Part shown: positions 1-64,000 of the stretch, piece after piece
Position numbering within the stretch: the stretch's first letter is position 1
How the letters are laid out: each line of letters starts with the position of its first letter
IMG/VR virus record: IMGVR_UViG_3300025383_000001
Span: 2,657-66,656 of that record
Strand: one strand, 5' to 3'
DNA from: a virus
DNA: 64,000 nucleotides
Position numbers and translations under genes: made by a program
The notes under the pieces: generated by a model
Databases searched by the model: none
Told to the model about the DNA's origin: nothing
The model's input: only the letters and a program-made list of their open reading frames with translations

Positions 1-1
1 C

Positions 2-769
2 TTAAGAACCGAGTACGGCAACGGCACCAAATACATGAGCCAAGTAGATTTGACTAGGATGCTGGTTAAGTTGCCTAAAAATACTCGGATTGATTTCTCA
101 GGTATGTCAGAGCCTTGGGCTAATCCTGAGTGCACAAGCATGCTAGAAGAAGTGCTATACATGGGATTTGATGTTGCTATTTATACTACCTTGTATGGCA
201 TGGCTGACCCTGAACGTGTTAAGAAAGTATTAGAAGCTCATCCTAACCAAGTCAAAGTAGTAATGTTGCACTTGCCTGATGCTAACAAGAACATGAAGGG
301 CTGGAAGAATAGCCCTGAGTGGATGGAAGCCCTAAGAGTAATGGCTACCCTTAACGTGCCATGTGGTGTCGGAGCTATGACTATGGATAAAGGTGGTGTG
401 GTTCATGAGTTTCTTCGCCCATATGTGGGGCAATTAGCTGGTTGGGTGGGTCATACTAGGGCAGATAGCCTCAATGTGGAGCAAATTAAAGGTCAAGTGA
501 TTAGCATGACACCGCACAATATCTTTAGTTTAACTTGTGCAAGCACACCTTTTTATGATCGTAATGTTCTTCTGCCAAATGGGGATGTCGTCCTATGCTG
601 TATGGACTACAATCTCGTTCACATTCTAGGTAATCTGCTAACACAGACTTACGAAGAAATTATGCAGGGCAAACCCCTGCTGGATCTGATCGCCCTTAAC
701 GAAGCCCCTGAGTATTCCAAGTGCAGTATATGCAAAGCATGTGAAAACGTGAGGGAAATATGCGTGTAA
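2..769 (+). CDS. Radical SAM / SPASM-domain protein, 5' end truncated by window edge
   Basis: Frame is open from base 2. FSGMSEP resembles the rSAM GGEP-type motif. The C-terminal C..PNGDVVLCCMD..CSICKAC fits a SPASM/twitch domain. The CxxxCxxC motif would lie upstream of the window. Confidence 0.7.
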   Translation, partial: LRTEYGNGTKYMSQVDLTRMLVKLPKNTRIDFSGMSEPWANPECTSMLEEVLYMGFDVAIYTTLYGMADPERVKKVLEAHPNQVKVVMLHLPDANKNMKGWKNSPEWMEALRVMATLNVPCGVGAMTMDKGGVVHEFLRPYVGQLAGWVGHTRADSLNVEQIKGQVISMTPHNIFSLTCASTPFYDRNVLLPNGDVVLCCMDYNLVHILGNLLTQTYEEIMQGKPLLDLIALNEAPEYSKCSICKACENVREICV

Positions 770-1443
770 TGGTAATCACCCCAACTACTGGGAAAGATAC
801 GCTAGAACAAGCACTACTAAGCGTGGAAAGGCAGACCGTTGAAACTGAGCATTTGATTGTGCTTGATGGCAAAGGTATGTCTACAAAACCAGGGGAAACA
901 AAACTAAGAAAAGTAATCCAGCTACCTGAAAACGTAGGCGCTAATAATTGGTATGGGCATAGGGTATATGCCGCATTGCCTTTAATTGTCAATGCCGACT
1001 ACATTCTTTTCTTGGATGAAGATAATTGGTTCGAGCCTAATCATGTGGAAACCATGATTAATAAAATTAAATCAAAAGACCTGATGTGGGCTTACTCTTT
1101 GAGGAGAATATGTGATGAACGAGGACAATATGTTTGTGACGATGATTGCGAGTCACTCGGTAGGAACCCGACGTATTATGACCATACACTTAATTTTGTC
1201 GATACTAACTGCTATTGCTTTAAGCGGGAGTATTTGGTGCGTGTGGCACATAACTTCTACGGACAATGGGGAGCAGATCGTCAATTCTATAGTGCTGCCA
1301 GCAAACTACTGCCTTCCTTTGGATGCACGGGCGAGGCTACAGTTAATTACAGATCACCCGAAAGATTACTTGGAATGTTTAGAGAGGGTAACGAAGCAAT
1401 GAAGAAAGCATATGGACAACCACTACCTTGGAGAAATAAATGA
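760..1443 (+). CDS. Glycosyltransferase family 2 (GT-A fold)
   Basis: N-terminal VMVITPT..LEQALLSV..QT and YILFLDEDN (DxD) motifs. Confidence 0.85.
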   Translation: MRVMVITPTTGKDTLEQALLSVERQTVETEHLIVLDGKGMSTKPGETKLRKVIQLPENVGANNWYGHRVYAALPLIVNADYILFLDEDNWFEPNHVETMINKIKSKDLMWAYSLRRICDERGQYVCDDDCESLGRNPTYYDHTLNFVDTNCYCFKREYLVRVAHNFYGQWGADRQFYSAASKLLPSFGCTGEATVNYRSPERLLGMFREGNEAMKKAYGQPLPWRNK

Positions 1444-2237
1444 GTTTTAAAAAATCTAAACCAGCACCAGCACCGATTCAATTTACACCGCCAAAAGCAA
1501 AGGCATCTTTGTTTGTAGCCACACCTATGTATGGTGGCATGTGCACAGGGCTATATGCTTCAGCAATTATGCAGACTGTCGGTGTTATGGGTCAAAACAA
1601 TATGCAGATGTATTACTCGTTCATGATGAATGAGTCTTTGATTACCCGTGCCCGTAACAGTATGGCTTATGACTTTTTAAAGTCTGATGCTACGCACCTT
1701 ATGTTTATTGATGCCGACATTGGATTTAACCCACAAGATATTCCTCGTATGGTTAATGCTGACGTAGATATTATTTGTGGCTTGTACCCTAAGAAAGAAA
1801 TTAATTGGGTAGAAGTAACCAAAGCGGTTAAGGAAGGTGTGCCACCACAAGAACTCCAGCACCACACAGGGGCTTTTGTTGTAAACCTACCACACGGCCA
1901 GCAAACAACTTCGGGCAGTATTAACGAGCCGCTTGAGATTGCAAATGGTGGTACAGGGTTTATGTTAATCAAACGCAAAGTGTTTGAAGCGCTAGCAGAC
2001 AAAGTGCCAAGCTATACCAATGATATGTACCATGCGGTTGATACTGTGCGTGAAGTCAAGATAATTAAAGAGTTCTTTGCTACCAGCATTGAAGAAGAAT
2101 CTAATCGCTTGTTATCTGAAGACTATCATTTCTGCAAGATTGCACGGGAAGCTGGCTTTAAAGTATATGCGGCTCCTTGGGCACACTTTACTCATACTGG
2201 CACTTATGGATTTACTGGTGCCCTTCCTAGGAGCTAA
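1440..2237 (+). CDS. GT-A fold glycosyltransferase-like protein
   Basis: ATPMYGG, ESLITRARN, THLMFIDADIGF (DxD) and LSEDYHFC motifs typical of phage GT-A proteins. Confidence 0.75.
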   Translation: MSFKKSKPAPAPIQFTPPKAKASLFVATPMYGGMCTGLYASAIMQTVGVMGQNNMQMYYSFMMNESLITRARNSMAYDFLKSDATHLMFIDADIGFNPQDIPRMVNADVDIICGLYPKKEINWVEVTKAVKEGVPPQELQHHTGAFVVNLPHGQQTTSGSINEPLEIANGGTGFMLIKRKVFEALADKVPSYTNDMYHAVDTVREVKIIKEFFATSIEEESNRLLSEDYHFCKIAREAGFKVYAAPWAHFTHTGTYGFTGALPRS

Positions 2238-2238
2238 C

Positions 2239-2442
2239 ATGCAAGATCCAGTAAACCACCCAAAACACTACACAAGCCACCCTTCAGGGGTGGAGTGTAT
2301 CCAAATTACCGAGCACATGGGATTTAACTTAGGCAATGCTATGAAGTATATATGGCGTGCCGACCTCAAATCTGATGCTGTTGAGGATTTACGTAAGGCT
2401 GTTTGGTATATTAACCGTGAAATAGCTAAGAGGGTCAAATGA
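2239..2442 (+). CDS. DUF3310 (SaV-like) protein
   Basis: DPVNHPKHY..ECI..GFNLGNAMKYIWRA..EDLRKAVWY signature; ATG at 2239 follows AGGAG. Confidence 0.85.
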   Translation: MQDPVNHPKHYTSHPSGVECIQITEHMGFNLGNAMKYIWRADLKSDAVEDLRKAVWYINREIAKRVK

Positions 2443-2681
2443 GCGAGCCAATTCCTTTTGCTGGTTGGGTGGATATTGACGATAAAACCGATCAAATCCT
2501 TAAAGAATTGACTGGAACTGACCCAGAAAACATGCCAAAATACGTGGTATTAGGTGATGGAAGCGTCTATTTTTACAAGAAAGAGGAAGACAGATATGCC
2601 CTACGTGAACAAACCCCGCCCTTACAAGAAGGAATACCAGCAACAACTAGCACGGGGGGAACAGCCAGCCCGAAATGCTAG
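2439..2681 (+). CDS. Hypothetical protein
   Basis: ATGA overlap with previous stop, GAGG RBS. Confidence 0.55.
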   Translation: MSEPIPFAGWVDIDDKTDQILKELTGTDPENMPKYVVLGDGSVYFYKKEEDRYALREQTPPLQEGIPATTSTGGTASPKC

Positions 2682-2931
2682 GGCAAGAGCTAGATACGCT
2701 TATGATAAAACACACCCTGATAGCCCTAAAGATAAAGACCACACTGCTGAAAGCCGTGAAGGAAAAGATATTGAGCACATCAAGCCCCTATCTAAAGGCG
2801 GAAGTAATTCAAAAAAGAATTTGCGTATTGAATCTCAGCATGCAAATAGGTCGTTTATAAGAAACTCAAATCACACTGTAAAAATAAACAAATCAAGACC
2901 CGTTAAAAAGAAAAATGGAAATAATCGATAA
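2596..2931 (+). CDS. HNH endonuclease
   Basis: KDIEHIKPLSKGGSNSKKNLRIESQHANRS HNH-type motif; GAGGA RBS before ATG 2596. Confidence 0.75.
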   Translation: MPYVNKPRPYKKEYQQQLARGEQPARNARARARYAYDKTHPDSPKDKDHTAESREGKDIEHIKPLSKGGSNSKKNLRIESQHANRSFIRNSNHTVKINKSRPVKKKNGNNR

Positions 2932-4474
2932 CAAAGCCATAGTAATTACTACTCGCAGACCGCAATTAGTAACTGAATGTATTACAAAAAGCGAGATTAT
3001 TGAAACTAATGGTGACTTGCATAAGGTTGCCGTTCATTGGGGTTTAGAAGAAGCACAGGCCTTAACTAGACTAAAAATTAAAAGCGTGCCTTCTCCTATC
3101 AGAAAAGATTACGAGTGGCCTGGTTTATTTAAACCTATGGCTCACCAAATAGATACGGCTAATTTTCTTACTCTAAATCAAAGGGCATTTTGTTTTAACG
3201 AACAAGGCACAGGAAAAACTGCCTCATCTATATGGGCTGCAGATTATCTTATTGAACAAGGTATAGTCGGTAGAGTATTGATTGTGTGCCCTCTTTCGAT
3301 TATGCAGTCCGCATGGCAAGCAGATTTATTTAAGTTTGCGATGCACCGTAAAGTTGGTGTAGCGTATGGCGAAAGAAAGAAACGAGAAGCAGTTATTGAA
3401 AGCGATGCGCAATTTGTAATTATTAATTATGATGGCGTTGAAATCGTAGCCGACACTATTGCAAGACAAAATTTTGATTTAATCATTATAGATGAAGCTA
3501 ATGCTTATAAAACAGTAACAACCAAACGCTGGAAAACTATGCAACGTATTCTTACAAATAGAACGTGGCTATGGATGATGACCGGCACCCCCGCAGCACA
3601 AAGCCCAACAGATGCTTTTGGTTTAGCAAAGTTGGCCGTACCCCAAAATGTGCCAAGATTCTTTGGTGCTTTCCGTGACCAAACTATGGTTAACATTAGT
3701 AAGTTTAAATGGATGGTACGTCCCGATGCTGACCAAACAGTTTTTGCTGCGTTGCAGCCAGCAATAAGATTTAGAAAAGAAGATTGTTTAGACTTACCGG
3801 AGGTAACACATGTTTACAGGGACGCCCCCCTTACTCCGCAACAGGAGAAATACTACAAACTCCTCAAGAAAGAAATGCTCATGGTCGCTGATGGAGAAGA
3901 AATCAGCGCTGTCAATGCTGCTGTTAACCTCACTAAATTGTTGCAAATTAGTGGCGGTGCTGTTTACTCTGATAGTGGTAGCGTTGTTGAATTTGACGTT
4001 TCTAATCGGTTACGAGTTATCGAAGAAGTTATTAACGAAGCTAGCCACAAAGTTCTTGTCTTTGTACCATTCACGCATACAATAGAACTGCTCAGTGCGC
4101 ATTTGAGAGGGGCAGGTATTGCATCCGACATTATAAACGGAGCTGTTTCCGTTACTAAACGTACTGAAATTTTCAAGAATTTTCAAGAAAATCCAAACCC
4201 TAAAGTGCTGTTAATACAACCACAAGCTGCAGCACATGGTGTTACTTTAACGGCGGCTGATACCATAATATGGTATTCGCCAGTAACTTCCATTGAGACG
4301 TACTTGCAAGCTAATGCACGTATTGACCGCCAAGGACAAAAGAACAAGATGACCATTGTGCATATTAAGGGTAGTCCCGTAGAGACAAGGCTTTATAATA
4401 TGCTGCAAAATAAGCTGGAAATACACACAAAAATAATTGACTTGTACAAACAAGAAGTAAAAGAAAGTAGTTGA
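2915..4474 (+). CDS. SNF2-family (SF2) helicase
   Basis: QGTGKT Walker A, IIIDEA Walker B, MTGTP motif III, QANARIDRQGQ motif VI. Confidence 0.92.
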   Translation: MEIIDNKAIVITTRRPQLVTECITKSEIIETNGDLHKVAVHWGLEEAQALTRLKIKSVPSPIRKDYEWPGLFKPMAHQIDTANFLTLNQRAFCFNEQGTGKTASSIWAADYLIEQGIVGRVLIVCPLSIMQSAWQADLFKFAMHRKVGVAYGERKKREAVIESDAQFVIINYDGVEIVADTIARQNFDLIIIDEANAYKTVTTKRWKTMQRILTNRTWLWMMTGTPAAQSPTDAFGLAKLAVPQNVPRFFGAFRDQTMVNISKFKWMVRPDADQTVFAALQPAIRFRKEDCLDLPEVTHVYRDAPLTPQQEKYYKLLKKEMLMVADGEEISAVNAAVNLTKLLQISGGAVYSDSGSVVEFDVSNRLRVIEEVINEASHKVLVFVPFTHTIELLSAHLRGAGIASDIINGAVSVTKRTEIFKNFQENPNPKVLLIQPQAAAHGVTLTAADTIIWYSPVTSIETYLQANARIDRQGQKNKMTIVHIKGSPVETRLYNMLQNKLEIHTKIIDLYKQEVKESS

Positions 4475-4499
4475 CAAAGTCAAGTAGTAGTCGTAGTAT
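4471..4499 (+). promoter_or_regulatory. Sigma70-type promoter for the replication operon
   Basis: TTGACA (4471-4476), 17-bp spacer, TAGTAT (4494-4499), upstream of the AAGGA RBS of ORF 4542. Confidence 0.65.
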
Positions 4500-4541
4500 T
4501 AATTAACGGGCAAAGACCCGACAACTGTAAAGGAAACCAAC

Positions 4542-4973
4542 ATGGATACTGAAGTCCAAGAGAAACTATCCGCCGACAAATTAGTCGGTGTCTACATCAA
4601 GATGCGTGATGCACTTGAGGAAATGTACAAAAAATACCAAGAAGAGAAAGCCAGCGTAGAGCAGCAGATGTCTATGGTTGAGCAGGAACTTATTGATATC
4701 TTGAAACGAGAAAATGCAAGCAATATCAAAACACCATTTGGTACTGCATCAAGAATCATCAAGTCTAGATACTGGACTAATGACTGGGAAAGTTTTCACA
4801 AGTTTATGATTGAGCACGAAGCTCCTGATTTATTGGAGAAGCGTATTCATCAAAGCAACATGAAGACATTCCTTGAAGACAATCCTGATTTTAAACCGCC
4901 AGGATTAAACGTAGAAAATTCTTACACTATCATGGTAAGAAGATCCAACCCCTCTATAGGAGAATCTAAATGA
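4542..4973 (+). CDS. Conserved phage coiled-coil protein of the replication module
   Basis: Good RBS; sits before the SSB-like gene; function not recognised. Confidence 0.6.
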   Translation: MDTEVQEKLSADKLVGVYIKMRDALEEMYKKYQEEKASVEQQMSMVEQELIDILKRENASNIKTPFGTASRIIKSRYWTNDWESFHKFMIEHEAPDLLEKRIHQSNMKTFLEDNPDFKPPGLNVENSYTIMVRRSNPSIGESK

Positions 4974-5848
4974 GTAACGTCGCTTTGTTTAACCAAGAAT
5001 TACCTGACTATCTTAAGGAAGTCGAACTCGATGATGTCACTAAAGCCCTTTCGGGTGGTGGCAGTACAGTTAAGCGTATTACGCTTGGCAATAATAAATT
5101 TGTGCTTAAGGTAAATGGTGCTGAAATTTCTAAGAGCGCCAATGATAAGCTGGAAGTTGTTTTGGTTAACGCTTCCCCACATGTATCACGTACATTCTAT
5201 GCTAAAGCATGGGATCCAAAAGCTGAAGCAGCCCCACCTGATTGTTGGTCTAATGACGGCGAACGCCCTGATGCTTCTGTTACTGAACCACAAAGCCCTA
5301 TGTGCATGAACTGCCCACAAGATGTAGCTGGGTCAGGCCCAGGCACTACTAAGGCTTGCCGTAAAAACCGCCGTGTAGCAGTGGTACTAGCTGGCGATTT
5401 AGAAGGTGATGTATACCAAATGACTTTGCAATCTAAGTCAATCTTCTACGATGCTAAAAAACCAGGCGATTTAGACCATATGCCATTTGACCAATTTAGT
5501 CGTTACGTAGGGTCACAAGGCTACAACTTAAATATGCTGGTTACTGAAATGCGCTTTGACGAGGACTCTACTGTCGGCAAGTTATTCTTCCGTCCAGTTC
5601 GATTTTTGCAACGCCATGAATGGGAAATTGCTAAACGTCAAGGCGAAACCAAAACTGCTAAGAGTGCAATTACTATGACTGTAGCTCAAGCGGATGGCGT
5701 TAAAAAGCTAGAAGCCCCCGTAAAAGCGGCAGCGCCACAGCCAGAAATTGCTGAGCCTAAGAAGCGTGAAGAAAAGAAAGCCGAACCGACACCCAAAAAA
5801 GATTTAAAGGCAGTCTTGGGGAATTGGTCTACTGACGATTCAGAATGA
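4970..5848 (+). CDS. Putative single-stranded DNA-binding protein
   Basis: Cys cluster (DCWS..CMNCPQ..ACR), Lys/Pro linker and acidic W-containing C-tail (NWSTDDSE); replication-module context. Confidence 0.55.
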   Translation: MSNVALFNQELPDYLKEVELDDVTKALSGGGSTVKRITLGNNKFVLKVNGAEISKSANDKLEVVLVNASPHVSRTFYAKAWDPKAEAAPPDCWSNDGERPDASVTEPQSPMCMNCPQDVAGSGPGTTKACRKNRRVAVVLAGDLEGDVYQMTLQSKSIFYDAKKPGDLDHMPFDQFSRYVGSQGYNLNMLVTEMRFDEDSTVGKLFFRPVRFLQRHEWEIAKRQGETKTAKSAITMTVAQADGVKKLEAPVKAAAPQPEIAEPKKREEKKAEPTPKKDLKAVLGNWSTDDSE

Positions 5849-6069
5849 CACTTAGAGGCTACAGCTATCGTTTAGTGGAAGCCAATCAGGCTGCCGACTC
5901 CGAGTTAATCGGGGTGCAGCTTGGTCGGTGGTGTATTGCTAATGATATCTCGGTAGAAAAGATTGCACGACGTTTTCATGTGTCTCGCATGACTATCTAT
6001 TCTTGGTTCATTGGCAAGTCACAGCCCCACCCACACAAAGCTGAATTAATAAAAAAGTATTTGAAGTAA
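5845..6069 (+). CDS. Helix-turn-helix DNA-binding protein
   Basis: ISVEKIARRFHVSRMTIYSWFIG HTH pattern. Confidence 0.75.
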   Translation: MTLRGYSYRLVEANQAADSELIGVQLGRWCIANDISVEKIARRFHVSRMTIYSWFIGKSQPHPHKAELIKKYLK

Positions 6070-6075
6070 GTCTAC

Positions 6076-6139
6076 GGGGGCAGCTAGCTCGACGGAGCGA
6101 ATCGGGATATTGCCGAATCCCATGCTGCCCTTTTCTTTT
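6076..6139 (+). ncRNA. Candidate structured RNA (three-way junction, tRNA-like) upstream of primase-helicase
   Basis: GGGCAGC/GCTGCCC outer stem enclosing GCTC-GACG-GAGC and GGGAT-ATTGCCGA-ATCCC hairpins, followed by a U-tract. Confidence 0.45.
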
Positions 6140-6154
6140 CGGTTTTGAGGTTAT

Positions 6155-8992
6155 ATGGCTACTATTGATTTACTGACGCATGTGCTAGCACCAGAGGGTG
6201 AAGGGCACTACTGTATCGTCGGTTTACGGCAAGACGGGGCAAAACCACCAGTGCAAACATTCCACGCAACTCTTGTGGATGCAGAAGCACAAATTGATAA
6301 ATTGCTACAAGAAAAGTGTAATGTGTACTTTGCTTGTGCTAAATACAAAGACCCTAGTGAAGGGCGTATTCAGCCTAATGGCGATTTAATTAAAGCATTT
6401 TGGATTGACGTCGATTGCGGCTTGGGCAAGCCGTATGCAGATCAAGCTGAGGGCTTATCGGCCCTCAAGGACTTCTGTGCGAAGGTGCACCTACCTTTGC
6501 CGACGATCGTCAATTCAGGTCGTGGTATTCATGCGTACTGGAGACTAACTACCGTAATCAACCGACTACAATGGAAGCCCGTTGCTGAACGTCTTAAAGT
6601 GTTGTGCGAAGAATATGAGTTTAAAGCAGATCCTTCTCGCACTGCTGACAACGCATCTATTCTGCGTGTACCTGAGACACTTAATTTTAAAAACGAAGAA
6701 GGATTACCCGTAGAAATATTGGCGGTTGAGCCTGAGCTTGATTACGAATTCGTCAAACAAAAGATTGGTGTTTTAATTGCGCCTGATTGGATGCCACGTC
6801 AGCTTAACGAGATGACTCGTGCTTTGATGGGTAACAGGCAGAGCCGTTTCCAAACCATTATGTTAAAGACAATAAATGGTAAAGGTTGTGCTCAGCTTGA
6901 AAATATTGTTTTAAACCAAGAATCAATCGAAGAACCACTATGGAGGGCGGGCTTGTCTATAGCGGCAGCCTGCATAGACAGAGATGAAGCGATACACAAA
7001 ATATCTATGGGGCACCCAGAATACTCGGCGGAGGCGACCGAGAGGAAAGCGAATTCTACGAAAGGCCCTTATACATGCGAAACTTTCCAAAAGATTAACC
7101 TCTCGGGATGTGGCGAATGCCCAAATAAGGGAAAGATATCAAATCCGATACAGCTCGGATCCGAAATCGTGGCTGCAGAAGAAAGTAGCGTCGTGGAAAC
7201 GAACGAGGCTGGTGAAAAGGAGGTATTCGATATTCCAGAGTATCCGTACCCGTACTTTCGTGGCAAGAATGGCGGCGTGTATGTAGAAGTAAAAGATGAT
7301 GACGGTAATGTAGATGCATACAACATTTATGAGCATGACTTATATATCGTCAAACGTCTGCACGATCCTGCCAAAGGAGAGTCAATGTGGTTACGTTTGC
7401 ACCTTCCTAAAGATGGTATGCGTGAGTTTGCTATCCCTAACACCGACATTATGACAATCGAAAAGCTGCGTGAGCGTCTTGGGTTTTATGGTGTACTGGG
7501 AACTAAGAAACAAATGGAAGCAATTATGGGTTACGTAATTGCATCAGCTAAAAATTTACAACATAAGACAGAGGTAGAAATAATGAGAAGCCAGTTTGGT
7601 TGGACAGAAGATAACAAAAAATTCATTCTAGGAGAGCAAGAAATAAGTGCAGATAAGGTAGCGTACAGCCCACCATCTGCGTCTACTGGGTCATTAGCTG
7701 ACTGGCTAAAGCCAGTGGGTGATTTTGAGGCATGGAAGAAAACCGTTAAGATTTATGACCAGCCGGGTTTTGAGCCACATGCGTTTGCGTTCTTTACTGC
7801 GTTCGGCGCTCCGCTACTTAAGCACCTTAATCATAAGGGGGCTATTGTCAACCTCATCAACAACACTTCAGGCACAGGCAAATCTACCATTTTAAAAATG
7901 TGCAATAGTGTATGGGGTCATCCTGAAGAGCTTATGCTGCAGTGGAAAGATACGATGAACTCAATGATTCACCGTCTTGGCGTAATGAATAACTTGCCTG
8001 TAACGATTGACGAAATTACAAAACTTAGTGGAGACCACTTCTCTGACTTAGCCTATAGTATTTCTCAAGGTCGTGGCAAGAACCGCATGAAGCAGCATGA
8101 GAATGCTGAGCGTATCAATGCTACAAAATGGGCAACTATTGCATTGTGCAGTTCTAATGCATCTTTTTACGATAAGCTATCTTCCCTAAAGTCTACCCCT
8201 GACGGCGAGTTTATGCGTCTGTTGGAGTACAAGATTGATTTAACTGGCAACCTTACTAAAGAACAAGCCGACGAGATATTCAATCGCCTTTACGATAACT
8301 ATGGTCATGCTGGTGTTGAGTATGCTAAGTATTTGGTTAGCGATTTAGAGACTGCAATTGATTCCGTAATGCAAGTTCAACAGATGGTAGACAAAGCAAT
8401 TAACCTAACAAGCCGTGAGCGTTTCTGGTCGGCAGTGATTGCTTGTAATATTGCTGGTGCATTGATTGCTAAAGACTTGGGCATTATTGACTTTAATATC
8501 AAGCGTGTATTTGACTGGGTAGTCAAAGAAATTGAAATTATGCGTAACGACATCAAGGCCCCAGCCACTAACCAAACAAGTATTATTGGTGAATTCATGA
8601 ACGAACACCGTGGGGCTGTGTTGGTAATTAACAACGAGGCAGACGCACGGTCGGGTATGGAACAGTTGCCAATTGTAGAGCCTAGGTTTAATGACTTGTT
8701 CATCCGCATCGAGCCAGACACAAAACGTATTTACATCAATTCGAAGCAGTTACGTACCTATTGCTCTTCACAGCAAGTTACCTTAAAGGACTTACTCAAG
8801 GGGCTTGAAGCCGATAAGACCTATCTTGGACACACCAAAAAGCGGTTATCTAAGGGTACTAAAATTATCTCGGCCCCAGTAGATGTGCATATCTTTGACT
8901 TGTCTAGCCCCCATTTTGGCGATCCTGAGCACGTAATCCAGGCCATCAAAGACGCTCCTAATGTTGATCCACGGACTGAACTTCCGAGTTAA
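6155..8992 (+). CDS. Primase-helicase (AEP/RepB-like primase, DUF927-like region, P-loop helicase)
   Basis: FWIDVD and VNSGRGIHAYW primase motifs, RILRVP-like SILRVPET, Cys cluster, SGTGKST Walker A, VTIDE Walker B. Confidence 0.85.
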   Translation: MATIDLLTHVLAPEGEGHYCIVGLRQDGAKPPVQTFHATLVDAEAQIDKLLQEKCNVYFACAKYKDPSEGRIQPNGDLIKAFWIDVDCGLGKPYADQAEGLSALKDFCAKVHLPLPTIVNSGRGIHAYWRLTTVINRLQWKPVAERLKVLCEEYEFKADPSRTADNASILRVPETLNFKNEEGLPVEILAVEPELDYEFVKQKIGVLIAPDWMPRQLNEMTRALMGNRQSRFQTIMLKTINGKGCAQLENIVLNQESIEEPLWRAGLSIAAACIDRDEAIHKISMGHPEYSAEATERKANSTKGPYTCETFQKINLSGCGECPNKGKISNPIQLGSEIVAAEESSVVETNEAGEKEVFDIPEYPYPYFRGKNGGVYVEVKDDDGNVDAYNIYEHDLYIVKRLHDPAKGESMWLRLHLPKDGMREFAIPNTDIMTIEKLRERLGFYGVLGTKKQMEAIMGYVIASAKNLQHKTEVEIMRSQFGWTEDNKKFILGEQEISADKVAYSPPSASTGSLADWLKPVGDFEAWKKTVKIYDQPGFEPHAFAFFTAFGAPLLKHLNHKGAIVNLINNTSGTGKSTILKMCNSVWGHPEELMLQWKDTMNSMIHRLGVMNNLPVTIDEITKLSGDHFSDLAYSISQGRGKNRMKQHENAERINATKWATIALCSSNASFYDKLSSLKSTPDGEFMRLLEYKIDLTGNLTKEQADEIFNRLYDNYGHAGVEYAKYLVSDLETAIDSVMQVQQMVDKAINLTSRERFWSAVIACNIAGALIAKDLGIIDFNIKRVFDWVVKEIEIMRNDIKAPATNQTSIIGEFMNEHRGAVLVINNEADARSGMEQLPIVEPRFNDLFIRIEPDTKRIYINSKQLRTYCSSQQVTLKDLLKGLEADKTYLGHTKKRLSKGTKIISAPVDVHIFDLSSPHFGDPEHVIQAIKDAPNVDPRTELPS

Positions 8993-9158
8993 TTGGAAGA
9001 ACTTTATAGTCGGCTCGTCGTTTTTTATCCCATGCCTAAATCCAGATGCAGCTTTGGAGCAGGTTTTAAGGGCTACACGGCGGCTTGGCTATAAGGTTAA
9101 GTCCCAGATAGTCATAGAAAAAGGTATACGAGGATTGCGTGTTTGGAGAATTAAGTAG
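8961..9158 (+). CDS. Small hypothetical (possibly DNA-binding) protein
   Basis: VGSSFFIP..GLRVWRI pattern common in small phage proteins; ends before terminator. Confidence 0.6.
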   Translation: MLIHGLNFRVNWKNFIVGSSFFIPCLNPDAALEQVLRATRRLGYKVKSQIVIEKGIRGLRVWRIK

Positions 9159-9211
9159 TATTATTTGCTTGTAGTCTAGGGTTTTGACTACGCATCCTTT
9201 ACAGTGACTTA

Positions 9212-9239
9212 ACCCCACCCAAGCGGTGGGGTCTTTTTT
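9212..9239 (+). terminator. Intrinsic terminator at the convergence of the two arms
   Basis: ACCCCACC-CAAGC-GGTGGGGT followed by CTTTTTT. Confidence 0.75.
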
Positions 9240-12200
9240 AGTCCTTACTGTAATCCAACATACCTTCTAAGCGTGGCATTAGTTTTTTGTTTACGCCCAT
9301 GCCTCCAGTAATATCAGCAAGCGCTCTATCTTTATATCGCTTAGTTACTGACTTTAATAAAGTGTCTGGGTTAATTGGTAGCTCTGGAACTTGCTCATTG
9401 TATTTAGTTATTTTTTCTAACACTTTATCAAGCATAACTTCATCACCACCGTCCAATGCAATAAAAAACGCATTTAACAAATTAGTGTGTTTCTTCATAA
9501 TTGTTTCGTTTACGTTTTTCATTTCAATAGCAGCTTTTTGTGCTTGGGCAACACTTTCTGGCGAGAAGCCGAGCATCTGTGCGAGAGCTTCACCTGGGTT
9601 TACATCTTGTACTAAATTGCCTTTAATGCTGGTAGCCTCTCCTTCAGCCATGTATCGTGCACCAACCAATACGTTTTTAATAGCTGCAGGCATCATTGCT
9701 TCCATAGCACGCTCTGTATAACCTTCGTTATAGCGCTTCAAAGCCTCTGGGTAGTTAACCAAGATAGCGCCAGCCGACGGCCCCAACGCATTGATAAACA
9801 TATTTTTAACGTAGTCGGTTTCGTCTGAACCTTTACGAACATCTGGGAACCATAGGTCTGGTAAGTTGGTGTTCATACGGTCAGCAAAGTTTAATCCAGT
9901 AGCTTGCGACAATAAACCACGGGAAATACTATCTCCTACAAACCCACCAAACGTGCGGTTAGCCCAGTTTTTGAACCAGTTCTCTGGATCAAACTCGTCG
10001 TCATCCCCAAACACAGCATTAAACGCAGATGCAAGACCAGAAAAAATAAACCATAAAGGCATGCCTGTTAAACCGGCAGTTAAGAAAGACATACCCATCA
10101 TGCCAAGGAATGCATCTCTAGCTTGTTTTTTCATTTCAGCTAATTCAGCACGTTTAGCATCCATGATTTCTTTAACCACAGGTTCTGGGGTTTTGTCGTC
10201 TGCTAGCTCTTGTTCTAGAATTCTTAACTCTACGGCTGAGTTTTGCCCAATAGCTTTATAGAATGTACGGAACATAAGCATGCTTAAGTTTTGTGGGTAC
10301 ATCTTAAACTGCAAGAGAATGCTGGCTAAGTTGCCACGGAAATAGCGTGGCTTATTGGTAGTGTTGTAGTTAAACATGGTCTCTTGTGTAAGATCCCGTG
10401 CCTCATCCAAAGCGGCTTCATATGCTTTTTGGGGAGTTTTATTTTTAGAATGCTTCTCGTAAGCTAACTCAAATGAAGTCATATAGGATACTTCACGGTT
10501 AAACTTTTCGGCTGCGTGGAACGGCAAGCTAGCGTAATACATAAACTTCTGCCACCTTCCAGTGTAGTCGGCTGAGGGGTGCTCACCAATAGACACAGCG
10601 TCATGGGTTAATGTAGTATCAATAACGTTTCGATTAACACCCGCTGCATATACGTCTGCTAGGGACATACCCTTAGGCAACGAAATAGTTTTACCTTCTT
10701 TATTTACAAAGCTAGTCTGACCTTGTAAATTTGCACGTGCTAAAGACAAGAATTCGTAACGCCCAGTATCGCCGTTCACATACCCAGTACCACCAAGCAT
10801 GCGCATATACTTAGTAACAACCCTACCTACTTTTTTAACTCCACCATACCTAGACCCAGCTACAGGAATATAAAGACCAGGAACAGCCATCATGTTAACT
10901 ACTGCTGAAGCAGGAGAAGTTAAGAAGTTTAAGAATCCAAAGTGCGTAAGGTATGTAGTAAGCTTGTTTTGTTTAGGCGGTTCTAGCACACCATCTTTAA
11001 ATTGCTTAGCTAATTCATTAGACACGTCGCCATAAACTGCTTTTTCTTCTGGGGTCGGCATTGTTTTAAGGCGCATTTTAGATGCTTCGATAATATTAAA
11101 CAGTGCAGGCATGTGTTGGAAACGAGCACGCTGATATGCAATACGTTCACGTGATAAACCAAAAGCACGAAGCATATCTTGGCTGGGGCCCGCTACGTTC
11201 TCACGGTGTAAGAACATCTTTTTAATACTTTCAGAAGGTAACAACTCTAAATAATATTGCCCAAACTGATCTTTGAGTTCGTTTTGCAGCGCAGCAAGTT
11301 GGTTAGCAGCGACCGATGGATCTGTAGCAGAGCTAGTCATAACCCCTGCAGTAGTCTCGTCAATCATTTCGTAAATCTTATTAAGCTGCGAAACATCGTT
11401 AAGTTTTTGATTTAAAACTTCATTGAATCCTTGTCCGGGCCAAAGCTGTTTATCTGCATCTTGTGGGGTCATTCCCATGTCAACTAGCTTTTTCTTTTGC
11501 TTTTCTAGTTCGGCATCACGAGCAAATGCATCCTCAAACTGCATGAAGATTTTCTTTTGACCTTGGCCGACCATCAAGAAATACTCACCAAAACGTTTGA
11601 TTGGAAAGTATGGCCGGATAATCTTTTCTTCAGTAGCCTTTTTAAAATCAAGTTTTTTCTTGGCTATTTCTTCATCAGATAAGCCCTTAACTTTACCGTT
11701 TTCTTCAATGCGTTGGAGCTGCACTTGGACATATTCATTCATACGGCGCTCATAAAACTCACGCACTTGACGATATATTTCTACCGCAACCCCGCCGTCT
11801 TTACCGTTTGTTAGTTCTTGCCAAGCTGCTTTTAACTCTGGCTCTTTTAGCATTACTTTGGGATCATAACCAATACTTTTTGGGTCTGGGTCAACTTTTT
11901 TAAGTGTAGCCTCAATCATGGTTTTCCCTAACTGCTTAGACTTCTCAGGGTTATTATTGATTAAGTTACTCCACTTAGTAATGATTGGATCGCCTTCTTT
12001 AAGAATAGCGTTACGTGTAGCAATCATCGCATCTACTTCTTTAACGTAAAGCTTTAACTGTGGCATGTTATCGCCATATATGTCAGCAAGCTGGTCTACG
12101 CTAAGTGCGCCAAGCAAGTATTTACGGTATTGGTTGTTTAAGCTACCAAAGAACTTTTTGACATTAGTTTTATCTAGATCTTGCCATTTAGTTCTGTTCT

Positions 12201-15200
12201 TAATTAAGTTGCTTATCCACTTGGTGCGTTCGCCAGGGTTGAGCGTAAACTTACCGTCACGTACATCGTAGCGGCTAGGGGACCACAAAAGATCCTTACC
12301 ATTAGTAACTTCGCTATTGCTACGAGCAGAGAACAAAACGTCGGCGTTTGCTAGCGTATGGAAAAGCACGTTATCTATGCCGATTAACTTAGCAACAAGC
12401 TGGATAAACTTAGACCAAGCTGACATGTTTGTTTCCATGCTAGCTTTCATTTCCCGCAATTCTTTTTGGAATTCTGGTCGGCTAAACGCTTCTGCTACAA
12501 ACTCGTGCAGATTGTTATACCCATAAGCTTTTGGGTTTTTAGTATGTTTTTTGGCAAACTCATATAGCCCTTCCAACTTACCCAAAGCAATCTGTTGTTC
12601 TTTATTTAACTTACCTGGGTTATCAATAGCCCAATGAGTAGCGGAGTGAGTCAGCTCATGCGTAATAACATAGTTAGAATTACCGCCCGTAGTTAAGCTT
12701 AAACCAATAGCATTAAACCTAGTAAAGTATGTGCCAGGAGAATTTAATGTTTTGTATGTCTTCTCGTAAATTTCAATTACGTCTTTTAAATCTTCTTGGA
12801 ACATGCCTGGAGGTATGCTAAGTTTGCCTTCTTTCAAGTCTTTAAACGCTTGCAACAGTTCAGTTACAGGCATGCGCATCTTAGACTCGTCAAACTTGTT
12901 ACGGTATACCTCTGGATAAATCTGCTGGACCCACTTAATGATCCTGTTCTTTTGGCCCTCGACCCCTTTTAGACCTGCCATAGCTAAGTCGTACTGTACA
13001 TCATCCCAACCTAATCTAGTGGTTAACCCTAACTCACTTAAGCGTTCTGCAAGGGCAGATATAAACTTACCGCCTGTGTTTTTGAGGGCTTTAAGCACAC
13101 CATTGATGTCGTTTTGACCGATTGCAATCGTAACTGATGGATGTGCAGTTTTAAACAGCGGGTCGTTTAACGGAACCTGGTCGGCTTTGGGGCTTGTGTT
13201 TTCAGCCTTAGTTACAACAGGATCAGCAAACAAATTGTCTAAGTCATCAATGTCAAGGCGCTCTGGGTGGTCTTCTAGATTGTCCAGTAATTCATCTATT
13301 TCAACTTTAGACTTACGTTTTTTCTTTTCTTTTGTTGGTGCAGCAGCTTCTACTTTTGGCGCACTTAATAATGTATCAACTTCGGCAAAGTCTTTTTCTA
13401 GAAGATTTGCAATTTCTTGTTGTTGTGCCGGATTAGCACGTTTGTATTTTTTATCAATTGCCTCTAGCTTTTTCATTGTAAGCGTAGTAGAACCGGCAAT
13501 TTGGCTCATCTTGTCTTTTATATCTTGCAGTTCTTTTGGTGACGTTCTATTTACGTCAGTAAAACTAACACCAAATTCACCAAGCTTATCGCTTAGTTTT
13601 TGAATGTATTCTTCGGCTTTCTGAATTAATGGGTGGTCTTTGTATGTGCCATACCGCTGCTCATCTTTTGGATAGCCAGTCAACCAAGGAGTTAATGCGC
13701 TTGGTTTAGTTTCTTCTGCCGTAGTTTCCGCAGTAGTAGTTTCTTCTTTATTGCCCTTAAGATTTTCAACCTGGTCAAGTATTAAGTTTTGTTCTTTAAT
13801 AACTTCTTCTAGGCGTTCTTTTACCGCAACTCTTTCATCTGCATAATCGGGCTTATATTCTAAATCGTAATATTTAGTGTTTAACTCTTCATAGATCTTT
13901 TGGAGCTCGTCGTATTTAGAAAGTAGTTTATTTTTTGTTTCAATAAGCTCTAGTACGTTTGGCGCACCTTCTTGTTTTGGTGCTAACTTCTCTAAGCGAC
14001 CATCAATATCGTTAATGCGAGTTTGTAATGCATCGTATTCTTCACGGCGTTTAGTACCTGTTCTAGGTAGATTGCCGTTTTTATACAGCATAGATTGCTG
14101 CTCAACAGCGTAGTTATTTTTAATCTCAAGCAGTTCATCATAAGACTTTTGGTCTAATGCACTTGGCTGTACTTCATCTCGTACTTCAGTTCCTCCAGTA
14201 GTAGACTCAGTTCGTTCCACTCCTCCAAGGTCAGTTGTATCAGGTCCTGTGGCAGTGGTGCGTTCTTCTCCAGACACAGAAACGCCTGGCTCACCTGCTC
14301 CGGTGTCAGTTCCAGTATCTTCACCTTCTGTCTCCTTACTAATATTTTTAGCTGCTGTAACAAACGAATTAACTTCTTCTTCAGTAGCTTCTCTACCGGT
14401 TTTCTCGGCAAAGTCTTGTTTGAAGACTTCTGCTCTATCTTTGTCTAATTGCTGTTCGCCTTTTCTTTCAGCACGCTTTTCTAAGTACCCTTGTGTACCG
14501 CCAGTGATACCACCGAAACCACCGCCGCCGACAGCACCACGAACACCAGACTCTACTATACGATTAAATTCTTTGCTGCCCCAAGCTTCTGGATGATCTT
14601 GCACAAACTTTTCTGCAAAAATACTAATTGCTTCTTGAGCTGCTTCTGTCGGTGCCTCTTCTGCTGCACCAGTAATAGCTGTTCCAATAGCTGCTCTAGC
14701 GATGCCTGGTTTCATTCCAGACTTTTCCAAAAGCTTTTCTACAATACCAGCTTTAGATCCTGGGGTTAATTTACTTAATAATGTTGCTGGCAATACCGAA
14801 TCTAATGCAGCAGAAACAGAGCCTGCAAGAATAGCTGCACCTGGCTCTAACTGGCCGCCAGTCTCTTCGTAAATGTTCTGGAATATCTCTGGGGCGTTAA
14901 GTGCATAAGAACCTAAGTATGTACCAACGCCTTGGCCAATAGCAACACGTTTAGCTGCTTCTTTTGCAGCCATACCAGCAACACCCCTAGCGGCCAAAGC
15001 TCCACCACCAACGCCCGGAACCAATGCTGTGAGCATGTTTGGAACCTGCTCGGCTACGGTTTCTAGGGCAAACGGAACATAATCGCCTACACCCTTAACA
15101 TCTGACAAGCTCTTATAACGAGCCCCGTATTTTTGCTCAATTTCTTTTTGGGTTTCGGCAGCCTCTGCCATTTGTTTACGTGCGTATTCATCAGCACCTA

Positions 15201-15462
15201 CGGCGCTAGCAGCCATTGCTGGCAACACGTCAAATAAAGCCGAACCCGTCTGTTTAGCGCCACGTACAATACCACGCCCAAGCATATCCACCAACCCAGT
15301 AGGCTTGCTTCCTTCTTCTGAGTTAGCAACGTATCTACCTAGCTCATCAGGCTGTGGTTTGCCTTTTTGCGACTCTAAATGGTTTAGAATCTTTTCTTTG
15401 GCGACAGCATGATCTTCATCAGCAATATCGTAGTGCTGGCCTTGGTATTCATAAATAGGCAT
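9238..15462 (-). CDS. Giant (2074 aa) internal virion / ejection protein with zincin-like metallopeptidase motif
   Basis: Last gene of the structural arm; Ala/Gly-rich N-terminus; THELTH..EFVAE HExxH motif; C-terminal region like large polyvalent-protein domains. Confidence 0.7.
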   Translation of the reverse strand: MPIYEYQGQHYDIADEDHAVAKEKILNHLESQKGKPQPDELGRYVANSEEGSKPTGLVDMLGRGIVRGAKQTGSALFDVLPAMAASAVGADEYARKQMAEAAETQKEIEQKYGARYKSLSDVKGVGDYVPFALETVAEQVPNMLTALVPGVGGGALAARGVAGMAAKEAAKRVAIGQGVGTYLGSYALNAPEIFQNIYEETGGQLEPGAAILAGSVSAALDSVLPATLLSKLTPGSKAGIVEKLLEKSGMKPGIARAAIGTAITGAAEEAPTEAAQEAISIFAEKFVQDHPEAWGSKEFNRIVESGVRGAVGGGGFGGITGGTQGYLEKRAERKGEQQLDKDRAEVFKQDFAEKTGREATEEEVNSFVTAAKNISKETEGEDTGTDTGAGEPGVSVSGEERTTATGPDTTDLGGVERTESTTGGTEVRDEVQPSALDQKSYDELLEIKNNYAVEQQSMLYKNGNLPRTGTKRREEYDALQTRINDIDGRLEKLAPKQEGAPNVLELIETKNKLLSKYDELQKIYEELNTKYYDLEYKPDYADERVAVKERLEEVIKEQNLILDQVENLKGNKEETTTAETTAEETKPSALTPWLTGYPKDEQRYGTYKDHPLIQKAEEYIQKLSDKLGEFGVSFTDVNRTSPKELQDIKDKMSQIAGSTTLTMKKLEAIDKKYKRANPAQQQEIANLLEKDFAEVDTLLSAPKVEAAAPTKEKKKRKSKVEIDELLDNLEDHPERLDIDDLDNLFADPVVTKAENTSPKADQVPLNDPLFKTAHPSVTIAIGQNDINGVLKALKNTGGKFISALAERLSELGLTTRLGWDDVQYDLAMAGLKGVEGQKNRIIKWVQQIYPEVYRNKFDESKMRMPVTELLQAFKDLKEGKLSIPPGMFQEDLKDVIEIYEKTYKTLNSPGTYFTRFNAIGLSLTTGGNSNYVITHELTHSATHWAIDNPGKLNKEQQIALGKLEGLYEFAKKHTKNPKAYGYNNLHEFVAEAFSRPEFQKELREMKASMETNMSAWSKFIQLVAKLIGIDNVLFHTLANADVLFSARSNSEVTNGKDLLWSPSRYDVRDGKFTLNPGERTKWISNLIKNRTKWQDLDKTNVKKFFGSLNNQYRKYLLGALSVDQLADIYGDNMPQLKLYVKEVDAMIATRNAILKEGDPIITKWSNLINNNPEKSKQLGKTMIEATLKKVDPDPKSIGYDPKVMLKEPELKAAWQELTNGKDGGVAVEIYRQVREFYERRMNEYVQVQLQRIEENGKVKGLSDEEIAKKKLDFKKATEEKIIRPYFPIKRFGEYFLMVGQGQKKIFMQFEDAFARDAELEKQKKKLVDMGMTPQDADKQLWPGQGFNEVLNQKLNDVSQLNKIYEMIDETTAGVMTSSATDPSVAANQLAALQNELKDQFGQYYLELLPSESIKKMFLHRENVAGPSQDMLRAFGLSRERIAYQRARFQHMPALFNIIEASKMRLKTMPTPEEKAVYGDVSNELAKQFKDGVLEPPKQNKLTTYLTHFGFLNFLTSPASAVVNMMAVPGLYIPVAGSRYGGVKKVGRVVTKYMRMLGGTGYVNGDTGRYEFLSLARANLQGQTSFVNKEGKTISLPKGMSLADVYAAGVNRNVIDTTLTHDAVSIGEHPSADYTGRWQKFMYYASLPFHAAEKFNREVSYMTSFELAYEKHSKNKTPQKAYEAALDEARDLTQETMFNYNTTNKPRYFRGNLASILLQFKMYPQNLSMLMFRTFYKAIGQNSAVELRILEQELADDKTPEPVVKEIMDAKRAELAEMKKQARDAFLGMMGMSFLTAGLTGMPLWFIFSGLASAFNAVFGDDDEFDPENWFKNWANRTFGGFVGDSISRGLLSQATGLNFADRMNTNLPDLWFPDVRKGSDETDYVKNMFINALGPSAGAILVNYPEALKRYNEGYTERAMEAMMPAAIKNVLVGARYMAEGEATSIKGNLVQDVNPGEALAQMLGFSPESVAQAQKAAIEMKNVNETIMKKHTNLLNAFFIALDGGDEVMLDKVLEKITKYNEQVPELPINPDTLLKSVTKRYKDRALADITGGMGVNKKLMPRLEGMLDYSKD

Positions 15463-15470
15463 TCTATATC

Positions 15471-18155
15471 CTAGTTAATTTTTATTGGATTGCTAGCTGT
15501 CCCCAATTGACCTTGTGTTTGGGCTTGCTGCGTACCTCCTGACATTCTATTATAAATGCCAGTGAACAAGTCATTTTCCATTTTTTGTTTAGCAGCAATA
15601 GCTTCTTTATCGCCTTTAGCCGCTTTTTTAGCTAAGTCACGATATGTTGGATCTAATTGTAACGCACCAATACGTTTGCCATATTCCGTCTCAGCAGCTT
15701 GACGAATTCTAGCGGCCGAAGTTTCATCGCTCATACTTGTAGCTTGAGTATATGCTTGCAACACTTCTGTTGTAGTTGGCTCTCTACCTAGTTTCTGAGC
15801 AAGGTCGGCTTTAATGCCAGCCAACTGCTGTGCCTTAAGTGCGTTGGCGCTATGCGCTGCAGAAGCTCCGATTTGTGCTCCAGCAATATGTGCATTAGCT
15901 TGAGTAATAGCGTTATCACGAGAAACAACGTGCCCTTCATGTTCGTTGTAAAGCTTCTCGGCAGCATCCATATCTCCAATAGCTTCTTTACGTCTTGCTT
16001 CTTCAAGCGTAGTTTGAGCTTTCATGTTTTCAACTTCAGCAACACGTTGGGCTTTACGTGCCTCAGCTTCACCCGCAGCAAATTTACCTAATGACTTAAG
16101 TCCAGCAACACCGGCTCCACCAGGAGAAGGCGTTGTACCAAAGTCAGCAAACGCCTGTGCCATACGTAAATAACGATCACGTGTAGATTCATTAGCTGCA
16201 TTAGCTTGTTGTTGCTCAAGAACATTCATAAGCGCTTTGTATTTTTCTCCGCCGCCTTGTTCAATACCTAGTTCTTTTGCCATTGCTTGACGCTGTTTTA
16301 GCATATCCATTGGATTGCCTAAATTCATATTAGAACTAAACTGAGGCGCTGCTGGGCCTCCAGTAGGAGCAGCCGGAGCAGCAGGGGCAGCAGCAGCAGT
16401 GGGTGGAGCGGCAACAGGTTTTTCAGCTACAGGAGCTTCGTCTGTTTCTTTTTTAGCTGTTTCTTTTTTGATCGGGACACCACGGTCGCTATATCCTTCT
16501 GGTGGTGTATATTGAATGCCATGCCGTTTTAATCGATCAGCTTTTTGCCATTCTGTTTCTGTACCTAACATACCTAATACGTCACCAAGATTAGAAACTG
16601 TAAAACCATAGCCTGGGCCAGAATTTTGCCCGACAGTTTCTTCTGGTGTTGGCACAAGGCCTTCGTTAGCAAAAGCAATAATCCCGCCACCAGCAAGACG
16701 TTGAGTATCAAATGCTGGGCCACCAGCAGCACCGAGGCCAGACATACGGGCTTGTTGGATTGCTTCTGGGTTGGGTTGTGGTTGTGGGATTGCACCGGCT
16801 TGGGCAATAGCTGCTCCAGCACCAGGAAGTTGACGTAGTCGGTTTTGATCTTCTTGTACGCCTTGGAAAAGAATACGTTCACTAGGTGTTACCTGTGGGT
16901 CATTAATGCGATTTTGTAATTGTGCAGCACTTAAACCACGTGAATAATCTTCTAGTTGCGGGTCGTTAATAACGGCACCATATTTATATCCGGGCACTTT
17001 ACCGCCCTTTTTCATGCCGATTATGCCACCTTGTGCCTTACCAAAAGCAGCACCTAATGCAGCAGCAGTTCCACCAAGACCAATAGCTTGCTGTGTACCT
17101 GTCGGCTGCGCTTGGTATATAGAAGTAGTCTGTGCCTGCAACGGTAACCCACGAAGCATATTAGACATTGTGCCAAGTTGTAGCAACGGATACTGCTGAG
17201 CAGTAGCATAATTTTGTATTGCTTGGTTAATAATTTGTTGTTGGTTTTGTTGCTGCTGACCGCCAAATTGGTTTTGACCTTGCAATATGCCCATCTGTTG
17301 GCCATACTGTGTTTGTCCTAATTGGCCTAAAGCATTAGCAGCATTTACTGCTTGACCATAACCTTGCAATCCAGTTTGATATCCTTGCAAACCTAAGTTA
17401 GCACCAAACTGTTGTGCTTGTTGCGCCTGATTAAATGCTTGATTGTATCCTTGGCCGATCGCCTGTTGACGAGCTAAATCAAAGTTTTGAGCGTTTAACC
17501 CTTGGGCCAATGTCTCACGATTACCACCAAATGCACCTTTACCTGCCGCACCAGCAGCAATGTTTTGGCCTTGTATTGCTTGTTGTTGGTTTAAAAGATT
17601 AAGCTGTGGGGCAAGCGATTGCTGAATATATGGATTCATGTAGGCTTGGATCGAATTAGGATCTGTTGCCATGTTTGCATAATTTTGTCCGGCGCCAGCA
17701 GCTTGACCAGCTAAACCTAAAGAACCTAAACCACCCATACCGGCCATACCAGAAGCTTGGCCAAGTTGTGGGGCAACTTGCATATTAGCCATTCCTTGGA
17801 ACGACTGTTGTTGCATTGGGGAAAACCCTGCTACGTAATTAGATGGGTCATTGCTATATGGGGTATATGGCTTAAAGCCAGTAATTTCTGTAGAGCCCTG
17901 TGTACCTGTACCAGGAACTAATGCGCCACTTGAATCATATTGTGCTGGAACACCAGGAGTTGTTTGGGTGTTAAATAATTGTGCCTGAGTAGCGTTAAGC
18001 ATATTGCTAACGTATGGCTGAGCATATTCTGGAATATTAGTATTAGATACAGTTGTTTGAGTGGGGCTTGGGCTGCCACCACCACCTCCACCACCGGAGT
18101 CTCTAAGGACGCCACCGTCGGCATACTGGAATCGTTTATATCTTAAAATGCTCAT
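15471..18155 (-). CDS. Internal virion / DNA ejection protein
   Basis: Gln/Gly/Ala-rich helical protein (YMNPY, GAFGGNR) located among ejection genes. Confidence 0.65.
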   Translation of the reverse strand: MSILRYKRFQYADGGVLRDSGGGGGGGSPSPTQTTVSNTNIPEYAQPYVSNMLNATQAQLFNTQTTPGVPAQYDSSGALVPGTGTQGSTEITGFKPYTPYSNDPSNYVAGFSPMQQQSFQGMANMQVAPQLGQASGMAGMGGLGSLGLAGQAAGAGQNYANMATDPNSIQAYMNPYIQQSLAPQLNLLNQQQAIQGQNIAAGAAGKGAFGGNRETLAQGLNAQNFDLARQQAIGQGYNQAFNQAQQAQQFGANLGLQGYQTGLQGYGQAVNAANALGQLGQTQYGQQMGILQGQNQFGGQQQQNQQQIINQAIQNYATAQQYPLLQLGTMSNMLRGLPLQAQTTSIYQAQPTGTQQAIGLGGTAAALGAAFGKAQGGIIGMKKGGKVPGYKYGAVINDPQLEDYSRGLSAAQLQNRINDPQVTPSERILFQGVQEDQNRLRQLPGAGAAIAQAGAIPQPQPNPEAIQQARMSGLGAAGGPAFDTQRLAGGGIIAFANEGLVPTPEETVGQNSGPGYGFTVSNLGDVLGMLGTETEWQKADRLKRHGIQYTPPEGYSDRGVPIKKETAKKETDEAPVAEKPVAAPPTAAAAPAAPAAPTGGPAAPQFSSNMNLGNPMDMLKQRQAMAKELGIEQGGGEKYKALMNVLEQQQANAANESTRDRYLRMAQAFADFGTTPSPGGAGVAGLKSLGKFAAGEAEARKAQRVAEVENMKAQTTLEEARRKEAIGDMDAAEKLYNEHEGHVVSRDNAITQANAHIAGAQIGASAAHSANALKAQQLAGIKADLAQKLGREPTTTEVLQAYTQATSMSDETSAARIRQAAETEYGKRIGALQLDPTYRDLAKKAAKGDKEAIAAKQKMENDLFTGIYNRMSGGTQQAQTQGQLGTASNPIKIN

Positions 18156-18158
18156 AGC

Positions 18159-18593
18159 TTAATCCTTAAAAAACTTCTGGTACGTTATGCTTTGCACTTC
18201 ATACCCGTAGCCCTTCATGTGTTTTCCCCAGCCGGGGCGACCAATAAATTCAATACCACTGCAACCTGTATCTTTAGCAAATTTCTCTGCTAATTCTTGC
18301 ATCTTGTCTTCCACGTATTGCATGTGGTTTTTCTCCATAGCACAATACTGCACCCGCAACATTTTACACTGTGGGTACTGTTTAACTTCTGTAATTAAAT
18401 GCCCATACAGCTTCTTTTCTTCTGTACAAAATACCACCCAAAGCTGCATTTGTCCATTAAGTACAAAGCGTAATATGTCATCAACTTTAGAGCGTCCTCT
18501 AGACCAAAGTTCAGATTCTGCCAAGTACGGCAGCAATCCTGGAATGGTTTCAGATAAATGGCCGGGAGGAACAAGGCTTATCTCCAAATTCAT
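18159..18593 (-). CDS. GNAT-fold virion morphogenesis protein
   Basis: ITEVKQYP..AKDTGCSGIEFIGRPGW pattern; position between ejection genes as in podoviruses. Confidence 0.55.
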   Translation of the reverse strand: MNLEISLVPPGHLSETIPGLLPYLAESELWSRGRSKVDDILRFVLNGQMQLWVVFCTEEKKLYGHLITEVKQYPQCKMLRVQYCAMEKNHMQYVEDKMQELAEKFAKDTGCSGIEFIGRPGWGKHMKGYGYEVQSITYQKFFKD

Positions 18594-20125
18594 TTTGGTA
18601 GGTATTTATCCACTTTTACTGCAGGAGCTTGTTTCTTACGCCCTGTTCTTGCTTGACGAATCTTATCCATCATTGCATATAGCCGTTTTGCACCAGCATC
18701 AGTAGAGCCATTCCCAAGATGAGACACAACATCCGCAGGCACAACAAACTCGCCGTCAGCCAATCTGGCAGGTTGCTTTCCACCAATATTAGCAGGGATG
18801 CTATCAGACATACCATCGCCAGGACCTTTAAGTAAATGAGGGTTTCCACCAGCAGCATATCCTCCTAAACCAACTACGTTACCACCGCCAGCAAACTGCT
18901 GCATCGGTTCACCAGTATAAGCGTTTGTTTTTGGGTCATAATCGGAATTAACTATTGACGCACTTGTAGGCAATTGGGTCGGTGTAGCAAACTGAGTATG
19001 CTCTTGTAGGCCTTGTGGGTAGTAGTTATTTACCCCGTTGTTAGCATTTTGCTGACTCATCTGCTCAACAGCACCGCCGATTGCATAATCTTGTGTATCT
19101 GCATCTTCGTTATTTATTTGCCCCAAATTAACTACAGGCTTTAATCCTTTACTTACGGCATTTTTACCCATACCGGCAGCTTTAGCTTTTTGTCCAAGCC
19201 TGTATAGCGCAGCACTATATGCGTCTAAGTTTTTAGTATTAGGGTCTGTATCTTGTGAAACGCTTAAGCTTGGCTGTGCCGTAGAAATAATTGGCCGTTG
19301 GCTAGCATAATTTTCTAGTATGTTTGTAGCATTAACTACACTACCATAGTCTGAATCGCCGCTGTAAGAAGGTACAGAACCACCAGCAGCCATGCCAACA
19401 CGGTAGTCAGTGTATTGTGGTTTGTAGTATGGATTTGGTTGAGCTGGCGCATAACCTTGGAAGTTTTTAGAAAGAGGCGTAAACCCAAATGGGTTTGTAT
19501 TCCCTGTAGCTGCTGTTGGAATAGTCGACTTAGAAGACATAGAGTCGGTCAATACGGGAGCAAAAGCCATCATAGCTGCGCCAGGATGACTTCCAAAAGT
19601 AGACATAGCTGTAGGGCCTGTTAGTCCAGTTAATGCATTAGCACCACGTGATGCTGGTGGAGGGGTATTAAGAACCGCTTTTCCTGTAGTATCTTCTGAA
19701 CCCCAATTAGCTGGATTAGCTTCACTTTCTGCGGTAACATCGCCTGCCGGAGCCAAAGAAGCCCCTGCACCTGCAAATGCGTTAGTCAGGTCAGCACCAC
19801 CATAAGCCCCCATACCAGCCATAAGACCTTTAGTAAGTGAACCTGTCATAGCATAGTCGGCCCCGCCAACAAGCATACCTGATAGCAAAGGTGTCATTGC
19901 CCCATCAGTTAAAACATCCAAACCAATACCGGCAACGGCTGGTAAAATAGAACTTAAGAATCCTGCTTCTGGAAGGCCTGTTTCTGGGTTAGTGGTAAGA
20001 CTACCACCATGCTTTGCAGCCAAGCCTTTAAGCGCCTCGACCTCATTTGGAGACATATGGACGAGCTCAGTGTCTGTCCCACGACCTTTGGATTTTAAAT
20101 AGTGCGCTGTTTTGTGTAGTCCCAT
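18590..20125 (-). CDS. Internal virion protein
   Basis: NPETGLPEA N-terminal motif and C-terminal GPGDGMSDSIPA..ARLADGEFVVPADVV motif. Confidence 0.65.
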   Translation of the reverse strand: MGLHKTAHYLKSKGRGTDTELVHMSPNEVEALKGLAAKHGGSLTTNPETGLPEAGFLSSILPAVAGIGLDVLTDGAMTPLLSGMLVGGADYAMTGSLTKGLMAGMGAYGGADLTNAFAGAGASLAPAGDVTAESEANPANWGSEDTTGKAVLNTPPPASRGANALTGLTGPTAMSTFGSHPGAAMMAFAPVLTDSMSSKSTIPTAATGNTNPFGFTPLSKNFQGYAPAQPNPYYKPQYTDYRVGMAAGGSVPSYSGDSDYGSVVNATNILENYASQRPIISTAQPSLSVSQDTDPNTKNLDAYSAALYRLGQKAKAAGMGKNAVSKGLKPVVNLGQINNEDADTQDYAIGGAVEQMSQQNANNGVNNYYPQGLQEHTQFATPTQLPTSASIVNSDYDPKTNAYTGEPMQQFAGGGNVVGLGGYAAGGNPHLLKGPGDGMSDSIPANIGGKQPARLADGEFVVPADVVSHLGNGSTDAGAKRLYAMMDKIRQARTGRKKQAPAVKVDKYLPK

Positions 20126-20156
20126 AAGGCCTCACCCAGTAAATAATTGCAGTTTA

Positions 20157-20480
20157 TCACGATACCTTGACCTTTAAAACATTTGCGTTAGCGGTATCTA
20201 CGTATACGTCACCTACTCTTAGGTTAGATAAATCCACCTGTGTGGGTAGGCTTAGGATTCTAGTGCCACCAGAAGCATTGGCTTGGCTAAAATTAAGGGC
20301 AGAAACTATCCTAGTTACCCCGTTTATGGTGTTTCTTTGGGTAGACATTGCCGATGGCCCAGCGTTATCTAGCTGGGAAAAGTACAGACGTAGGACGTTA
20401 TTAAGTTGATCCTGATATTGCTGACTATAGTCTACGGGGGCAATAGGTAGGTTGGGGGAGGTTGTGGTTCCTGTGCTCAT
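20157..20480 (-). CDS. Hypothetical virion protein
   Basis: ATGA overlap with upstream gene in the structural operon. Confidence 0.6.
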   Translation of the reverse strand: MSTGTTTSPNLPIAPVDYSQQYQDQLNNVLRLYFSQLDNAGPSAMSTQRNTINGVTRIVSALNFSQANASGGTRILSLPTQVDLSNLRVGDVYVDTANANVLKVKVS

Positions 20481-22633
20481 CGTCTGCCATCATTCTTAAT
20501 ATCAATACGTGGGGTACCTAGCTGCCAAGCAACCCCTAAATCGCTAGAACTAATCCTAAACGCCATCTGCCTACCACGCAATCTTGTATAAACTATACCT
20601 GTAAACTGCTGCACCGTATATTCTGGCACGTTGGTATAGTTTTGTGAACTTGTTACAACCGGCATGTCTGCTGAGCCATAGTCGGTACCAGAGTTATATC
20701 TTGGGTAAATTGCCAGCGTTACTGCCGGTTGATTAGAGTTAGAGCCGTTAAAGTTCACGTCTGGCAGCATTCGCCATACAAATCCAAAGTTGTGCCCATC
20801 CCCAATGTCAAAGTCAGAAGACTGAACATAAGAAGCAATAGGCAATACCGTTAAACCAGATGCATCATCCGTGCCTACTTCATGGTACAAAATCTTACCT
20901 AATGGATTTCCAACGGAGTCGGCCCCGGAAATAAAGGCACCCATAGGATTTTGACGAATACCAGAATCTAGCCATGCAGTACGGTTAATTGTGCCGTAAT
21001 ACCATACACGGTCAAGGTAATTGTAAATAACATACTTATCTACTACGGTAGAGTTTTGAGAGCAATAAAACCACCAGACTTCATTAAAGCCCTCGTTGCC
21101 ACCGCAAGTTACCTGCCATGCCTGATCTTTATTAATGTCGGCAAAAATGTATTGACGAAGCGAGCAAGGTAGGGTTTCTACACGACCAGAGTACATGTAA
21201 AACTTATCCGTACCCATCCAGTAGGTAACGTTATTAATTGTAATAGCAGAGTCAGGAGACATGATGGAAATGTTGTCCATCAAAATCTGGAAGCCCCAAA
21301 CATAGGGAGGCCCTAAATATTGTTGCGAATAAATTGCTGAATCAGTCCAAACCAAAATCTCTTGGCGGGTTGCACGAGCAGCCACAATATAAGAACCGTT
21401 TGATAAACGCTGTTCACCTGATTGGTTTGTATATGCTGGAACCCAGTCATATGGGTTTTCTTGGTCTGACCAACGTATAAGCATGGGGTCAAAAACAGTG
21501 TTTGAATTTGTAGGGTCATAGCTATTTGCGCCATAAGCAATAACAAAGCGCTGAATAGCGGAAGAAATAACTTGATTGGTTGTTTTAGGAACCCATACAC
21601 CAGAACCAGAAGAAGCTACGTTAGCTAAGTCAGATAGGTATGCTGCACGATTGCCTACACCATTTGCTGCAACCCAATAAAAAATAGGGCCACCACGAGG
21701 CGCAATAACTAAATCTTGTCCGTAGTTATCGTTAGACCATAGACGTAATTGCTGTCCAACACCCGTGCCCGTATTGTATGCAGAACCCCAACCACCACGA
21801 GACCAAGGACCTGCACCCCAACCATTACCTACAGAGTAAACAGAAAGGCCAACTGGGTATTCATAAGCAACCGTAATTGAAGCTGCATTTGTGGTTTGTG
21901 AGGTTGTAAACGTAATATTGGCAAGATTATTATCTGGTGTAGTAGCCAATACATAGTCATTTCCAGGAGTATATTTAAAAATCTGATGTTCGCCGTTGAT
22001 GGTTGTATTAGCAATGCCTCCTACAGATGCAGCAGAACAGTTAGAAAGAATAACAAAGTCTTTGTCATTGGCGTCGTTATTTGTGTCATACCAAGTAAAA
22101 AATGCGCTTTGAATGTTGGCACCAGCAGTATGAGACACCGCAGTTGTGTTATTAAACCCACGGACACAGTTTGTAGCAACGTTGCTACTTAGCGTATTAT
22201 AAAAAATTTGTTCGCTATCTATCTTAATAATGCCGTTTTGTTCTGGAAAGTGCAGCGCATTAGTAAAATTAATAGTGGTAGCGTTAGCCGCTATACTGTT
22301 AGCTAGCGTAGTAAAACCAGTAGCTAAAGAATTGGCATAAACCGAAGTGCCGACAATTGGCGTAATGTCGTTATAAACTCCGCCGTTTTCAATATAGTAT
22401 TTAAGGTTGGTACCAATACCAAGCAAATTTGAGCCACTTAAAGTAGCCCAATTCCAAAGCGAACGTGCAACCCCTAAAAAGTTAGCAGAGCTTAACTTAA
22501 TCCAACCACCTAACTTTTCTGGAAAGCCAGAGCGAAAGCGAATCTTATCGCCGTCGTAGTAACCGCCTTCGTTAGAATAGTTAGTGCCTTCACGGTTTAA
22601 ACCGGGGCGCAATTGGAGTTTTTGTAATGGCAT
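20477..22633 (-). CDS. Tail tubular protein B / head-closure (P22 gp10-like nozzle)
   Basis: 718-aa beta-rich protein with IRWSDQE, EVWWFY and YNYLDRVWY motifs; position upstream of ejection genes. Confidence 0.7.
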   Translation of the reverse strand: MPLQKLQLRPGLNREGTNYSNEGGYYDGDKIRFRSGFPEKLGGWIKLSSANFLGVARSLWNWATLSGSNLLGIGTNLKYYIENGGVYNDITPIVGTSVYANSLATGFTTLANSIAANATTINFTNALHFPEQNGIIKIDSEQIFYNTLSSNVATNCVRGFNNTTAVSHTAGANIQSAFFTWYDTNNDANDKDFVILSNCSAASVGGIANTTINGEHQIFKYTPGNDYVLATTPDNNLANITFTTSQTTNAASITVAYEYPVGLSVYSVGNGWGAGPWSRGGWGSAYNTGTGVGQQLRLWSNDNYGQDLVIAPRGGPIFYWVAANGVGNRAAYLSDLANVASSGSGVWVPKTTNQVISSAIQRFVIAYGANSYDPTNSNTVFDPMLIRWSDQENPYDWVPAYTNQSGEQRLSNGSYIVAARATRQEILVWTDSAIYSQQYLGPPYVWGFQILMDNISIMSPDSAITINNVTYWMGTDKFYMYSGRVETLPCSLRQYIFADINKDQAWQVTCGGNEGFNEVWWFYCSQNSTVVDKYVIYNYLDRVWYYGTINRTAWLDSGIRQNPMGAFISGADSVGNPLGKILYHEVGTDDASGLTVLPIASYVQSSDFDIGDGHNFGFVWRMLPDVNFNGSNSNQPAVTLAIYPRYNSGTDYGSADMPVVTSSQNYTNVPEYTVQQFTGIVYTRLRGRQMAFRISSSDLGVAWQLGTPRIDIKNDGRR

Positions 22634-22639
22634 ACGGGT

Positions 22640-23233
22640 TTACCCTAATACGGATAGCGCTTTCGCAATTTTAGCTTTGCGGTCATCTAAGCCAATTAAA
22701 CCGCCATTAATACGTTTTGTCATTGTCTCAAAATCCCCAGCATCTGCCAAGTCGTTTAGTCCTTTTTTGTTCCAGAACCACCCCGCAGACAAAGCAGCAT
22801 AATCAGGCTGAGCCAAAAGACCAGGTTGATTGATAAGGTCAACGCCAATTGCTTCTCCACAACGCTCATAGTTCTCCTTGCCCGTCAACTGTATCAGGCC
22901 TCTTCCGTGGTACTTAGACCCCTCACCGGATTCTTCTGAGCCATTACCCATACGGTTTGCATATACTTTGTTAGCTATCTTGACTGGGTCATGCGCATAT
23001 TTCATAGCAGTCGGCAAGTCTGGGAATCGGCTCGGCCAAACACGCATTAGTGCTTCTGGGCTGTAATTTAAGTTTTCTTCAAGAATTTTGAAATTATTAG
23101 ACTCATGAGCACACTGACCAATAAACGCTGCTTGACGTTGGGGGGTGTTAATATCATATTTAACAAAAACCTGATTAAGGGGTATATCCCACTTAGGGTC
23201 GATACCTAGTGCTTGTAATTGAAGTACAGTCAT
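22640..23233 (-). CDS. Endolysin, glycoside hydrolase family 19
   Basis: FIGQCAHES, YHGRGLIQLTGKENY, SAGWFW and TKRINGG GH19 motifs. Confidence 0.92.
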   Translation of the reverse strand: MTVLQLQALGIDPKWDIPLNQVFVKYDINTPQRQAAFIGQCAHESNNFKILEENLNYSPEALMRVWPSRFPDLPTAMKYAHDPVKIANKVYANRMGNGSEESGEGSKYHGRGLIQLTGKENYERCGEAIGVDLINQPGLLAQPDYAALSAGWFWNKKGLNDLADAGDFETMTKRINGGLIGLDDRKAKIAKALSVLG

Positions 23234-23652
23234 TTAATTCCTACTTGTTGATTAATCCAGTCTTGGAGTGAAGTTAATTGGGCCGTGGTTTCAGCGCATT
23301 GTCCAGCAAGTATTGGGTAGGCGGTTTCTGCATCAGTTCCTTTGGGGGCTGGGGAAATGCCGGACATTGAACCGCCACTGGGGTTGCGCACCCCGACAGC
23401 ATAAAAATTATGAACAGCAGCGAGCTTAGTTTCGTACTCATTTTGGATTCCTTTAGTTACTAGGTCTTGTTGTTTGACGATTGATTCATTTTTTGCTTCT
23501 TGGGTTTTTGCCACAACTTCAATTTGATTCTTGAAGTCAGCAAAACGTAAATGCTCCACATAAAAGCCAGCACTAAAGGAGCCAAATACAAGAGCAAGAT
23601 AAATGTAAGTTTGTCCACCAAGACCACCAAAAAGATTTAAAAGAAAGTTCAT
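23230..23652 (-). CDS. i-spanin (Rz-like)
   Basis: N-terminal TM helix, coiled coil, C-terminal QLTSLQDWI; lysis cassette context. Confidence 0.8.
   Translation of the reverse strand: MNFLLNLFGGLGGQTYIYLALVFGSFSAGFYVEHLRFADFKNQIEVVAKTQEAKNESIVKQQDLVTKGIQNEYETKLAAVHNFYAVGVRNPSGGSMSGISPAPKGTDAETAYPILAGQCAETTAQLTSLQDWINQQVGIK
23274..23441 (-). CDS. o-spanin (Rz1-like lipoprotein) embedded in the i-spanin gene; absent from the ORF track
   Basis: Manual translation MSTKLSSLLFIIFMLSG|CATPVAVQCPAFPQPPKELMQKPP... gives a lipobox LSGC and Pro-rich mature part; AAGGA RBS. Confidence 0.85.
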   Translation of the reverse strand: MSTKLSSLLFIIFMLSGCATPVAVQCPAFPQPPKELMQKPPTQYLLDNALKPRPN

Positions 23653-23873
23653 TGTGGTTCAGAGCCTTGCTTCATTGCAACAGAAGCACCGCCAGCGGCA
23701 GATACAATACCCAAAGCTTCTGCAAGTTCACGAATGCTAACTTGATTGGTATGAATAACTTCCCACAAGGCTACGGCAATAACCGCAATCAAACTAATTA
23801 GCCATGTCCAACGACCAAGGTCGTGGGTTTTGTTGTCTTTACCAGTAAGTAAATGTTGAATAATATCGTTCAT
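23649..23873 (-). CDS. Holin
   Basis: 74 aa with two hydrophobic helices, directly upstream of spanin and endolysin. Confidence 0.65.
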   Translation of the reverse strand: MNDIIQHLLTGKDNKTHDLGRWTWLISLIAVIAVALWEVIHTNQVSIRELAEALGIVSAAGGASVAMKQGSEPQ

Positions 23874-23876
23874 TGT

Positions 23877-24329
23877 TTACCCTTTAATGCCCCATGTAAG
23901 ATACCAAGCAATGACTGCAGCCGCTGCAAAGCAATAGAACTGAACTCGCCTAACTGCTTTAAGATCGTGCTGAAATTCTTCGTCATTCTTACGCTCCAAA
24001 TTTTCTATATCTAACTTAAGTTTAAGAACGGCTTCCCATTCTTTTGCACCATACTTCTTTACAAACTCTATTTTTAAGTTTGCCTCCTCATCGGAGATTT
24101 GCTTCTTTCTCTTCCATTCTTCGAGTGCTTTAATCAGCGCCCTTTCCTTCTTTAACTCTGCTTCTCTTGCAGCCCTCAATCTCTCTTGGGCTTTGTGTTG
24201 TGCCACTTGCGCAGCGTCTTGTTGAACGTTTTCGATACTCCTAGTAAGTTTTTTACTAGCCTCAAGGCTAGAATCCATACTTTTACTAAGGGCCTTTGCT
24301 CCTTCCGAAAACCCGAATCCGTCTGACAT
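23877..24329 (-). CDS. Coiled-coil protein with C-terminal TM helix (lysis-associated?)
   Basis: Charged helix followed by FYCFAAAAVIAWYLTW. Confidence 0.55.
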   Translation of the reverse strand: MSDGFGFSEGAKALSKSMDSSLEASKKLTRSIENVQQDAAQVAQHKAQERLRAAREAELKKERALIKALEEWKRKKQISDEEANLKIEFVKKYGAKEWEAVLKLKLDIENLERKNDEEFQHDLKAVRRVQFYCFAAAAVIAWYLTWGIKG

Positions 24330-24346
24330 ATGACACTTTTTTCACC

Positions 24347-24514
24347 TTAAAAAGTAATACCAAACATAGGCAATGGGTCTACAGTAACTGTTGCGTTTTG
24401 AATCGGGGCCTTAAGTTCAGCATGGCAAAAACTACATGAATTACAAGCAAGCTCTATCTGCGTTACTTCCTTTTTGCACTCTGGGCACGCAAGTTCTATT
24501 TTGGTATCGCTCAT
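24347..24514 (-). CDS. Small Zn-ribbon protein (55 aa; absent from the ORF track)
   Basis: MSDTKIELACPECKK..CNSCSFCH; ATGA overlap with upstream stop. Confidence 0.55.
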   Translation of the reverse strand: MSDTKIELACPECKKEVTQIELACNSCSFCHAELKAPIQNATVTVDPLPMFGITF

Positions 24515-24888
24515 TTGCTACTCCATTGTGCTGTTGGTTGTGTAGGCCATACTGGGTTAGCAACCGGATTAATTGCATATTGACGCACGGCATTACGGTA
24601 AGTGTTAAACTCGGCGGCGTTTGTTAGGTATGGGTTTGACTTAGCTGGGTCAGATACATCGGCAATCGTTGTCCAGTCGGTTTGGTAAAGAAACTGAGAA
24701 GCTTTTTGTTGGCAGGCAGTAATTGGCGCTTGTGCATCCAGTCTGATAATTTCGTTATTCACTTCCGCTTCGCTAGGTTGTGGAATATCTGGTGAAAACC
24801 ATTGAATACCAGAATAGGTATTACCTAAAACACCAAATTGTGCAGTTGGGGTTAGTGCGCATAGCGCATCGTATACTGTAGCTGCCAT
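24511..24888 (-). CDS. Tail fibre assembly chaperone
   Basis: LYQTDWT..YRNAVR..PVWPTQP motif typical of Tfa-like chaperones; start reassigned to ATG 24888. Confidence 0.7.
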   Translation of the reverse strand: MAATVYDALCALTPTAQFGVLGNTYSGIQWFSPDIPQPSEAEVNNEIIRLDAQAPITACQQKASQFLYQTDWTTIADVSDPAKSNPYLTNAAEFNTYRNAVRQYAINPVANPVWPTQPTAQWSSK

Positions 24889-25835
24889 TATAAAATCTCC
24901 AATAAAGTCATAGTGCAATAGCCCCAAATACCAGCGCCGCCGCCTTGTGACCAAACATATGGTTGGTATGTAACTGTGCTGGTTGTTGCTGGCGAATCTG
25001 TAAGGCTAACCGCACAAGAAGCGTATAAGTTACTATTGTCAGATAACAAATCAGCCATAAAGTTTGTACCACCAGCTATATTAGTGCTGTTTCTGTACAT
25101 GGTTAACCAGGCATTTCCAGAAGGGTTGCCACCAGAACCAGACGGGTTAAAAAATGGGCCACTATAAAGCACCAATATTTTGCTTGCTGTTGAAGTTGGT
25201 GTAATACTTAAACTAAATCCTGTAGCTGTTGGACTTTGGTTATTTGTTGAATATCCGGCAGTAAAAGAACCCGATACTGTTTGAACAATCCGTCCGGTAA
25301 TACCTGTAAATGAGCCAGCAGAAATACTACCCGTCACAGCTACGTTACCACCAATTGTTGCGTTATTAGTTACAGATACGTTATTACCAAAAGCACCTGA
25401 ACCACTAACAGTTAAATTACCTACAACGCTATTTAAAGAAGGCGTTGCGCTATAAAAATTAGTTCCATCGCAATACACTAAAGCAGTTGTATTGTTTAAA
25501 ATAGTAATGCCATTACCGCCACTAGTCGTAATGTTAACTGTGTTACCGCTTTGGTTGCTAACAATATAGGTTTTATTAACACCTGGAGCAATTAAGTTTT
25601 GTTGAGCTAGATTAGTGCCTTTTACTACTAGAACAGCATTTCGAGCTTCGTCAGATGCGCCTTGATAAAAAGACAGGGTGTAGGTAGCGTTTGACATGGT
25701 GATTGTTTGCACACCAGTAATTGCCTGCTCAACAAGGGTTCCAAAATTATTATTGGTTGTAATACCCCAAGTGCCGGACTGTTCGCCCTGACCGATTAAT
25801 TCAAGCCCTAGGCTTGTGCTGTATGTAGATGCCAT
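24888..25835 (-). CDS. Tail fibre protein
   Basis: MASTYS..GEQSGTWG N-terminus; C-terminal SITPTSTASKILV..DSPATTSTVTY..MTLLEI receptor-binding-type domain. Confidence 0.7.
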   Translation of the reverse strand: MASTYSTSLGLELIGQGEQSGTWGITTNNNFGTLVEQAITGVQTITMSNATYTLSFYQGASDEARNAVLVVKGTNLAQQNLIAPGVNKTYIVSNQSGNTVNITTSGGNGITILNNTTALVYCDGTNFYSATPSLNSVVGNLTVSGSGAFGNNVSVTNNATIGGNVAVTGSISAGSFTGITGRIVQTVSGSFTAGYSTNNQSPTATGFSLSITPTSTASKILVLYSGPFFNPSGSGGNPSGNAWLTMYRNSTNIAGGTNFMADLLSDNSNLYASCAVSLTDSPATTSTVTYQPYVWSQGGGAGIWGYCTMTLLEIL

Positions 25836-25844
25836 GTTTGTCCT

Positions 25845-27146
25845 TTATGCTGCTATAAGTTCCCAATTTGCGGTTTCTGAATCATCAATTGCTGTCCATC
25901 CATCTGTACCAGAAGTATTAATATTTGTCCAATTTGGATTTTGGTCATCAGGAATTTGACCCCAAACAAGGACTTGACCAATTATACCTGGTGCAACTAT
26001 TCCTGTTAAGTAGATATTAGACGATATTTGGGTAGATACTGAATTAACCTGACCAATACCTTTTACGCCTGAAACTGCAACAAAAGGCGATACGGATGCT
26101 GATACAGAACGTACAATTCCAAGGCCTATTACTTGGGTTAAAGCGACCTGTGAAGATACCGCAGCCGTTATGGAATTAACCTGACCAAGACCAACTACGC
26201 CAGTAACGGCAACATTGGCAGAAACCGTAACAGTTACAGAATGTACTGAACCTATGCCCTGAACACCTGTTAAATTAATATTTGCTGCACCTGCTGGGGT
26301 TACAGAATTGATTTGTCCTGGGGCATTAATACCCGATAGATAGTCATTTGCAGCGCCTTTAGCTACTACGTTATTTACTTGGCCTGGCCCAGATATTCCA
26401 GTTAGTAGGGTGTTTGCAGTACCTGCGGCTGTTAATGTGCCAGTACGTCCAATGCCGGTTACGCCTGTTACCGAGATAATTCCGTCTTCATTGACGGTTA
26501 CGTTGTTTACTTGTCCAGGCGCATTTATTCCGGATAAATACTCATTTGCGTTGGCGGCTACTGTTACAGAACCAACTTGTCCTAAACCAACCAGACCAAT
26601 TACGCCAACTCTTCCATCATCTTGAGCCGATATAAACCCAACTTGCCCTAAACCTACTACACCACTTAATAAAATCCTAGCGTCAGGAGTTTGAGCATAA
26701 ACGGAATTAACTTGGCCCGGCGCATTAATTCCAGAAAGGTTTGCGTTTGCGGTACCGGTTTCGGCTACACTATTAACTTGGCCCGGCGCAGATATTCCAG
26801 TTACAGAAGCGTTAGCACCTGAAGCAAAAGAAACACTATTGACCTGTCCTGGCGCAGATGTACCTGCTAGATAGTCGTTTGCCGCACCTGTTGCTACTAC
26901 GTTGTTTACTTGGCCCGGAACTCTTAATCCAGTAACTGCAATGTTTATCGTAGTAATAAACGATACGTTATTTACCTGACCAATACCTGTTACGCCAGTA
27001 AGCGTAATGCTTGCACTAGCAGTTGTTGCTACGGAGTTAATTTGCCCAATACCTACTACACCAGTAAGCGTTACCGATGCTGGTACTGAAGTTATGCCCC
27101 CTGTATCTGCAAATGGGGCCGAGGCAAATGGGCTAAAACCGAACAT
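25845..27146 (-). CDS. Repetitive beta-rich virion/fibre protein
   Basis: Many ~21-aa repeats containing G(I/V)xGxGQV(N/G); MFGFSPFA N-terminus. Confidence 0.6.
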   Translation of the reverse strand: MFGFSPFASAPFADTGGITSVPASVTLTGVVGIGQINSVATTASASITLTGVTGIGQVNNVSFITTINIAVTGLRVPGQVNNVVATGAANDYLAGTSAPGQVNSVSFASGANASVTGISAPGQVNSVAETGTANANLSGINAPGQVNSVYAQTPDARILLSGVVGLGQVGFISAQDDGRVGVIGLVGLGQVGSVTVAANANEYLSGINAPGQVNNVTVNEDGIISVTGVTGIGRTGTLTAAGTANTLLTGISGPGQVNNVVAKGAANDYLSGINAPGQINSVTPAGAANINLTGVQGIGSVHSVTVTVSANVAVTGVVGLGQVNSITAAVSSQVALTQVIGLGIVRSVSASVSPFVAVSGVKGIGQVNSVSTQISSNIYLTGIVAPGIIGQVLVWGQIPDDQNPNWTNINTSGTDGWTAIDDSETANWELIAA

Positions 27147-27149
27147 GGT

Positions 27150-28436
27150 CTACCCTGTGTAAGTGCCGCTACTTGTAAAAGTATGAATTGTGTAGCCGCC
27201 TGAAGAAGTAACCGTACCTCCAGTGCCACGTTGTGATCCAAGGTAAGAAATTACTACAATTCCATTGCTACCATTGCCACCATAATAAGGTCCGTTACTA
27301 GCAGCAGATGCACCTCCACCTCCGCAACCGTATCCAGATGCACCGCCACCGTTAGCGCTTGCTCCAGTTCCACCGCCTCCGCCACCTGTACCGCCAGATC
27401 CAGCTCCATAAGCTGCGCCACCGCCTCCAGCACCGCCAGCAGCATAATATACAGATGATCCGCTTATTGTTGACACTAAACCAGATCCACCATTACCACC
27501 AACAGTAGATTGACCAGCTTGACCAGCAGCGCCTGCGCCACCACCGCCTCCGCCATTAACTCCACCAGCAGAAGCTCCATTATTTCCTTGCCCAACTGTT
27601 CCAGATCCAAAAGAACTGCTATAAATACCAGCCCCACCTCCAGATCCACCAGAAAGACCAGCAACACTACCGTTACCACTTCCTCCGCCACCACCGCCAA
27701 CTGCAGTAAGGCCAAAAGCTGTAGAGTTTGAACCGCTGGAACCAGTGCCACCGCCACCACCCGCACCTCCAACAACAATTGAATACGCTTGATTTGGAGC
27801 TACTGTAGTGCTGTTAGCAAGTAATCCACCGCCTCCGCCACCGCCAGCACCTCCGTTATTTGAACCACCGCCGCCACCGCCACCAGCAACAATTAAATAA
27901 TTAACAGAATATCCACCAACTACTGGAGAAGCAATACCAGAATATTGCAACCATCCTTGAACGCCATCTGCATAAACTAATGACACAGAAGCGCCAGCAG
28001 TAGAAATTGTTGAATTAGCAGTAGTTCCCTCTACATAACTACCATTAGGCAATATAACTAAAGCGTTTACGTTAAAGTTTTTCTTGTAATCAATAAAAGT
28101 TACATATTGTCCTGCAGTAGGACTTGTAGGAAGGTTTACATAAACAGATGTTGATACAGTATTAATTGCATATGTACTGTTTGAAACTGCTGTAAAGTTA
28201 GCAGATTGAATTGCTTGAAATGTTCCAGGACCACCACCACCAACTGCAGCGGTTGTCATTGTTGTACCATCTTGGAATTTTAAAGTACCACCAAGATTTA
28301 CTGTATTCGCAGTTGTAGCAGTTAAAAGCGTTACGCCGTTGGCTTGGAGTGCAAGGTTGCCTGAGTTATCCGCAGTTGTGCGAACCCCTGTTATTCCTGA
28401 TATGACGCCATTGTCGGCATTAATAGTTGAAGCCAT
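27150..28436 (-). CDS. Glycine-rich tail fibre-like protein 1
   Basis: VNYLIVAGGGGGG domain; C-terminal GGTVTSSGGYTIHTFTSSGTYT. Confidence 0.7.
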   Translation of the reverse strand: MASTINADNGVISGITGVRTTADNSGNLALQANGVTLLTATTANTVNLGGTLKFQDGTTMTTAAVGGGGPGTFQAIQSANFTAVSNSTYAINTVSTSVYVNLPTSPTAGQYVTFIDYKKNFNVNALVILPNGSYVEGTTANSTISTAGASVSLVYADGVQGWLQYSGIASPVVGGYSVNYLIVAGGGGGGGSNNGGAGGGGGGGLLANSTTVAPNQAYSIVVGGAGGGGGTGSSGSNSTAFGLTAVGGGGGGSGNGSVAGLSGGSGGGAGIYSSSFGSGTVGQGNNGASAGGVNGGGGGGAGAAGQAGQSTVGGNGGSGLVSTISGSSVYYAAGGAGGGGAAYGAGSGGTGGGGGGTGASANGGGASGYGCGGGGASAASNGPYYGGNGSNGIVVISYLGSQRGTGGTVTSSGGYTIHTFTSSGTYTG

Positions 28437-28445
28437 TATTTTTCC

Positions 28446-29426
28446 TTAAGCCGTATATGTGCCAGATGATGTAAATTTCATGATTGTATTGCTGCCTGAT
28501 GTTGTAACAGTGGGTGATCCTGTTGTAACGCCTGAATAGTTTGTTGTAGGCACTGAAATAATAACAACACCTGATCCACCAGCACCACTAGCAAAATCGC
28601 TTGAGCTATTACGCCCTGCTCCACCTCCACCACCGCCTAAATTGGCTGTACCAGCCGTTGCAGCGCCATTAGTTGAGCCTGCGCCACCACCACCGTTACC
28701 ACCAGCACCAGCAGATCCACCTAAAACAACGCCACCACCACCACCAGCTGCATAATAAACACTAGATCCTGTAATAGTATTTGCTACGCCAACACCACCA
28801 GCGCCACCAGTTGTATCTGTTCCATTAGAGCCTACTGCACCAGCTCCGCCACCGCCACCACCACCAGCGTTGTTAGAACCACTATATGTAGTTCCAGAAC
28901 CACCATTATTTCCTTGTCCTGCAGTTCCTGCTCCATACGCACCAGTTGCTCTAGCACCACCGCCAGACCCGCCACTAGAAGCATCGTTATAGCCACCACC
29001 GCCACCACCATTAGCGGTTAAAGATAATCCTGTTGAATTGTTGCCTACAGTTCCTTGTGCGCCTGTAACACTAGCACCACCAGCACCAACGACAAAATAA
29101 TAAGTAGTTCCTATATTTAATGTAGTTGCACTAGATAAATAACCTCCAGCACCTCCACCGCCACCACCAGCAAATCCACCTGAAGTAACTCCAGAGCCAG
29201 CCCCACCACCAGCAACAATTAAATAAGATGCTGTATACGCTTGTTGAGTAATTACAGTCCACCCAGATCCAGAATAAACTTCTGTTTGGTTGGTAGATGT
29301 GTTGTAACGTATTGTCCCAGCAACTGGAGCTGATGGGCGTTGTGCAGTTGTTCCAGACGGCAACAAAATACCCTGCGTTGCAGAGTTTGCGGTTATTCCA
29401 AGCGAACCATCAATAATTACCGTCAT
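28446..29426 (-). CDS. Glycine-rich tail fibre-like protein 2
   Basis: PSGTTAQRP..GTIRYN N-terminal module plus Gly-rich domain. Confidence 0.7.
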   Translation of the reverse strand: MTVIIDGSLGITANSATQGILLPSGTTAQRPSAPVAGTIRYNTSTNQTEVYSGSGWTVITQQAYTASYLIVAGGGAGSGVTSGGFAGGGGGGAGGYLSSATTLNIGTTYYFVVGAGGASVTGAQGTVGNNSTGLSLTANGGGGGGYNDASSGGSGGGARATGAYGAGTAGQGNNGGSGTTYSGSNNAGGGGGGGAGAVGSNGTDTTGGAGGVGVANTITGSSVYYAAGGGGGVVLGGSAGAGGNGGGGAGSTNGAATAGTANLGGGGGGAGRNSSSDFASGAGGSGVVIISVPTTNYSGVTTGSPTVTTSGSNTIMKFTSSGTYTA

Positions 29427-29435
29427 GGTAAATCC

Positions 29436-29813
29436 TTAAACTGTTATTTCAACCCAAGCTGTAGTAGCTTCATCCCACTTGTATGGTTTGCCGTCTGTTG
29501 GCATTGGTGTCGGTGCTTCCCACGTCCATGTAGAATGATTTAATGTCCAGCTTGCGTATGGTTGAGGAGCATAAAAAACATCATGCGCTTGGTCGTATGT
29601 ATAACCAATACCAGCGTAGTTACCACGAAGAGCTTTGGTTTGATCCGCAGATTCTTGACCTGTAGCTGGGTCGTAGTGTTTTCCGCCACGGGTGTTATAG
29701 CTAGTCTGAATCCAAGCACCGGGGCTAGAATCCACAAATGTTTTAAAAAAATCGGCTTCAGCGACAATCACTTGTGTCACTTTGCCATCTACTACTTTTG
29801 CATAATGGCTCAT
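29436..29813 (-). CDS. Fibre-associated protein (chaperone-like)
   Basis: MSHYAKV..WIQTSYN..NYAGIGYTYD..WEAPTPMP pattern; located between Gly-rich fibre genes. Confidence 0.55.
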   Translation of the reverse strand: MSHYAKVVDGKVTQVIVAEADFFKTFVDSSPGAWIQTSYNTRGGKHYDPATGQESADQTKALRGNYAGIGYTYDQAHDVFYAPQPYASWTLNHSTWTWEAPTPMPTDGKPYKWDEATTAWVEITV

Positions 29814-29828
29814 GTAATATCTCCTTTG

Positions 29829-30779
29829 TTAAGCCGTATAAGTACCACTAGTTGTAAATGTGTGAATTGTATTACCACCTGATGATGTTACTGTGCCTCC
29901 AGTGCCACGTTGAGTTCCAGCATATGAAATAATAACTATGCCAGAAGCACCGCTTCCAAAAATTCCGCCATTTCCTGAATTAGCAGGTGCAGAACCTCCA
30001 GCAGCTCCCCCTGTGCAATATGTAACTGTAGAACCAGAAATTGTAGAGTTTGCACCAGGACCAGCAGTTCCGTATGCACCAGAAGATGCAGCTCCTCCAA
30101 CACCGCCAGCGCCGCCACCGCCACCACTATTACCTGCGTTAGCCCCATTTCCACCAGCATAACCTTGACCCGAAGTTCCAGCACCGCCAGTACTACCAGT
30201 GCTTGGGCCTCCACCGCCACCACCTCCAGAAGCTCCAGCCACACCATTGTTACCTTGACCAGAAGAAGCTCCAGAGCCACCGCCACCACCACCAAGTGCT
30301 GTTGCAATTGCCCCTAAAGAAGATGATGTTCCATTTGCACCGTTTGCAGCAGAAGTCCCAGGATTAGTTCCTCCAGCGCCAATCGTAACTGCATAACCAA
30401 CACCGCCAGTCAAAGTTGTAGTATTTGCTAAATAACCACCAGCACCACCGCCACCACCAGCATAACCACCGGGAGAGCCACCCCCGCCTCCGCCCCCGCC
30501 AGCAACCAAATAATTAACTGAATATGTTTGAGAAGTTATGGTTGACCAAGTTAAACCAGTATAGATTTCTGTATTGTTATTACTTGTGTTATATCGAATA
30601 GTTCCAGCGGGAGGACTTGATGGTCTTTGTGCATCTGTACCAGTTGGTACAGTTAAGCCGCCTGTAGATGAGTTAGTGAATATCATTCCACCAGTAGTGG
30701 AAACTATTACATTGCCAGTAAGATCAGCAGTTACTTTAAACGCTGTAGTAGTTGTATTTCCTGCGCTTATCGTACTCAT
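29829..30779 (-). CDS. Glycine-rich tail fibre-like protein 3
   Basis: PTGTDAQRP..GTIRYN; Gly-rich domain; C-terminus paralogous to 27150-28436. Confidence 0.7.
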   Translation of the reverse strand: MSTISAGNTTTTAFKVTADLTGNVIVSTTGGMIFTNSSTGGLTVPTGTDAQRPSSPPAGTIRYNTSNNNTEIYTGLTWSTITSQTYSVNYLVAGGGGGGGGSPGGYAGGGGGAGGYLANTTTLTGGVGYAVTIGAGGTNPGTSAANGANGTSSSLGAIATALGGGGGGSGASSGQGNNGVAGASGGGGGGGPSTGSTGGAGTSGQGYAGGNGANAGNSGGGGGAGGVGGAASSGAYGTAGPGANSTISGSTVTYCTGGAAGGSAPANSGNGGIFGSGASGIVIISYAGTQRGTGGTVTSSGGNTIHTFTTSGTYTA

Positions 30780-31772
30780 TTAGATTACCACCCATGATTG
30801 ACCTGGTGCAACGGTAACTGTTACACCGTTTGCTGTTGCCACTGGACCTACTGAAAACCCATTTTGTCCAGCAGCTATTGTAGCATTTGAGGTAATGTTT
30901 ACGTTGTTTAAAAGTATTGAACTATTACCAGCAGCTTGTGCGCCAGATGAAGTAGACCATGTAGGAGCTGCGGCATTACCTTGTGATGTTAATACTTGAC
31001 CAGCAGTACCATAAGAAGCATTAGCAGCCAAAGCTCCACTTGCATTAATAGTAAACGCATCAACCGCAGAGTTGTTAACAACAAAGTGAATTGAGTTAGC
31101 AGTTGCCGTACCAACAACAAGGTCGGCAGCACCAGAATACACATAAGCTACGTTGGCTGCTGAAAGTGCGCCAGCGCCAGTATATTTGCTAGAAGTAATA
31201 CCAAAGTCTGCATATGCTGTGCCAGTATCGTTTGTTACTACAAAGTCAACAGAAGCATTAGTTCCATTACTTAAGTTCTGAGCAATAATTTGTACATATG
31301 TATTAGCTGTATTTGCGTAAGAAGCAAAAATGCCAGTATCTGAATAGCTAAGAGCGCCAAGAGAAAAAGCACCAGCATTAGAACTAACTGCGGTATTTCC
31401 AACAGATACAATATTGTTTGCAGTAACCGTTTGCAGTACGGTTACGTTACCAGTAGCGTCTTGGTTTACAGACTTTTCTGCAGGGTAGGTAATAAATACG
31501 TCTTTGGTGTTTGAGCCAAAGTTAACTACAGAGTTAGCATTTGATGAGGCAAGAATAGTTGTACGGGCAAGCGCAGTATTACCTGAATAGTACGTGCCAA
31601 TACCTACTTCCCAGTTCGAACCAACTTGATCCGCAATGGTATAGTAAGTTGTATTGTTGTTGCCCACCACAGCAAAGGACTGATAGCCTGCTTGAGCGCC
31701 AAGCAAAACAACAGTGCCAGTACCAGCAGTGTTACTAGATTCCTTTACCCTATCAAACAGCACAAGAGCCAT
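30780..31772 (-). CDS. Virion structural protein (fibre base)
   Basis: DRVKE..WEVGIGTY..KDVFITYPA N-terminal module and GTAGQVLTS linker. Confidence 0.6.
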   Translation of the reverse strand: MALVLFDRVKESSNTAGTGTVVLLGAQAGYQSFAVVGNNNTTYYTIADQVGSNWEVGIGTYYSGNTALARTTILASSNANSVVNFGSNTKDVFITYPAEKSVNQDATGNVTVLQTVTANNIVSVGNTAVSSNAGAFSLGALSYSDTGIFASYANTANTYVQIIAQNLSNGTNASVDFVVTNDTGTAYADFGITSSKYTGAGALSAANVAYVYSGAADLVVGTATANSIHFVVNNSAVDAFTINASGALAANASYGTAGQVLTSQGNAAAPTWSTSSGAQAAGNSSILLNNVNITSNATIAAGQNGFSVGPVATANGVTVTVAPGQSWVVI

Positions 31773-31784
31773 GTTTGGCTCCTA

Positions 31785-32219
31785 TTAACCGATTTGGATA
31801 ATTGCAGAACCCGCAGCAGCAGTAGGGAAGATGACCGTGAAGGTCCCGTTAGTCGAAGTAACTGTACTACCGAAGCTCAATGCACAAACAGCGGTATTAG
31901 CAGTGCTGTTATAAATCAAAGCGCCCGCTGCACTAATGTTAGCGTTAGTCCAAGAAGTATTAGCAAATGACATAAACGCCACGTTACCAGTAGATGTTGG
32001 GCTTGTGCTAACTGTCAAAGTGTTACCACCGGCAGTGTAGTTAGAACCTGAACTTGTTACTTCGTTCACAGTTGTATATGCAGTTGTAGCATTGCTTAAT
32101 GTTGCTGAGCTTGTGTACAGTGCAAGTTTATAAGTCTGGGAAGAACCAGACACCAAATTTTGCTGACCGCTAAGGATTTGTACCTTGAACGAATCTGCCA
32201 TTGCTTGAGTAATTGCCAT
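31785..32219 (-). CDS. Virion structural protein
   Basis: YKLALYT..YTAGG..GALIYN..GTFTVIFP conserved phage structural pattern. Confidence 0.6.
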   Translation of the reverse strand: MAITQAMADSFKVQILSGQQNLVSGSSQTYKLALYTSSATLSNATTAYTTVNEVTSSGSNYTAGGNTLTVSTSPTSTGNVAFMSFANTSWTNANISAAGALIYNSTANTAVCALSFGSTVTSTNGTFTVIFPTAAAGSAIIQIG

Positions 32220-32228
32220 TTGTTGCTC

Positions 32229-32750
32229 CTAATAAAGATTTGATTTACGGATGTTTTCTGTTGCGGGTAGCACCCGCAAATTTGACGGAACATGCAAACC
32301 AGACACCATTTTACCTTGTAAAGGTATGATATGGTCAACATGCCACGAACTGCCTGTTACTTTTGTTAAAAGCGCCGCCAATTTGTATTCATTACCGATA
32401 CGCTCAAAGTCAATATCGGTTAGCCAAGCTGGAGTACGCTGCAGTTTAGCAAGCCGTCGAAATGTAGTACGGGCAACTTTTTGCGCTTTTCCAGAGCCTT
32501 GCTCATATTTTTGTACGGCTAGCTTTCTAGCTTGTTTTCCAGCTTCAGATTTGGCATATGTTTGTCCAACTAATTGGCCTTTTGCTGACGCTCTATAAGT
32601 TTTGGTTCTAGCATTTTTTAATGCTTTTGATACAGGATTTTGCATTTCTGCTAGGTACTGGCACTTTTTGCATACGTGTCTATGACCATGAGTGTGCTTT
32701 TTAAAAGCGCTCATGTCTTTTTCTTGAAGACATTTTTTGCACGTTCTCAT
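32229..32750 (-). CDS. HNH homing endonuclease inserted in the structural operon
   Basis: N-terminal CKKC..CKKC; WHVDHIIPLQG..GLHVPSNL..ENIRKSN. Confidence 0.88.
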   Translation of the reverse strand: MRTCKKCLQEKDMSAFKKHTHGHRHVCKKCQYLAEMQNPVSKALKNARTKTYRASAKGQLVGQTYAKSEAGKQARKLAVQKYEQGSGKAQKVARTTFRRLAKLQRTPAWLTDIDFERIGNEYKLAALLTKVTGSSWHVDHIIPLQGKMVSGLHVPSNLRVLPATENIRKSNLY

Positions 32751-33457
32751 TACGGGTTTACCCTAATTTTAGCTTGACCATCACGATAACTATCGCCACG
32801 CTCAAGGCCGGTGCCCAAACGATTCAGTTGTGCCAAGGCCTCATTATACTTGGCGTTATATCCAGCTATCAAATCAGCTTCGCCCTTCATGTAGGTATAC
32901 GCCTCAACGAGGGAACCATAAAGAAGAACAGGAGAGTAATTGTCACCAAGCCATGAGGTGCCAGCAGTAACAATAGATTCTGGATAGTAAAAATAGTGCA
33001 GCTCTGCGCCGTAACTAAGATCGGGGGTTGGTCCCAAAATGAAAGTAAGCTCATTAGGGTCATTTAGTCTAGATCCAAATAACGCATAATATCGGGGTTT
33101 ACCCGTAACGGTAGGGTTTGGATATGCTTCTCTAATGTAATTAACGTCTTTATTTAGCAGGTATAAATACTCACCCGTAACTGGATCCATAACGGCCAAA
33201 GAATAAGTGGCCAAATAATCATTAGGACAAGCCAAGTATTTATTTGTTGCTGTGCAATTACCGGTAACATTTTTTCTCAAAGACGGGATTTGAACGCTAT
33301 TATAGATGCGATCTTCCGCCTGAATAATAAAGGTATTAATCTGAGTAGTGGCATTGACGTTAGACGCCCCACCCCCAGATGTAACCTGCACAAACGTATC
33401 AGGGAATTGGTTTTCCGTGTACGTCTGAATTTGAGAAAAAAGTTCTTGGTAATTCAT
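32750..33457 (-). CDS. Tail tubular protein A / adaptor
   Basis: FIIQAEDRIY..GKPRYYA..GPTPD..LLYGSLVEAY motifs. Confidence 0.7.
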   Translation of the reverse strand: MNYQELFSQIQTYTENQFPDTFVQVTSGGGASNVNATTQINTFIIQAEDRIYNSVQIPSLRKNVTGNCTATNKYLACPNDYLATYSLAVMDPVTGEYLYLLNKDVNYIREAYPNPTVTGKPRYYALFGSRLNDPNELTFILGPTPDLSYGAELHYFYYPESIVTAGTSWLGDNYSPVLLYGSLVEAYTYMKGEADLIAGYNAKYNEALAQLNRLGTGLERGDSYRDGQAKIRVNP

Positions 33458-33732
33458 TATGCCATTGGGCCTCTAGACATAGTGCCTTTAGTAGCTGCAC
33501 CTGTACCACGAATCTTAATACCGTCGGTTTTCTCGCCTAGTTGTCCCTTGCTAATACCAGCAATAGAAATTTTAAGTTCATCCATTGGATTACCTTTTTT
33601 AACTACGCCAGACATACCGTCGGCAACAGAAGTGCCGTTTTTAGCATAGACTTCTGCGGCTTTGTTTTCTTTAGCGTGACCTAAAGGATATGGGCCTGCA
33701 GGTGTTGGTTTTACAAAACTGTTTTTAGCCAT
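33457..33732 (-). CDS. Small basic protein
   Basis: KIRGTGAATKG motif; coupled to neighbours. Confidence 0.6.
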   Translation of the reverse strand: MAKNSFVKPTPAGPYPLGHAKENKAAEVYAKNGTSVADGMSGVVKKGNPMDELKISIAGISKGQLGEKTDGIKIRGTGAATKGTMSRGPMA

Positions 33733-33734
33733 GA

Positions 33735-33920
33735 TTACCCCTGATTTTTAGCACGAGCTAAGTTGCGGCCCATAGCTTTCATAGATGCGCTAGTAACTGT
33801 AGATGCGCCCTTTTTGCCTTTGCCGGTTTGAATGCCTACAGACGAACCAGAGTCGCCAAGGTTTTTACCCTTAGTTCTACCTGTCTTTGTAACGCCGTCG
33901 GCTACTGATTTATATCCCAT
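33735..33920 (-). CDS. Small basic protein
   Basis: AGGAG RBS; Lys/Gly-rich. Confidence 0.6.
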   Translation of the reverse strand: MGYKSVADGVTKTGRTKGKNLGDSGSSVGIQTGKGKKGASTVTSASMKAMGRNLARAKNQG

Positions 33921-33929
33921 AATTTACTC

Positions 33930-34355
33930 CTAAGTTATACTTACTGTTACTGTACCTATTTGCCCTACGGCAATCAAGTCATTAGGCGTTAAACCAAAGT
34001 CATTGAGTCTTGCGCCGCCAACAGGGTTCCACCCCCATTGAAACACCCTACTACCCAAATCTATATTGCCAAACCCGTCTGGACCTTCTCCAGTAAGGTT
34101 AATCTGCAAACCACTTGTACCAGACTGAATATAACTTGTATCCGGTCTTGGTTCTCTTACTGCTTGTGGATCATCTACTGGGTATAAGCCCAACGACAAC
34201 TGTGGATGATCTGGATCCCAACAACTCTGACATACCTTAATTTTATACGGTTTTGTCTTTAAAATCTGTGTTTTTAGCTCTTTTAATTTATAGCGAAAAT
34301 TGCAGCGATCGCACTGCGAAATTGCATATTTACCAGAGGCGAACTTGTTTGGCAT
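33930..34355 (-). CDS. Conserved phage protein with two CxxC motifs
   Basis: CDRC..CQSCWDPDHPQL..DPQAVREPRP. Confidence 0.65.
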   Translation of the reverse strand: MPNKFASGKYAISQCDRCNFRYKLKELKTQILKTKPYKIKVCQSCWDPDHPQLSLGLYPVDDPQAVREPRPDTSYIQSGTSGLQINLTGEGPDGFGNIDLGSRVFQWGWNPVGGARLNDFGLTPNDLIAVGQIGTVTVSIT

Positions 34356-34358
34356 AGA

Positions 34359-35291
34359 TTAGGTACCATAGTAGAACGTATTCCGTGGCACAACTCTAAG
34401 CGATGCTTTCTCCCGATCTTCCTCTGCAGCTAATTGGAACTGCTGTTCATAGTCGGCTTTGAGCATCATAATGCGGCTTGGATCTACGTCTTCTAATTTT
34501 GTAGAAAGCTGATAAGCAAGACCAGCAACCATGCAAGGTATAAACCGGAATGGAATGTCTTGTACGTAAGCTCCAGAGCCTGTGTCTTGGATACGGCGCA
34601 TGCGATAGTACACAAATGTATACTGATTACCAGGTGCGTTTGGTGTTGGCCAGACGTTAATTGAAGGTAAGTTTTGTACAGTAATTGCTGCGCCAGCAGT
34701 ATGTGCCGTTGCGGTAGTGCCGTTTTGTCCACGAGCGCAGTTTAAAAGCTGATTGCCGTTGACGTTTGGATAGCTAATAATCTCGTTGTCTATCTGAATA
34801 AACCCAGAAGAGCCTACTTCTGCGGTAGAAGTAAGTGTAATTGTGGTATCTGTAGAGCTAACATTAGCAGCTAAAGTAGCAGTAATTGGGTTAGATTGCC
34901 CAGATTGGCGATTCACCCAAACCTGAATTGGTCGGCCTTGTGCCAATTTGTTTGGCAAGGTCATGTAGGTAGACTCAGAAATACGGCTAATATTAATGTC
35001 GATTTGGTTTAAAGTACCTGGCTGAGTACGGATAACCATGTCCATCAAATCAATAGTATCAACAGGCAAAGGATAGGTAGCTTGTCCAGTAACCATAGGA
35101 ACAACACCCTGTTCGATTGTCCAAAGATTAATTCCACGGTTAGCCCACTCAATAGTAAGAATATTTAACGAACGACGTGCGGTTCTAAAATCGTAACCAG
35201 AACGCAACTGCTTACCGCAGCGCTCAAACGCTTCTTCGATAAGATCATTAACGTCTAGATTAAACGACGAAGTACCTGTAGTTGTTGCCAT
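34359..35291 (-). CDS. Head-tail adaptor (P22 gp4-like)
   Basis: IEEAFERCG..ARRSLN..WANRGINLW..CMVAGLAY motifs. Confidence 0.65.
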   Translation of the reverse strand: MATTTGTSSFNLDVNDLIEEAFERCGKQLRSGYDFRTARRSLNILTIEWANRGINLWTIEQGVVPMVTGQATYPLPVDTIDLMDMVIRTQPGTLNQIDINISRISESTYMTLPNKLAQGRPIQVWVNRQSGQSNPITATLAANVSSTDTTITLTSTAEVGSSGFIQIDNEIISYPNVNGNQLLNCARGQNGTTATAHTAGAAITVQNLPSINVWPTPNAPGNQYTFVYYRMRRIQDTGSGAYVQDIPFRFIPCMVAGLAYQLSTKLEDVDPSRIMMLKADYEQQFQLAAEEDREKASLRVVPRNTFYYGT

Positions 35292-35515
35292 TATTTAGCC
35301 TTTTTCTTTACAATCTTTTCGGCGTTCTTTACAATTTTTTTGGCTGCTGGCTTTTTAGCTGGACGAGTTGTAGCTTTAGCAACACGTGGTTTGCGTTTTG
35401 GCTTTGGCTCTTCTACTGGGAAAGGCCACATTTTAAACTCAACCGGTGTTGGTTTAAATTCTTCTTTTGGCTTAATTCTTAGCCAGTTTAAAAAACGATT
35501 AATTAGTTCTTTCAA
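35291..35515 (-). CDS. Small Lys-rich (histone H1-like tail) protein
   Basis: WPFP followed by PAKKPAAKK; probable TTG start after GGAG. Confidence 0.45.
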   Translation of the reverse strand: MKELINRFLNWLRIKPKEEFKPTPVEFKMWPFPVEEPKPKRKPRVAKATTRPAKKPAAKKIVKNAEKIVKKKAK

Positions 35516-35639
35516 TTTCAACTCCAATCCGTAGGATAAGCAAGTCAACTACAAGGACCCAACGATCTTCATACTCGTCTACTACCTCAATACCTAGAGC
35601 TACACCATTTATAAAACATAGGTGAATAGCCCAGCTCAC
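35499..35639 (-). CDS. Small hypothetical protein (46 aa; absent from the ORF track)
   Basis: GTG start overlapping upstream TGA; MSWAIHLCFINGVALGIE..VDLLILRI. Confidence 0.45.
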   Translation of the reverse strand: MSWAIHLCFINGVALGIEVVDEYEDRWVLVVDLLILRIGVEIERTN

Positions 35640-35893
35640 TTTTTTGCGGCTCTCATGTTATCAACCAAATTAGGGTATGGTCGGCCTGCTTTTTTAGCCG
35701 CTGCTTTAGCGCTAGCTTTTTTAGCAGGGGATAGCTTTTTAGGTTTGCCCAAGCTTTTCGGTCTTGGTTTATCCCAAACGTTTCCGCCTTCTTTATACAT
35801 GGTTACATCATTCGGATTATCTTTGCGGACAATCGTCTTTTTCTTACCCATCTTAGAAGGCTCAATAGCGCCCATACCCCTAGAGTACCGCAT
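35636..35893 (-). CDS. Small basic protein
   Basis: SRGMG..YKEGG..AKKAGRPYPNLVDNM. Confidence 0.65.
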   Translation of the reverse strand: MRYSRGMGAIEPSKMGKKKTIVRKDNPNDVTMYKEGGNVWDKPRPKSLGKPKKLSPAKKASAKAAAKKAGRPYPNLVDNMRAAKK

Positions 35894-36208
35894 TTAGCAC
35901 ATTTTCCCACGGGTTTTACCCTTAGAAGCAATACCGTCAGCACGCTTAGAAGCTGAGCCTACTTTACCGCCCTTTTTGTATGTATCGCCAGCAGGGTTCA
36001 TACGAGACATAGCATCGGTCATAACATTAGACTTTGCTTTAGCCTTTTTCTTTTTAGGTTTAGGTGCTGGCTCTTCGTCTTTAACGCCACCAGCAGCAAT
36101 AGCCGCCATAGCACGAGCACGTGTATCGTCACCGATATTTTTGTTTTGACCTTGAGCTGTTTCAGTCTCAATTACATCGCCTTCGGCGTAACGTTTCATC
36201 TTTTTCAT
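35894..36208 (-). CDS. Small basic protein
   Basis: YKKGG..RADGIASKGKTRG. Confidence 0.65.
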   Translation of the reverse strand: MKKMKRYAEGDVIETETAQGQNKNIGDDTRARAMAAIAAGGVKDEEPAPKPKKKKAKAKSNVMTDAMSRMNPAGDTYKKGGKVGSASKRADGIASKGKTRGKMC

Positions 36209-36209
36209 A

Positions 36210-36731
36210 TTAACGACCCCTTCCACTTTTTTTCATGCCACCACCGCACATTTTGATAGGAGTAGCATTTTTTGTGCCCTTACCGCCTTTAGCGCCAGAT
36301 TGAATTTTTAAATTCTTGTATCCACGCTCTTCTTTACCTTTGGTGTGCGCACGCTTTTGAACTGCGGACTCACCGTGTTTTAAGAGCTTGTTAGAACCTT
36401 TTTCTACGTCTTTAGACATAGTTTTTGGCCCCATTGTTTCTTTCATGCCAACTTTTTTCATTGCAATTCCACCTTTTTTAAGTTTGGATAAATTAGTGTG
36501 TTTGCCTGGATGCTCTTGTTTATCGTGCATACCAAACGCTTTTTTAATCAACTTCTTGTCTTCTGCTAAATCGTCGTGCTTCATCATACCACCGCTCCTA
36601 AATTTTTTGCCTTTATCAGCCGCAGAAAAGTCTTTACCGACAGATTGTGGGATACCGACTTTTTTAGCAAAAGCTGCGTTATGCGCAACTGCTTCCATTA
36701 AATTGTGTTGTTTTTTAGATGTGCTAGGCAT
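36210..36731 (-). CDS. Small basic protein
   Basis: MPSTSKKQHNLM..FAKKVGIPQSVGKDF; repeated xxxGG motifs. Confidence 0.7.
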   Translation of the reverse strand: MPSTSKKQHNLMEAVAHNAAFAKKVGIPQSVGKDFSAADKGKKFRSGGMMKHDDLAEDKKLIKKAFGMHDKQEHPGKHTNLSKLKKGGIAMKKVGMKETMGPKTMSKDVEKGSNKLLKHGESAVQKRAHTKGKEERGYKNLKIQSGAKGGKGTKNATPIKMCGGGMKKSGRGR

Positions 36732-36988
36732 TATTTAAACCACTTATCAAGAACCCAAACAACTATACCACCAGCTAAACCAGCAGCTACAGTTAATACA
36801 GTGTGCAAGGTCTTTTTGCTAGCACTTTGTTCTGCAAGCATACGTTGGATATCGGCTAAGCATTTTTTAACTTCTTCCATGTCTTGAACAAGTTTATCCA
36901 TGTCGCTTTGCAAGTGCTTAATATCGTTAGCATGAGTGGCTAATTCTCTTGCCGTTACAATTTCAGGATCGTTGATTTGCAATTCCAT
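36731..36988 (-). CDS. Coiled-coil membrane protein
   Basis: Heptad helix followed by one C-terminal TM segment. Confidence 0.6.
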   Translation of the reverse strand: MELQINDPEIVTARELATHANDIKHLQSDMDKLVQDMEEVKKCLADIQRMLAEQSASKKTLHTVLTVAAGLAGGIVVWVLDKWFK

Positions 36989-37254
36989 CATTTTGATCCA
37001 CAATTCCAACGTTTTAAACTAGCCGCCTTTCTTGTTGGTCGACCCTTTTCATCTTTCATAGGGCCAGGCATGCCAGACATTCTAGCGCAAAAAGACTTCT
37101 TGCGGGGACCGCCTTGGGGTTGTGGTGCCTTTAAATGCGAGCCAGTAGCTGCATTATATTTAGCACGACCTTTGGCGGTAAGCCCAGCGCCCTTAGATGC
37201 AGGCAACTTTTCACCACGACCAATCGCAAGGGAGGGACCTTTTTTCTTAGCCAT
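36988..37254 (-). CDS. Conserved small basic phage protein
   Basis: GLTAKGRAKYN..KSFCARMSG..SLKRWNC. Confidence 0.7.
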   Translation of the reverse strand: MAKKKGPSLAIGRGEKLPASKGAGLTAKGRAKYNAATGSHLKAPQPQGGPRKKSFCARMSGMPGPMKDEKGRPTRKAASLKRWNCGSK

Positions 37255-37792
37255 AGAAAGCAGTCACAAAGTTAACTGTTGTTAAGTTTGCATAAATACC
37301 GTTTTGGCATAAAAGTCCTTCGCCAGGAATTAGCATTTCTTGGGTATTGTATGCACTAGCTACAGTATCTACTTGTGTAATCCAGCGGTTAGGGTTTGGA
37401 AAGTTTGCTGTTGGGTTTGGATAAGCAACAACATATACACAGCCAATACCACCAGAAGTATTTCCAGAGTTAGGGTCTGTAATGGTAAAGCTATTAGCGC
37501 CAGTATTAGTAATGGTGTAATTACCATCAGTAGCTGAGTTACCAGAACTAGAGCTAAACCCAATACCAATTAAAGCGCCGTTCGATAATCCGTGTGCTGT
37601 AGAACTTACAGTAACCACGTTACCAAGACGCTGATAAGTTGCGCCTACAGGAACTGTATTCGTATCAAAAATACAGATAGAACCAGCAGTACCACCAGCA
37701 CCAGCATAAGTAAGCTGCTTCAATCTAGCACGGCCTTGAGTAATATATCCAGACTGGTTTAGGTGCCCGGATTTTACATCGGTTTGCATCAT
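37247..37792 (-). CDS. Virion structural protein
   Basis: AGGAG RBS; MQTDVK N-terminus, IPGEGL..GIY C-terminus, beta-rich insert. Confidence 0.6.
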   Translation of the reverse strand: MMQTDVKSGHLNQSGYITQGRARLKQLTYAGAGGTAGSICIFDTNTVPVGATYQRLGNVVTVSSTAHGLSNGALIGIGFSSSSGNSATDGNYTITNTGANSFTITDPNSGNTSGGIGCVYVVAYPNPTANFPNPNRWITQVDTVASAYNTQEMLIPGEGLLCQNGIYANLTTVNFVTAFYG

Positions 37793-37841
37793 AATTAATC
37801 TCTCCTAAGATTTAAGTGGGGGCAAAAGCCCCCTAGATTAA

Positions 37842-38354
37842 TTAAACGTTTTGTACGCCGTTAAGTGGGTCAGCTACGTAGTAGTGGATGTTTCCAGAGA
37901 TAGCAACACCAGTAGCACCGGGAGCGCCAGCAGCAGCAGTCAATACGATCAAGTTAGTCGCATTAGCAACGTTGCTTATGGATGAACCAGCAGCAGATGA
38001 AGAAATATTGAACAATGTGCGAGTAGCTACGTTGCCGTTATTAACAAAAGCTGCAGGAACGTTTGTGCCTAAAGTTGTAGGCTGTCCAGGACCGACAGTT
38101 ACCAAAGGTGTGTAACCAATGTTAATTGCTGAGTTGCCGCCAGTAGTAGTGTTAGTAACAGAAATACCAACAATAACTGCACCTGCTGGGAGAACGATAG
38201 CTTGTGAGTTTGCTGAGCTATTTACGATATTTGCAGTAGCTGAGCTATTTGCAATGTAAAAAGGCAGATACATGCCTGCTGTGCCACAGAGAGCGGTACG
38301 AGTCTGATCGCCGCCGCCAGAACGCCAAATTGACTGGGTGGTAGAAATTGCCAT
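37842..38354 (-). CDS. Capsid decoration / head fibre-like protein
   Basis: Start reassigned to ATG 38354 (AAGGA RBS); VLPAGAVI motif; lies downstream of the capsid gene. Confidence 0.55.
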   Translation of the reverse strand: MAISTTQSIWRSGGGDQTRTALCGTAGMYLPFYIANSSATANIVNSSANSQAIVLPAGAVIVGISVTNTTTGGNSAINIGYTPLVTVGPGQPTTLGTNVPAAFVNNGNVATRTLFNISSSAAGSSISNVANATNLIVLTAAAGAPGATGVAISGNIHYYVADPLNGVQNV

Positions 38355-38444
38355 AACGAATTGTCCTTCATACAAAGATAAGCCAGTTAGTCGTGTATGC
38401 GTCTGCCGGGACAGTCTAAAAGGCCGGTTTTCCCGGTTTTCCCT

Positions 38445-38472
38445 ATATTACTACAATTTCGTTGTTGTGCAA
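38445..38472 (-). promoter_or_regulatory. Sigma70-like promoter restarting late transcription after the GNAT-HNH cassette
   Basis: Minus strand TTGCAC, 16 bp, TAATAT. Confidence 0.45.
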
Positions 38473-38578
38473 TCTTTTTTGGGTAAAATAATTTTGGGGG
38501 GTCGGATTTGCCAGGATCAGGCAGATTAGATAGCGGAATTTAACGGCCTGCCCACCAACTTTACAGGGGGCATTTTGA

Positions 38579-39067
38579 ATGAAATTCACGGTGAAGAAAG
38601 TAGACATTCGGGTTCCATCCATACAAACCACACTTGGGTTTCTTCAGCGAAAGATACTTCCGGAGGATGTACCATACGACACAACCAGGGGTCATTGGTG
38701 GATAGCATACGCAGAGGATGGGAAGCCCGTTGCTTTTGCGGGTCTGGTGCGTTCGATCAAGTGGAGCGACACCGGTTACTTTTGTAGAGCAGGTGTGCTA
38801 GATGGTTTTACTGGACATGGCATTCAAAAGCGCCTAATCAAAGTTCGTCAAGTGCAAGCTAAAAAACTTGGTTGGAATTGGTGTATCACAGATACAACAA
38901 ATAATCCTGCATCGTCAAACTCTTTAATCTCTTGCGGATTCAAGATGTATACTCCAGCAAATCCGTGGTCTTTCAAAAACGCTTGTTACTGGAAATACAA
39001 GGTGAACCCAGATGCCGTACAAAGACGTGAACGTAAGAAAAAAGAAACACAAGGAGTACAGCCGTAA
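38579..39067 (+). CDS. GNAT family acetyltransferase
   Basis: GKPVAFAG, RAGV..FTGHGIQKRL (motif A) and NPASSNSLISCGF (motif B). Confidence 0.8.
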   Translation: MKFTVKKVDIRVPSIQTTLGFLQRKILPEDVPYDTTRGHWWIAYAEDGKPVAFAGLVRSIKWSDTGYFCRAGVLDGFTGHGIQKRLIKVRQVQAKKLGWNWCITDTTNNPASSNSLISCGFKMYTPANPWSFKNACYWKYKVNPDAVQRRERKKKETQGVQP

Positions 39068-39386
39068 GCATTATGAGGCTAATTTAGAAGCCACTAAACG
39101 GCGAACTAAAGAAACAAAGGCCAAAGAAAAAGAAGAATGGTATGCATTTAAATCTACACTTAAGTGCACAAATTGTGGGTTTAGCCACATAGCGGCATTA
39201 GATTTTCACCACGAAGATCCATCTACAAAACTAGGAAACGTACACCGTTTCATATCCAACGGGCAATTTGCCAAGGCATACGAAGAAATCAAAAAGTGCA
39301 TAGTCCTATGCGCTAACTGCCACAGAATCCACCACCATAAAGAAAAAACCCCGCCTCGTGAGCGGGGTCCAAACACAGGGGTTTGA
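39012..39386 (+). CDS. HNH endonuclease
   Basis: CTNCG..LDFHH..KCIVLCANCHRIHH. Confidence 0.85.
   Translation: MPYKDVNVRKKKHKEYSRKHYEANLEATKRRTKETKAKEKEEWYAFKSTLKCTNCGFSHIAALDFHHEDPSTKLGNVHRFISNGQFAKAYEEIKKCIVLCANCHRIHHHKEKTPPRERGPNTGV
39339..39368 (-). terminator. Intrinsic terminator after the major capsid gene
   Basis: Minus strand ACCCCGC-TCACGAG-GCGGGGT-TTTTTCTTT. Confidence 0.75.
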
Positions 39387-39390
39387 GGTA

Positions 39391-40299
39391 TTAGGCTCCT
39401 GGGGAACCGAACATACCGAGCGGATCAGACCAGCCGAAGCTGTAACGCTCACGTGACTTGTAACGTACGTTACCGGTGTCAAAGTCGCCGTCCATGCTGT
39501 TCTGTAAAGGAACACGAACGAAGTGCTTCATACCGTTTGGAACGTCAGTAGTCAAGAACCAAGCATTGGTGTCGGTCAAGAAGTGGTTAATTGCATAACC
39601 TTCTGGGATTGAACCGTTGTTTTTCAATGCGTTGATATCGTTGTCGTTAGTACCAACACGCAATTCAGTTTCGAGCAAGCGAGTTGCAACGAACTGGAGA
39701 GCAGGAGGAACAACTAACTTCTTAGGCTTAGCAGCGATCAACAGACCACGCTCATCAGTCCAAGCAGCGATTTGAATAACAGCAGCTTCCAAAGAAGTTT
39801 CGTTCAAATCTGCAGCAACTGCAGGAGTGTTACTGTTAGTACCGCCAGATACCAATGGGTGAGCTGTAGAGAACAATGGAACGCCATCACCACCGTTGTA
39901 ACCAGTTGTGAAGCCGTTGTTCAATACTGAAGCAGCTTTAACTTGCTTGGTATAAGCCATAGCACGAGCTAGTGCTTTAGTGTAACGAGCAGACAAAGAG
40001 TCATACAAGTTATCTTCGATCGCTTCTTCTGTCAAGCTAAAGCCAAGAGCGATAGTTTGATGGTTGTAGCGAGCTGTCCATGCTTCTTGCGCATTATCAT
40101 ACGCAATTGCGGAGCCTTCGTTTTTAACTGGGGCAGCGCTGAAACCAGACAATTTGGTTTCTTCTTCAAAAGAACGCTCAGAAGTCTCTGTTTCATAAAC
40201 TTCTTTATGTTCTTCACCATAGCGAGCATACTCTAATCCGAACAAAGCGTTCAGACCAGGCAAGAGCTCTTTTAGTAGTTGGGCACGAGAAATAGCCAT
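39391..40299 (-). CDS. Major capsid protein
   Basis: MAISRAQLLKELLPGL..EEAIEDNLY..DFDTGNVRYKSRERYSFGWSDP pattern; strong codon bias; followed by terminator. Confidence 0.9.
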   Translation of the reverse strand: MAISRAQLLKELLPGLNALFGLEYARYGEEHKEVYETETSERSFEEETKLSGFSAAPVKNEGSAIAYDNAQEAWTARYNHQTIALGFSLTEEAIEDNLYDSLSARYTKALARAMAYTKQVKAASVLNNGFTTGYNGGDGVPLFSTAHPLVSGGTNSNTPAVAADLNETSLEAAVIQIAAWTDERGLLIAAKPKKLVVPPALQFVATRLLETELRVGTNDNDINALKNNGSIPEGYAINHFLTDTNAWFLTTDVPNGMKHFVRVPLQNSMDGDFDTGNVRYKSRERYSFGWSDPLGMFGSPGA

Positions 40300-40311
40300 T
40301 TAATTAGCTCC

Positions 40312-40938
40312 TTAGACGTAGTTTTGTGCCGCAGTAGCGAGCATCTGTGGGTTGTTCAACTTCACGATAACTTCTGTGAAGGCGTTTGTACCGGTAGCGG
40401 TTTCAGGAACAACAGCGATGCACTTAACTGGCCATGCAGCAGCGTTACCTGTACCTGTTACTGGAGCAACAACTGACAGAGCAGAGTCGCCTGTAGTAGT
40501 AGAACCTGCAGATTGCAAAATAGACAAGTTAGTACCAACAACAGAAGCGTTAGCGGTAGTAATTGTTGTGTTTGCACTGTAAGTAACAGCTACTTTAAAT
40601 GCAGCCATAGGGTCGCTAACAACATAAGCAATAGCAGAAGTCGCAGCAGCATTACCTGGGTAGTACTGAGCTTGAACTGTTTGGTTCTGTGTATTAACGT
40701 ACTGAACACCAATGAATACGCCGTAAGTCAAGTTAGCAGTATTGTCAGTAGTAGAGTCTACGGTTACGTTTGATTTGATGATATTGCCACCTTTGACCAT
40801 AACGATGTCACCGTTGTAAATCGCAGTATTGTATGTACTAGCGATTGGCAGTTGCTGAGTTGCGCCAGCATATGGCATGAAATCAGCACGGTTAACAGGT
40901 ACTAGGCCGTAGGGAGCAGAAACGGTTGGATAAGCCAT
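40312..40938 (-). CDS. Capsid cement / decoration protein
   Basis: APYGLVPV..IYNGD..GVFIG; lies between scaffold-region genes and MCP; AGGAG RBS. Confidence 0.6.
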   Translation of the reverse strand: MAYPTVSAPYGLVPVNRADFMPYAGATQQLPIASTYNTAIYNGDIVMVKGGNIIKSNVTVDSTTDNTANLTYGVFIGVQYVNTQNQTVQAQYYPGNAAATSAIAYVVSDPMAAFKVAVTYSANTTITTANASVVGTNLSILQSAGSTTTGDSALSVVAPVTGTGNAAAWPVKCIAVVPETATGTNAFTEVIVKLNNPQMLATAAQNYV

Positions 40939-40957
40939 TTAATTCTCCTAAGATTAA

Positions 40958-41407
40958 TTATTTACCTTTGCCAAAAGTAACTTCCGAACGACCTTCTTTA
41001 AAGATGGGCATACGGGCGTCGCTTTGGCGCATTAAATTGTTATCTACAGCGTCCGTCTGGGCTTGTGTTTGATTAGCATAATAGTCACTACGCTGTTGCA
41101 CAAACTCTTCTGGGGTTTTGCAGAGTAACAATCCGCCGATCTCAATGTTGTCTTTAAAACGACTTTGAGGGTCGACTAGCATTTGAAACTTGGGTTGTTC
41201 CTCAATCCGGACCGCTTCCCAACCTTCTCTGAGTTTGGCAGAAAGATTACGGGGGTCTGCTTGTCCAAGTGATGAGACACGAATCCAACGATACGCATAT
41301 CCTGCCTGTCTATCTGGCTCAGGCAAGAGCTCAGGGGGTGCCCAATGCTGTGGGCGCTCTACTGTGTTACGAGTATCTAATTCACGGGTCAATCTGTTTT
41401 CAGCCAT
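40958..41407 (-). CDS. Conserved head-module protein
   Basis: YRWIR..REGWE..GGLLLCK; GGAGG RBS before ATG 41407. Confidence 0.65.
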   Translation of the reverse strand: MAENRLTRELDTRNTVERPQHWAPPELLPEPDRQAGYAYRWIRVSSLGQADPRNLSAKLREGWEAVRIEEQPKFQMLVDPQSRFKDNIEIGGLLLCKTPEEFVQQRSDYYANQTQAQTDAVDNNLMRQSDARMPIFKEGRSEVTFGKGK

Positions 41408-42383
41408 TTGAAGCCTCCAATTTTTGTTGTTCACGGGCATACACTTCGGGGGTTAACCCTAATTTTTTGATTAGAGCCATTTGTGACGTTTTCAAACGTA
41501 CCTGTTTGGAGGACGTTGATCTTGTCGCCGGAGCTACAACCGTACTAGGCTTTGCTTTTGCAGGCGCTGTTTGGGGCTCCTTCTCTGGCTCAGCTTGACT
41601 ACCTTCCAGGGTTTCAAAGTACTCTGGGAACTTTTTGCGCATTGTTTTGTCAATGTGCTTGAAATATTGGTCAGTACCGATAACGTTTGTACCATACTCA
41701 TCAATAAGTTCTTCATGTATTCCAACAGCAAAATTAGACATGGCTTTTTTAGCGCCATACCAAGGATTTTGGTCCAACCATTGTTGTGTTTTAGGATCAA
41801 CTTTGGGTTGCTGTTGTGCTACCTGAGGGATTTGTACCTCATTTTCTTCTGATTGTAAAGAAATATTTGGCTTAAATCGTTTTACGTCTTCTAATTTAAT
41901 CTGTGCTTTAGTCAATTCAGTCTGCGCTTCAGCTACTTTTTCAGCGTCTCCAGACTCAATTGCTTCTTTATAAACACGTTTTGCCTCAGAAACAGCCGCT
42001 TTGGCAGCGCTCTTATATGAGTCAGTAAGTTCTTTTGACCCTTTATCGAGCACTTCTTTTAGGCGTTTATTCTCCTCAACGATCTTTTGGGCTAGGGCAA
42101 TAGCTTCTTGACGCTCACGATTAGCTTCATCAGCACGGCGACGCTCGTCGTTCCAGACCTTTTTGTACTGCTTTAGGCGTTCTTTCTGTGCTTTTGCATC
42201 GTCGATCTCTTCATCGTCATCAGCTTCTAGCTTTTTAACGATTTCTTCAGGCATGGGTTTTTGGCCCCTGTCTTCTGGTGGAGTATCGTCTTCAATAATG
42301 ATCTCAAAATCATTATCTTTTGCGTCTGCTTTTGCAGGTATTTCGTCTGGAAATTTAAATTCTTCTTTTTCAAATTCAGCCAT
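41400..42383 (-). CDS. Capsid scaffolding protein
   Basis: Acidic N-terminus, long coiled coil, W..NPW motif, C-terminal KLGLTPEVYA; AGGAGG RBS. Confidence 0.7.
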   Translation of the reverse strand: MAEFEKEEFKFPDEIPAKADAKDNDFEIIIEDDTPPEDRGQKPMPEEIVKKLEADDDEEIDDAKAQKERLKQYKKVWNDERRRADEANRERQEAIALAQKIVEENKRLKEVLDKGSKELTDSYKSAAKAAVSEAKRVYKEAIESGDAEKVAEAQTELTKAQIKLEDVKRFKPNISLQSEENEVQIPQVAQQQPKVDPKTQQWLDQNPWYGAKKAMSNFAVGIHEELIDEYGTNVIGTDQYFKHIDKTMRKKFPEYFETLEGSQAEPEKEPQTAPAKAKPSTVVAPATRSTSSKQVRLKTSQMALIKKLGLTPEVYAREQQKLEASNG

Positions 42384-42394
42384 TTGGGGCCTCC

Positions 42395-42853
42395 TTAAAT
42401 GAATTTACGAGAGATGCCACGTGGGTCTTGGACCACTGCTTCTACCGTATCATCGTTAATAACTCGGAACTCTTTGCCGTGAATAACGACACGAGTACCA
42501 GCGTTTGGACGAACTAAAACAAAGTCTCCTGGTTGGCACCAAGCACCACTTGGGAAACGCTTTTCGTCTTTGTAACAGTCTGGGCCTAATGCAACTACAA
42601 ACAAAACTGTAGTAAGCAACTCGTCCTTTCTGATTAATTCGTCAGGCTTAATTAAGCCACCTTCAAACTCTTTGTCTACATCAGGTACTGCACAAAGAAT
42701 TCTATAGCCAGATGGGAGCGGAAGTTGGCGACCTCTGTCCTCAATTGCTATTTCTTCTTCTTTTGGTTTGATGGAAGGCATTGGGTTGCCTAACGCATCG
42801 GTAATGATAAAGCCTTGATTATCGGGGTTTGAGCCGACAAGGATTTCACTCAT
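42395..42853 (-). CDS. groES: Co-chaperonin GroES-like protein
   Basis: PSGYRIL..GGLI..VVALGP..GDFVL..AGTRV..GKEFRVINDDTVEAVV. Confidence 0.8.
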   Translation of the reverse strand: MSEILVGSNPDNQGFIITDALGNPMPSIKPKEEEIAIEDRGRQLPLPSGYRILCAVPDVDKEFEGGLIKPDELIRKDELLTTVLFVVALGPDCYKDEKRFPSGAWCQPGDFVLVRPNAGTRVVIHGKEFRVINDDTVEAVVQDPRGISRKFI

Positions 42854-43040
42854 CTGAGTTCTCCATTCTATGGTTAAGGTCACTTATTTCCAACTGCGCA
42901 GACAGCAGACCTTTTATCTGTCCACACATAAACTGGTACTCGGCATAGTCTTTGGCTACACCTGCACCTAAACTCTCTTCCAGATGTTTGATCTGTTCAC
43001 CTAGCTTTTTGTGTAGGTGTTCGAGGTATTTATCAATCAT
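42846..43040 (-). CDS. Small conserved protein between portal and GroES
   Basis: DYAEYQFMCGQIKGL; overlapping start/stop codons. Confidence 0.65.
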   Translation of the reverse strand: MIDKYLEHLHKKLGEQIKHLEESLGAGVAKDYAEYQFMCGQIKGLLSAQLEISDLNHRMENSDE

Positions 43041-45535
43041 TCTTCAGTTTTCTCCGTTGGCGCTTTTTTCTCTTGTGCACGCATTTGGTCTTTAGTTTTG
43101 GCTATATCGACCCCAATACGAACCCCTTCCATATGCTGTTTAGCATGTAGATTCATCTTGTCTGCTTTTGATTTAGCGCCAATTTGCATGCCAGCAATTT
43201 CTTTTTGTGCTGCAATACGCATCTTCTCAATCTCAATTTGGTCCGCTTTAGCCGCTGCATCCGCCTGCATTTTGGCTTTCTTGATCGCAACATCTTGTGC
43301 TTTGATCTGCAATTCTTGCTGTTGCATTTGGATAATTGGGTCTTGTTGCGCTTGTTGGGCTTGCTTAGCGGCCATCTCTTGTGTATCACGCTGCAGAATA
43401 ATTTGTGATGCTTGCGCAGCCATTTGAGAAATGCGTACTTCAATCTCAGGAGGAATACCAACTTGGCTATTCTCGTCTTCTTGGTCTGGATGGAACGGTA
43501 AATCAACGCCCATAGCTGTTTCCATTTGCTTGCGATACTCATAAGCAATATGCTCATTAATATGTGCTTGCATAGCAGCTTGCATTTGCTGTGCGTTAGG
43601 GTTTTGCCCAACTAACTGCATGATCTTAGGGTCTTGCATAGCAGACATATGTACTTGGATATGAGCCTGATGGTCTTGATACAAGAAAGCCTTGACTGGT
43701 TTTAACATGAGAATGTTTTGGTTCTCAGTAATTGGGTCTTGTGGCTTCATGTCTTCTGGCAGCGCTACTAACTGATTAGCGTTCTTAATGCCAAGCACAT
43801 CTAACATCTGACGATGCAACTTAGGTAAGTTGTAGATTTGTGGTGCGCCTTGAGCTAGCTGCAATACAGCTTGGTATTGCGTAATCTTCTGTGCCATTGT
43901 TGCGGCATTTGGATCACTAACTGGAATAACATCAACGTTATCGTAGTCAGAACGTTTAGCATTTGGGCGGCCTTCTACTGGCTCGTAGGTATAGGAATCT
44001 GGAGTGTAATCACGAATGATGTCCCGAAGTAACCGAAGCTCCTCTTTAAATGAGTAGTGGATGCGGGCTTGTACAGCGGACATTACTTTTAATGTACGCT
44101 CCAGAATTGCTAGTGTTGTTCCAACAGGCGCCTGTGCGCTCATGTCAGATATCTGTAAGTCGGCAGCCGAAGCGAAGCGGCGGCCTTCCTCAATAATCTT
44201 ATCCATTAGAGCAGCCAATGTTTGGCTTGGCTCTTTGTATGGCAATGGCAAGAAGTTGTCACGCATTGTACCGGCAGGTACGTCTACGTCTCTCCACTCA
44301 CCTGGGGCTATCGGTGTGTCGTCACCCTTGACTCGCATGCCACGGGCCTTAAAGCCACCTGGCAGATTTGCAAGTGACCCTGCATCAACAAGTTGGCGAA
44401 GTATGGAAGTGCCAGATTTAGCAAAAGCGCCGATAAGATGGATGAGACCAAAACAGTAGAAACCAAAACCGGGAATATACCCGTAGTGAACAAAGTGCGA
44501 ACGTTTCTTCTTGTGCTCATCTTCTGGCCTCCAGTTACGGCGGATAGCTAAAACTTTGCTAGTCGCTTTTTCTATGGTCACGATGTATGGCAATGCAATT
44601 CCTGTCGGCTTGCCTTTATCATCAACATCTTCATACCCAGGCAGATCTAAATCAACCTGCATTTCAAGAATCTTATAGCGGTCATCGACGGTAGCCCTAA
44701 AGCCCATCTTCTCAGCAATCTTCTTCTCTACTTCGTCAAATGTATCTACTGGCTCGCCAAGGTCAACATCTAGCCAGAATCCTGCATACATTAGTTTCTT
44801 AACTTCATTCTCTGTCTTGCGCATCACGTGGGTAACACGTGGGCTAGACTCTAAATTAGATGCGCCATATGGCACAACCAAATCTTCTGCTGGCACAAAC
44901 AGGGATACCTGACGGCCAATACTTGGGTCGTAATACACTTTCTTAAATGCGTTACCAGATAAACCCAAGCCCCATAACATGCGCTCATGCTCAGGGCGGA
45001 ACTCTTTCATCTTCTCAGTTAATTGGTAGTTCATGTCATCAGCGACACGCTCAGCAGCATCTTTCTTGTCCTGAGTTTCTTTACCAATAATTACTGTTTT
45101 AACTGGACCGGCTGCTGGGAACGTCTCCATAATAGTCTCAGCCTGGAAACGAACTAAGGTCTCAGACAATAGTGGGTGATACACACCACATGCGCCTTCC
45201 CAAGGTTCAGTACGCTCTTCGATCTGCATACCCAATAACTGTAGACCGTCAACATAAGTCTGCATCCAGTCTTTGCGTGAGCTGACGTCTTCGTCAAAGT
45301 CACCAATCAAATCATTAGCTAACTCTGACAGCTCACTGTCTGACATGTACTCGGCTAGGTTATCGTCAAAGCCCTCTTCGTCTTCTTCGCCCTTTTCCAT
45401 CTTCATGATCGGTTGGCCATCAACGCCAATCTCAACAGACTCTGGGTCCTCGATGGTGATATCTAACTCATGCTCTTCTTGAGCAGCATCGTCCATACCT
45501 GAAGGGGCTGCGTATAAACCTTTTTCAATTGCCAT
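43037..45535 (-). CDS. Portal protein
   Basis: 832 aa directly after TerL; PWEGA, GNAFKKVYYD, APVGTT motifs; Gln-rich C-terminal barrel as in P22-type portals. Confidence 0.88.
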   Translation of the reverse strand: MAIEKGLYAAPSGMDDAAQEEHELDITIEDPESVEIGVDGQPIMKMEKGEEDEEGFDDNLAEYMSDSELSELANDLIGDFDEDVSSRKDWMQTYVDGLQLLGMQIEERTEPWEGACGVYHPLLSETLVRFQAETIMETFPAAGPVKTVIIGKETQDKKDAAERVADDMNYQLTEKMKEFRPEHERMLWGLGLSGNAFKKVYYDPSIGRQVSLFVPAEDLVVPYGASNLESSPRVTHVMRKTENEVKKLMYAGFWLDVDLGEPVDTFDEVEKKIAEKMGFRATVDDRYKILEMQVDLDLPGYEDVDDKGKPTGIALPYIVTIEKATSKVLAIRRNWRPEDEHKKKRSHFVHYGYIPGFGFYCFGLIHLIGAFAKSGTSILRQLVDAGSLANLPGGFKARGMRVKGDDTPIAPGEWRDVDVPAGTMRDNFLPLPYKEPSQTLAALMDKIIEEGRRFASAADLQISDMSAQAPVGTTLAILERTLKVMSAVQARIHYSFKEELRLLRDIIRDYTPDSYTYEPVEGRPNAKRSDYDNVDVIPVSDPNAATMAQKITQYQAVLQLAQGAPQIYNLPKLHRQMLDVLGIKNANQLVALPEDMKPQDPITENQNILMLKPVKAFLYQDHQAHIQVHMSAMQDPKIMQLVGQNPNAQQMQAAMQAHINEHIAYEYRKQMETAMGVDLPFHPDQEDENSQVGIPPEIEVRISQMAAQASQIILQRDTQEMAAKQAQQAQQDPIIQMQQQELQIKAQDVAIKKAKMQADAAAKADQIEIEKMRIAAQKEIAGMQIGAKSKADKMNLHAKQHMEGVRIGVDIAKTKDQMRAQEKKAPTEKTEE

Positions 45536-45543
45536 AATTTACC

Positions 45544-47103
45544 TTACACGTTGTAGTAGCCCTTACCTCGGCTACTTCTAAATCCTCGAACCTCGTCTTC
45601 TTCATCAGAATCGAGTTGAATAAAACCACCTCGTCTAAATCGCAATAACGCCTGGCTCATTGAGTCAACTAAGTCATCGTGCTCACCTGATGGGAAACTT
45701 GCCACTTCTTCCACCAATTCTTCTGCCCAATGAGTATTAGGTACCCATACTCTACCACTAGCAAATATATCTGCTACTGCATTTAGCCTCGCAATTTTAT
45801 CATTACCTTTGCTCGGAACATACTCCTGAACGGGTATTCCCATAGCTCGTAACTCAAAAACCAGAGGAGCACCCGATGCTTTTGCTTCAACAATCAAGCA
45901 ATCTGGCTGCCACTCTTTATAGTCATCATACGCCTTTTGTTTTAATTCTGGAAACTCCATGCGTTGCTTGAACGAATTTAGCAAAATAATGTTAGGTACA
46001 GACAAGCCACGGGAGTTCTCCTGATAGAACACACCCCATGTCGTGCAAGCGCAATAGTCGGACCGCTGGGTTTTTAGGAAGGCCGTATCCCAAGACTGGA
46101 TAGTAAACTCACAAAACGGTGGGTCATCATGCTCCCATATTTGCCACCACTCACGCTTAATAATCGCCGATACATCTGATGTCGGCTGCTGCATATACTG
46201 AGCCATCCACTTGCCATTAGGCAATTCAGTACGCAGTGCTTCTAATTCAGTTAGCTTCCAGAACTGTGGCCATAGCGGGCCACCATCGGGCAAAATTGCA
46301 GGAAATTCAATGACTTCCCACTGCTCACCGCTTCTGTTTTGTGCTGCTTTGACTACTTGCCCGGTCAAATCTTTCTTTGACCAGCGTGTCATAACTATAA
46401 TAATTGCGCCACCTGGCTGTAGACGCTGACGTGGACCAGAGGTGTACCACTCGTATGTCTTATCGTAAATCTCAGGGTTGTTCTCGCTTAGGGCTGCTTC
46501 TTGTTCTGAGTGGGGGTCGTCAATAATGAGGATATCTGCGCCCTTACCCGTAACTGCGCCTCCCACACCGATAGCAAAATAGTCTCCCCCTTGGTTAGTT
46601 GCCCAGCGCCCAGCAGCTTTAGAGTCAGCCTGTAGTCCAACTCCTGGGAAGATAGACTTATAAACGTCGGAATCCACAAGATTACGGACTTTACGTCCAA
46701 AACCCACCGCCAACTCCGCCGTATGAGACGTCTGAATGACTTTCTTCTTAGGGAATTTTCCAAGGAACCAAGCAGGTAACAAGTAAGAAGCAAATTCAGA
46801 CTTAGTATGCCGAGGAGGCATATTAATAATAAGTCGTTTAATCTGTCCATTTGCTACCCTTTCAAATGCGTCTGCCATTTCGTTGTGATGTGCGCCATCA
46901 ATGAAGTCAGGCCACACCCTATGGACAAAATCCATGAATTTTTCCTGACAATTCTCCTTTTGTACTGCGTCTACTGTCGTATCTAGTTGATCTTTAAGGC
47001 TTCTTAGCTGCGCATCAGTCAAAGAATCAATATTATCTAGTAAATATTGTAGTTCTTGTTGTCCCAATTTGGGACTGTCGGCCTTACTCGTCTGTTTCTG
47101 CAT
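45544..47103 (-). CDS. terL: Terminase large subunit
   Basis: INMPPRHTKS Walker A variant, LIIDDP Walker B, MTRW, QSWDTA nuclease, HDDLVDS. Confidence 0.95.
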   Translation of the reverse strand: MQKQTSKADSPKLGQQELQYLLDNIDSLTDAQLRSLKDQLDTTVDAVQKENCQEKFMDFVHRVWPDFIDGAHHNEMADAFERVANGQIKRLIINMPPRHTKSEFASYLLPAWFLGKFPKKKVIQTSHTAELAVGFGRKVRNLVDSDVYKSIFPGVGLQADSKAAGRWATNQGGDYFAIGVGGAVTGKGADILIIDDPHSEQEAALSENNPEIYDKTYEWYTSGPRQRLQPGGAIIIVMTRWSKKDLTGQVVKAAQNRSGEQWEVIEFPAILPDGGPLWPQFWKLTELEALRTELPNGKWMAQYMQQPTSDVSAIIKREWWQIWEHDDPPFCEFTIQSWDTAFLKTQRSDYCACTTWGVFYQENSRGLSVPNIILLNSFKQRMEFPELKQKAYDDYKEWQPDCLIVEAKASGAPLVFELRAMGIPVQEYVPSKGNDKIARLNAVADIFASGRVWVPNTHWAEELVEEVASFPSGEHDDLVDSMSQALLRFRRGGFIQLDSDEEDEVRGFRSSRGKGYYNV

Positions 47104-47701
47104 CTTTTATCTCTACTGCTTCCACGTCTGTGACGTGTTTTAGCTGATCTAAACGAGATTCAGTCTTGGTTTTTGCGTTAATTGTGGTCGCCTGCATCAA
47201 TTGTGTGATGCGTTCTTTAATAGCGGCCTTTAATTCATCAGAAGTTTGGTGTGTAATTGTGATTTCTGAGCGTTCTGTGAACAAATCTGACGCTTTTCCG
47301 AGTAATTCGAGCGCTTTTAGTGCTGTTTTGTTATCTTCGTCCTGACTAATCTCCATTAGTCGGTTCATTACAATCGTGCGAACCTGTATTTTGTCCGCAA
47401 CAATTTGTTTTTCATACTCAGATATGTAACCACCTAGCTTATATGCTACGCCTGGATTAGTTAGAGCGTTCTCCGTGCTGTCCGCTTTCTTTGCTGTCTC
47501 TTTAACAGCGCCCATTTTTTCAAACATCTGCTTAGCAGCTTCGTCTTCTTCGGGTGTATAGGACATGTCTGCGCCGAGCTCAGCTAAAAGCAGTGCAGTA
47601 TTGCCAGCGACTTTTGCACGCTGCTCAAATGTCTGGCCTTTTTCTGGGTAGGCTAGATCGGGTACGGGTTTGTCGAGGTTTGGCTCGATTGGTATTTGCA
47701 T
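47084..47701 (-). CDS. Terminase small subunit (putative)
   Basis: Immediately upstream of TerL; LKALELLGK..LFTER helical motif. Confidence 0.65.
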   Translation of the reverse strand: MQIPIEPNLDKPVPDLAYPEKGQTFEQRAKVAGNTALLLAELGADMSYTPEEDEAAKQMFEKMGAVKETAKKADSTENALTNPGVAYKLGGYISEYEKQIVADKIQVRTIVMNRLMEISQDEDNKTALKALELLGKASDLFTERSEITITHQTSDELKAAIKERITQLMQATTINAKTKTESRLDQLKHVTDVEAVEIKDAETDE

Positions 47702-47811
47702 AGACCTGGTTTGGTAGGTTATATGCTGCCGACTATACCACAAAATGAAAATGGGGTACTACTAGAACCAATGTATGTGAAGCATTAAGAAACCTAGTTT
47801 CCCCCACCAAG

Positions 47812-47934
47812 TTATTTTACTTTGAAAAACTCTTTAATACTAGATAGCACTGACTGAACCCAGAACTCATTGATCTGCTGGTAATGCTTAGCCATCTGCT
47901 CTACTTTTTTGTATTGCTCTTCAAATGAAAACAT
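47812..47934 (-). CDS. 40-aa amphipathic peptide (phasin-like?); absent from the ORF track
   Basis: MFSFEEQYKKVEQMAKHYQQINEFWVQSVLSSIKEFFKVK; strong TAAGGAGA RBS. Confidence 0.65.
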   Translation of the reverse strand: MFSFEEQYKKVEQMAKHYQQINEFWVQSVLSSIKEFFKVK

Positions 47935-47952
47935 AATTTTCTCCTTAAGTTT

Positions 47953-47983
47953 TGCTGCAATGCAGCATAAAAGAATTCTATCA
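47953..47983 (-). promoter_or_regulatory. Extended -10 promoter with palindromic operator TGCTGC-N3-GCAGCA over the predicted start site
   Basis: Minus strand TG-A-TAGAAT (47983-47975); palindrome at 47953-47967. Confidence 0.55.
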
Positions 47984-48272
47984 CAAAAATATTATTGGGG
48001 GTATGGCACCAAATAAAAAAGGTATGGGGGGTGTTTTCTAGGATTAAATTAACAACATGTTGTCAGGAGATTAAGGCCCCCCTATGCACAAGAATAGATT
48101 GGGGTTAGTTGGTACTTATTGCCGGTTTTTAAATTTACATAATCTATTGTGCACATTATTGTGTATAGGTGTTGCCAGGGTCCTCTTTACCCTATCTTGG
48201 GGGCTGGGGGTAGGTAGGGTTCATATAACCAGCATTTAAAGCCCCTGGGAGCAGGTTTTATTAGACAGATAG

Positions 48273-48333
48273 TTTACTGCTGGGATTTGTCCTGGTGTAT
48301 AATGTACTTACCAGGTAGCAAGGTGTTACCTGG
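48273..48333 (+). promoter_or_regulatory. Promoter (TATAAT 48298-48303) followed by inverted repeat CCAGGTAGCA-AGG-TGTTACCTGG
   Basis: Perfect -10, weak -35 (TTTACT); 10-bp-arm palindrome right after the predicted +1. Confidence 0.5.
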
Positions 48334-48365
48334 ATTTAACCTAACCTTAAATGGGAGATTGTAAA

Positions 48366-48989
48366 ATGGAAAATACTTTCCAATTATCAGAAGTACAAAA
48401 CGACATGTTCACCAATATTGGCGTAACATTCGCAGTAGCTGAACTAGATGCTGATGCAGCACTGGAAGATTTTGCCAGGGCAGTAACAGTAAAGAATGAC
48501 CAGGGAGAGGATGTCGCATCCTATGATTTATGGGAATCAGGCATGGCAGTAGTGAAACAGGCTTATGCTGGTAAGAAAGGTGTAACCCTGGATTCAGATA
48601 CTATCAAGTCTATGGTTAAACGATTCTATCGTCGCCTGGAAGAGATGTATGGTTTAACTAAGCCAGCTAAGCCCAGCGCTGAAGGTCAGAAAAAAGCAGC
48701 GCAGCGCACAAAAGCCCAGGCAGCATTAGATGAACTCAAGTCTAAATCTTATGATGAACTCCAAGAAGAGATGGCTAATCTATTGGCTAAGCCCAGTACT
48801 GAAACCCTTGCTGCTGCTGGTAAGATCGCCAAGGCTATCAAGGCTAAAGAAAAGGATGATGTTAAAGACCGTATGACTGAGATCAAGGCTAAGCAAGCCG
48901 AAGTAGCTAAGCTAGCTAAACAATGCCTGGTGGAAGATATCCTGGAAGAATGCCTGGAGCTCTTAGCCGCTAACATCACTATTCAATAA
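48366..48989 (+). CDS. Early hypothetical protein, paralogue A
   Basis: GGGAGA RBS; shares KKAxQRxKA..SKSxxELxxEMANLLAxP with 49923-50501. Confidence 0.75.
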   Translation: MENTFQLSEVQNDMFTNIGVTFAVAELDADAALEDFARAVTVKNDQGEDVASYDLWESGMAVVKQAYAGKKGVTLDSDTIKSMVKRFYRRLEEMYGLTKPAKPSAEGQKKAAQRTKAQAALDELKSKSYDELQEEMANLLAKPSTETLAAAGKIAKAIKAKEKDDVKDRMTEIKAKQAEVAKLAKQCLVEDILEECLELLAANITIQ

Positions 48990-49035
48990 CCTATAACCAA
49001 GAAAGGATGCCCAGGGAAACCTGGGTATTTTAATT

Positions 49036-49272
49036 ATGCCTAGTTTAATTCTCAGTCCGGCCTATGGCCGGGATTATAAATCGAAGGCCGAAGTACTGTC
49101 GGCTTTCAATTCTGAAAAGGATTTTATTATCAATTCAGTAATGCCTGGTTATGCTGGTCTATATTGTAGTAAGCGGGATTTGTCCAGCTTTATTCGAGAT
49201 GGGTTTACTCATATTGAAATTAGATACCGCAAAATGACCATGTGCATTTTCCTGGATATACGCAAACTATAA
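49036..49272 (+). CDS. Small early protein
   Basis: LSPAYGRDYKSK..KDF..IRY pattern. Confidence 0.65.
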   Translation: MPSLILSPAYGRDYKSKAEVLSAFNSEKDFIINSVMPGYAGLYCSKRDLSSFIRDGFTHIEIRYRKMTMCIFLDIRKL

Positions 49273-49297
49273 CCAGGCAGCACCCAGTAGCACTAAG

Positions 49298-49326
49298 TCC
49301 CCAGGCATAGACCTGGGGATTTTTTT
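49298..49326 (+). terminator. Intrinsic terminator
   Basis: TCCCCAGG-CATAGA-CCTGGGGA-TTTTTTT. Confidence 0.8.
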
Positions 49327-49475
49327 GTCCCCAGTAAAAAATTAGGGAACTGGTTGTAAGCGACGCACTAGCCCGCAGGACAAAGTGTCACAATGCCACT
49401 ATGTCTTTCTCGGTTAAGCTCTGTAGCAGAGCTTAATATAATTTTATCGAGTTGTCAAGCATACCGAGTTTATAT

Positions 49476-49777
49476 TGTTCTAGCAATGTTCTACCTAATG
49501 TTCCTTGTAAGTCCTTGATTATAAAGGAATGTTCTATTGTTCCTAATGTTCCAAAAATTACTTTGCCCAAAATAATTTTACCGAGTGACAAAGACCCTCT
49601 ATGCAAGTGCAGATTGCACATGGTGAAATCAAATGAAAAAACCCCCTCGTAGTAAATTAAATATATAGAACAATAGAACAATATAAATAAATAACCCGCA
49701 AAGCCTTTATCTATAAGGCTTAGAGAATGTTCCATCACTTAGAACATTATAAGAACAATACCCTATTTTCTAGAACA
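49476..49777. repeat. Inverted array of TGTTC/GAACA units with an IHF consensus site (candidate pac/cos-like site or origin)
   Basis: Six TGTTC at 49476-49551, five GAACA plus one TGTTC at 49668-49777; TAAGTCCTTGATT (49508-49520) matches YAANNNNTTGATW; AT-rich and non-coding. Confidence 0.7.
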
Positions 49778-49791
49778 TATAGGACAAGTCC

Positions 49792-49820
49792 TTGACATTT
49801 CCCACCAAGTGTGCTATACT
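49792..49820 (+). promoter_or_regulatory. Strong early sigma70 promoter
   Basis: TTGACA, 17 bp, TATACT with TG extension. Confidence 0.88.
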
Positions 49821-49922
49821 GTATTTGTGAGTCGGAAATTGTTTTTGGTTCACATCAGGACAAAGTGGCAGAGTGACACTAAGTCCCAAACCCTAAACCT
49901 CACTCTATTGGAGATTGTTATT

Positions 49923-50501
49923 ATGGCAACAAAAACTGTAGTTAAAACGGCAGAAATGCTATCTCAATTTGACGAGCAAGAAAAGGCTCGTTTGGTATCT
50001 GCAACCCTTGCAATGGACTCTGGTGAAGACGAAGTTGCGGAAGCAATCGCAACGATTGCTCGTGAACTCGGTAGCAAACCTAGTTGGGCTCGCTATTCAA
50101 TGGGTCGCATTATCTTCGTTGAAACCCTCGAAGCACAGGGCAAAACCGAGGACGCTATCAAGTCCAAGTGGAAGCGGGTTTGTCGTGACTCTGCTATCAC
50201 TATTCCTGATAGTGATGACCCGCAAGCCAAGAAAAAGGCAGAGCAAAGGGCAAAGGCTCGTGCTGTATTTGAGAGCAAGTCCGACTCTGAACTAGAAGCG
50301 GAAATGGCAAACCTCTTGGCTCAACCTACTCTCAAGCGTATTGAGGAAGCCAAGAAACTTGGCAAGGAACTTGAGCAACGGCAGAAGGACGCAGGCAAGG
50401 ACATCAAAGCAGAACTTGCAGAACTCCGCAAGGCTATCCGTGACAAGGTCGCACTCATTGAGGACATTGAACAACTGCGTGAAATCCTCGACCAACTATA
50501 A
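49923..50501 (+). CDS. Early hypothetical protein, paralogue B
   Basis: GGAGA RBS, ATG 49923; paralogue of 48366-48989. Confidence 0.75.
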   Translation: MATKTVVKTAEMLSQFDEQEKARLVSATLAMDSGEDEVAEAIATIARELGSKPSWARYSMGRIIFVETLEAQGKTEDAIKSKWKRVCRDSAITIPDSDDPQAKKKAEQRAKARAVFESKSDSELEAEMANLLAQPTLKRIEEAKKLGKELEQRQKDAGKDIKAELAELRKAIRDKVALIEDIEQLREILDQL

Positions 50502-50522
50502 CTCAACCCGCAGTCCCTTTAT

Positions 50523-50551
50523 ACCCCGCCTAGTGCGGGGTTTTTTTATTT
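50523..50551 (+). terminator. Intrinsic terminator
   Basis: ACCCCGC-CTAGT-GCGGGGT-TTTTTT. Confidence 0.85.
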
Positions 50552-50552
50552 T

Positions 50553-50581
50553 CATGCCATCATGCCATCATGCCATCATGC
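50553..50581. repeat. Tandem repeat (CATGCCAT) x3.6
   Basis: Direct reading of the sequence. Confidence 0.9.
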
Positions 50582-50726
50582 GGACAAAGTGGCATCTTGA
50601 CACTATGTCTTTTATACCCCCATTATTTTTTATGGGAACTGGCTCGACGAGCGACGCACTAGGGAATTCGTTAGCATTGGGGACGAGATTTGGACTTTTT
50701 GGACTCCTGTAAGCTAGGACAAGTCC

Positions 50727-50755
50727 TTGACATTTACCACTAGATGTGGTATACT
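50727..50755 (+). promoter_or_regulatory. Strong early sigma70 promoter
   Basis: TTGACA, 17 bp, TATACT with TG extension; shares TAGGACAAGTCCTTGACATTT with the 49792 promoter. Confidence 0.88.
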
Positions 50756-50835
50756 AATAGAGTGGGAATTCGCCTACAACAACCAAACGACAAAGTGTCA
50801 CTATGCCACTATGTCCCAACCAAACGGAGTCAAGC

Positions 50836-50994
50836 ATGACAAGTAAAGAACAAGCCCAACTAACAGGCACGCTACAAAAACTGCTAACCCTTTGCCTCAA
50901 ATATCCGACCGCAGAAAACATTGCTCTCGCCAAAGAAGTAATGAAGACAATCAATGTAGTCGGTCTTCAATCCGCAGACAAAGTGGCAGAGTGA
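50836..50994 (+). CDS. Small early protein
   Basis: GGAG RBS after palindrome 4; stop codon lies inside palindrome 5. Confidence 0.6.
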   Translation: MTSKEQAQLTGTLQKLLTLCLKYPTAENIALAKEVMKTINVVGLQSADKVAE

Positions 50995-50998
50995 CACT

Positions 50999-51301
50999 AT
51001 GTCCAAACTCAAACTAACCTTCGAACCCGCAAGCCAAGTGCCACGCACCCACATCAGTCAGTCTTACTTGTGTGTTTCTCGTGTATCACATGATTGTGAT
51101 GTTCATGTAGAAGCAAGCCGAGCCGACTATCTCAAAGCAAACAATCTCCGCATGGTTTGCCACAAGTGTGGCGACGCACTAGCGACGCTAGAGTCCAAAC
51201 GCAAAGCAAGCATGGTTCAGATTCCGTATTCCAAAGGTGCGTATCAGTATATCCACAACCCCGACGAATTACGCTTTACTAACCCAAAGAGGACAACATG
51301 A
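50999..51301 (+). CDS. Early protein with Cys/His cluster
   Basis: CHKCG..PYSKGAYQYI..NPKRT; ATG lies inside palindrome 5. Confidence 0.6.
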   Translation: MSKLKLTFEPASQVPRTHISQSYLCVSRVSHDCDVHVEASRADYLKANNLRMVCHKCGDALATLESKRKASMVQIPYSKGAYQYIHNPDELRFTNPKRTT

Positions 51302-51465
51302 TGACCAAAGAAGAAGCCGACGCACTAATGCGTCTAACCGCCTACATGCTAGACGAGGATAAGTTAGCCGAATACAAGGGCTCTTTCCGTCAGCCAAACA
51401 ACGATGTAGAAATGCTCAACGATTACTTGTTGGGTCTTGATTCAACAGGGAGTTATCCAAAATGA
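51301..51465 (+). CDS. Small early protein (54 aa; absent from the ORF track)
   Basis: GAGGA RBS; overlapping start/stop codons on both sides. Confidence 0.5.
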   Translation: MTKEEADALMRLTAYMLDEDKLAEYKGSFRQPNNDVEMLNDYLLGLDSTGSYPK

Positions 51466-51686
51466 CCTACACATTCAAACCTCGCAGTCGCAAGAACCTA
51501 ATCGAGCAAGCCAATGCTCGTGCAATATCTACTCGAATCAAGCAGATGGCGACGCTTGAAGAAAAGCAGCAGCTTGTCGTTGAGACCAACCCTTTCTTGC
51601 ATATATTTGGCAAGCAACGCTTGGCTCAGGGTCATCTTGATTACAGCACTTGGCTTGACCGCATTTACATCGGGAGACGAAAGTGA
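51462..51686 (+). CDS. Small early protein
   Basis: GGGAG RBS; ATGA coupling. Confidence 0.55.
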   Translation: MTYTFKPRSRKNLIEQANARAISTRIKQMATLEEKQQLVVETNPFLHIFGKQRLAQGHLDYSTWLDRIYIGRRK

Positions 51687-51874
51687 AAGACTACCCGCCT
51701 TTCAGCGTCATGGACATAGCGATGGTCAAGGCTTGGAATTTCTGCATGGAATACGATTCGCACTCAGGTCGTGAAGTAGAACGCATGGGTGCAACCTACC
51801 TAAAAGAAGGCTATATCGAGGGCTTTCTTGCAGGCTTTTCACACAGGCTCGTAGGTGATGATGAAAATAGTTAA
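51683..51874 (+). CDS. Small early protein
   Basis: GGGAG RBS; GTGA coupling. Confidence 0.5.
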   Translation: MKDYPPFSVMDIAMVKAWNFCMEYDSHSGREVERMGATYLKEGYIEGFLAGFSHRLVGDDENS

Positions 51875-52037
51875 GTTATATCGTCATCCTGAAAAGCCTG
51901 AGTTCTATCTATTAGTCAAGCATGGTGAGATGGGACTGCTTGTGAATTACCCTATCGACAAACCTGATCGGAAACGACAGGCTCGGTGGTTTTCTTTAAA
52001 CGAAGTATATATAGATTGGATAAGGGAGTTTATATGA
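51861..52037 (+). CDS. Small early protein
   Basis: AGGT RBS; operon packing. Confidence 0.5.
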   Translation: MKIVKLYRHPEKPEFYLLVKHGEMGLLVNYPIDKPDRKRQARWFSLNEVYIDWIREFI

Positions 52038-52189
52038 TGTATTTATTCGGAGTAGTAATTCTTTTGACAACGATTATGGTTTCATCTGTTGCTTGGATAT
52101 GGGTAGACACACCCTTGCTTGCAATCGCTGGACTTGTCATATCGTCGTTTACCCTCGGCTTCATTCTAGGGGAGAACAGTAGTGACTGA
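52034..52189 (+). CDS. Small membrane protein with two TM helices
   Basis: AGGGAG RBS; hydrophobic. Confidence 0.55.
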   Translation: MMYLFGVVILLTTIMVSSVAWIWVDTPLLAIAGLVISSFTLGFILGENSSD

Positions 52190-52364
52190 GCATTACAAAG
52201 GGCAACGCATTGACGAATTGTTAGACATGATTGTCCGACTGCAGTATGCACTAGAAGAGAATAGAGATAGCGTCGACAGCGACGAGGTAGTTCGCCTCGT
52301 TGAATCAGAAGCTACCCTTGCAATTATGAAAGCAAAACTAACCGCACTACAAGGAGAAAAATGA
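52182..52364 (+). CDS. Small early protein
   Basis: GGGAG RBS, GTG start. Confidence 0.5.
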   Translation: MTEHYKGQRIDELLDMIVRLQYALEENRDSVDSDEVVRLVESEATLAIMKAKLTALQGEK

Positions 52365-52510
52365 ATGACAAGAAACTGAATGAACTCATGGCATTACTAA
52401 ACATGGCAAGCACTCGTGGGATTACCAAAGACCACATGAGATTGCTTGTTATTCAAGCACAAGAAATTGTGCGTCAACTAAAGAAGGAGAAGTTAAATGG
52501 CAAGACCTAG
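52361..52510 (+). CDS. Small early protein (49 aa; absent from the ORF track)
   Basis: AAGGAG RBS; ATGA coupling. Confidence 0.5.
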   Translation: MNDKKLNELMALLNMASTRGITKDHMRLLVIQAQEIVRQLKKEKLNGKT

Positions 52511-52790
52511 AAAAGCAAAACCCATGCCTGTCGAAGGCAACGCATTAGCACTAGACCTTAAAAACCCACAAAGTTTTGAAGGTGTCACCGACCCTCGCCA
52601 CGCAGTAGGCAGAACAAGCCGTAGTGCAAGCGAGGCATTCAAAGACGCAACCTATGCACAGTCAATGTGGAAATGCGAGTCTGATTTTGAATATGGAGTC
52701 CGCTTTGTCAGCGACATGGTGGTCGGTATGTTCACAGTCTTTATGTATTTACTAGTCCCTGTGTTATTAGCAGTTTGGTTATTTAGATAG
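52497..52790 (+). CDS. Small protein with C-terminal TM helix
   Basis: AAGGAG RBS; RSASEAF motif; stop codon overlaps palindrome 6. Confidence 0.6.
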   Translation: MARPRKAKPMPVEGNALALDLKNPQSFEGVTDPRHAVGRTSRSASEAFKDATYAQSMWKCESDFEYGVRFVSDMVVGMFTVFMYLLVPVLLAVWLFR

Positions 52791-52838
52791 ACAAAGTGTC
52801 ATTGTGACACTAAGTCCCTTTATTACGGAGTCAATTAA

Positions 52839-53540
52839 ATGATGAAACCTCAAGCATACGAAGCATTGCAAAAAGCAAAGGCACTATTTCGCCACCCAGC
52901 AGAAGTCGTGCAAGATGATATTCCATCTGAAGCAACACCAATCGAGCCTATTCGCAAACCACGAGTAGTCCTTTTACCACCCGATGCACCTAAGTTTGAC
53001 CAACACTCAATGAAAGAGGAACACAAAAAGATGGAACAAGCCAAACAAACCGAACTAGAAAACACCCTCGAAGAAATGGGGCTTACAACCCCAGCCATGA
53101 GAGAGCACAAAAAACAAATCGACAAGTATGCCGATATGTCTGTCACCAAAGCGTGTGAAGTTTGCCTTGCCAAAGGCATCAAGCAACCCGCAAATATTGC
53201 TAAAGAAACAGGCAAGAATGTAAATCAGATTTACACCGCCTTGTGGCATATCAAGCAACGCAAGAAAAAAGCCAAGGCTCAAGCCAAAGAAGCAAAGCGT
53301 TATGAGTATGACATGAGCAAGCCAAACCCCAAATTTGTAGCACCCAAGTCGTTGGACAAAGTGCAAGCCGATTGGGACAGAGAGCCGACTGCATGGGAAG
53401 ACGCACACAGGGTAGTCCTGCATGACAGGGAGTGGTATGAAGCCGAGATTGAAAAGCTAGCGACGGCTAACACCGACTTGCTTATCCAAATTCAAGAACT
53501 CAAAACCATCATCAAATACTTGGAAGGTAAATCCAAATGA
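52839..53540 (+). CDS. Early protein with possible HTH
   Basis: KQPANIAKETGKNVNQIYTALW resembles an HTH; C-terminal coiled coil. Confidence 0.55.
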   Translation: MMKPQAYEALQKAKALFRHPAEVVQDDIPSEATPIEPIRKPRVVLLPPDAPKFDQHSMKEEHKKMEQAKQTELENTLEEMGLTTPAMREHKKQIDKYADMSVTKACEVCLAKGIKQPANIAKETGKNVNQIYTALWHIKQRKKKAKAQAKEAKRYEYDMSKPNPKFVAPKSLDKVQADWDREPTAWEDAHRVVLHDREWYEAEIEKLATANTDLLIQIQELKTIIKYLEGKSK

Positions 53541-54487
53541 CATATACACATCAAGGGTATAACTGTGCCCGCATTCCAGCACTCGCAAACTATGCTCAAG
53601 CAAAAGAGCATTACCAATCCGTTGCACCCATTCGTGGGAGAAACCCCGAAGTCAGACCTCTTGGTAAGAACCGCCGCTTTACATGGTTCACTATCAACGA
53701 GAAGCACACGGTCTTGCCCGAATCTGATGACCCACTCGGTTCATTCGACATCGCCTATATTCTGCGTTGTTGGAACACCGACTTGATTACATTTCACAGT
53801 AATGGTGACATTGTTCTCAAGGATACTAGTTGGCATAGCCCGACGACGATGGGTTTCATGACCTTTTCATTGCAGGCTTTCGGTTCAATCATATCCAAGC
53901 GAGGCAAATGGTATTTCCAAAACAGCAAGGGGGAGAGTTTTCTTTTCCACAATGAAATGACTCTACGACAAAACGACGATGGGTTTGTCCGACCCAAAGA
54001 AGAAGTTGTAGAGAAGCGATACCGACTGTCACGCAAAGCGATGAACTCTATTCGCAAGAAATACAAGGGCTTTATCGAATACGGGAAGAACGCTTTGTCT
54101 ATCGACCCGACTGTCACAAGGCTTGAAGTTGCCGAGGCTAATCATGGCTTGTCATTTCAAGACACACATCTTGTGCCTTATTACTCGTGGAATAGCCCCA
54201 ACACCGACGGGTCTAACCGCACAAAGCTTTTTCAAGCATTGGATAGCTTTAATCAGTCTGGGGATTTAACCCTAGCTTACGAGTTGCTTTGCTATGTAGC
54301 ACAGTCGGTCGGTCGGTATAACTACCATAAGCAAATCATTGTGTGTGAACCTAATTGGTTTGTAAACAGAATGACCGAAGCAATGAAGTATCAATTCGCC
54401 AAAGAATTGTTTGTCGAAGAAACAGTAGAGAAGGGTGTCGTCTTTCATGATGACAATATTAAGTATGTAGCAAGAAGTGCGAAGTAA
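53537..54487 (+). CDS. Hypothetical early protein
   Basis: 316-aa ORF with ATGA coupling. Confidence 0.65.
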   Translation: MTYTHQGYNCARIPALANYAQAKEHYQSVAPIRGRNPEVRPLGKNRRFTWFTINEKHTVLPESDDPLGSFDIAYILRCWNTDLITFHSNGDIVLKDTSWHSPTTMGFMTFSLQAFGSIISKRGKWYFQNSKGESFLFHNEMTLRQNDDGFVRPKEEVVEKRYRLSRKAMNSIRKKYKGFIEYGKNALSIDPTVTRLEVAEANHGLSFQDTHLVPYYSWNSPNTDGSNRTKLFQALDSFNQSGDLTLAYELLCYVAQSVGRYNYHKQIIVCEPNWFVNRMTEAMKYQFAKELFVEETVEKGVVFHDDNIKYVARSAK

Positions 54488-54552
54488 GGGACAAAGTGTC
54501 ATGGTGACACTATGTCTTAGTTTTAAATCTAACTTAAATAAAGGAAACGGAA

Positions 54553-55647
54553 ATGTCGGAAGTATTATTAAATAAATTCTCTACCCTCAAAGAAGCAGAG
54601 GATATGATTGTGTCTTGTGGTGCTGGCGCAACCTTTCACCTTATGGGCGAACCAGGTGTAGGCAAAACCTCAATGTTCCGCAATATTGTTGCAAGAACTG
54701 GCTATAAAGGTATTTACATTGACGCACCAAACATCGAGCTTGGAGAATTGGGAATCCCAATCCCTAACCACGAAACCAAAACTACTCGCATTTATCCAAA
54801 CGAGCAATGGGGTTTCCACCTAAACGAGCCGCTTGTTATCTTCATCGACGAGTTCACCAAAGCCATGCAAGGTGTTAAGAATATGTTGCACCCAATGCTT
54901 AACGAGCCACGCATGGTTATGGGTATCCCATTGCACGAGAAAACGATAGTCGTAACGGCAGGTAATTACACTACCGACGGTGTAGGCGACACAATGATGA
55001 GCCATTCTCGCAATCGTATCTCTGTGGTCAATGTCAAGAAACCGCACGCAGGCTTTAATCCTGATGGCTCTATTGATGCTGACTCATGGGGTGAATGGGC
55101 AGTCAAGAATGATGTAGTCCCCGAAGTATTGGCATGGGTAAAGAATAACCCTCAAGCACTAGCCTCATACTTAGACCCATCACAGGCTGGCAACAAATAC
55201 ATCTTCAATCCAAAAGAAGCACAGAAGTCTTTTGTGTCGCCCCGCTCATTGGTTCGTGCAAGTAATATTCTCAAGCACAGAGCCGACTGCACAACGACAG
55301 CCATTACTTGTGCATTGGAAGGGACTATCGGAGCACCTGCGGCTAGGGATTTGATGGCATTCGTAGATGTGGCGGATAGCCTACCGACATGGGAAGCAAT
55401 CATCAAAGACCCACAAACCGCTACCGTGCCGACTAGTCCAGCAGCCTTGTGCTTACTTGCTTTTAGTGCAGTAAATAGAGTTGACCGCAACACCATCTCT
55501 AAATTCTTTGACTACCTCAAGCGGACTCCAAAAGAGTTGCAATCTGTCTTCTGCTTAACAGGCATGAAGAACGACGAGAAGAAAAAGACATTCTTAACCA
55601 GCCAAGCATTTACTGATTGGATGCGTGAGAACCAATACTTGTTCTAA
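54553..55647 (+). CDS. AAA+ ATPase (MoxR/CbbQ-like)
   Basis: GEPGVGKT Walker A, IFIDEF Walker B, TAGN, SRNR Arg finger, SPRS sensor. Confidence 0.85.
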   Translation: MSEVLLNKFSTLKEAEDMIVSCGAGATFHLMGEPGVGKTSMFRNIVARTGYKGIYIDAPNIELGELGIPIPNHETKTTRIYPNEQWGFHLNEPLVIFIDEFTKAMQGVKNMLHPMLNEPRMVMGIPLHEKTIVVTAGNYTTDGVGDTMMSHSRNRISVVNVKKPHAGFNPDGSIDADSWGEWAVKNDVVPEVLAWVKNNPQALASYLDPSQAGNKYIFNPKEAQKSFVSPRSLVRASNILKHRADCTTTAITCALEGTIGAPAARDLMAFVDVADSLPTWEAIIKDPQTATVPTSPAALCLLAFSAVNRVDRNTISKFFDYLKRTPKELQSVFCLTGMKNDEKKKTFLTSQAFTDWMRENQYLF

Positions 55648-55694
55648 ACGACAGAGTGTCATGGTGACACTTTGTCCTAACCTAAGGAAACTAT

Positions 55695-55979
55695 ATGAAA
55701 AAGAAAATGACAGACGAAATGTTTGAACAAGCAAATCGTCTTAAAAACGACATTGGCACTTTGCTAGAAGCGTCTGATGTAGAACTTGGATTGATACTGC
55801 CTGTGTTGATTGCAATCACTTGTGAAGCGGCGATTATCCAAGCTGAAATGAAACCGCACGAGTTTCTACGCTCAATCACAAATGGTGTATGTGCAATGAT
55901 TGACTTATCTCAGGAAGTTGAGGAAGAAGAAGATGATGAACCAACCGATGGAAGGAATAATATTCAATGGCTAAACTAA
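55695..55979 (+). CDS. Small acidic protein
   Basis: AAGGA RBS after palindrome 8; acidic C-terminus. Confidence 0.6.
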   Translation: MKKKMTDEMFEQANRLKNDIGTLLEASDVELGLILPVLIAITCEAAIIQAEMKPHEFLRSITNGVCAMIDLSQEVEEEEDDEPTDGRNNIQWLN

Positions 55980-57202
55980 CTGCCGAACAACGCATCGAAA
56001 GATGCCATGTGCAACTTATGAAGCACAGGAACTTTGCCCTGTTCTCAGGCTTATTTATGATTGGCAAGGTGACTGTTGCCGAAAACACCAATCATGGAAC
56101 TGCGGCGACTAATGGTGTTGATGTGACCTATGACAGAGCATTCGTCGATAGGCTCAACGATAAGCAACTAGCCTTTCTTATACTGCACGAGAATATGCAC
56201 AAGGCTTATCGACATCTTGTCGTATGGGAAAGCCTGCATCGCAAGAATAGGATGCTCGCAAATGCGGCGTGCGACTATGTCATAAATTTACAGATTCGTG
56301 ATTATGACCCTAGCGAATACGATACGCAATTCCCAACCGACGAGTTCGGCAATCAGATGGGTTTGATTGACGAGAAGTATCGTGGCATGGACTCTGCCCA
56401 AGTATTCAAGCTACTCGAAGAAGAACATGGCGGTGGTGGCGGTGGTGGCGGTGGTGATGGTGATGGAAAAATCTTTGTCGTAGGCGATGGCAACGGATTC
56501 GACCATCACGATTGGGAAGATGCACAAGAACTATCCGATACCGAAAAGGAAGAAATAGCCAAAGAGATTGAGTCTGCGTTGCGTCAGGGCTCTATCCTAG
56601 TCGGCAAGCTAGGCGGTAATGTTTCTCGTGAGATAGGCGACATGCTAACTCCCAAAGTAGATTGGAAAGAAGCGTTGCGTGATTTCGTCAAGTCATCCAC
56701 GCAAGGCAAGGAAAAGTCTACATGGAAGCGACTGCATAAACGCTATATCGGTATGGATATCGTGATGCCCTCACAATATTCTGAAAAGGTAGGCGGCATT
56801 GCTATCGGTATCGACACATCAGGCTCGATTGGTTCGGAAGAACTTAATCAATTCTTATCTGAAGTTAAGTCTATCTGCGAAGAAGTATCACCCGAACAGA
56901 TTGATTTGCTTTATTGGGATACTCATGTGGCTTCTAGAGAAACATATATGCAGAACGAGCTTGCAGGTCTGGAACAAAACACCAAGCCAGCAGGCGGTGG
57001 TGGGACTGACCCGACTTGTGTGCCTAAGTTTATGGCGAAGCATGATATCAAAGCCGAGTGCCTTATCTTTCTGACCGATGGATATATCGGGCGACAAAAC
57101 CCAAGCGACTATTCAAGCCTGACCATGCCTGTGTTGTGGTGCATCAAAGGCAATAGTCATTTTAACGAAGCCGTAGTTGGCAAAGTAGTTCATGTTGAAT
57201 AA
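55967..57202 (+). CDS. Metallopeptidase plus VWA domain protein (DUF2201-like)
   Basis: TAATNG, LHENMH (HExxH), NAACDYVIN; MIDAS DTSGS..GGGT..LTDG. Confidence 0.88.
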   Translation: MAKLTAEQRIERCHVQLMKHRNFALFSGLFMIGKVTVAENTNHGTAATNGVDVTYDRAFVDRLNDKQLAFLILHENMHKAYRHLVVWESLHRKNRMLANAACDYVINLQIRDYDPSEYDTQFPTDEFGNQMGLIDEKYRGMDSAQVFKLLEEEHGGGGGGGGGDGDGKIFVVGDGNGFDHHDWEDAQELSDTEKEEIAKEIESALRQGSILVGKLGGNVSREIGDMLTPKVDWKEALRDFVKSSTQGKEKSTWKRLHKRYIGMDIVMPSQYSEKVGGIAIGIDTSGSIGSEELNQFLSEVKSICEEVSPEQIDLLYWDTHVASRETYMQNELAGLEQNTKPAGGGGTDPTCVPKFMAKHDIKAECLIFLTDGYIGRQNPSDYSSLTMPVLWCIKGNSHFNEAVVGKVVHVE

Positions 57203-57212
57203 GGAGAAACAA

Positions 57213-57443
57213 ATGATTGAAACCAAAATGCCGAAAGGCAGAGCAAGAGATGGAAAGATAAACATCAGCCTCAACCCTGAGACTGTTGCTCAACTCGTCG
57301 TAGTAAAAGATGATATCGGAACTGCCCTGGGCTTTTCCGTATCGTATTCCCAAGCAATACAACACCTCATTAAGCATTTCAACCAACGGACAGAGTGTCA
57401 AGGTGACACTTTGTCCCAACCAAACGGAGAGTCAAATGAATAA
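57213..57443 (+). CDS. Possible ribbon-helix-helix protein
   Basis: KINISLNPETVAQL..SYSQAIQHLI; AAGGAG RBS; 3' end contains palindrome 9. Confidence 0.5.
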   Translation: MIETKMPKGRARDGKINISLNPETVAQLVVVKDDIGTALGFSVSYSQAIQHLIKHFNQRTECQGDTLSQPNGESNE

Positions 57444-58323
57444 CTCAATCAACATCTCATCATCAGCCATGCTAGTCGAACTAAGCATCCGTAGTTGGAC
57501 TGCACGCAAGTTGGACAAGCGTGTTTCTAGCGAAGTAGATACGGCTAAAGGGGCAAAGACCAGAGTGGTAAACGCAAACAAGAACCTACTCGCAGGCACA
57601 GGGGTTCTTGATACCATCATCAAGTATGCCGCCAATGCTCGTGCATGGCACAACGCACAAACTCTGCCGTGGTCTGACAACGGCTCTCGCTTGTTGCCTG
57701 TATCTAACTTTGTAAATTACAAAGAGCAACTCAATGTGCTTGAGCAGAACTACACCGCATTGGTCGGTAAGTTTATCACCGCATACCCAGACCTAGTTAG
57801 TGCGGCTGCGTTTCAGTTGGGCGACTTGTTCGATAGGTCAGAGTATCCCGACGCAAGCAAGATAGCGACGAAGTTTAGTTTCAATTACAGTTTCTTTCCT
57901 GTGCCGACTGCTGGCAGTTTTCTTCCCGACCTAATCGAAGAAGCCAAGCGTGAAGTGCAAGACAGTTGCAGTAAGGCTTACGACGAGCGTCTTAACAATG
58001 CAATGCGTGAAGCGTGGGATAGGTTGCATGATTGTCTTATTCGTATGAGTGAGCGACTAGCACCAGCAACACCAAGACCATTAAAGGATGGGACATTTAC
58101 TGATGTTCCTGTATTCCGTGACAGCCTTGTCGAGAATGCGTTAGAGTTAACAAGCCTCCTAACACATTTTAATCTTACGAACGACCACAATCTTGACCTT
58201 GCCAAGCAAGAGTTGTATCAGGCAATCAAGAACCACGATGCCGACTCGCTACGCAAAAACGCACAGGCTCGTGAAGTAGTCAAGGCAAAGGTAGATGCGA
58301 TTCTTAACAAGTTTAATTTCTAA
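57436..58323 (+). CDS. DUF3150-like protein
   Basis: WTARKLD..TLPW..RLLP..LGDLFDRSEYP pattern; usually accompanies AAA/VWA genes in phages. Confidence 0.6.
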   Translation: MNNSINISSSAMLVELSIRSWTARKLDKRVSSEVDTAKGAKTRVVNANKNLLAGTGVLDTIIKYAANARAWHNAQTLPWSDNGSRLLPVSNFVNYKEQLNVLEQNYTALVGKFITAYPDLVSAAAFQLGDLFDRSEYPDASKIATKFSFNYSFFPVPTAGSFLPDLIEEAKREVQDSCSKAYDERLNNAMREAWDRLHDCLIRMSERLAPATPRPLKDGTFTDVPVFRDSLVENALELTSLLTHFNLTNDHNLDLAKQELYQAIKNHDADSLRKNAQAREVVKAKVDAILNKFNF

Positions 58324-58332
58324 GGGGTAAGT

Positions 58333-59202
58333 ATGATAGCAATAGATAAATCAGTCTTAAAGAAAGAATACCGAGACGCAGAGGTTGACCAAATGCTGGT
58401 TAACTTTGCCGACTTGGTAGGCTTTGCCAAGCCATGTTGCAATTTCGTGTTAGACGATAACTGCGTGGACAGGGAATGGGTAGTCGACGAGCAGAACAAA
58501 AGTCTCAGCAAACACTATATCCGTAGGCTCAGGGTGTTTGAGAACGGCGAGGAGTTGGGCGACATAGGTGTGTCTAGACGCTACACAGGCGGTTCGTCTG
58601 ACATGGTCTACAAGGTTCGAAGTTTTCGTATTGTCAAAGAACGGGGCGACCGCAACGGAGTGACGGCTAAAGATATTAAGGTTGCTCTCCGCCACGCTAA
58701 AAAAGTATTTGTTTCTAGAGAATCAGCAGAACTTATAGCCCAAGTAAAAAATGCAGTAGACAGCCATGTTAATTATCTAGAAAGCCGAACATGCCATCAG
58801 TTGCAATGGACTATGGATAGTATGGCGACTAGTGTAGACCTTGCTTTGCACGCACAAGAAGCTAGGCGAAAGGGGGAGCAAGTAGTTTCCGTTCCTTTGA
58901 GTATGGTCAGGGTTAATAATAAAATAGAAGACCACGATGCGGCTTGCGATAGATACAGAGAAGCTAAGTCTTTGTTAGATGGTATACAAAATGGCAAAGG
59001 CTATGGTGTATTTTGTCGCATTGACAATAGCTTAGTTGTGTATAGCTATTCTACGAACACGGTTAAGCGATACGCTAGCTTTGAAGAATTGCCCGAACCC
59101 ATACAGAGTAAGTATGCAATGTTCAAGGTTCTCGACAAAGAAGAGCCACACGAAACAATCGGATGCAAGTTTGATGAGGGCTACTTTTATGTGGTAGAGT
59201 AG
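58333..59202 (+). CDS. Hypothetical protein
   Basis: 289-aa ORF with AAGGGG RBS. Confidence 0.65.
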   Translation: MIAIDKSVLKKEYRDAEVDQMLVNFADLVGFAKPCCNFVLDDNCVDREWVVDEQNKSLSKHYIRRLRVFENGEELGDIGVSRRYTGGSSDMVYKVRSFRIVKERGDRNGVTAKDIKVALRHAKKVFVSRESAELIAQVKNAVDSHVNYLESRTCHQLQWTMDSMATSVDLALHAQEARRKGEQVVSVPLSMVRVNNKIEDHDAACDRYREAKSLLDGIQNGKGYGVFCRIDNSLVVYSYSTNTVKRYASFEELPEPIQSKYAMFKVLDKEEPHETIGCKFDEGYFYVVE

Positions 59203-59328
59203 TCTCTGACTTCCGTGGGAATTTTTGATTGGGTTTGTAGAACCTAGTATGATGCGAAGCAAGCCACGGCTTATGCCGACAATCTCCCCCTAGCGTAAGT
59301 AGGATACGCAATCTACTTGACCTACACC

Positions 59329-59352
59329 AAGCCACCTTCGGGTGGCTTTTTT
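59329..59352 (+). terminator. Intrinsic terminator ending the early operon
   Basis: AAGCCACC-TTCG-GGTGGCTT-TTTT. Confidence 0.9.
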
Positions 59353-59412
59353 ATTGGGACAAAGTGTCACGATGACACTATGTCTTCGGGTTAACACCTA
59401 CAAAAAAACTTC

Positions 59413-59440
59413 TTGCATTTATCTGGGGAAGGACTATACT
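59413..59440 (+). promoter_or_regulatory. Sigma70-like promoter for the DNA metabolism operon
   Basis: TTGCAT, 16 bp, TATACT with an upstream A-tract. Confidence 0.55.
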
Positions 59441-59469
59441 GTGTCAATAATTATATTAAAGGATGCAGT

Positions 59470-59772
59470 ATGACCCCCGAATCAAAGGTCAAAGCTCAAG
59501 TAGTTAAGCTACTTAAAGAGAATGACATATATTACTTCTTTCCAGCCACGCACGGTTATGGTCGTTCGGGTGTGCCCGATATTGTCTGTTGCTACAATAG
59601 CCAGTTCCTAGCCATAGAATGCAAAGCAGGCAAGGGCAAAACAACTGCACTCCAAGAAAAAGAAATTAAAAAGATTCGTGATGCGGGTGGACATGCCTTT
59701 GTCATCAACGAGACCAACATTCACACACTAGCCTTGTATTTATTGGGGGGACAAGATGACGACCGATGCTAA
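59470..59772 (+). CDS. VRR-NUC domain nuclease (Holliday junction resolvase-like)
   Basis: TPESKVK..GVPDI..AIECKA..TALQ..GG. Confidence 0.88.
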   Translation: MTPESKVKAQVVKLLKENDIYYFFPATHGYGRSGVPDIVCCYNSQFLAIECKAGKGKTTALQEKEIKKIRDAGGHAFVINETNIHTLALYLLGGQDDDRC

Positions 59773-60049
59773 AAGTATGACCAGTTCCAAAGAAATGAAC
59801 AACGGTATTGAAATTATTTTAAAGCGGATGGAAACCCACCCCGAAGAATTTTATGGGGAAAGCAAGAAGTGGGCATTCATGTATAAAGAATATTTCCGTG
59901 ACATTATGACTGAGTCCGAGAAAGCCGCCATTCACGAGAAGCTGAAGGAAATCCGTCGTGCGGAATTAACTTATCAAGTAATGCGGACAATGACAGAAGA
60001 GCCTGAGTATGAATACAAATGGGTGGCTGACACTAGGGTTAAATACTAA
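59756..60049 (+). CDS. Hypothetical protein
   Basis: ILKRMETHPEEF motif; operon packing. Confidence 0.55.
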   Translation: MTTDAKSMTSSKEMNNGIEIILKRMETHPEEFYGESKKWAFMYKEYFRDIMTESEKAAIHEKLKEIRRAELTYQVMRTMTEEPEYEYKWVADTRVKY

Positions 60050-60471
60050 TGAGCCTAGTCAAAGCCTTCGAGCAAGAACTCTACGATAAATACGACGCAC
60101 CAGCAAAGGAAGCGGTTGCTCGCTACCTGATGGACACTTGCGGGTATGAAGTCACTCCCAATAACGACGCCTACGGCATCGACCTTTTGGTCAAAAAAGC
60201 TGGCTCAACGATTGGTGCAGTAGAAGTAGAAGTCCGCCAATGGAGTCCTATTTGTCCGTTCCCAACAATCCACGTGCCTAGCCGTAAGACTAAATTTTTT
60301 GGTGGTAACTCTTTGTTCTTTGCTTTAACAAAAGACATGAAGCACGCATATTGGATTGAGTCTAAAGAAATACTCAAGCATCCAATGAAAGAAGTTCGTA
60401 ATGTAAAAGTCGTAAGTGGTGAATTGTTTTACGATGTGCCGACTAACGAATTTAATTTTGTAGATTTATGA
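60049..60471 (+). CDS. PD-(D/E)XK-like nuclease-fold protein
   Basis: YGIDL..AVEVEVR. Confidence 0.55.
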   Translation: MSLVKAFEQELYDKYDAPAKEAVARYLMDTCGYEVTPNNDAYGIDLLVKKAGSTIGAVEVEVRQWSPICPFPTIHVPSRKTKFFGGNSLFFALTKDMKHAYWIESKEILKHPMKEVRNVKVVSGELFYDVPTNEFNFVDL

Positions 60472-62300
60472 ATATTTTAACAATCGACTTCGAAACTTAT
60501 TACGCTAGGGACTTTAGCTTGACCAAGCTAACTACTGAAGAGTATGTGCGTGATGATCGTTTTGAAGTTATCGGAGTATCAGTAAAGGAGAATGATGATG
60601 AAGTTAGATGGTTTAGCGGTTCTCACAAAGAAATACTGGATTTCCTGCATAGCTACGACTGGAGTAATTCTTTTGCTCTTGCCCATAACGCTATGTTTGA
60701 CTCTGCTATTCTCAGTTGGCGGTTTGGTATTCGCCCAATGGCTTGGCTGGACACGCTTAGCATGGCTCGTGCGACGGATGGTTTGGAGGCTGGAAACAGT
60801 TTGGCTAAACTTGCTGTGCGCTACAACCTCGGACGAAAAGGGACAGAAGTTGTTGAAGCCCTCGGCAAACGACGTCAAGATTTTAGCGTCAATGATCTTA
60901 GCGCATATGGCGGATATTGTAATAATGACGTGGAGTTAACCTACGCTCTTTTTCAAGTCCTATCACAACGCTTTAGCCTCAGTGAACTTAAGCTAATTGA
61001 TGTAACCATCAAGATGTTTGCCGAGCCGACACTATTTTTAGATACTACGTTGCTTGAGCAACACCTCATGCAGGTAAGAGACCGCAAAGAGAAATTGCTT
61101 GCTGCTTGTGTAGCAGATAAAGATACGCTTATGAGCAACCCCAAGCTAGCTGAATTGCTAATTTCACTTGGTGTTGAGCCCCCTATGAAAATAAGTCCAG
61201 CCAATGGAAAGGATACATATGCGTTTGCCAAAAACGACGAAGGATTCAAGGCTCTTGCAGAACACCCCGATGAGCGTGTCCAAGCCGTTGTTGCCGCTCG
61301 TTTGGGCACTAAATCAACGCTTGAGGAAACTCGTACAGAACGATTCATTGCAATTTCCAAACGAGGAAAGATGCCTGTCCCACTTCGCTACTACGCTGCC
61401 CATACAGGAAGATGGGGCGGAGACGATAAATTAAACCTACAAAACTTACCAAGAAAATCTTTGCTGAAGGAGGCAATAATTGCACCTGACGGATACACAC
61501 TCATTGACGCAGACTCTTCTCAGATTGAAGCTCGTATTGTTGCGTGGCTGTCGGGGCAAGACGATTTGGTCAAAGCCTTTGAAAGGAAAGAAGATGTATA
61601 CAAGATCATGGCATCGTCTATCTACAATAAGACGGAGGATGAAATCACGGCGGGAGAAAGGTTCGTGGGTAAGACGACAATCCTCGGTGCGGGGTATGGC
61701 ATGGGTGCTACCAAGTTTGGGATACAACTCAGAACTTTTGGGGTGGAAATCCCTGATGAGGAGGCGGCTAGGATTATCGAGGTCTATAGATCTAGATACC
61801 CTCACATTCCCCGACTTTGGCAGGAAGCTGGTCGTTCCCTTGATGCGCTCAGAGATAAAAAGACTTGTGAAGTTGGGCATCAAGCGCAAGCACTTACCGT
61901 TACGGAGTCAGGTTTTCTACTCCCAAGTGGTCTTTTCCTCAACTACCCCGATCTGCAGCGAGATAACGACAATCAGTTCTCATACGCCAGTAGACGAGGA
62001 CGCATTAAAATCTATGGCGGAAAAGTAGTAGAGAATGTGTGTCAAGCCCTAGCACGATGTGTTATTGGGGAACAAATGCTAAGAATATCAAAGCGTTATA
62101 AGGTAGCCTTAACCGTACACGATGCGGTGATGGCTGTCGTCCCTGAGGATGAATCTAAGTCCGCAATGTTGTATATTGATGAGTGTATGAAATGGAGACC
62201 GAAGTGGGCTCAAGAACTCCCTTTGGCTTGCGAACTTGGTGTAGGTAAATCCTACGGTGATTGCAGTAATAAAAAGGCTATTGAAGAATGGAAGAATTAA
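60468..62300 (+). CDS. polA: DNA polymerase family A with 3'-5' exonuclease
   Basis: DFET and HNAMFD exonuclease motifs; HTGRW, NLQNLP, DSSQIEAR (A), KTTILGAGYG (B), TVHD (C). Confidence 0.93.
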   Translation: MNILTIDFETYYARDFSLTKLTTEEYVRDDRFEVIGVSVKENDDEVRWFSGSHKEILDFLHSYDWSNSFALAHNAMFDSAILSWRFGIRPMAWLDTLSMARATDGLEAGNSLAKLAVRYNLGRKGTEVVEALGKRRQDFSVNDLSAYGGYCNNDVELTYALFQVLSQRFSLSELKLIDVTIKMFAEPTLFLDTTLLEQHLMQVRDRKEKLLAACVADKDTLMSNPKLAELLISLGVEPPMKISPANGKDTYAFAKNDEGFKALAEHPDERVQAVVAARLGTKSTLEETRTERFIAISKRGKMPVPLRYYAAHTGRWGGDDKLNLQNLPRKSLLKEAIIAPDGYTLIDADSSQIEARIVAWLSGQDDLVKAFERKEDVYKIMASSIYNKTEDEITAGERFVGKTTILGAGYGMGATKFGIQLRTFGVEIPDEEAARIIEVYRSRYPHIPRLWQEAGRSLDALRDKKTCEVGHQAQALTVTESGFLLPSGLFLNYPDLQRDNDNQFSYASRRGRIKIYGGKVVENVCQALARCVIGEQMLRISKRYKVALTVHDAVMAVVPEDESKSAMLYIDECMKWRPKWAQELPLACELGVGKSYGDCSNKKAIEEWKN

Positions 62301-62473
62301 AAGTCGAGTATATCCCTATGTATTTAGAAGCGATGAGAGAAATAAAAATGGCACACGATGCGTTGATACGAAACAATTACCAAGCAGCTTATGAGCACTG
62401 CCTAAATGCTCAGACTGAAATGAAGCTAATGAGTGGCGCAGTTAAAAGCTGGTTGCCTACAAACGATGCCTAA
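62288..62473 (+). CDS. Small hypothetical protein
   Basis: Operon packing. Confidence 0.5.
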   Translation: MEELKVEYIPMYLEAMREIKMAHDALIRNNYQAAYEHCLNAQTEMKLMSGAVKSWLPTNDA

Positions 62474-63143
62474 TTTTATTTGGTCATACTCATCGCTTGG
62501 GTTGTTTCAGCAATGCCCTAGAAAATACTACCACTTGCGGGTAGTAAAGGATATTAAAGAACCCGAATCCGAGCACATGTTGTATGGAAAGCTAGTGCAT
62601 GAAGCGGCTGAAAAACACATCAGAGACGGCGTTCCAGTCCCAGCAATGTACTCATTCCTTACTCCAGTATTGGATGTGCTTAAAGCTATACCAGGTGATA
62701 AGCATTGTGAATACAAAATGGGTTTGACCGAAACCTTAGAAGCTTGCGACTTCTTTGACAAAGAAAATGTATGGTTTCGTGGTGTAGCTGACCTATTGAT
62801 AATTAACGGTAAATTGGCACATATTATTGACTACAAGACAGGCAAGTCTGCCCAGTATGCCGATACTAAACAACTAGAACTTATGGCTCTTGCGGTGTTC
62901 AAACACTTTCCTGAGGTAGAAAAAGTTAAGGCTGGGCTAGCGTTTGTAGTAAGCGAGGAATTTGTAAAAGCCAATTACGACAAAGATAAATCTCCCGAAA
63001 TGTGGCTCAACTGGATTCAAGAAACAGACAGATTAAATGCGGCTCATACCAACAAAGTATGGAATCCAAAGCCTAACTTTACTTGTAGAAAATTTTGCCC
63101 AGTAAAGGATTGCGAGCATAACGGAAAAGGACATTACAGATGA
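62466..63143 (+). CDS. Cas4-like PD-(D/E)XK exonuclease
   Basis: WSYS..CPRKY, G..VH, RGVAD..IDYKTG, QL; C-terminal CRKFCPVKDC Fe-S cysteines. Confidence 0.85.
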   Translation: MPNFIWSYSSLGLFQQCPRKYYHLRVVKDIKEPESEHMLYGKLVHEAAEKHIRDGVPVPAMYSFLTPVLDVLKAIPGDKHCEYKMGLTETLEACDFFDKENVWFRGVADLLIINGKLAHIIDYKTGKSAQYADTKQLELMALAVFKHFPEVEKVKAGLAFVVSEEFVKANYDKDKSPEMWLNWIQETDRLNAAHTNKVWNPKPNFTCRKFCPVKDCEHNGKGHYR

Positions 63144-63325
63144 ACGAAGAAGATTTAAGGGATTGCTTTGCGATGTTTGCGATGCTTGGTTTTATGAGCA
63201 GAGGAAGCGTTTGGGAATATAAGGAAGCATGGGAAGTAGCAGACGGAATGTTAGAAGCACGCAATAAAGAAGAACCTGAAGTTGGTATTGTTGCAGTTAA
63301 AAAGAGGAGAACGAAAAATGATTAA
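63140..63325 (+). CDS. Small conserved phage protein
   Basis: LRDCFA..AM..ADGMLEAR motif. Confidence 0.65.
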   Translation: MNEEDLRDCFAMFAMLGFMSRGSVWEYKEAWEVADGMLEARNKEEPEVGIVAVKKRRTKND

Positions 63326-63467
63326 GTGGATTATCGGTTTTGCTTTGGCGGTCTTGGTCTTGGGTTTAGCCCTTGATGTATTTGCCTGCACCATCTATAC
63401 GATTGTTCAGCCTGACGGCACTATAAAGAACTGTACTGTATGCGACACGATCGTGAACTGCTCATAG
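63318..63467 (+). CDS. Small secreted/membrane Cys-containing peptide
   Basis: GAGGAG RBS; signal-like hydrophobic N-terminus; CT..CTVC..C. Confidence 0.55.
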   Translation: MIKWIIGFALAVLVLGLALDVFACTIYTIVQPDGTIKNCTVCDTIVNCS

Positions 63468-63676
63468 AAATAATCGACGAGACGCTTCGCCGACTACCTA
63501 AAAACACAGAACGAAAGATAGCTAACTATGAACTGTGGAATTCGGTACCAAATTTTCGACGAGCAAAACGAGTTGATGCGTATTGTTTCGAGAAAAGAAG
63601 AAGCGATCGCAGCCGTCGCTCTAAGGATTGGTTGGACTTACAAGCGAGTAATTATGAAAAGCAAAAACGAATTTAA
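63440..63676 (+). CDS. Small basic hypothetical protein
   Basis: ORF track; operon packing. Confidence 0.4.
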   Translation: MRHDRELLIEIIDETLRRLPKNTERKIANYELWNSVPNFRRAKRVDAYCFEKRRSDRSRRSKDWLDLQASNYEKQKRI

Positions 63677-64000
63677 ATTTGAAGAGGCGCTATTTTGAAA
63701 CTGTGCGTAGTTAACTTTTGGGAAGGAGCATTTGATGGAGACTTTTTTGATTTCTTTTTTCGTGCTTGCTTTCCTGACCTTAGTTATACTGATAACCCAT
63801 ACGATGCTGACCTTGTTGTTACCTCAGTATTTGGAAACACCTCTACCGACCCTCGTAAGACGCTTGCGTACATCGGAGAAAATATCAGACCTAATTTTGT
63901 TCATTACAGTCATTCTTTGGGGTTTGACTGGGATAGCTATGGCGGTAGGAATCATCGCTTGCCACTTTGGTATGCTCGCCTAGCATGGGATGGCTTTGAG

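Follow-up and report, generated by a model that had tools for sequence, protein, structure and literature searches.

Ten copies of an imperfect 27-bp palindrome lie at the promoters, terminators, and gene junctions of the early genes of this phage, and the replication genes carry none. We consider the chances about even that they form the operator array of a phage-encoded regulator, by which early transcription is blocked or insulated in a stoperator-like manner, with the product of the first early gene as a candidate binder. The regulator would most probably be lineage-specific and encoded by the phage itself.

Distribution of the Palindromes

The window analyzed here comprises 64,000 bp (bases 2657-66656 of a 66,656-bp record). 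It derives from an uncultured freshwater phage. A pattern scan with GACAAAGTGKCA-N3-TGMCACTWWGTC gave exactly ten copies in the window, at all ten starts named in the original prediction (Table 1). By chance a mean of 0.01 matches is expected, and none of 100 shuffles equalled the observed ten; matches occur on both strands because the pattern is palindromic. The statement that no copies exist elsewhere held for the whole 66,656-bp record, in which the control pattern read backwards had 0 matches.

Table 1. Palindromic sites and associated features of the window
Feature	Position	Strand	Description
Site 1	49379..49405	none	GACAAAGTGTCA-CAA-TGCCACTATGTC; starts 56 nt past terminator stem of 48366/49036 unit; conserved GGGAACTGG…GCGACGCACTAG motif immediately precedes
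Site 2	49859..49885	none	Within P1 5' leader; starts 38 nt past P1 -10 hexamer; ends 37 nt ahead of 49923-50501 ATG
Site 3	50583..50609	none	41 nt past terminator stem of gene 49923-50501; T-rich DNA directly after
Site 4	50789..50815	none	Within P2 5' leader; starts 33 nt past P2 -10 hexamer; ends 20 nt ahead of ATG at 50836
Site 5	50977..51003	none	Spans TGA stop of 50836-50994 and ATG of 50999-51301
Site 6	52790..52816	none	One-base overlap with TAG stop of 52497-52790; ends 22 nt ahead of 52839-53540 start
Site 7	54490..54516	none	Starts 2 nt past TAA stop of 53537-54487; ends 36 nt ahead of MoxR-like AAA ATPase gene 54553-55647
Site 8	55650..55676	none	Left arm variant, GACAGAGTG; starts 2 nt past TAA of 54553-55647; ends 18 nt ahead of 55695-55979
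Site 9	57389..57415	none	Within 3' end (last 18 codons) of ORF 57213-57443; ends 20 nt ahead of 57436-58323 start
Site 10	59358..59384	none	Starts 9 nt past terminator stem closing P2 operon; ends 28 nt ahead of -35 of putative P3
Promoter P1	49792..49820	+	TTGACA-17-TATACT, extended -10 TG, 11/12 consensus matches
Promoter P2	50727..50755	+	TTGACA-17-TATACT, extended -10 TG, 11/12 consensus matches
Putative promoter P3, replication genes	59413..59440	+	TTGCAT-16-TATACT; suggested by conservation in relatives
Intrinsic terminator, 48366/49036 unit	49295..49322	+	
Intrinsic terminator, gene 49923-50501	50523..50541	+	
Intrinsic terminator closing P2 operon	59329..59348	+	
First early gene	49923..50501	+	192 aa, orphan all-helical family
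Paralogue of 49923-50501	48366..48989	+	207 aa; 41% identity over residues ~78-200

Most of the predicted layout was borne out. Each of the three terminators has a site behind it, copies 5-8 contain, overlap, or closely follow stop codons, and sites 4 and 9 are followed by a common ribosome-binding module (ccaaccaaacggag…ATG) with 20 nt to the start codon. The distances between sites 6 to 10 are 1700, 1160, 1739, and 1969 bp, in line with the predicted spacing of 1.2-2.0 kb for sites 6-9. The gene-boundary placement needs one qualification, namely that site 9 lies inside an ORF with no clean gap. Five sites mark junctions of the early operon of ~8.5 kb that is headed by P2. P1 is conserved in relatives; P3 was missing from the promoter-scan listing that gave P1 and P2. 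The two strong early promoters, P1 and P2, are each followed by a site at about +27 to +40, and promoter-proximal sites from the window and its relatives (n = 19) start 33-46 nt past the -10 hexamer. For a repressor, an operator at this position and not over the promoter is unusual. Site 10 is found close behind its own terminator in 10/10 relatives covering the region, even where the terminator sequence is different, and its distance to P3 ranges from 28 to >60 nt among relatives.

A neighboring palindrome at 49414-49436 with 10-bp arms is perfect in 8 distinct true copies, so perfect palindromes are tolerated nearby. A ninth match to it (L024:2771) had 5 mismatches and was rejected as spurious.

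Variation of the Arms

Conservation was assessed over 89 non-redundant sites of the window and its relatives, counts over which are phylogenetically non-independent. Of the 27 columns, ten never vary and another seven are conserved at ≥90%, in phages whose proteins are only 35-80% identical to one another; such frozen columns suggest sequence-specific recognition, more than structure alone. Under a hairpin model, pairing amounted to 86.0% compared with 88.1% in column shuffles, below 500/500 shuffles, and the covariation score was 0.035 compared with 0.053. The independent variation of arm positions 5 and 10 noted earlier was seen again. At positions 10/18 the combinations T/A (54), G/A (18), T/C (12), and G/C (2) match independence of the arms, each of which has K as read on its own strand, and at 12/16 there is no strand bias (11 G·T versus 10 A·C). 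At both position pairs the arms vary independently, the alphabets are reverse-complement symmetric, and pairing is not selected for; the N3 spacer is variable. Judged from these patterns, the anti-compensatory variation fits a dyad-symmetric double-stranded DNA site and not a structural RNA hairpin, which strengthens the earlier preference for a dimeric protein-DNA site. The related claim that there is no compensatory change stands within this lineage but not between lineages, where both arms switch together.

The arms also obey a rule that had not been anticipated. At positions 4-6, exactly one perfect and one variant arm were found in 75/89 sites. All ten window copies have at least one arm mismatch, as predicted, but this does not extend to all relatives, in which 10/89 sites are perfect at positions 4-6. 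Where a site is the sole terminator of gene 1, the palindrome is perfect and followed by a T-run, likewise a new finding. The rule demands an extra assumption for a DNA site, either selection against a hairpin or an asymmetric binder. On the transcribed strand, A·A mismatches outnumber U·U (74 versus 20), and at positions 4-6 G·U outnumbers A·C (13 versus 3). CA-rich CCAAC flanks occur on either side of the sites in direct orientation, and spacer position 15 is G in 50/89 sites. These strand-specific features would not be predicted by a purely symmetric DNA site and speak against the operator-array reading.

Lineage Switch of the Motif

Twelve related IMG/VR contigs share the motif; each has 8-10 copies, confined in every case to ~10 kb of early genes. 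In G001 (55.5 kb) 10/10 sites fall within 25458-35192, in G002 (60.7 kb) 8/8 exact sites and one 1-mismatch site within 9315-18562, and in G003 (64.9 kb) 9/9 sites within 36615-46064. In IMG/VR the motif is restricted to this phage group, as homologues of the window's early genes accompany 20/20 motif-bearing loci. The possibility of a host-regulator motif gained nothing from 185,579 bacterial species genomes, in which the strict motif had only 3 single matches, all isolated perfect palindromes with no phage homologues nearby. The palindrome therefore appears to be neither a host regulon nor a prophage feature, which we count in favor of an operator array.

More distantly related phages carry different palindromes at equivalent places, that is, after the terminator-plus-GGGAACTGG motif, in the P1/P2 leaders, and ahead of the MoxR gene, again confined to 8-10 kb. 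Type B, ggACAAACTTAG-N6-CTAAGAATGTcc (…CTTAG-N6-CTAAG…), is present in L044/L045 and four further contigs, and type C, ggACAAACCGAC-N6-GTCGGAATGTcc (…CCGAC-N6-GTCGG…), in L050/L051. A high GC content marks the type-C phages, whose host may well be a different one. An outer GGACAWW module is common to all types including that of the window (type A), and it is imperfect in 20/20 listed type-B/C sites, 17 of which combine an AAA arm with an ATT/TTT arm and 3 have both arms variant. The 48366-type gene of types B and C has one site upstream of its promoter. Within any one genome the sites have a common sequence, which changes at all of them together from lineage to lineage. This switch, which was not part of the original prediction, points to a phage-made regulator that may have co-evolved with its binding sites.

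Candidate Regulators

Our leading candidate for a regulator that binds the sites is the product of 49923-50501. Its N-terminal half is invariant, one helix is basic (KKAEQRAKA), and the C-terminal helix is long. The paralogue 48366-48989, with its own extended -10 promoter near 48293, shares the K/R-rich helix and is a second candidate, as binder or partner. Homologues of both are present in 13/13 type-A loci covering the region, and in type-B contigs a homologue lies directly behind a site. On the negative side, no DNA-binding domain was recognized, the 49923 family had no Pfam or PHROG match, a PDB sequence search gave nothing significant (best, bZIP chains at E ~0.2), and a predicted model of the 49923 product (pLDDT 69) had no Foldseek match.

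Between types A and B, the MoxR protein (77-80% identity versus 77-84% among type-A relatives) and the VWA protein (69% versus 67-76%) are as similar as within type A; for MoxR, such similarity speaks against a major jump between hosts. Against type B, gene 49923 reaches only 34-35%, compared with 63-79% among type-A relatives (outlier G002, 46%), and the paralogue 48366 falls to 34-35% from 54-60% (G002, 37.5%). This co-divergence is weak evidence for a role in binding, as other poorly conserved early proteins also fall somewhat, such as 53537-54487 (32-34% versus 40-49%).

Alternative Explanations

It is unlikely, in our view, that the sites act at the RNA level. The transcribed hairpin would then combine a conserved lower stem (GGACA/UGUCC) with an upper stem that differs among lineages, and would have to contain an internal mismatch, mostly A·A; a lineage-specific protein with a basic helix would bind it to arrest, terminate, or anti-terminate transcription or to repress downstream translation. 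Parallels are N or Nun on nut boxB and Rev on the RRE. The one-imperfect-arm rule is exactly what a stem in need of a mismatch would give, and the imperfect outer module of all listed type-B/C sites, the strand asymmetry of the mismatches, the conserved helix of both paralogues, and the perfect copies that do act as terminator hairpins agree with it. Transcription is certain for seven of the ten window sites, which end 18-37 nt ahead of, or overlap, an RBS-preceded start codon, and RNA-acting elements such as nut sites occupy similar leader positions. However, about one-third of the sites lack pairing at 10/18 and 12/16, where the alphabets are still reverse-complement symmetric, which a hairpin does not explain. 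Five of the window sites have folding energies of only -5.1 to -7.3 kcal/mol, the mismatch varies among A·A, U·U, G·U, and none inside orthologous site classes, and between L044 and L045 it changes to the opposite arm with the spacer not inverted. Sites 1, 3, and 10 lie behind terminators and a type-B/C site upstream of a promoter, the loop is variable, and no Rfam match was obtained in 47500-60000. λ N and HK022 Nun act on elongating polymerase at nut, and the likeness extends to a conserved plus a lineage-specific hairpin part in early leaders that co-varies with a small basic protein; nut, however, acts as RNA at two sites per genome with a 5-bp stem and pentaloop, compared with ten sites of DNA-type symmetry here. 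Passive hairpins for RNase III-type processing or mRNA stabilization are far less probable. Their positions between genes of a polycistronic early operon, the internal mismatch, reminiscent of T7 internal loops, and the folding of the other five window sites (-9.8 to -15.8 kcal/mol) would suit them, and irregular hairpins likewise separate the early genes of T7. The T7 sites have longer irregular stems and conserve structure rather than sequence; the palindromes fail on both counts, with stems of only 12 bp and a frozen sequence where a structural RNA would drift with compensation. A simultaneous switch of all sites and three sites behind terminators are also at odds with passive hairpins. A host transcription factor borrowed to time the early genes, with lineage motifs reflecting different hosts, is quite improbable. 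A Pfam scan of 59 phage proteins yielded no recognizable DNA-binding protein, and the possible other host of the type-C phages would suit this idea; against it stand the near absence of the strict motif from bacterial species genomes, among which the host may be missing, and its restriction in IMG/VR to this phage group.

Borders of exchangeable gene cassettes, as once proposed, retain a slight basis, although recombination hot spots now seem very doubtful as the function of the sites. Site 8 and gene 55695-55979 are jointly missing in L009 and L019, one metagenome contig of a relative jumps from 55647 to 55972, three different genes occur downstream of one site in relatives, and gene 50836 has a site on both sides in the window and L014 alone. 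Ends of blastn HSPs lay ≤30 bp from a site in 105/303 cases, compared with ~8.5% of the sequence, a test confounded because the sites are conserved islands and similarity ends at gene junctions anyway. Most sites are, however, syntenic between conserved genes, many genes come and go without a site, the most variable stretch (51298-52500) has none, and none of the sites is associated with a recombinase; any exchange between such short conserved repeats would be incidental and not their function. It is hardly probable, finally, that the sites serve as parS/OB-like clamp-loading sites, DNA-entry pause sites, or N4-like hairpin promoters for a virion RNA polymerase. In favor, the 3-nt spacer may resemble that of N4 promoter hairpins. 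No ParB-type or RNA-polymerase domain was found in the 59 proteins scanned with Pfam, which told against the parS-like option of the original prediction. The 2074-aa virion protein is DarB/LPD39-like and no polymerase, the region is already driven by consensus sigma-70 promoters, and a constant polarity of the sites is lacking, since the asymmetry changes direction within site classes. On plasmid RK2, palindromic KorB-OB and KorA-OA operators are dispersed near and far from promoters, as are the palindromes here, and one protein silences several operons, as we propose (PMC11790492). KorB is a CTP-dependent sliding clamp of the ParB family and has a site of 13 bp; the present sites are twice as long and obligatorily imperfect.

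Comparison with Known Roadblocks and Proposed Mechanism

Among the options raised originally, roadblocks that silence the early region fit best, given the promoter-proximal sites, the site behind each terminator, and the remainder inside operons. In Cluster A mycobacteriophages (L5, Bxb1, TipsytheTRex), repressors stop elongation at up to ~30 dispersed sites, and repressor and motif diverge together between subclusters (PMC9283540, PMC6550527). The likeness comprises many copies of a short motif in small intergenic gaps and at the early promoter, a phage protein thought to stop elongating host polymerase, which we infer here, and co-divergence of motif and protein, here a candidate, between sub-lineages (PMC9283540, PMC6550527). 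Stoperators are 13-bp asymmetric sites bound by a monomer with HTH and stoperator domains, with ~24-30 copies genome-wide in temperate phages; the present sites are 26-27-bp imperfect palindromes whose 5-10 copies are confined to the early 10 kb, neither an integrase nor a prophage copy was found here, and the candidate lacks a recognizable HTH. C.Kpn2I is reported to be an elongation roadblock, a dimeric regulator acting from a palindromic site downstream of its own promoter (PMC6237814), which resembles what we suggest; that system has a single site, a restriction-modification operon, and a protein of a known HTH family.

The proposed regulator would control the part of the genome transcribed first by the host sigma-70 RNA polymerase. 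The 49923-50501 product, alone or with its paralogue 48366-48989, would build up and occupy the sites as a dimer. As a secondary effect the palindrome may fold in the transcript too; it is perfect with a T-run where it is the sole terminator of gene 1, and elsewhere one arm is mismatched at positions 4-6. The bound dimer would halt elongating polymerase at leaders and gene junctions and prevent read-through from unit to unit, so that early expression would be switched off and insulated from the site-free replication genes.

Arrangement of the sites in the early region

A pattern scan with GACAAAGTGNCA-NNN-TGNCACTANGTC yielded exactly ten copies in the window; the mean in shuffled sequence was 0.01, and none of 100 shuffles had as many. 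The complete viral record of 66,656 bp, which has terminal repeats and of which the window covers bases 2657-66656, contained the same ten sites and none in the remaining 56 kb, and a control pattern read backwards gave no match. The two scans confirmed the ten copies of the original prediction. The structural genes (portal, terminase, capsid) are on the minus strand, and all ten sites are located in the plus-strand region that begins where the two gene orientations diverge. Two lie in promoter leaders, five at gene junctions and three (sites 1, 3 and 10) behind terminators, the last as had been predicted. The claims that sites 5–8 touch stop codons and that sites 4 and 9 have a common leader also held; this leader is ccaaccaaacggag.

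Coordinates of sites, genes and neighbouring elements in the window, and of site arrays in related records
Feature	Coordinates	Strand	Remarks
Site array (sites 1–10)	49379-59384		starts 49379, 49859, 50583, 50789, 50977, 52790, 54490, 55650, 57389, 59358
Upstream unit	48366-48989 and 49036-49272	+	terminator at end, then site 1
GGGAACTGG-N6/8-GCGACGCACTAG motif	49339-49372, 50634-50667		beside sites 1 and 3
Second palindrome	49414-49436		directly after site 1
TGTTCTA/TAGAACA arrays	49469-49560, 49660-49790		forward and reverse, respectively
P1	49792-49820		early promoter
P1 unit	49923-50501	+	sole gene; terminator, then site 3
CATGCCAT tandem	50552-50582		between gene-1 terminator and site 3
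P2	50727-50755		early promoter
P2 unit	about 8.5 kb	+	junction sites 5–9; end terminator, site 10 after 9 nt
MoxR-like ATPase	54553-55647	+	P2 operon
DUF2201 VWA/metallopeptidase protein	55967-57202	+	P2 operon
P3	59413-59440		putative replication-gene promoter
Hjc/VRR-NUC-type nuclease	59470-59772		first gene after site 10 and putative P3
Virion-module protein, 2074 aa	9238-15462	-	LPD39 domain, DarB-like antirestriction PHROG matches
Sugar/cell-surface gene cluster	35-2237	+	also at G000:44-1700 (L029)
G001, type A	25458-35192		10 sites; record 55.5 kb
G002, type A	9315-18562		8 sites, 1 more with one mismatch; record 60.7 kb
G003, type A	36615-46064		9 sites; record 64.9 kb
Type B, full record	14305-24498		8 sites; 45 kb
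Type B, fragment			7 sites; 19 kb
Type C, full record	25887-33979		5 sites; 38 kb
L072, possible fourth type	1904-1933, 3984-4013		2 sites; 62.9-kb contig

P1 and P2 are near-consensus sigma-70 promoters, each matching 11 of 12 consensus positions and each with an extended -10 element. The site starts 38 nt past the -10 hexamer at P1 and 33 nt past it at P2. None of the replication genes downstream of site 10 has a site; they encode an Hjc-like nuclease, DNA polymerase A, a PD-(D/E)XK nuclease, an SNF2 helicase and a DUF927 primase-helicase. The first of these genes, assigned by Pfam with E = 7e-6, is of interest because Holliday-junction nucleases of this type cut extruded cruciforms. The 2074-aa virion-module protein is probably an injected polyvalent protein. 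The sugar/cell-surface cluster encodes a fucosyltransferase-like protein, an FkbM methyltransferase, a radical SAM/SPASM protein and two family-2 glycosyltransferases.

Distribution among related phages

The pattern scan of IMG/VR found the motif at 20 loci on 12 contigs, and all 20 loci encode homologues of the early proteins of the window (35-84% identity). In the long records the sites are confined to about 10 kb, and their positions are largely syntenic across relatives. A scan of 185,579 prokaryote species, represented by one genome each, returned three isolated perfect palindromes without phage homologues nearby, and no prophage copy was found. Within that collection the motif is thus not a signal of host regulons and does not belong to prophages. 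A nucleotide search of cultured phages gave no match, and no relevant publication on the motif or on comparable arrays came up in literature searches.

The nearest cultured relatives, recognisable at the protein level only, are by DNA polymerase Rhizobium phage RHph_TM3_14A and Pseudomonas phage KPP25 (35-37% identical). RHph_TM3_14A (L043, MN988472.1) shares the gene order ATPase, metallopeptidase-domain protein, DNA polymerase, RecB-like nuclease, VRR-NUC and SNF2. It lacks the motif studied here and carries a genome-wide GTTACC-N2-6-GGTAAC palindrome, often containing CCTCC/GGAGG. The sequencing runs that contain the window sequence are freshwater metagenomes, and the phage, which appears to be lytic, belongs to an uncultured freshwater lineage.

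Variation within the sites

For the analysis of sequence variation, 91 sites were collected and two exact duplicates with identical flanks were removed; the remaining 89 come from related genomes and are not independent samples. In the alignment, ten columns are invariant and seven further columns are at least 90% conserved; the spacer is variable. With a 12-pair hairpin model, 86.0% of cells were paired compared with 88.1% in shuffles, and 500 of 500 shuffles paired at least as well. Changes on both sides were seen in 3 cells compared with 11.8 in shuffles, and the covariation score was below that of every shuffle. At position 10/18 the counts (T/A 54, G/A 18, T/C 12, G/C 2) match independence if either half-site, read on its own strand, may have T or G; at position 12/16, G·T occurred 11 times and A·C 10 times. 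The predicted RNA stability of the ten window sites was between -5.1 and -15.8 kcal/mol. Rfam (47500-60000) and tRNA scans found nothing. In the alignment, this pattern of variation is that of a protein site with dyad symmetry on duplex DNA, not of a structural RNA. Part of the remaining variation is strand-specific (summed over positions 4-6, A·A 74 vs U·U 20; G·U 13 vs A·C 3), which suggests that the transcript matters as well.

One arm of the palindrome is usually imperfect

At positions 4-6, 75 of the 89 sites combine an AAA arm with a variant arm (ATA, TTA, AGA, ATT and others). Both arms are consensus in 10 sites (22.7 expected under independence) and variant in 4 (16.7 expected). For the association of the arm states the Fisher test gave p = 1.3e-9, uncorrected for kinship. 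The variant arm changes side within the orthologous classes S1, S2, S4, S7 and S9; thus the imperfection is kept and its side is not. Site 3 provides exceptions. Where it has no separate terminator and lies 9-12 nt after the stop codon of gene 1 (49923-50501), it is perfect in 5 of 5 relatives, with a T-run after it; behind a separate GC-rich terminator it is imperfect in 5 of 5. As RNA, the equivalent of site 3 in the related contig L039 pairs along its whole length with the help of three G·U pairs. These exceptions suggest that the perfect palindrome serves as an intrinsic terminator, as predicted from its sequence, and that the hairpin is spoiled elsewhere. Why exactly one arm should be imperfect is not readily explained. 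The asymmetry could arise from an asymmetric binder, e.g. a heterodimer of the products of gene 49923 and its paralogue 48366, or from selection against a transcript hairpin.

In L039, position 10 is C in either arm of all three sites (5464, 5948 and 6594; GTGCCA/GTGCYR vs GTGKCA). This change could be a within-type specificity shift and help to pin down recognition residues. The accompanying changes in candidate proteins (S90T in 49923; K85T and L91V in 48366; none in 49036) are too few to interpret.

Exchange of the motif between lineages

A profile search for distant members of the 49923 family gave 51 representatives, all unannotated, which served as a route to further contigs. Contigs L044 and L045 contain no type-A site; the corresponding places carry ggACAAACTTAG-N6-CTAAGAATGTcc (type B). 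These places are after the terminator plus GGGAACTGG…GCGACGCA, in the leaders of P1 and P2, at junctions inside the operon and upstream of the MoxR gene. The GC-rich contigs L050 and L051 carry ggACAAACCGAC-N6-GTCGGAATGTcc (type C), twice downstream of promoters. When the shared outer module was used for scanning, type B was found in six contigs and type C in two; all other matches were single and non-palindromic. A possible fourth type, GGACATTCCGG-N8-CCGGWWTGTCC, occurs at two sites of the GC-rich contig L072. One of these copies is a perfect ATT/ATT palindrome and is followed by a GGAGATTGTGATG start module, which was also found at genes 48366 and 49923.

All types share the outer GGACAWW, whereas each has an inner module of its own; TGTCA, CTTAG, CCGAC and perhaps CCGG were seen. 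In the 20 sites listed for types B and C the outer module is never perfect: 17 of 20 have one AAA and one ATT/TTT arm, and in 3 of 20 both arms are variant. The P2-leader site has opposite polarity in L044 and L045, with the spacer not inverted.

Candidate for the binding protein

No recognisable DNA-binding domain was detected (Pfam on 59 proteins, PHROGs on 17), and the Pfam scan of these 59 revealed no family of HTH proteins, repressors or integrases. The best candidate for the site binder is the product of gene 49923, the first gene after P1 and site 2, which is present in all 13 type-A loci that span the region. The N-terminal half of this protein is nearly invariant and is accompanied by a KKAEQRAKA basic helix and a long C-terminal helix. 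Its paralogue 48366 has residues ~78-200 in common with it at 41% identity. In the type-B contigs a 49923-type gene directly follows a site, and in type C one detectable family member lies beside the first site; in the L072 locus none was found at E below 0.01.

Identity to the window differs between the early proteins. The MoxR ATPase is 77-84% identical in type A and 77-80% in type B, and the VWA protein 67-76% and 69%, respectively. For gene 49923 the values are 63-79% in type A (outlier G002, 46%) and 34-35% in type B, and for 48366 54-60% (G002, 37.5%) and 34-35%.

Three family profiles (A1, A2, A4) matched a bZIP chain over the KKAEQRAKA helix weakly (E 0.2-0.24); a bZIP-like basic region in the 49923 family is a lead from sequence and not a finding. 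In bZIP-like binders the basic region runs on into a dimerising coiled coil; in the AlphaFold model of 49923 (pLDDT 68.8) breaks separate the basic helix from the long C-terminal helix. A Foldseek search of this model against the PDB gave no match at E 0.001 or better. HMMER, with E values up to 10 allowed, gave no support for an assignment of the family to DUF3102 (Atlas scores 0.79-0.84).

Non-coding elements beside the sites

The 390-bp non-coding stretch from site 1 to P1 contains both opposed TGTTCTA/TAGAACA arrays, with about six repeats each. In appearance they resemble an origin of the iteron type or else a further operator array. Types A and B have similar ATGTTC repeats after site 1. 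The second palindrome reads TTAAGCTCTG-TAG-CAGAGCTTAA in the window and TTATGCTCTG-N3-CAGAGCATAA in relatives. It is perfect in 8 of 8 distinct true copies scanned (a ninth match, with 5 mismatches, is spurious), so perfect palindromes are tolerated outside operons. The window copy has a compensated double change, the opposite behaviour to the main motif.

The GGGAACTGG-N6/8-GCGACGCACTAG motif is kept even in type-B phages. A GCGACGCAC(C/T)AGC unit occurs in tandem in several relatives upstream of the promoter of the 48366-type gene, and the CATGCCAT tandem (about 3.5 copies) was seen in the window only. Types B and C have an additional site ahead of the promoter of the 48366-type gene, where it follows a conserved G-rich stretch, ccctatcttggggggtcggg (L044:4627; L050:5782). 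In type A only decayed remnants of it are present, ~130-160 bp before the 48366 homologue starts in L030 and L033, and none in the window.

Discussion

The original prediction was confirmed and extended as an observation and is supported in part as an interpretation. In the most economical reading, to which we assign about an even chance, the sites form an operator array through which a phage regulator acts on the elongating host polymerase. Such a regulator would act in the P1 and P2 leaders, at junctions within the long operon and behind each terminator, and the outcome would be shut-off and insulation of the early genes. By analogy, the array may work like the stoperators of Cluster A mycobacteriophages, and the proposed elongation block resembles the roadblock by C.Kpn2I (PMC6237814). 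According to PMC9283540 and PMC6550527, stoperator motif and repressor diverge together in Cluster A.

Candidate binder and motif diverge together here as well, with three motif types, 34-35% identity for 49923 and 48366 and 77-80% for MoxR, and in both systems sites occur in intergenic gaps and at early promoters. However, Cluster A stoperators are 13-bp asymmetric sequences in one orientation to transcription with >20 copies genome-wide, whereas the present sites are 27-bp and dyad-symmetric, with 10 copies in the early region only and a weak arm that flips within site classes. The Cluster A repressor combines an N-terminal HTH with a stoperator domain and belongs to temperate phages; neither HTH nor integrase was detected in the 59 proteins scanned here. 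The long imperfect palindrome, the early-only array, the absence of an integrase or prophage copy from our searches and the orphan candidate set the system apart from stoperators and from C.Kpn2I.

The main rival is an operator read at the RNA level, which we consider improbable. The leader position, the strand-biased mismatches and the single imperfect arm fit it better than a simple DNA site. Of the predicted preference for a protein site over a hairpin, the DNA-type symmetry and the pairing below shuffles stand; the strand bias and the perfect copies acting as putative terminators weigh against it. T7-type RNase III hairpins have an irregular stem of about two turns, compensatory change and drifting sequence, in contrast to the 12-bp arms found here. 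The leader position would also suit N/Nun-nut elements, which consist of boxA and boxB, function in the transcript only and lie between early promoters and terminators. Three sites are behind terminators, the symmetry is of DNA type and no Rfam match was obtained. N4-type hairpin promoters depend on a virion single-subunit RNA polymerase, whereas the large virion protein here is LPD39/DarB-like without a PDB polymerase match.

The parS-like loading sites that had been proposed found no support: ParB-parS and KorB-OB systems encode a ParBc, CTP-binding protein, no ParB-family member was detected in the 59 proteins scanned, and their 13-16-bp perfect palindromes differ from the 26-27 bp sites with one imperfect arm. 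Of the proposed cassette borders, occasional exchange at the sites was retained, and it looks like a by-product; the test by blastn HSP ends was confounded. Less probably, the site binder is a factor of the host.

An extension of the operator reading, which we regard as speculative and rather unlikely, is a heteroimmunity-like system in virulent freshwater phages, with a paralogue heterodimer, a two-part operator and an array rewritten per specificity. An orphan all-helical family with a bZIP-like basic helix and coiled coil would bind as a 48366/49923 heterodimer to an operator composed of the universal outer module and an exchangeable inner module. The obligatory asymmetry, with an AAA arm opposite an ATT-type arm, would betray the heterodimer, and all 5-10 operators would be rewritten at each specificity change.

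To our knowledge, good descriptions of dispersed elongation-stopping operator arrays come essentially from a single phage group, the Cluster A mycobacteriophages. If the present reading is true, the array is a second, unrelated design that is palindromic and confined to the early region, and its likely binder belongs to no known family. Because the promoters are consensus sigma-70 promoters and the sites are short, the main predictions are testable in vitro without host culture. The same sequence may have two roles, one as a putative protein site and the other, in its perfect form, as a terminator. The specificity types number at least three, each with every site of the genome rewritten, and they constitute a natural experiment in which a regulator and about ten operators would change specificity together. 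If the heteroimmunity-like system exists, co-occurring phages would silence their own early genes and those of superinfecting phages of the same type, without cross-talk between types.
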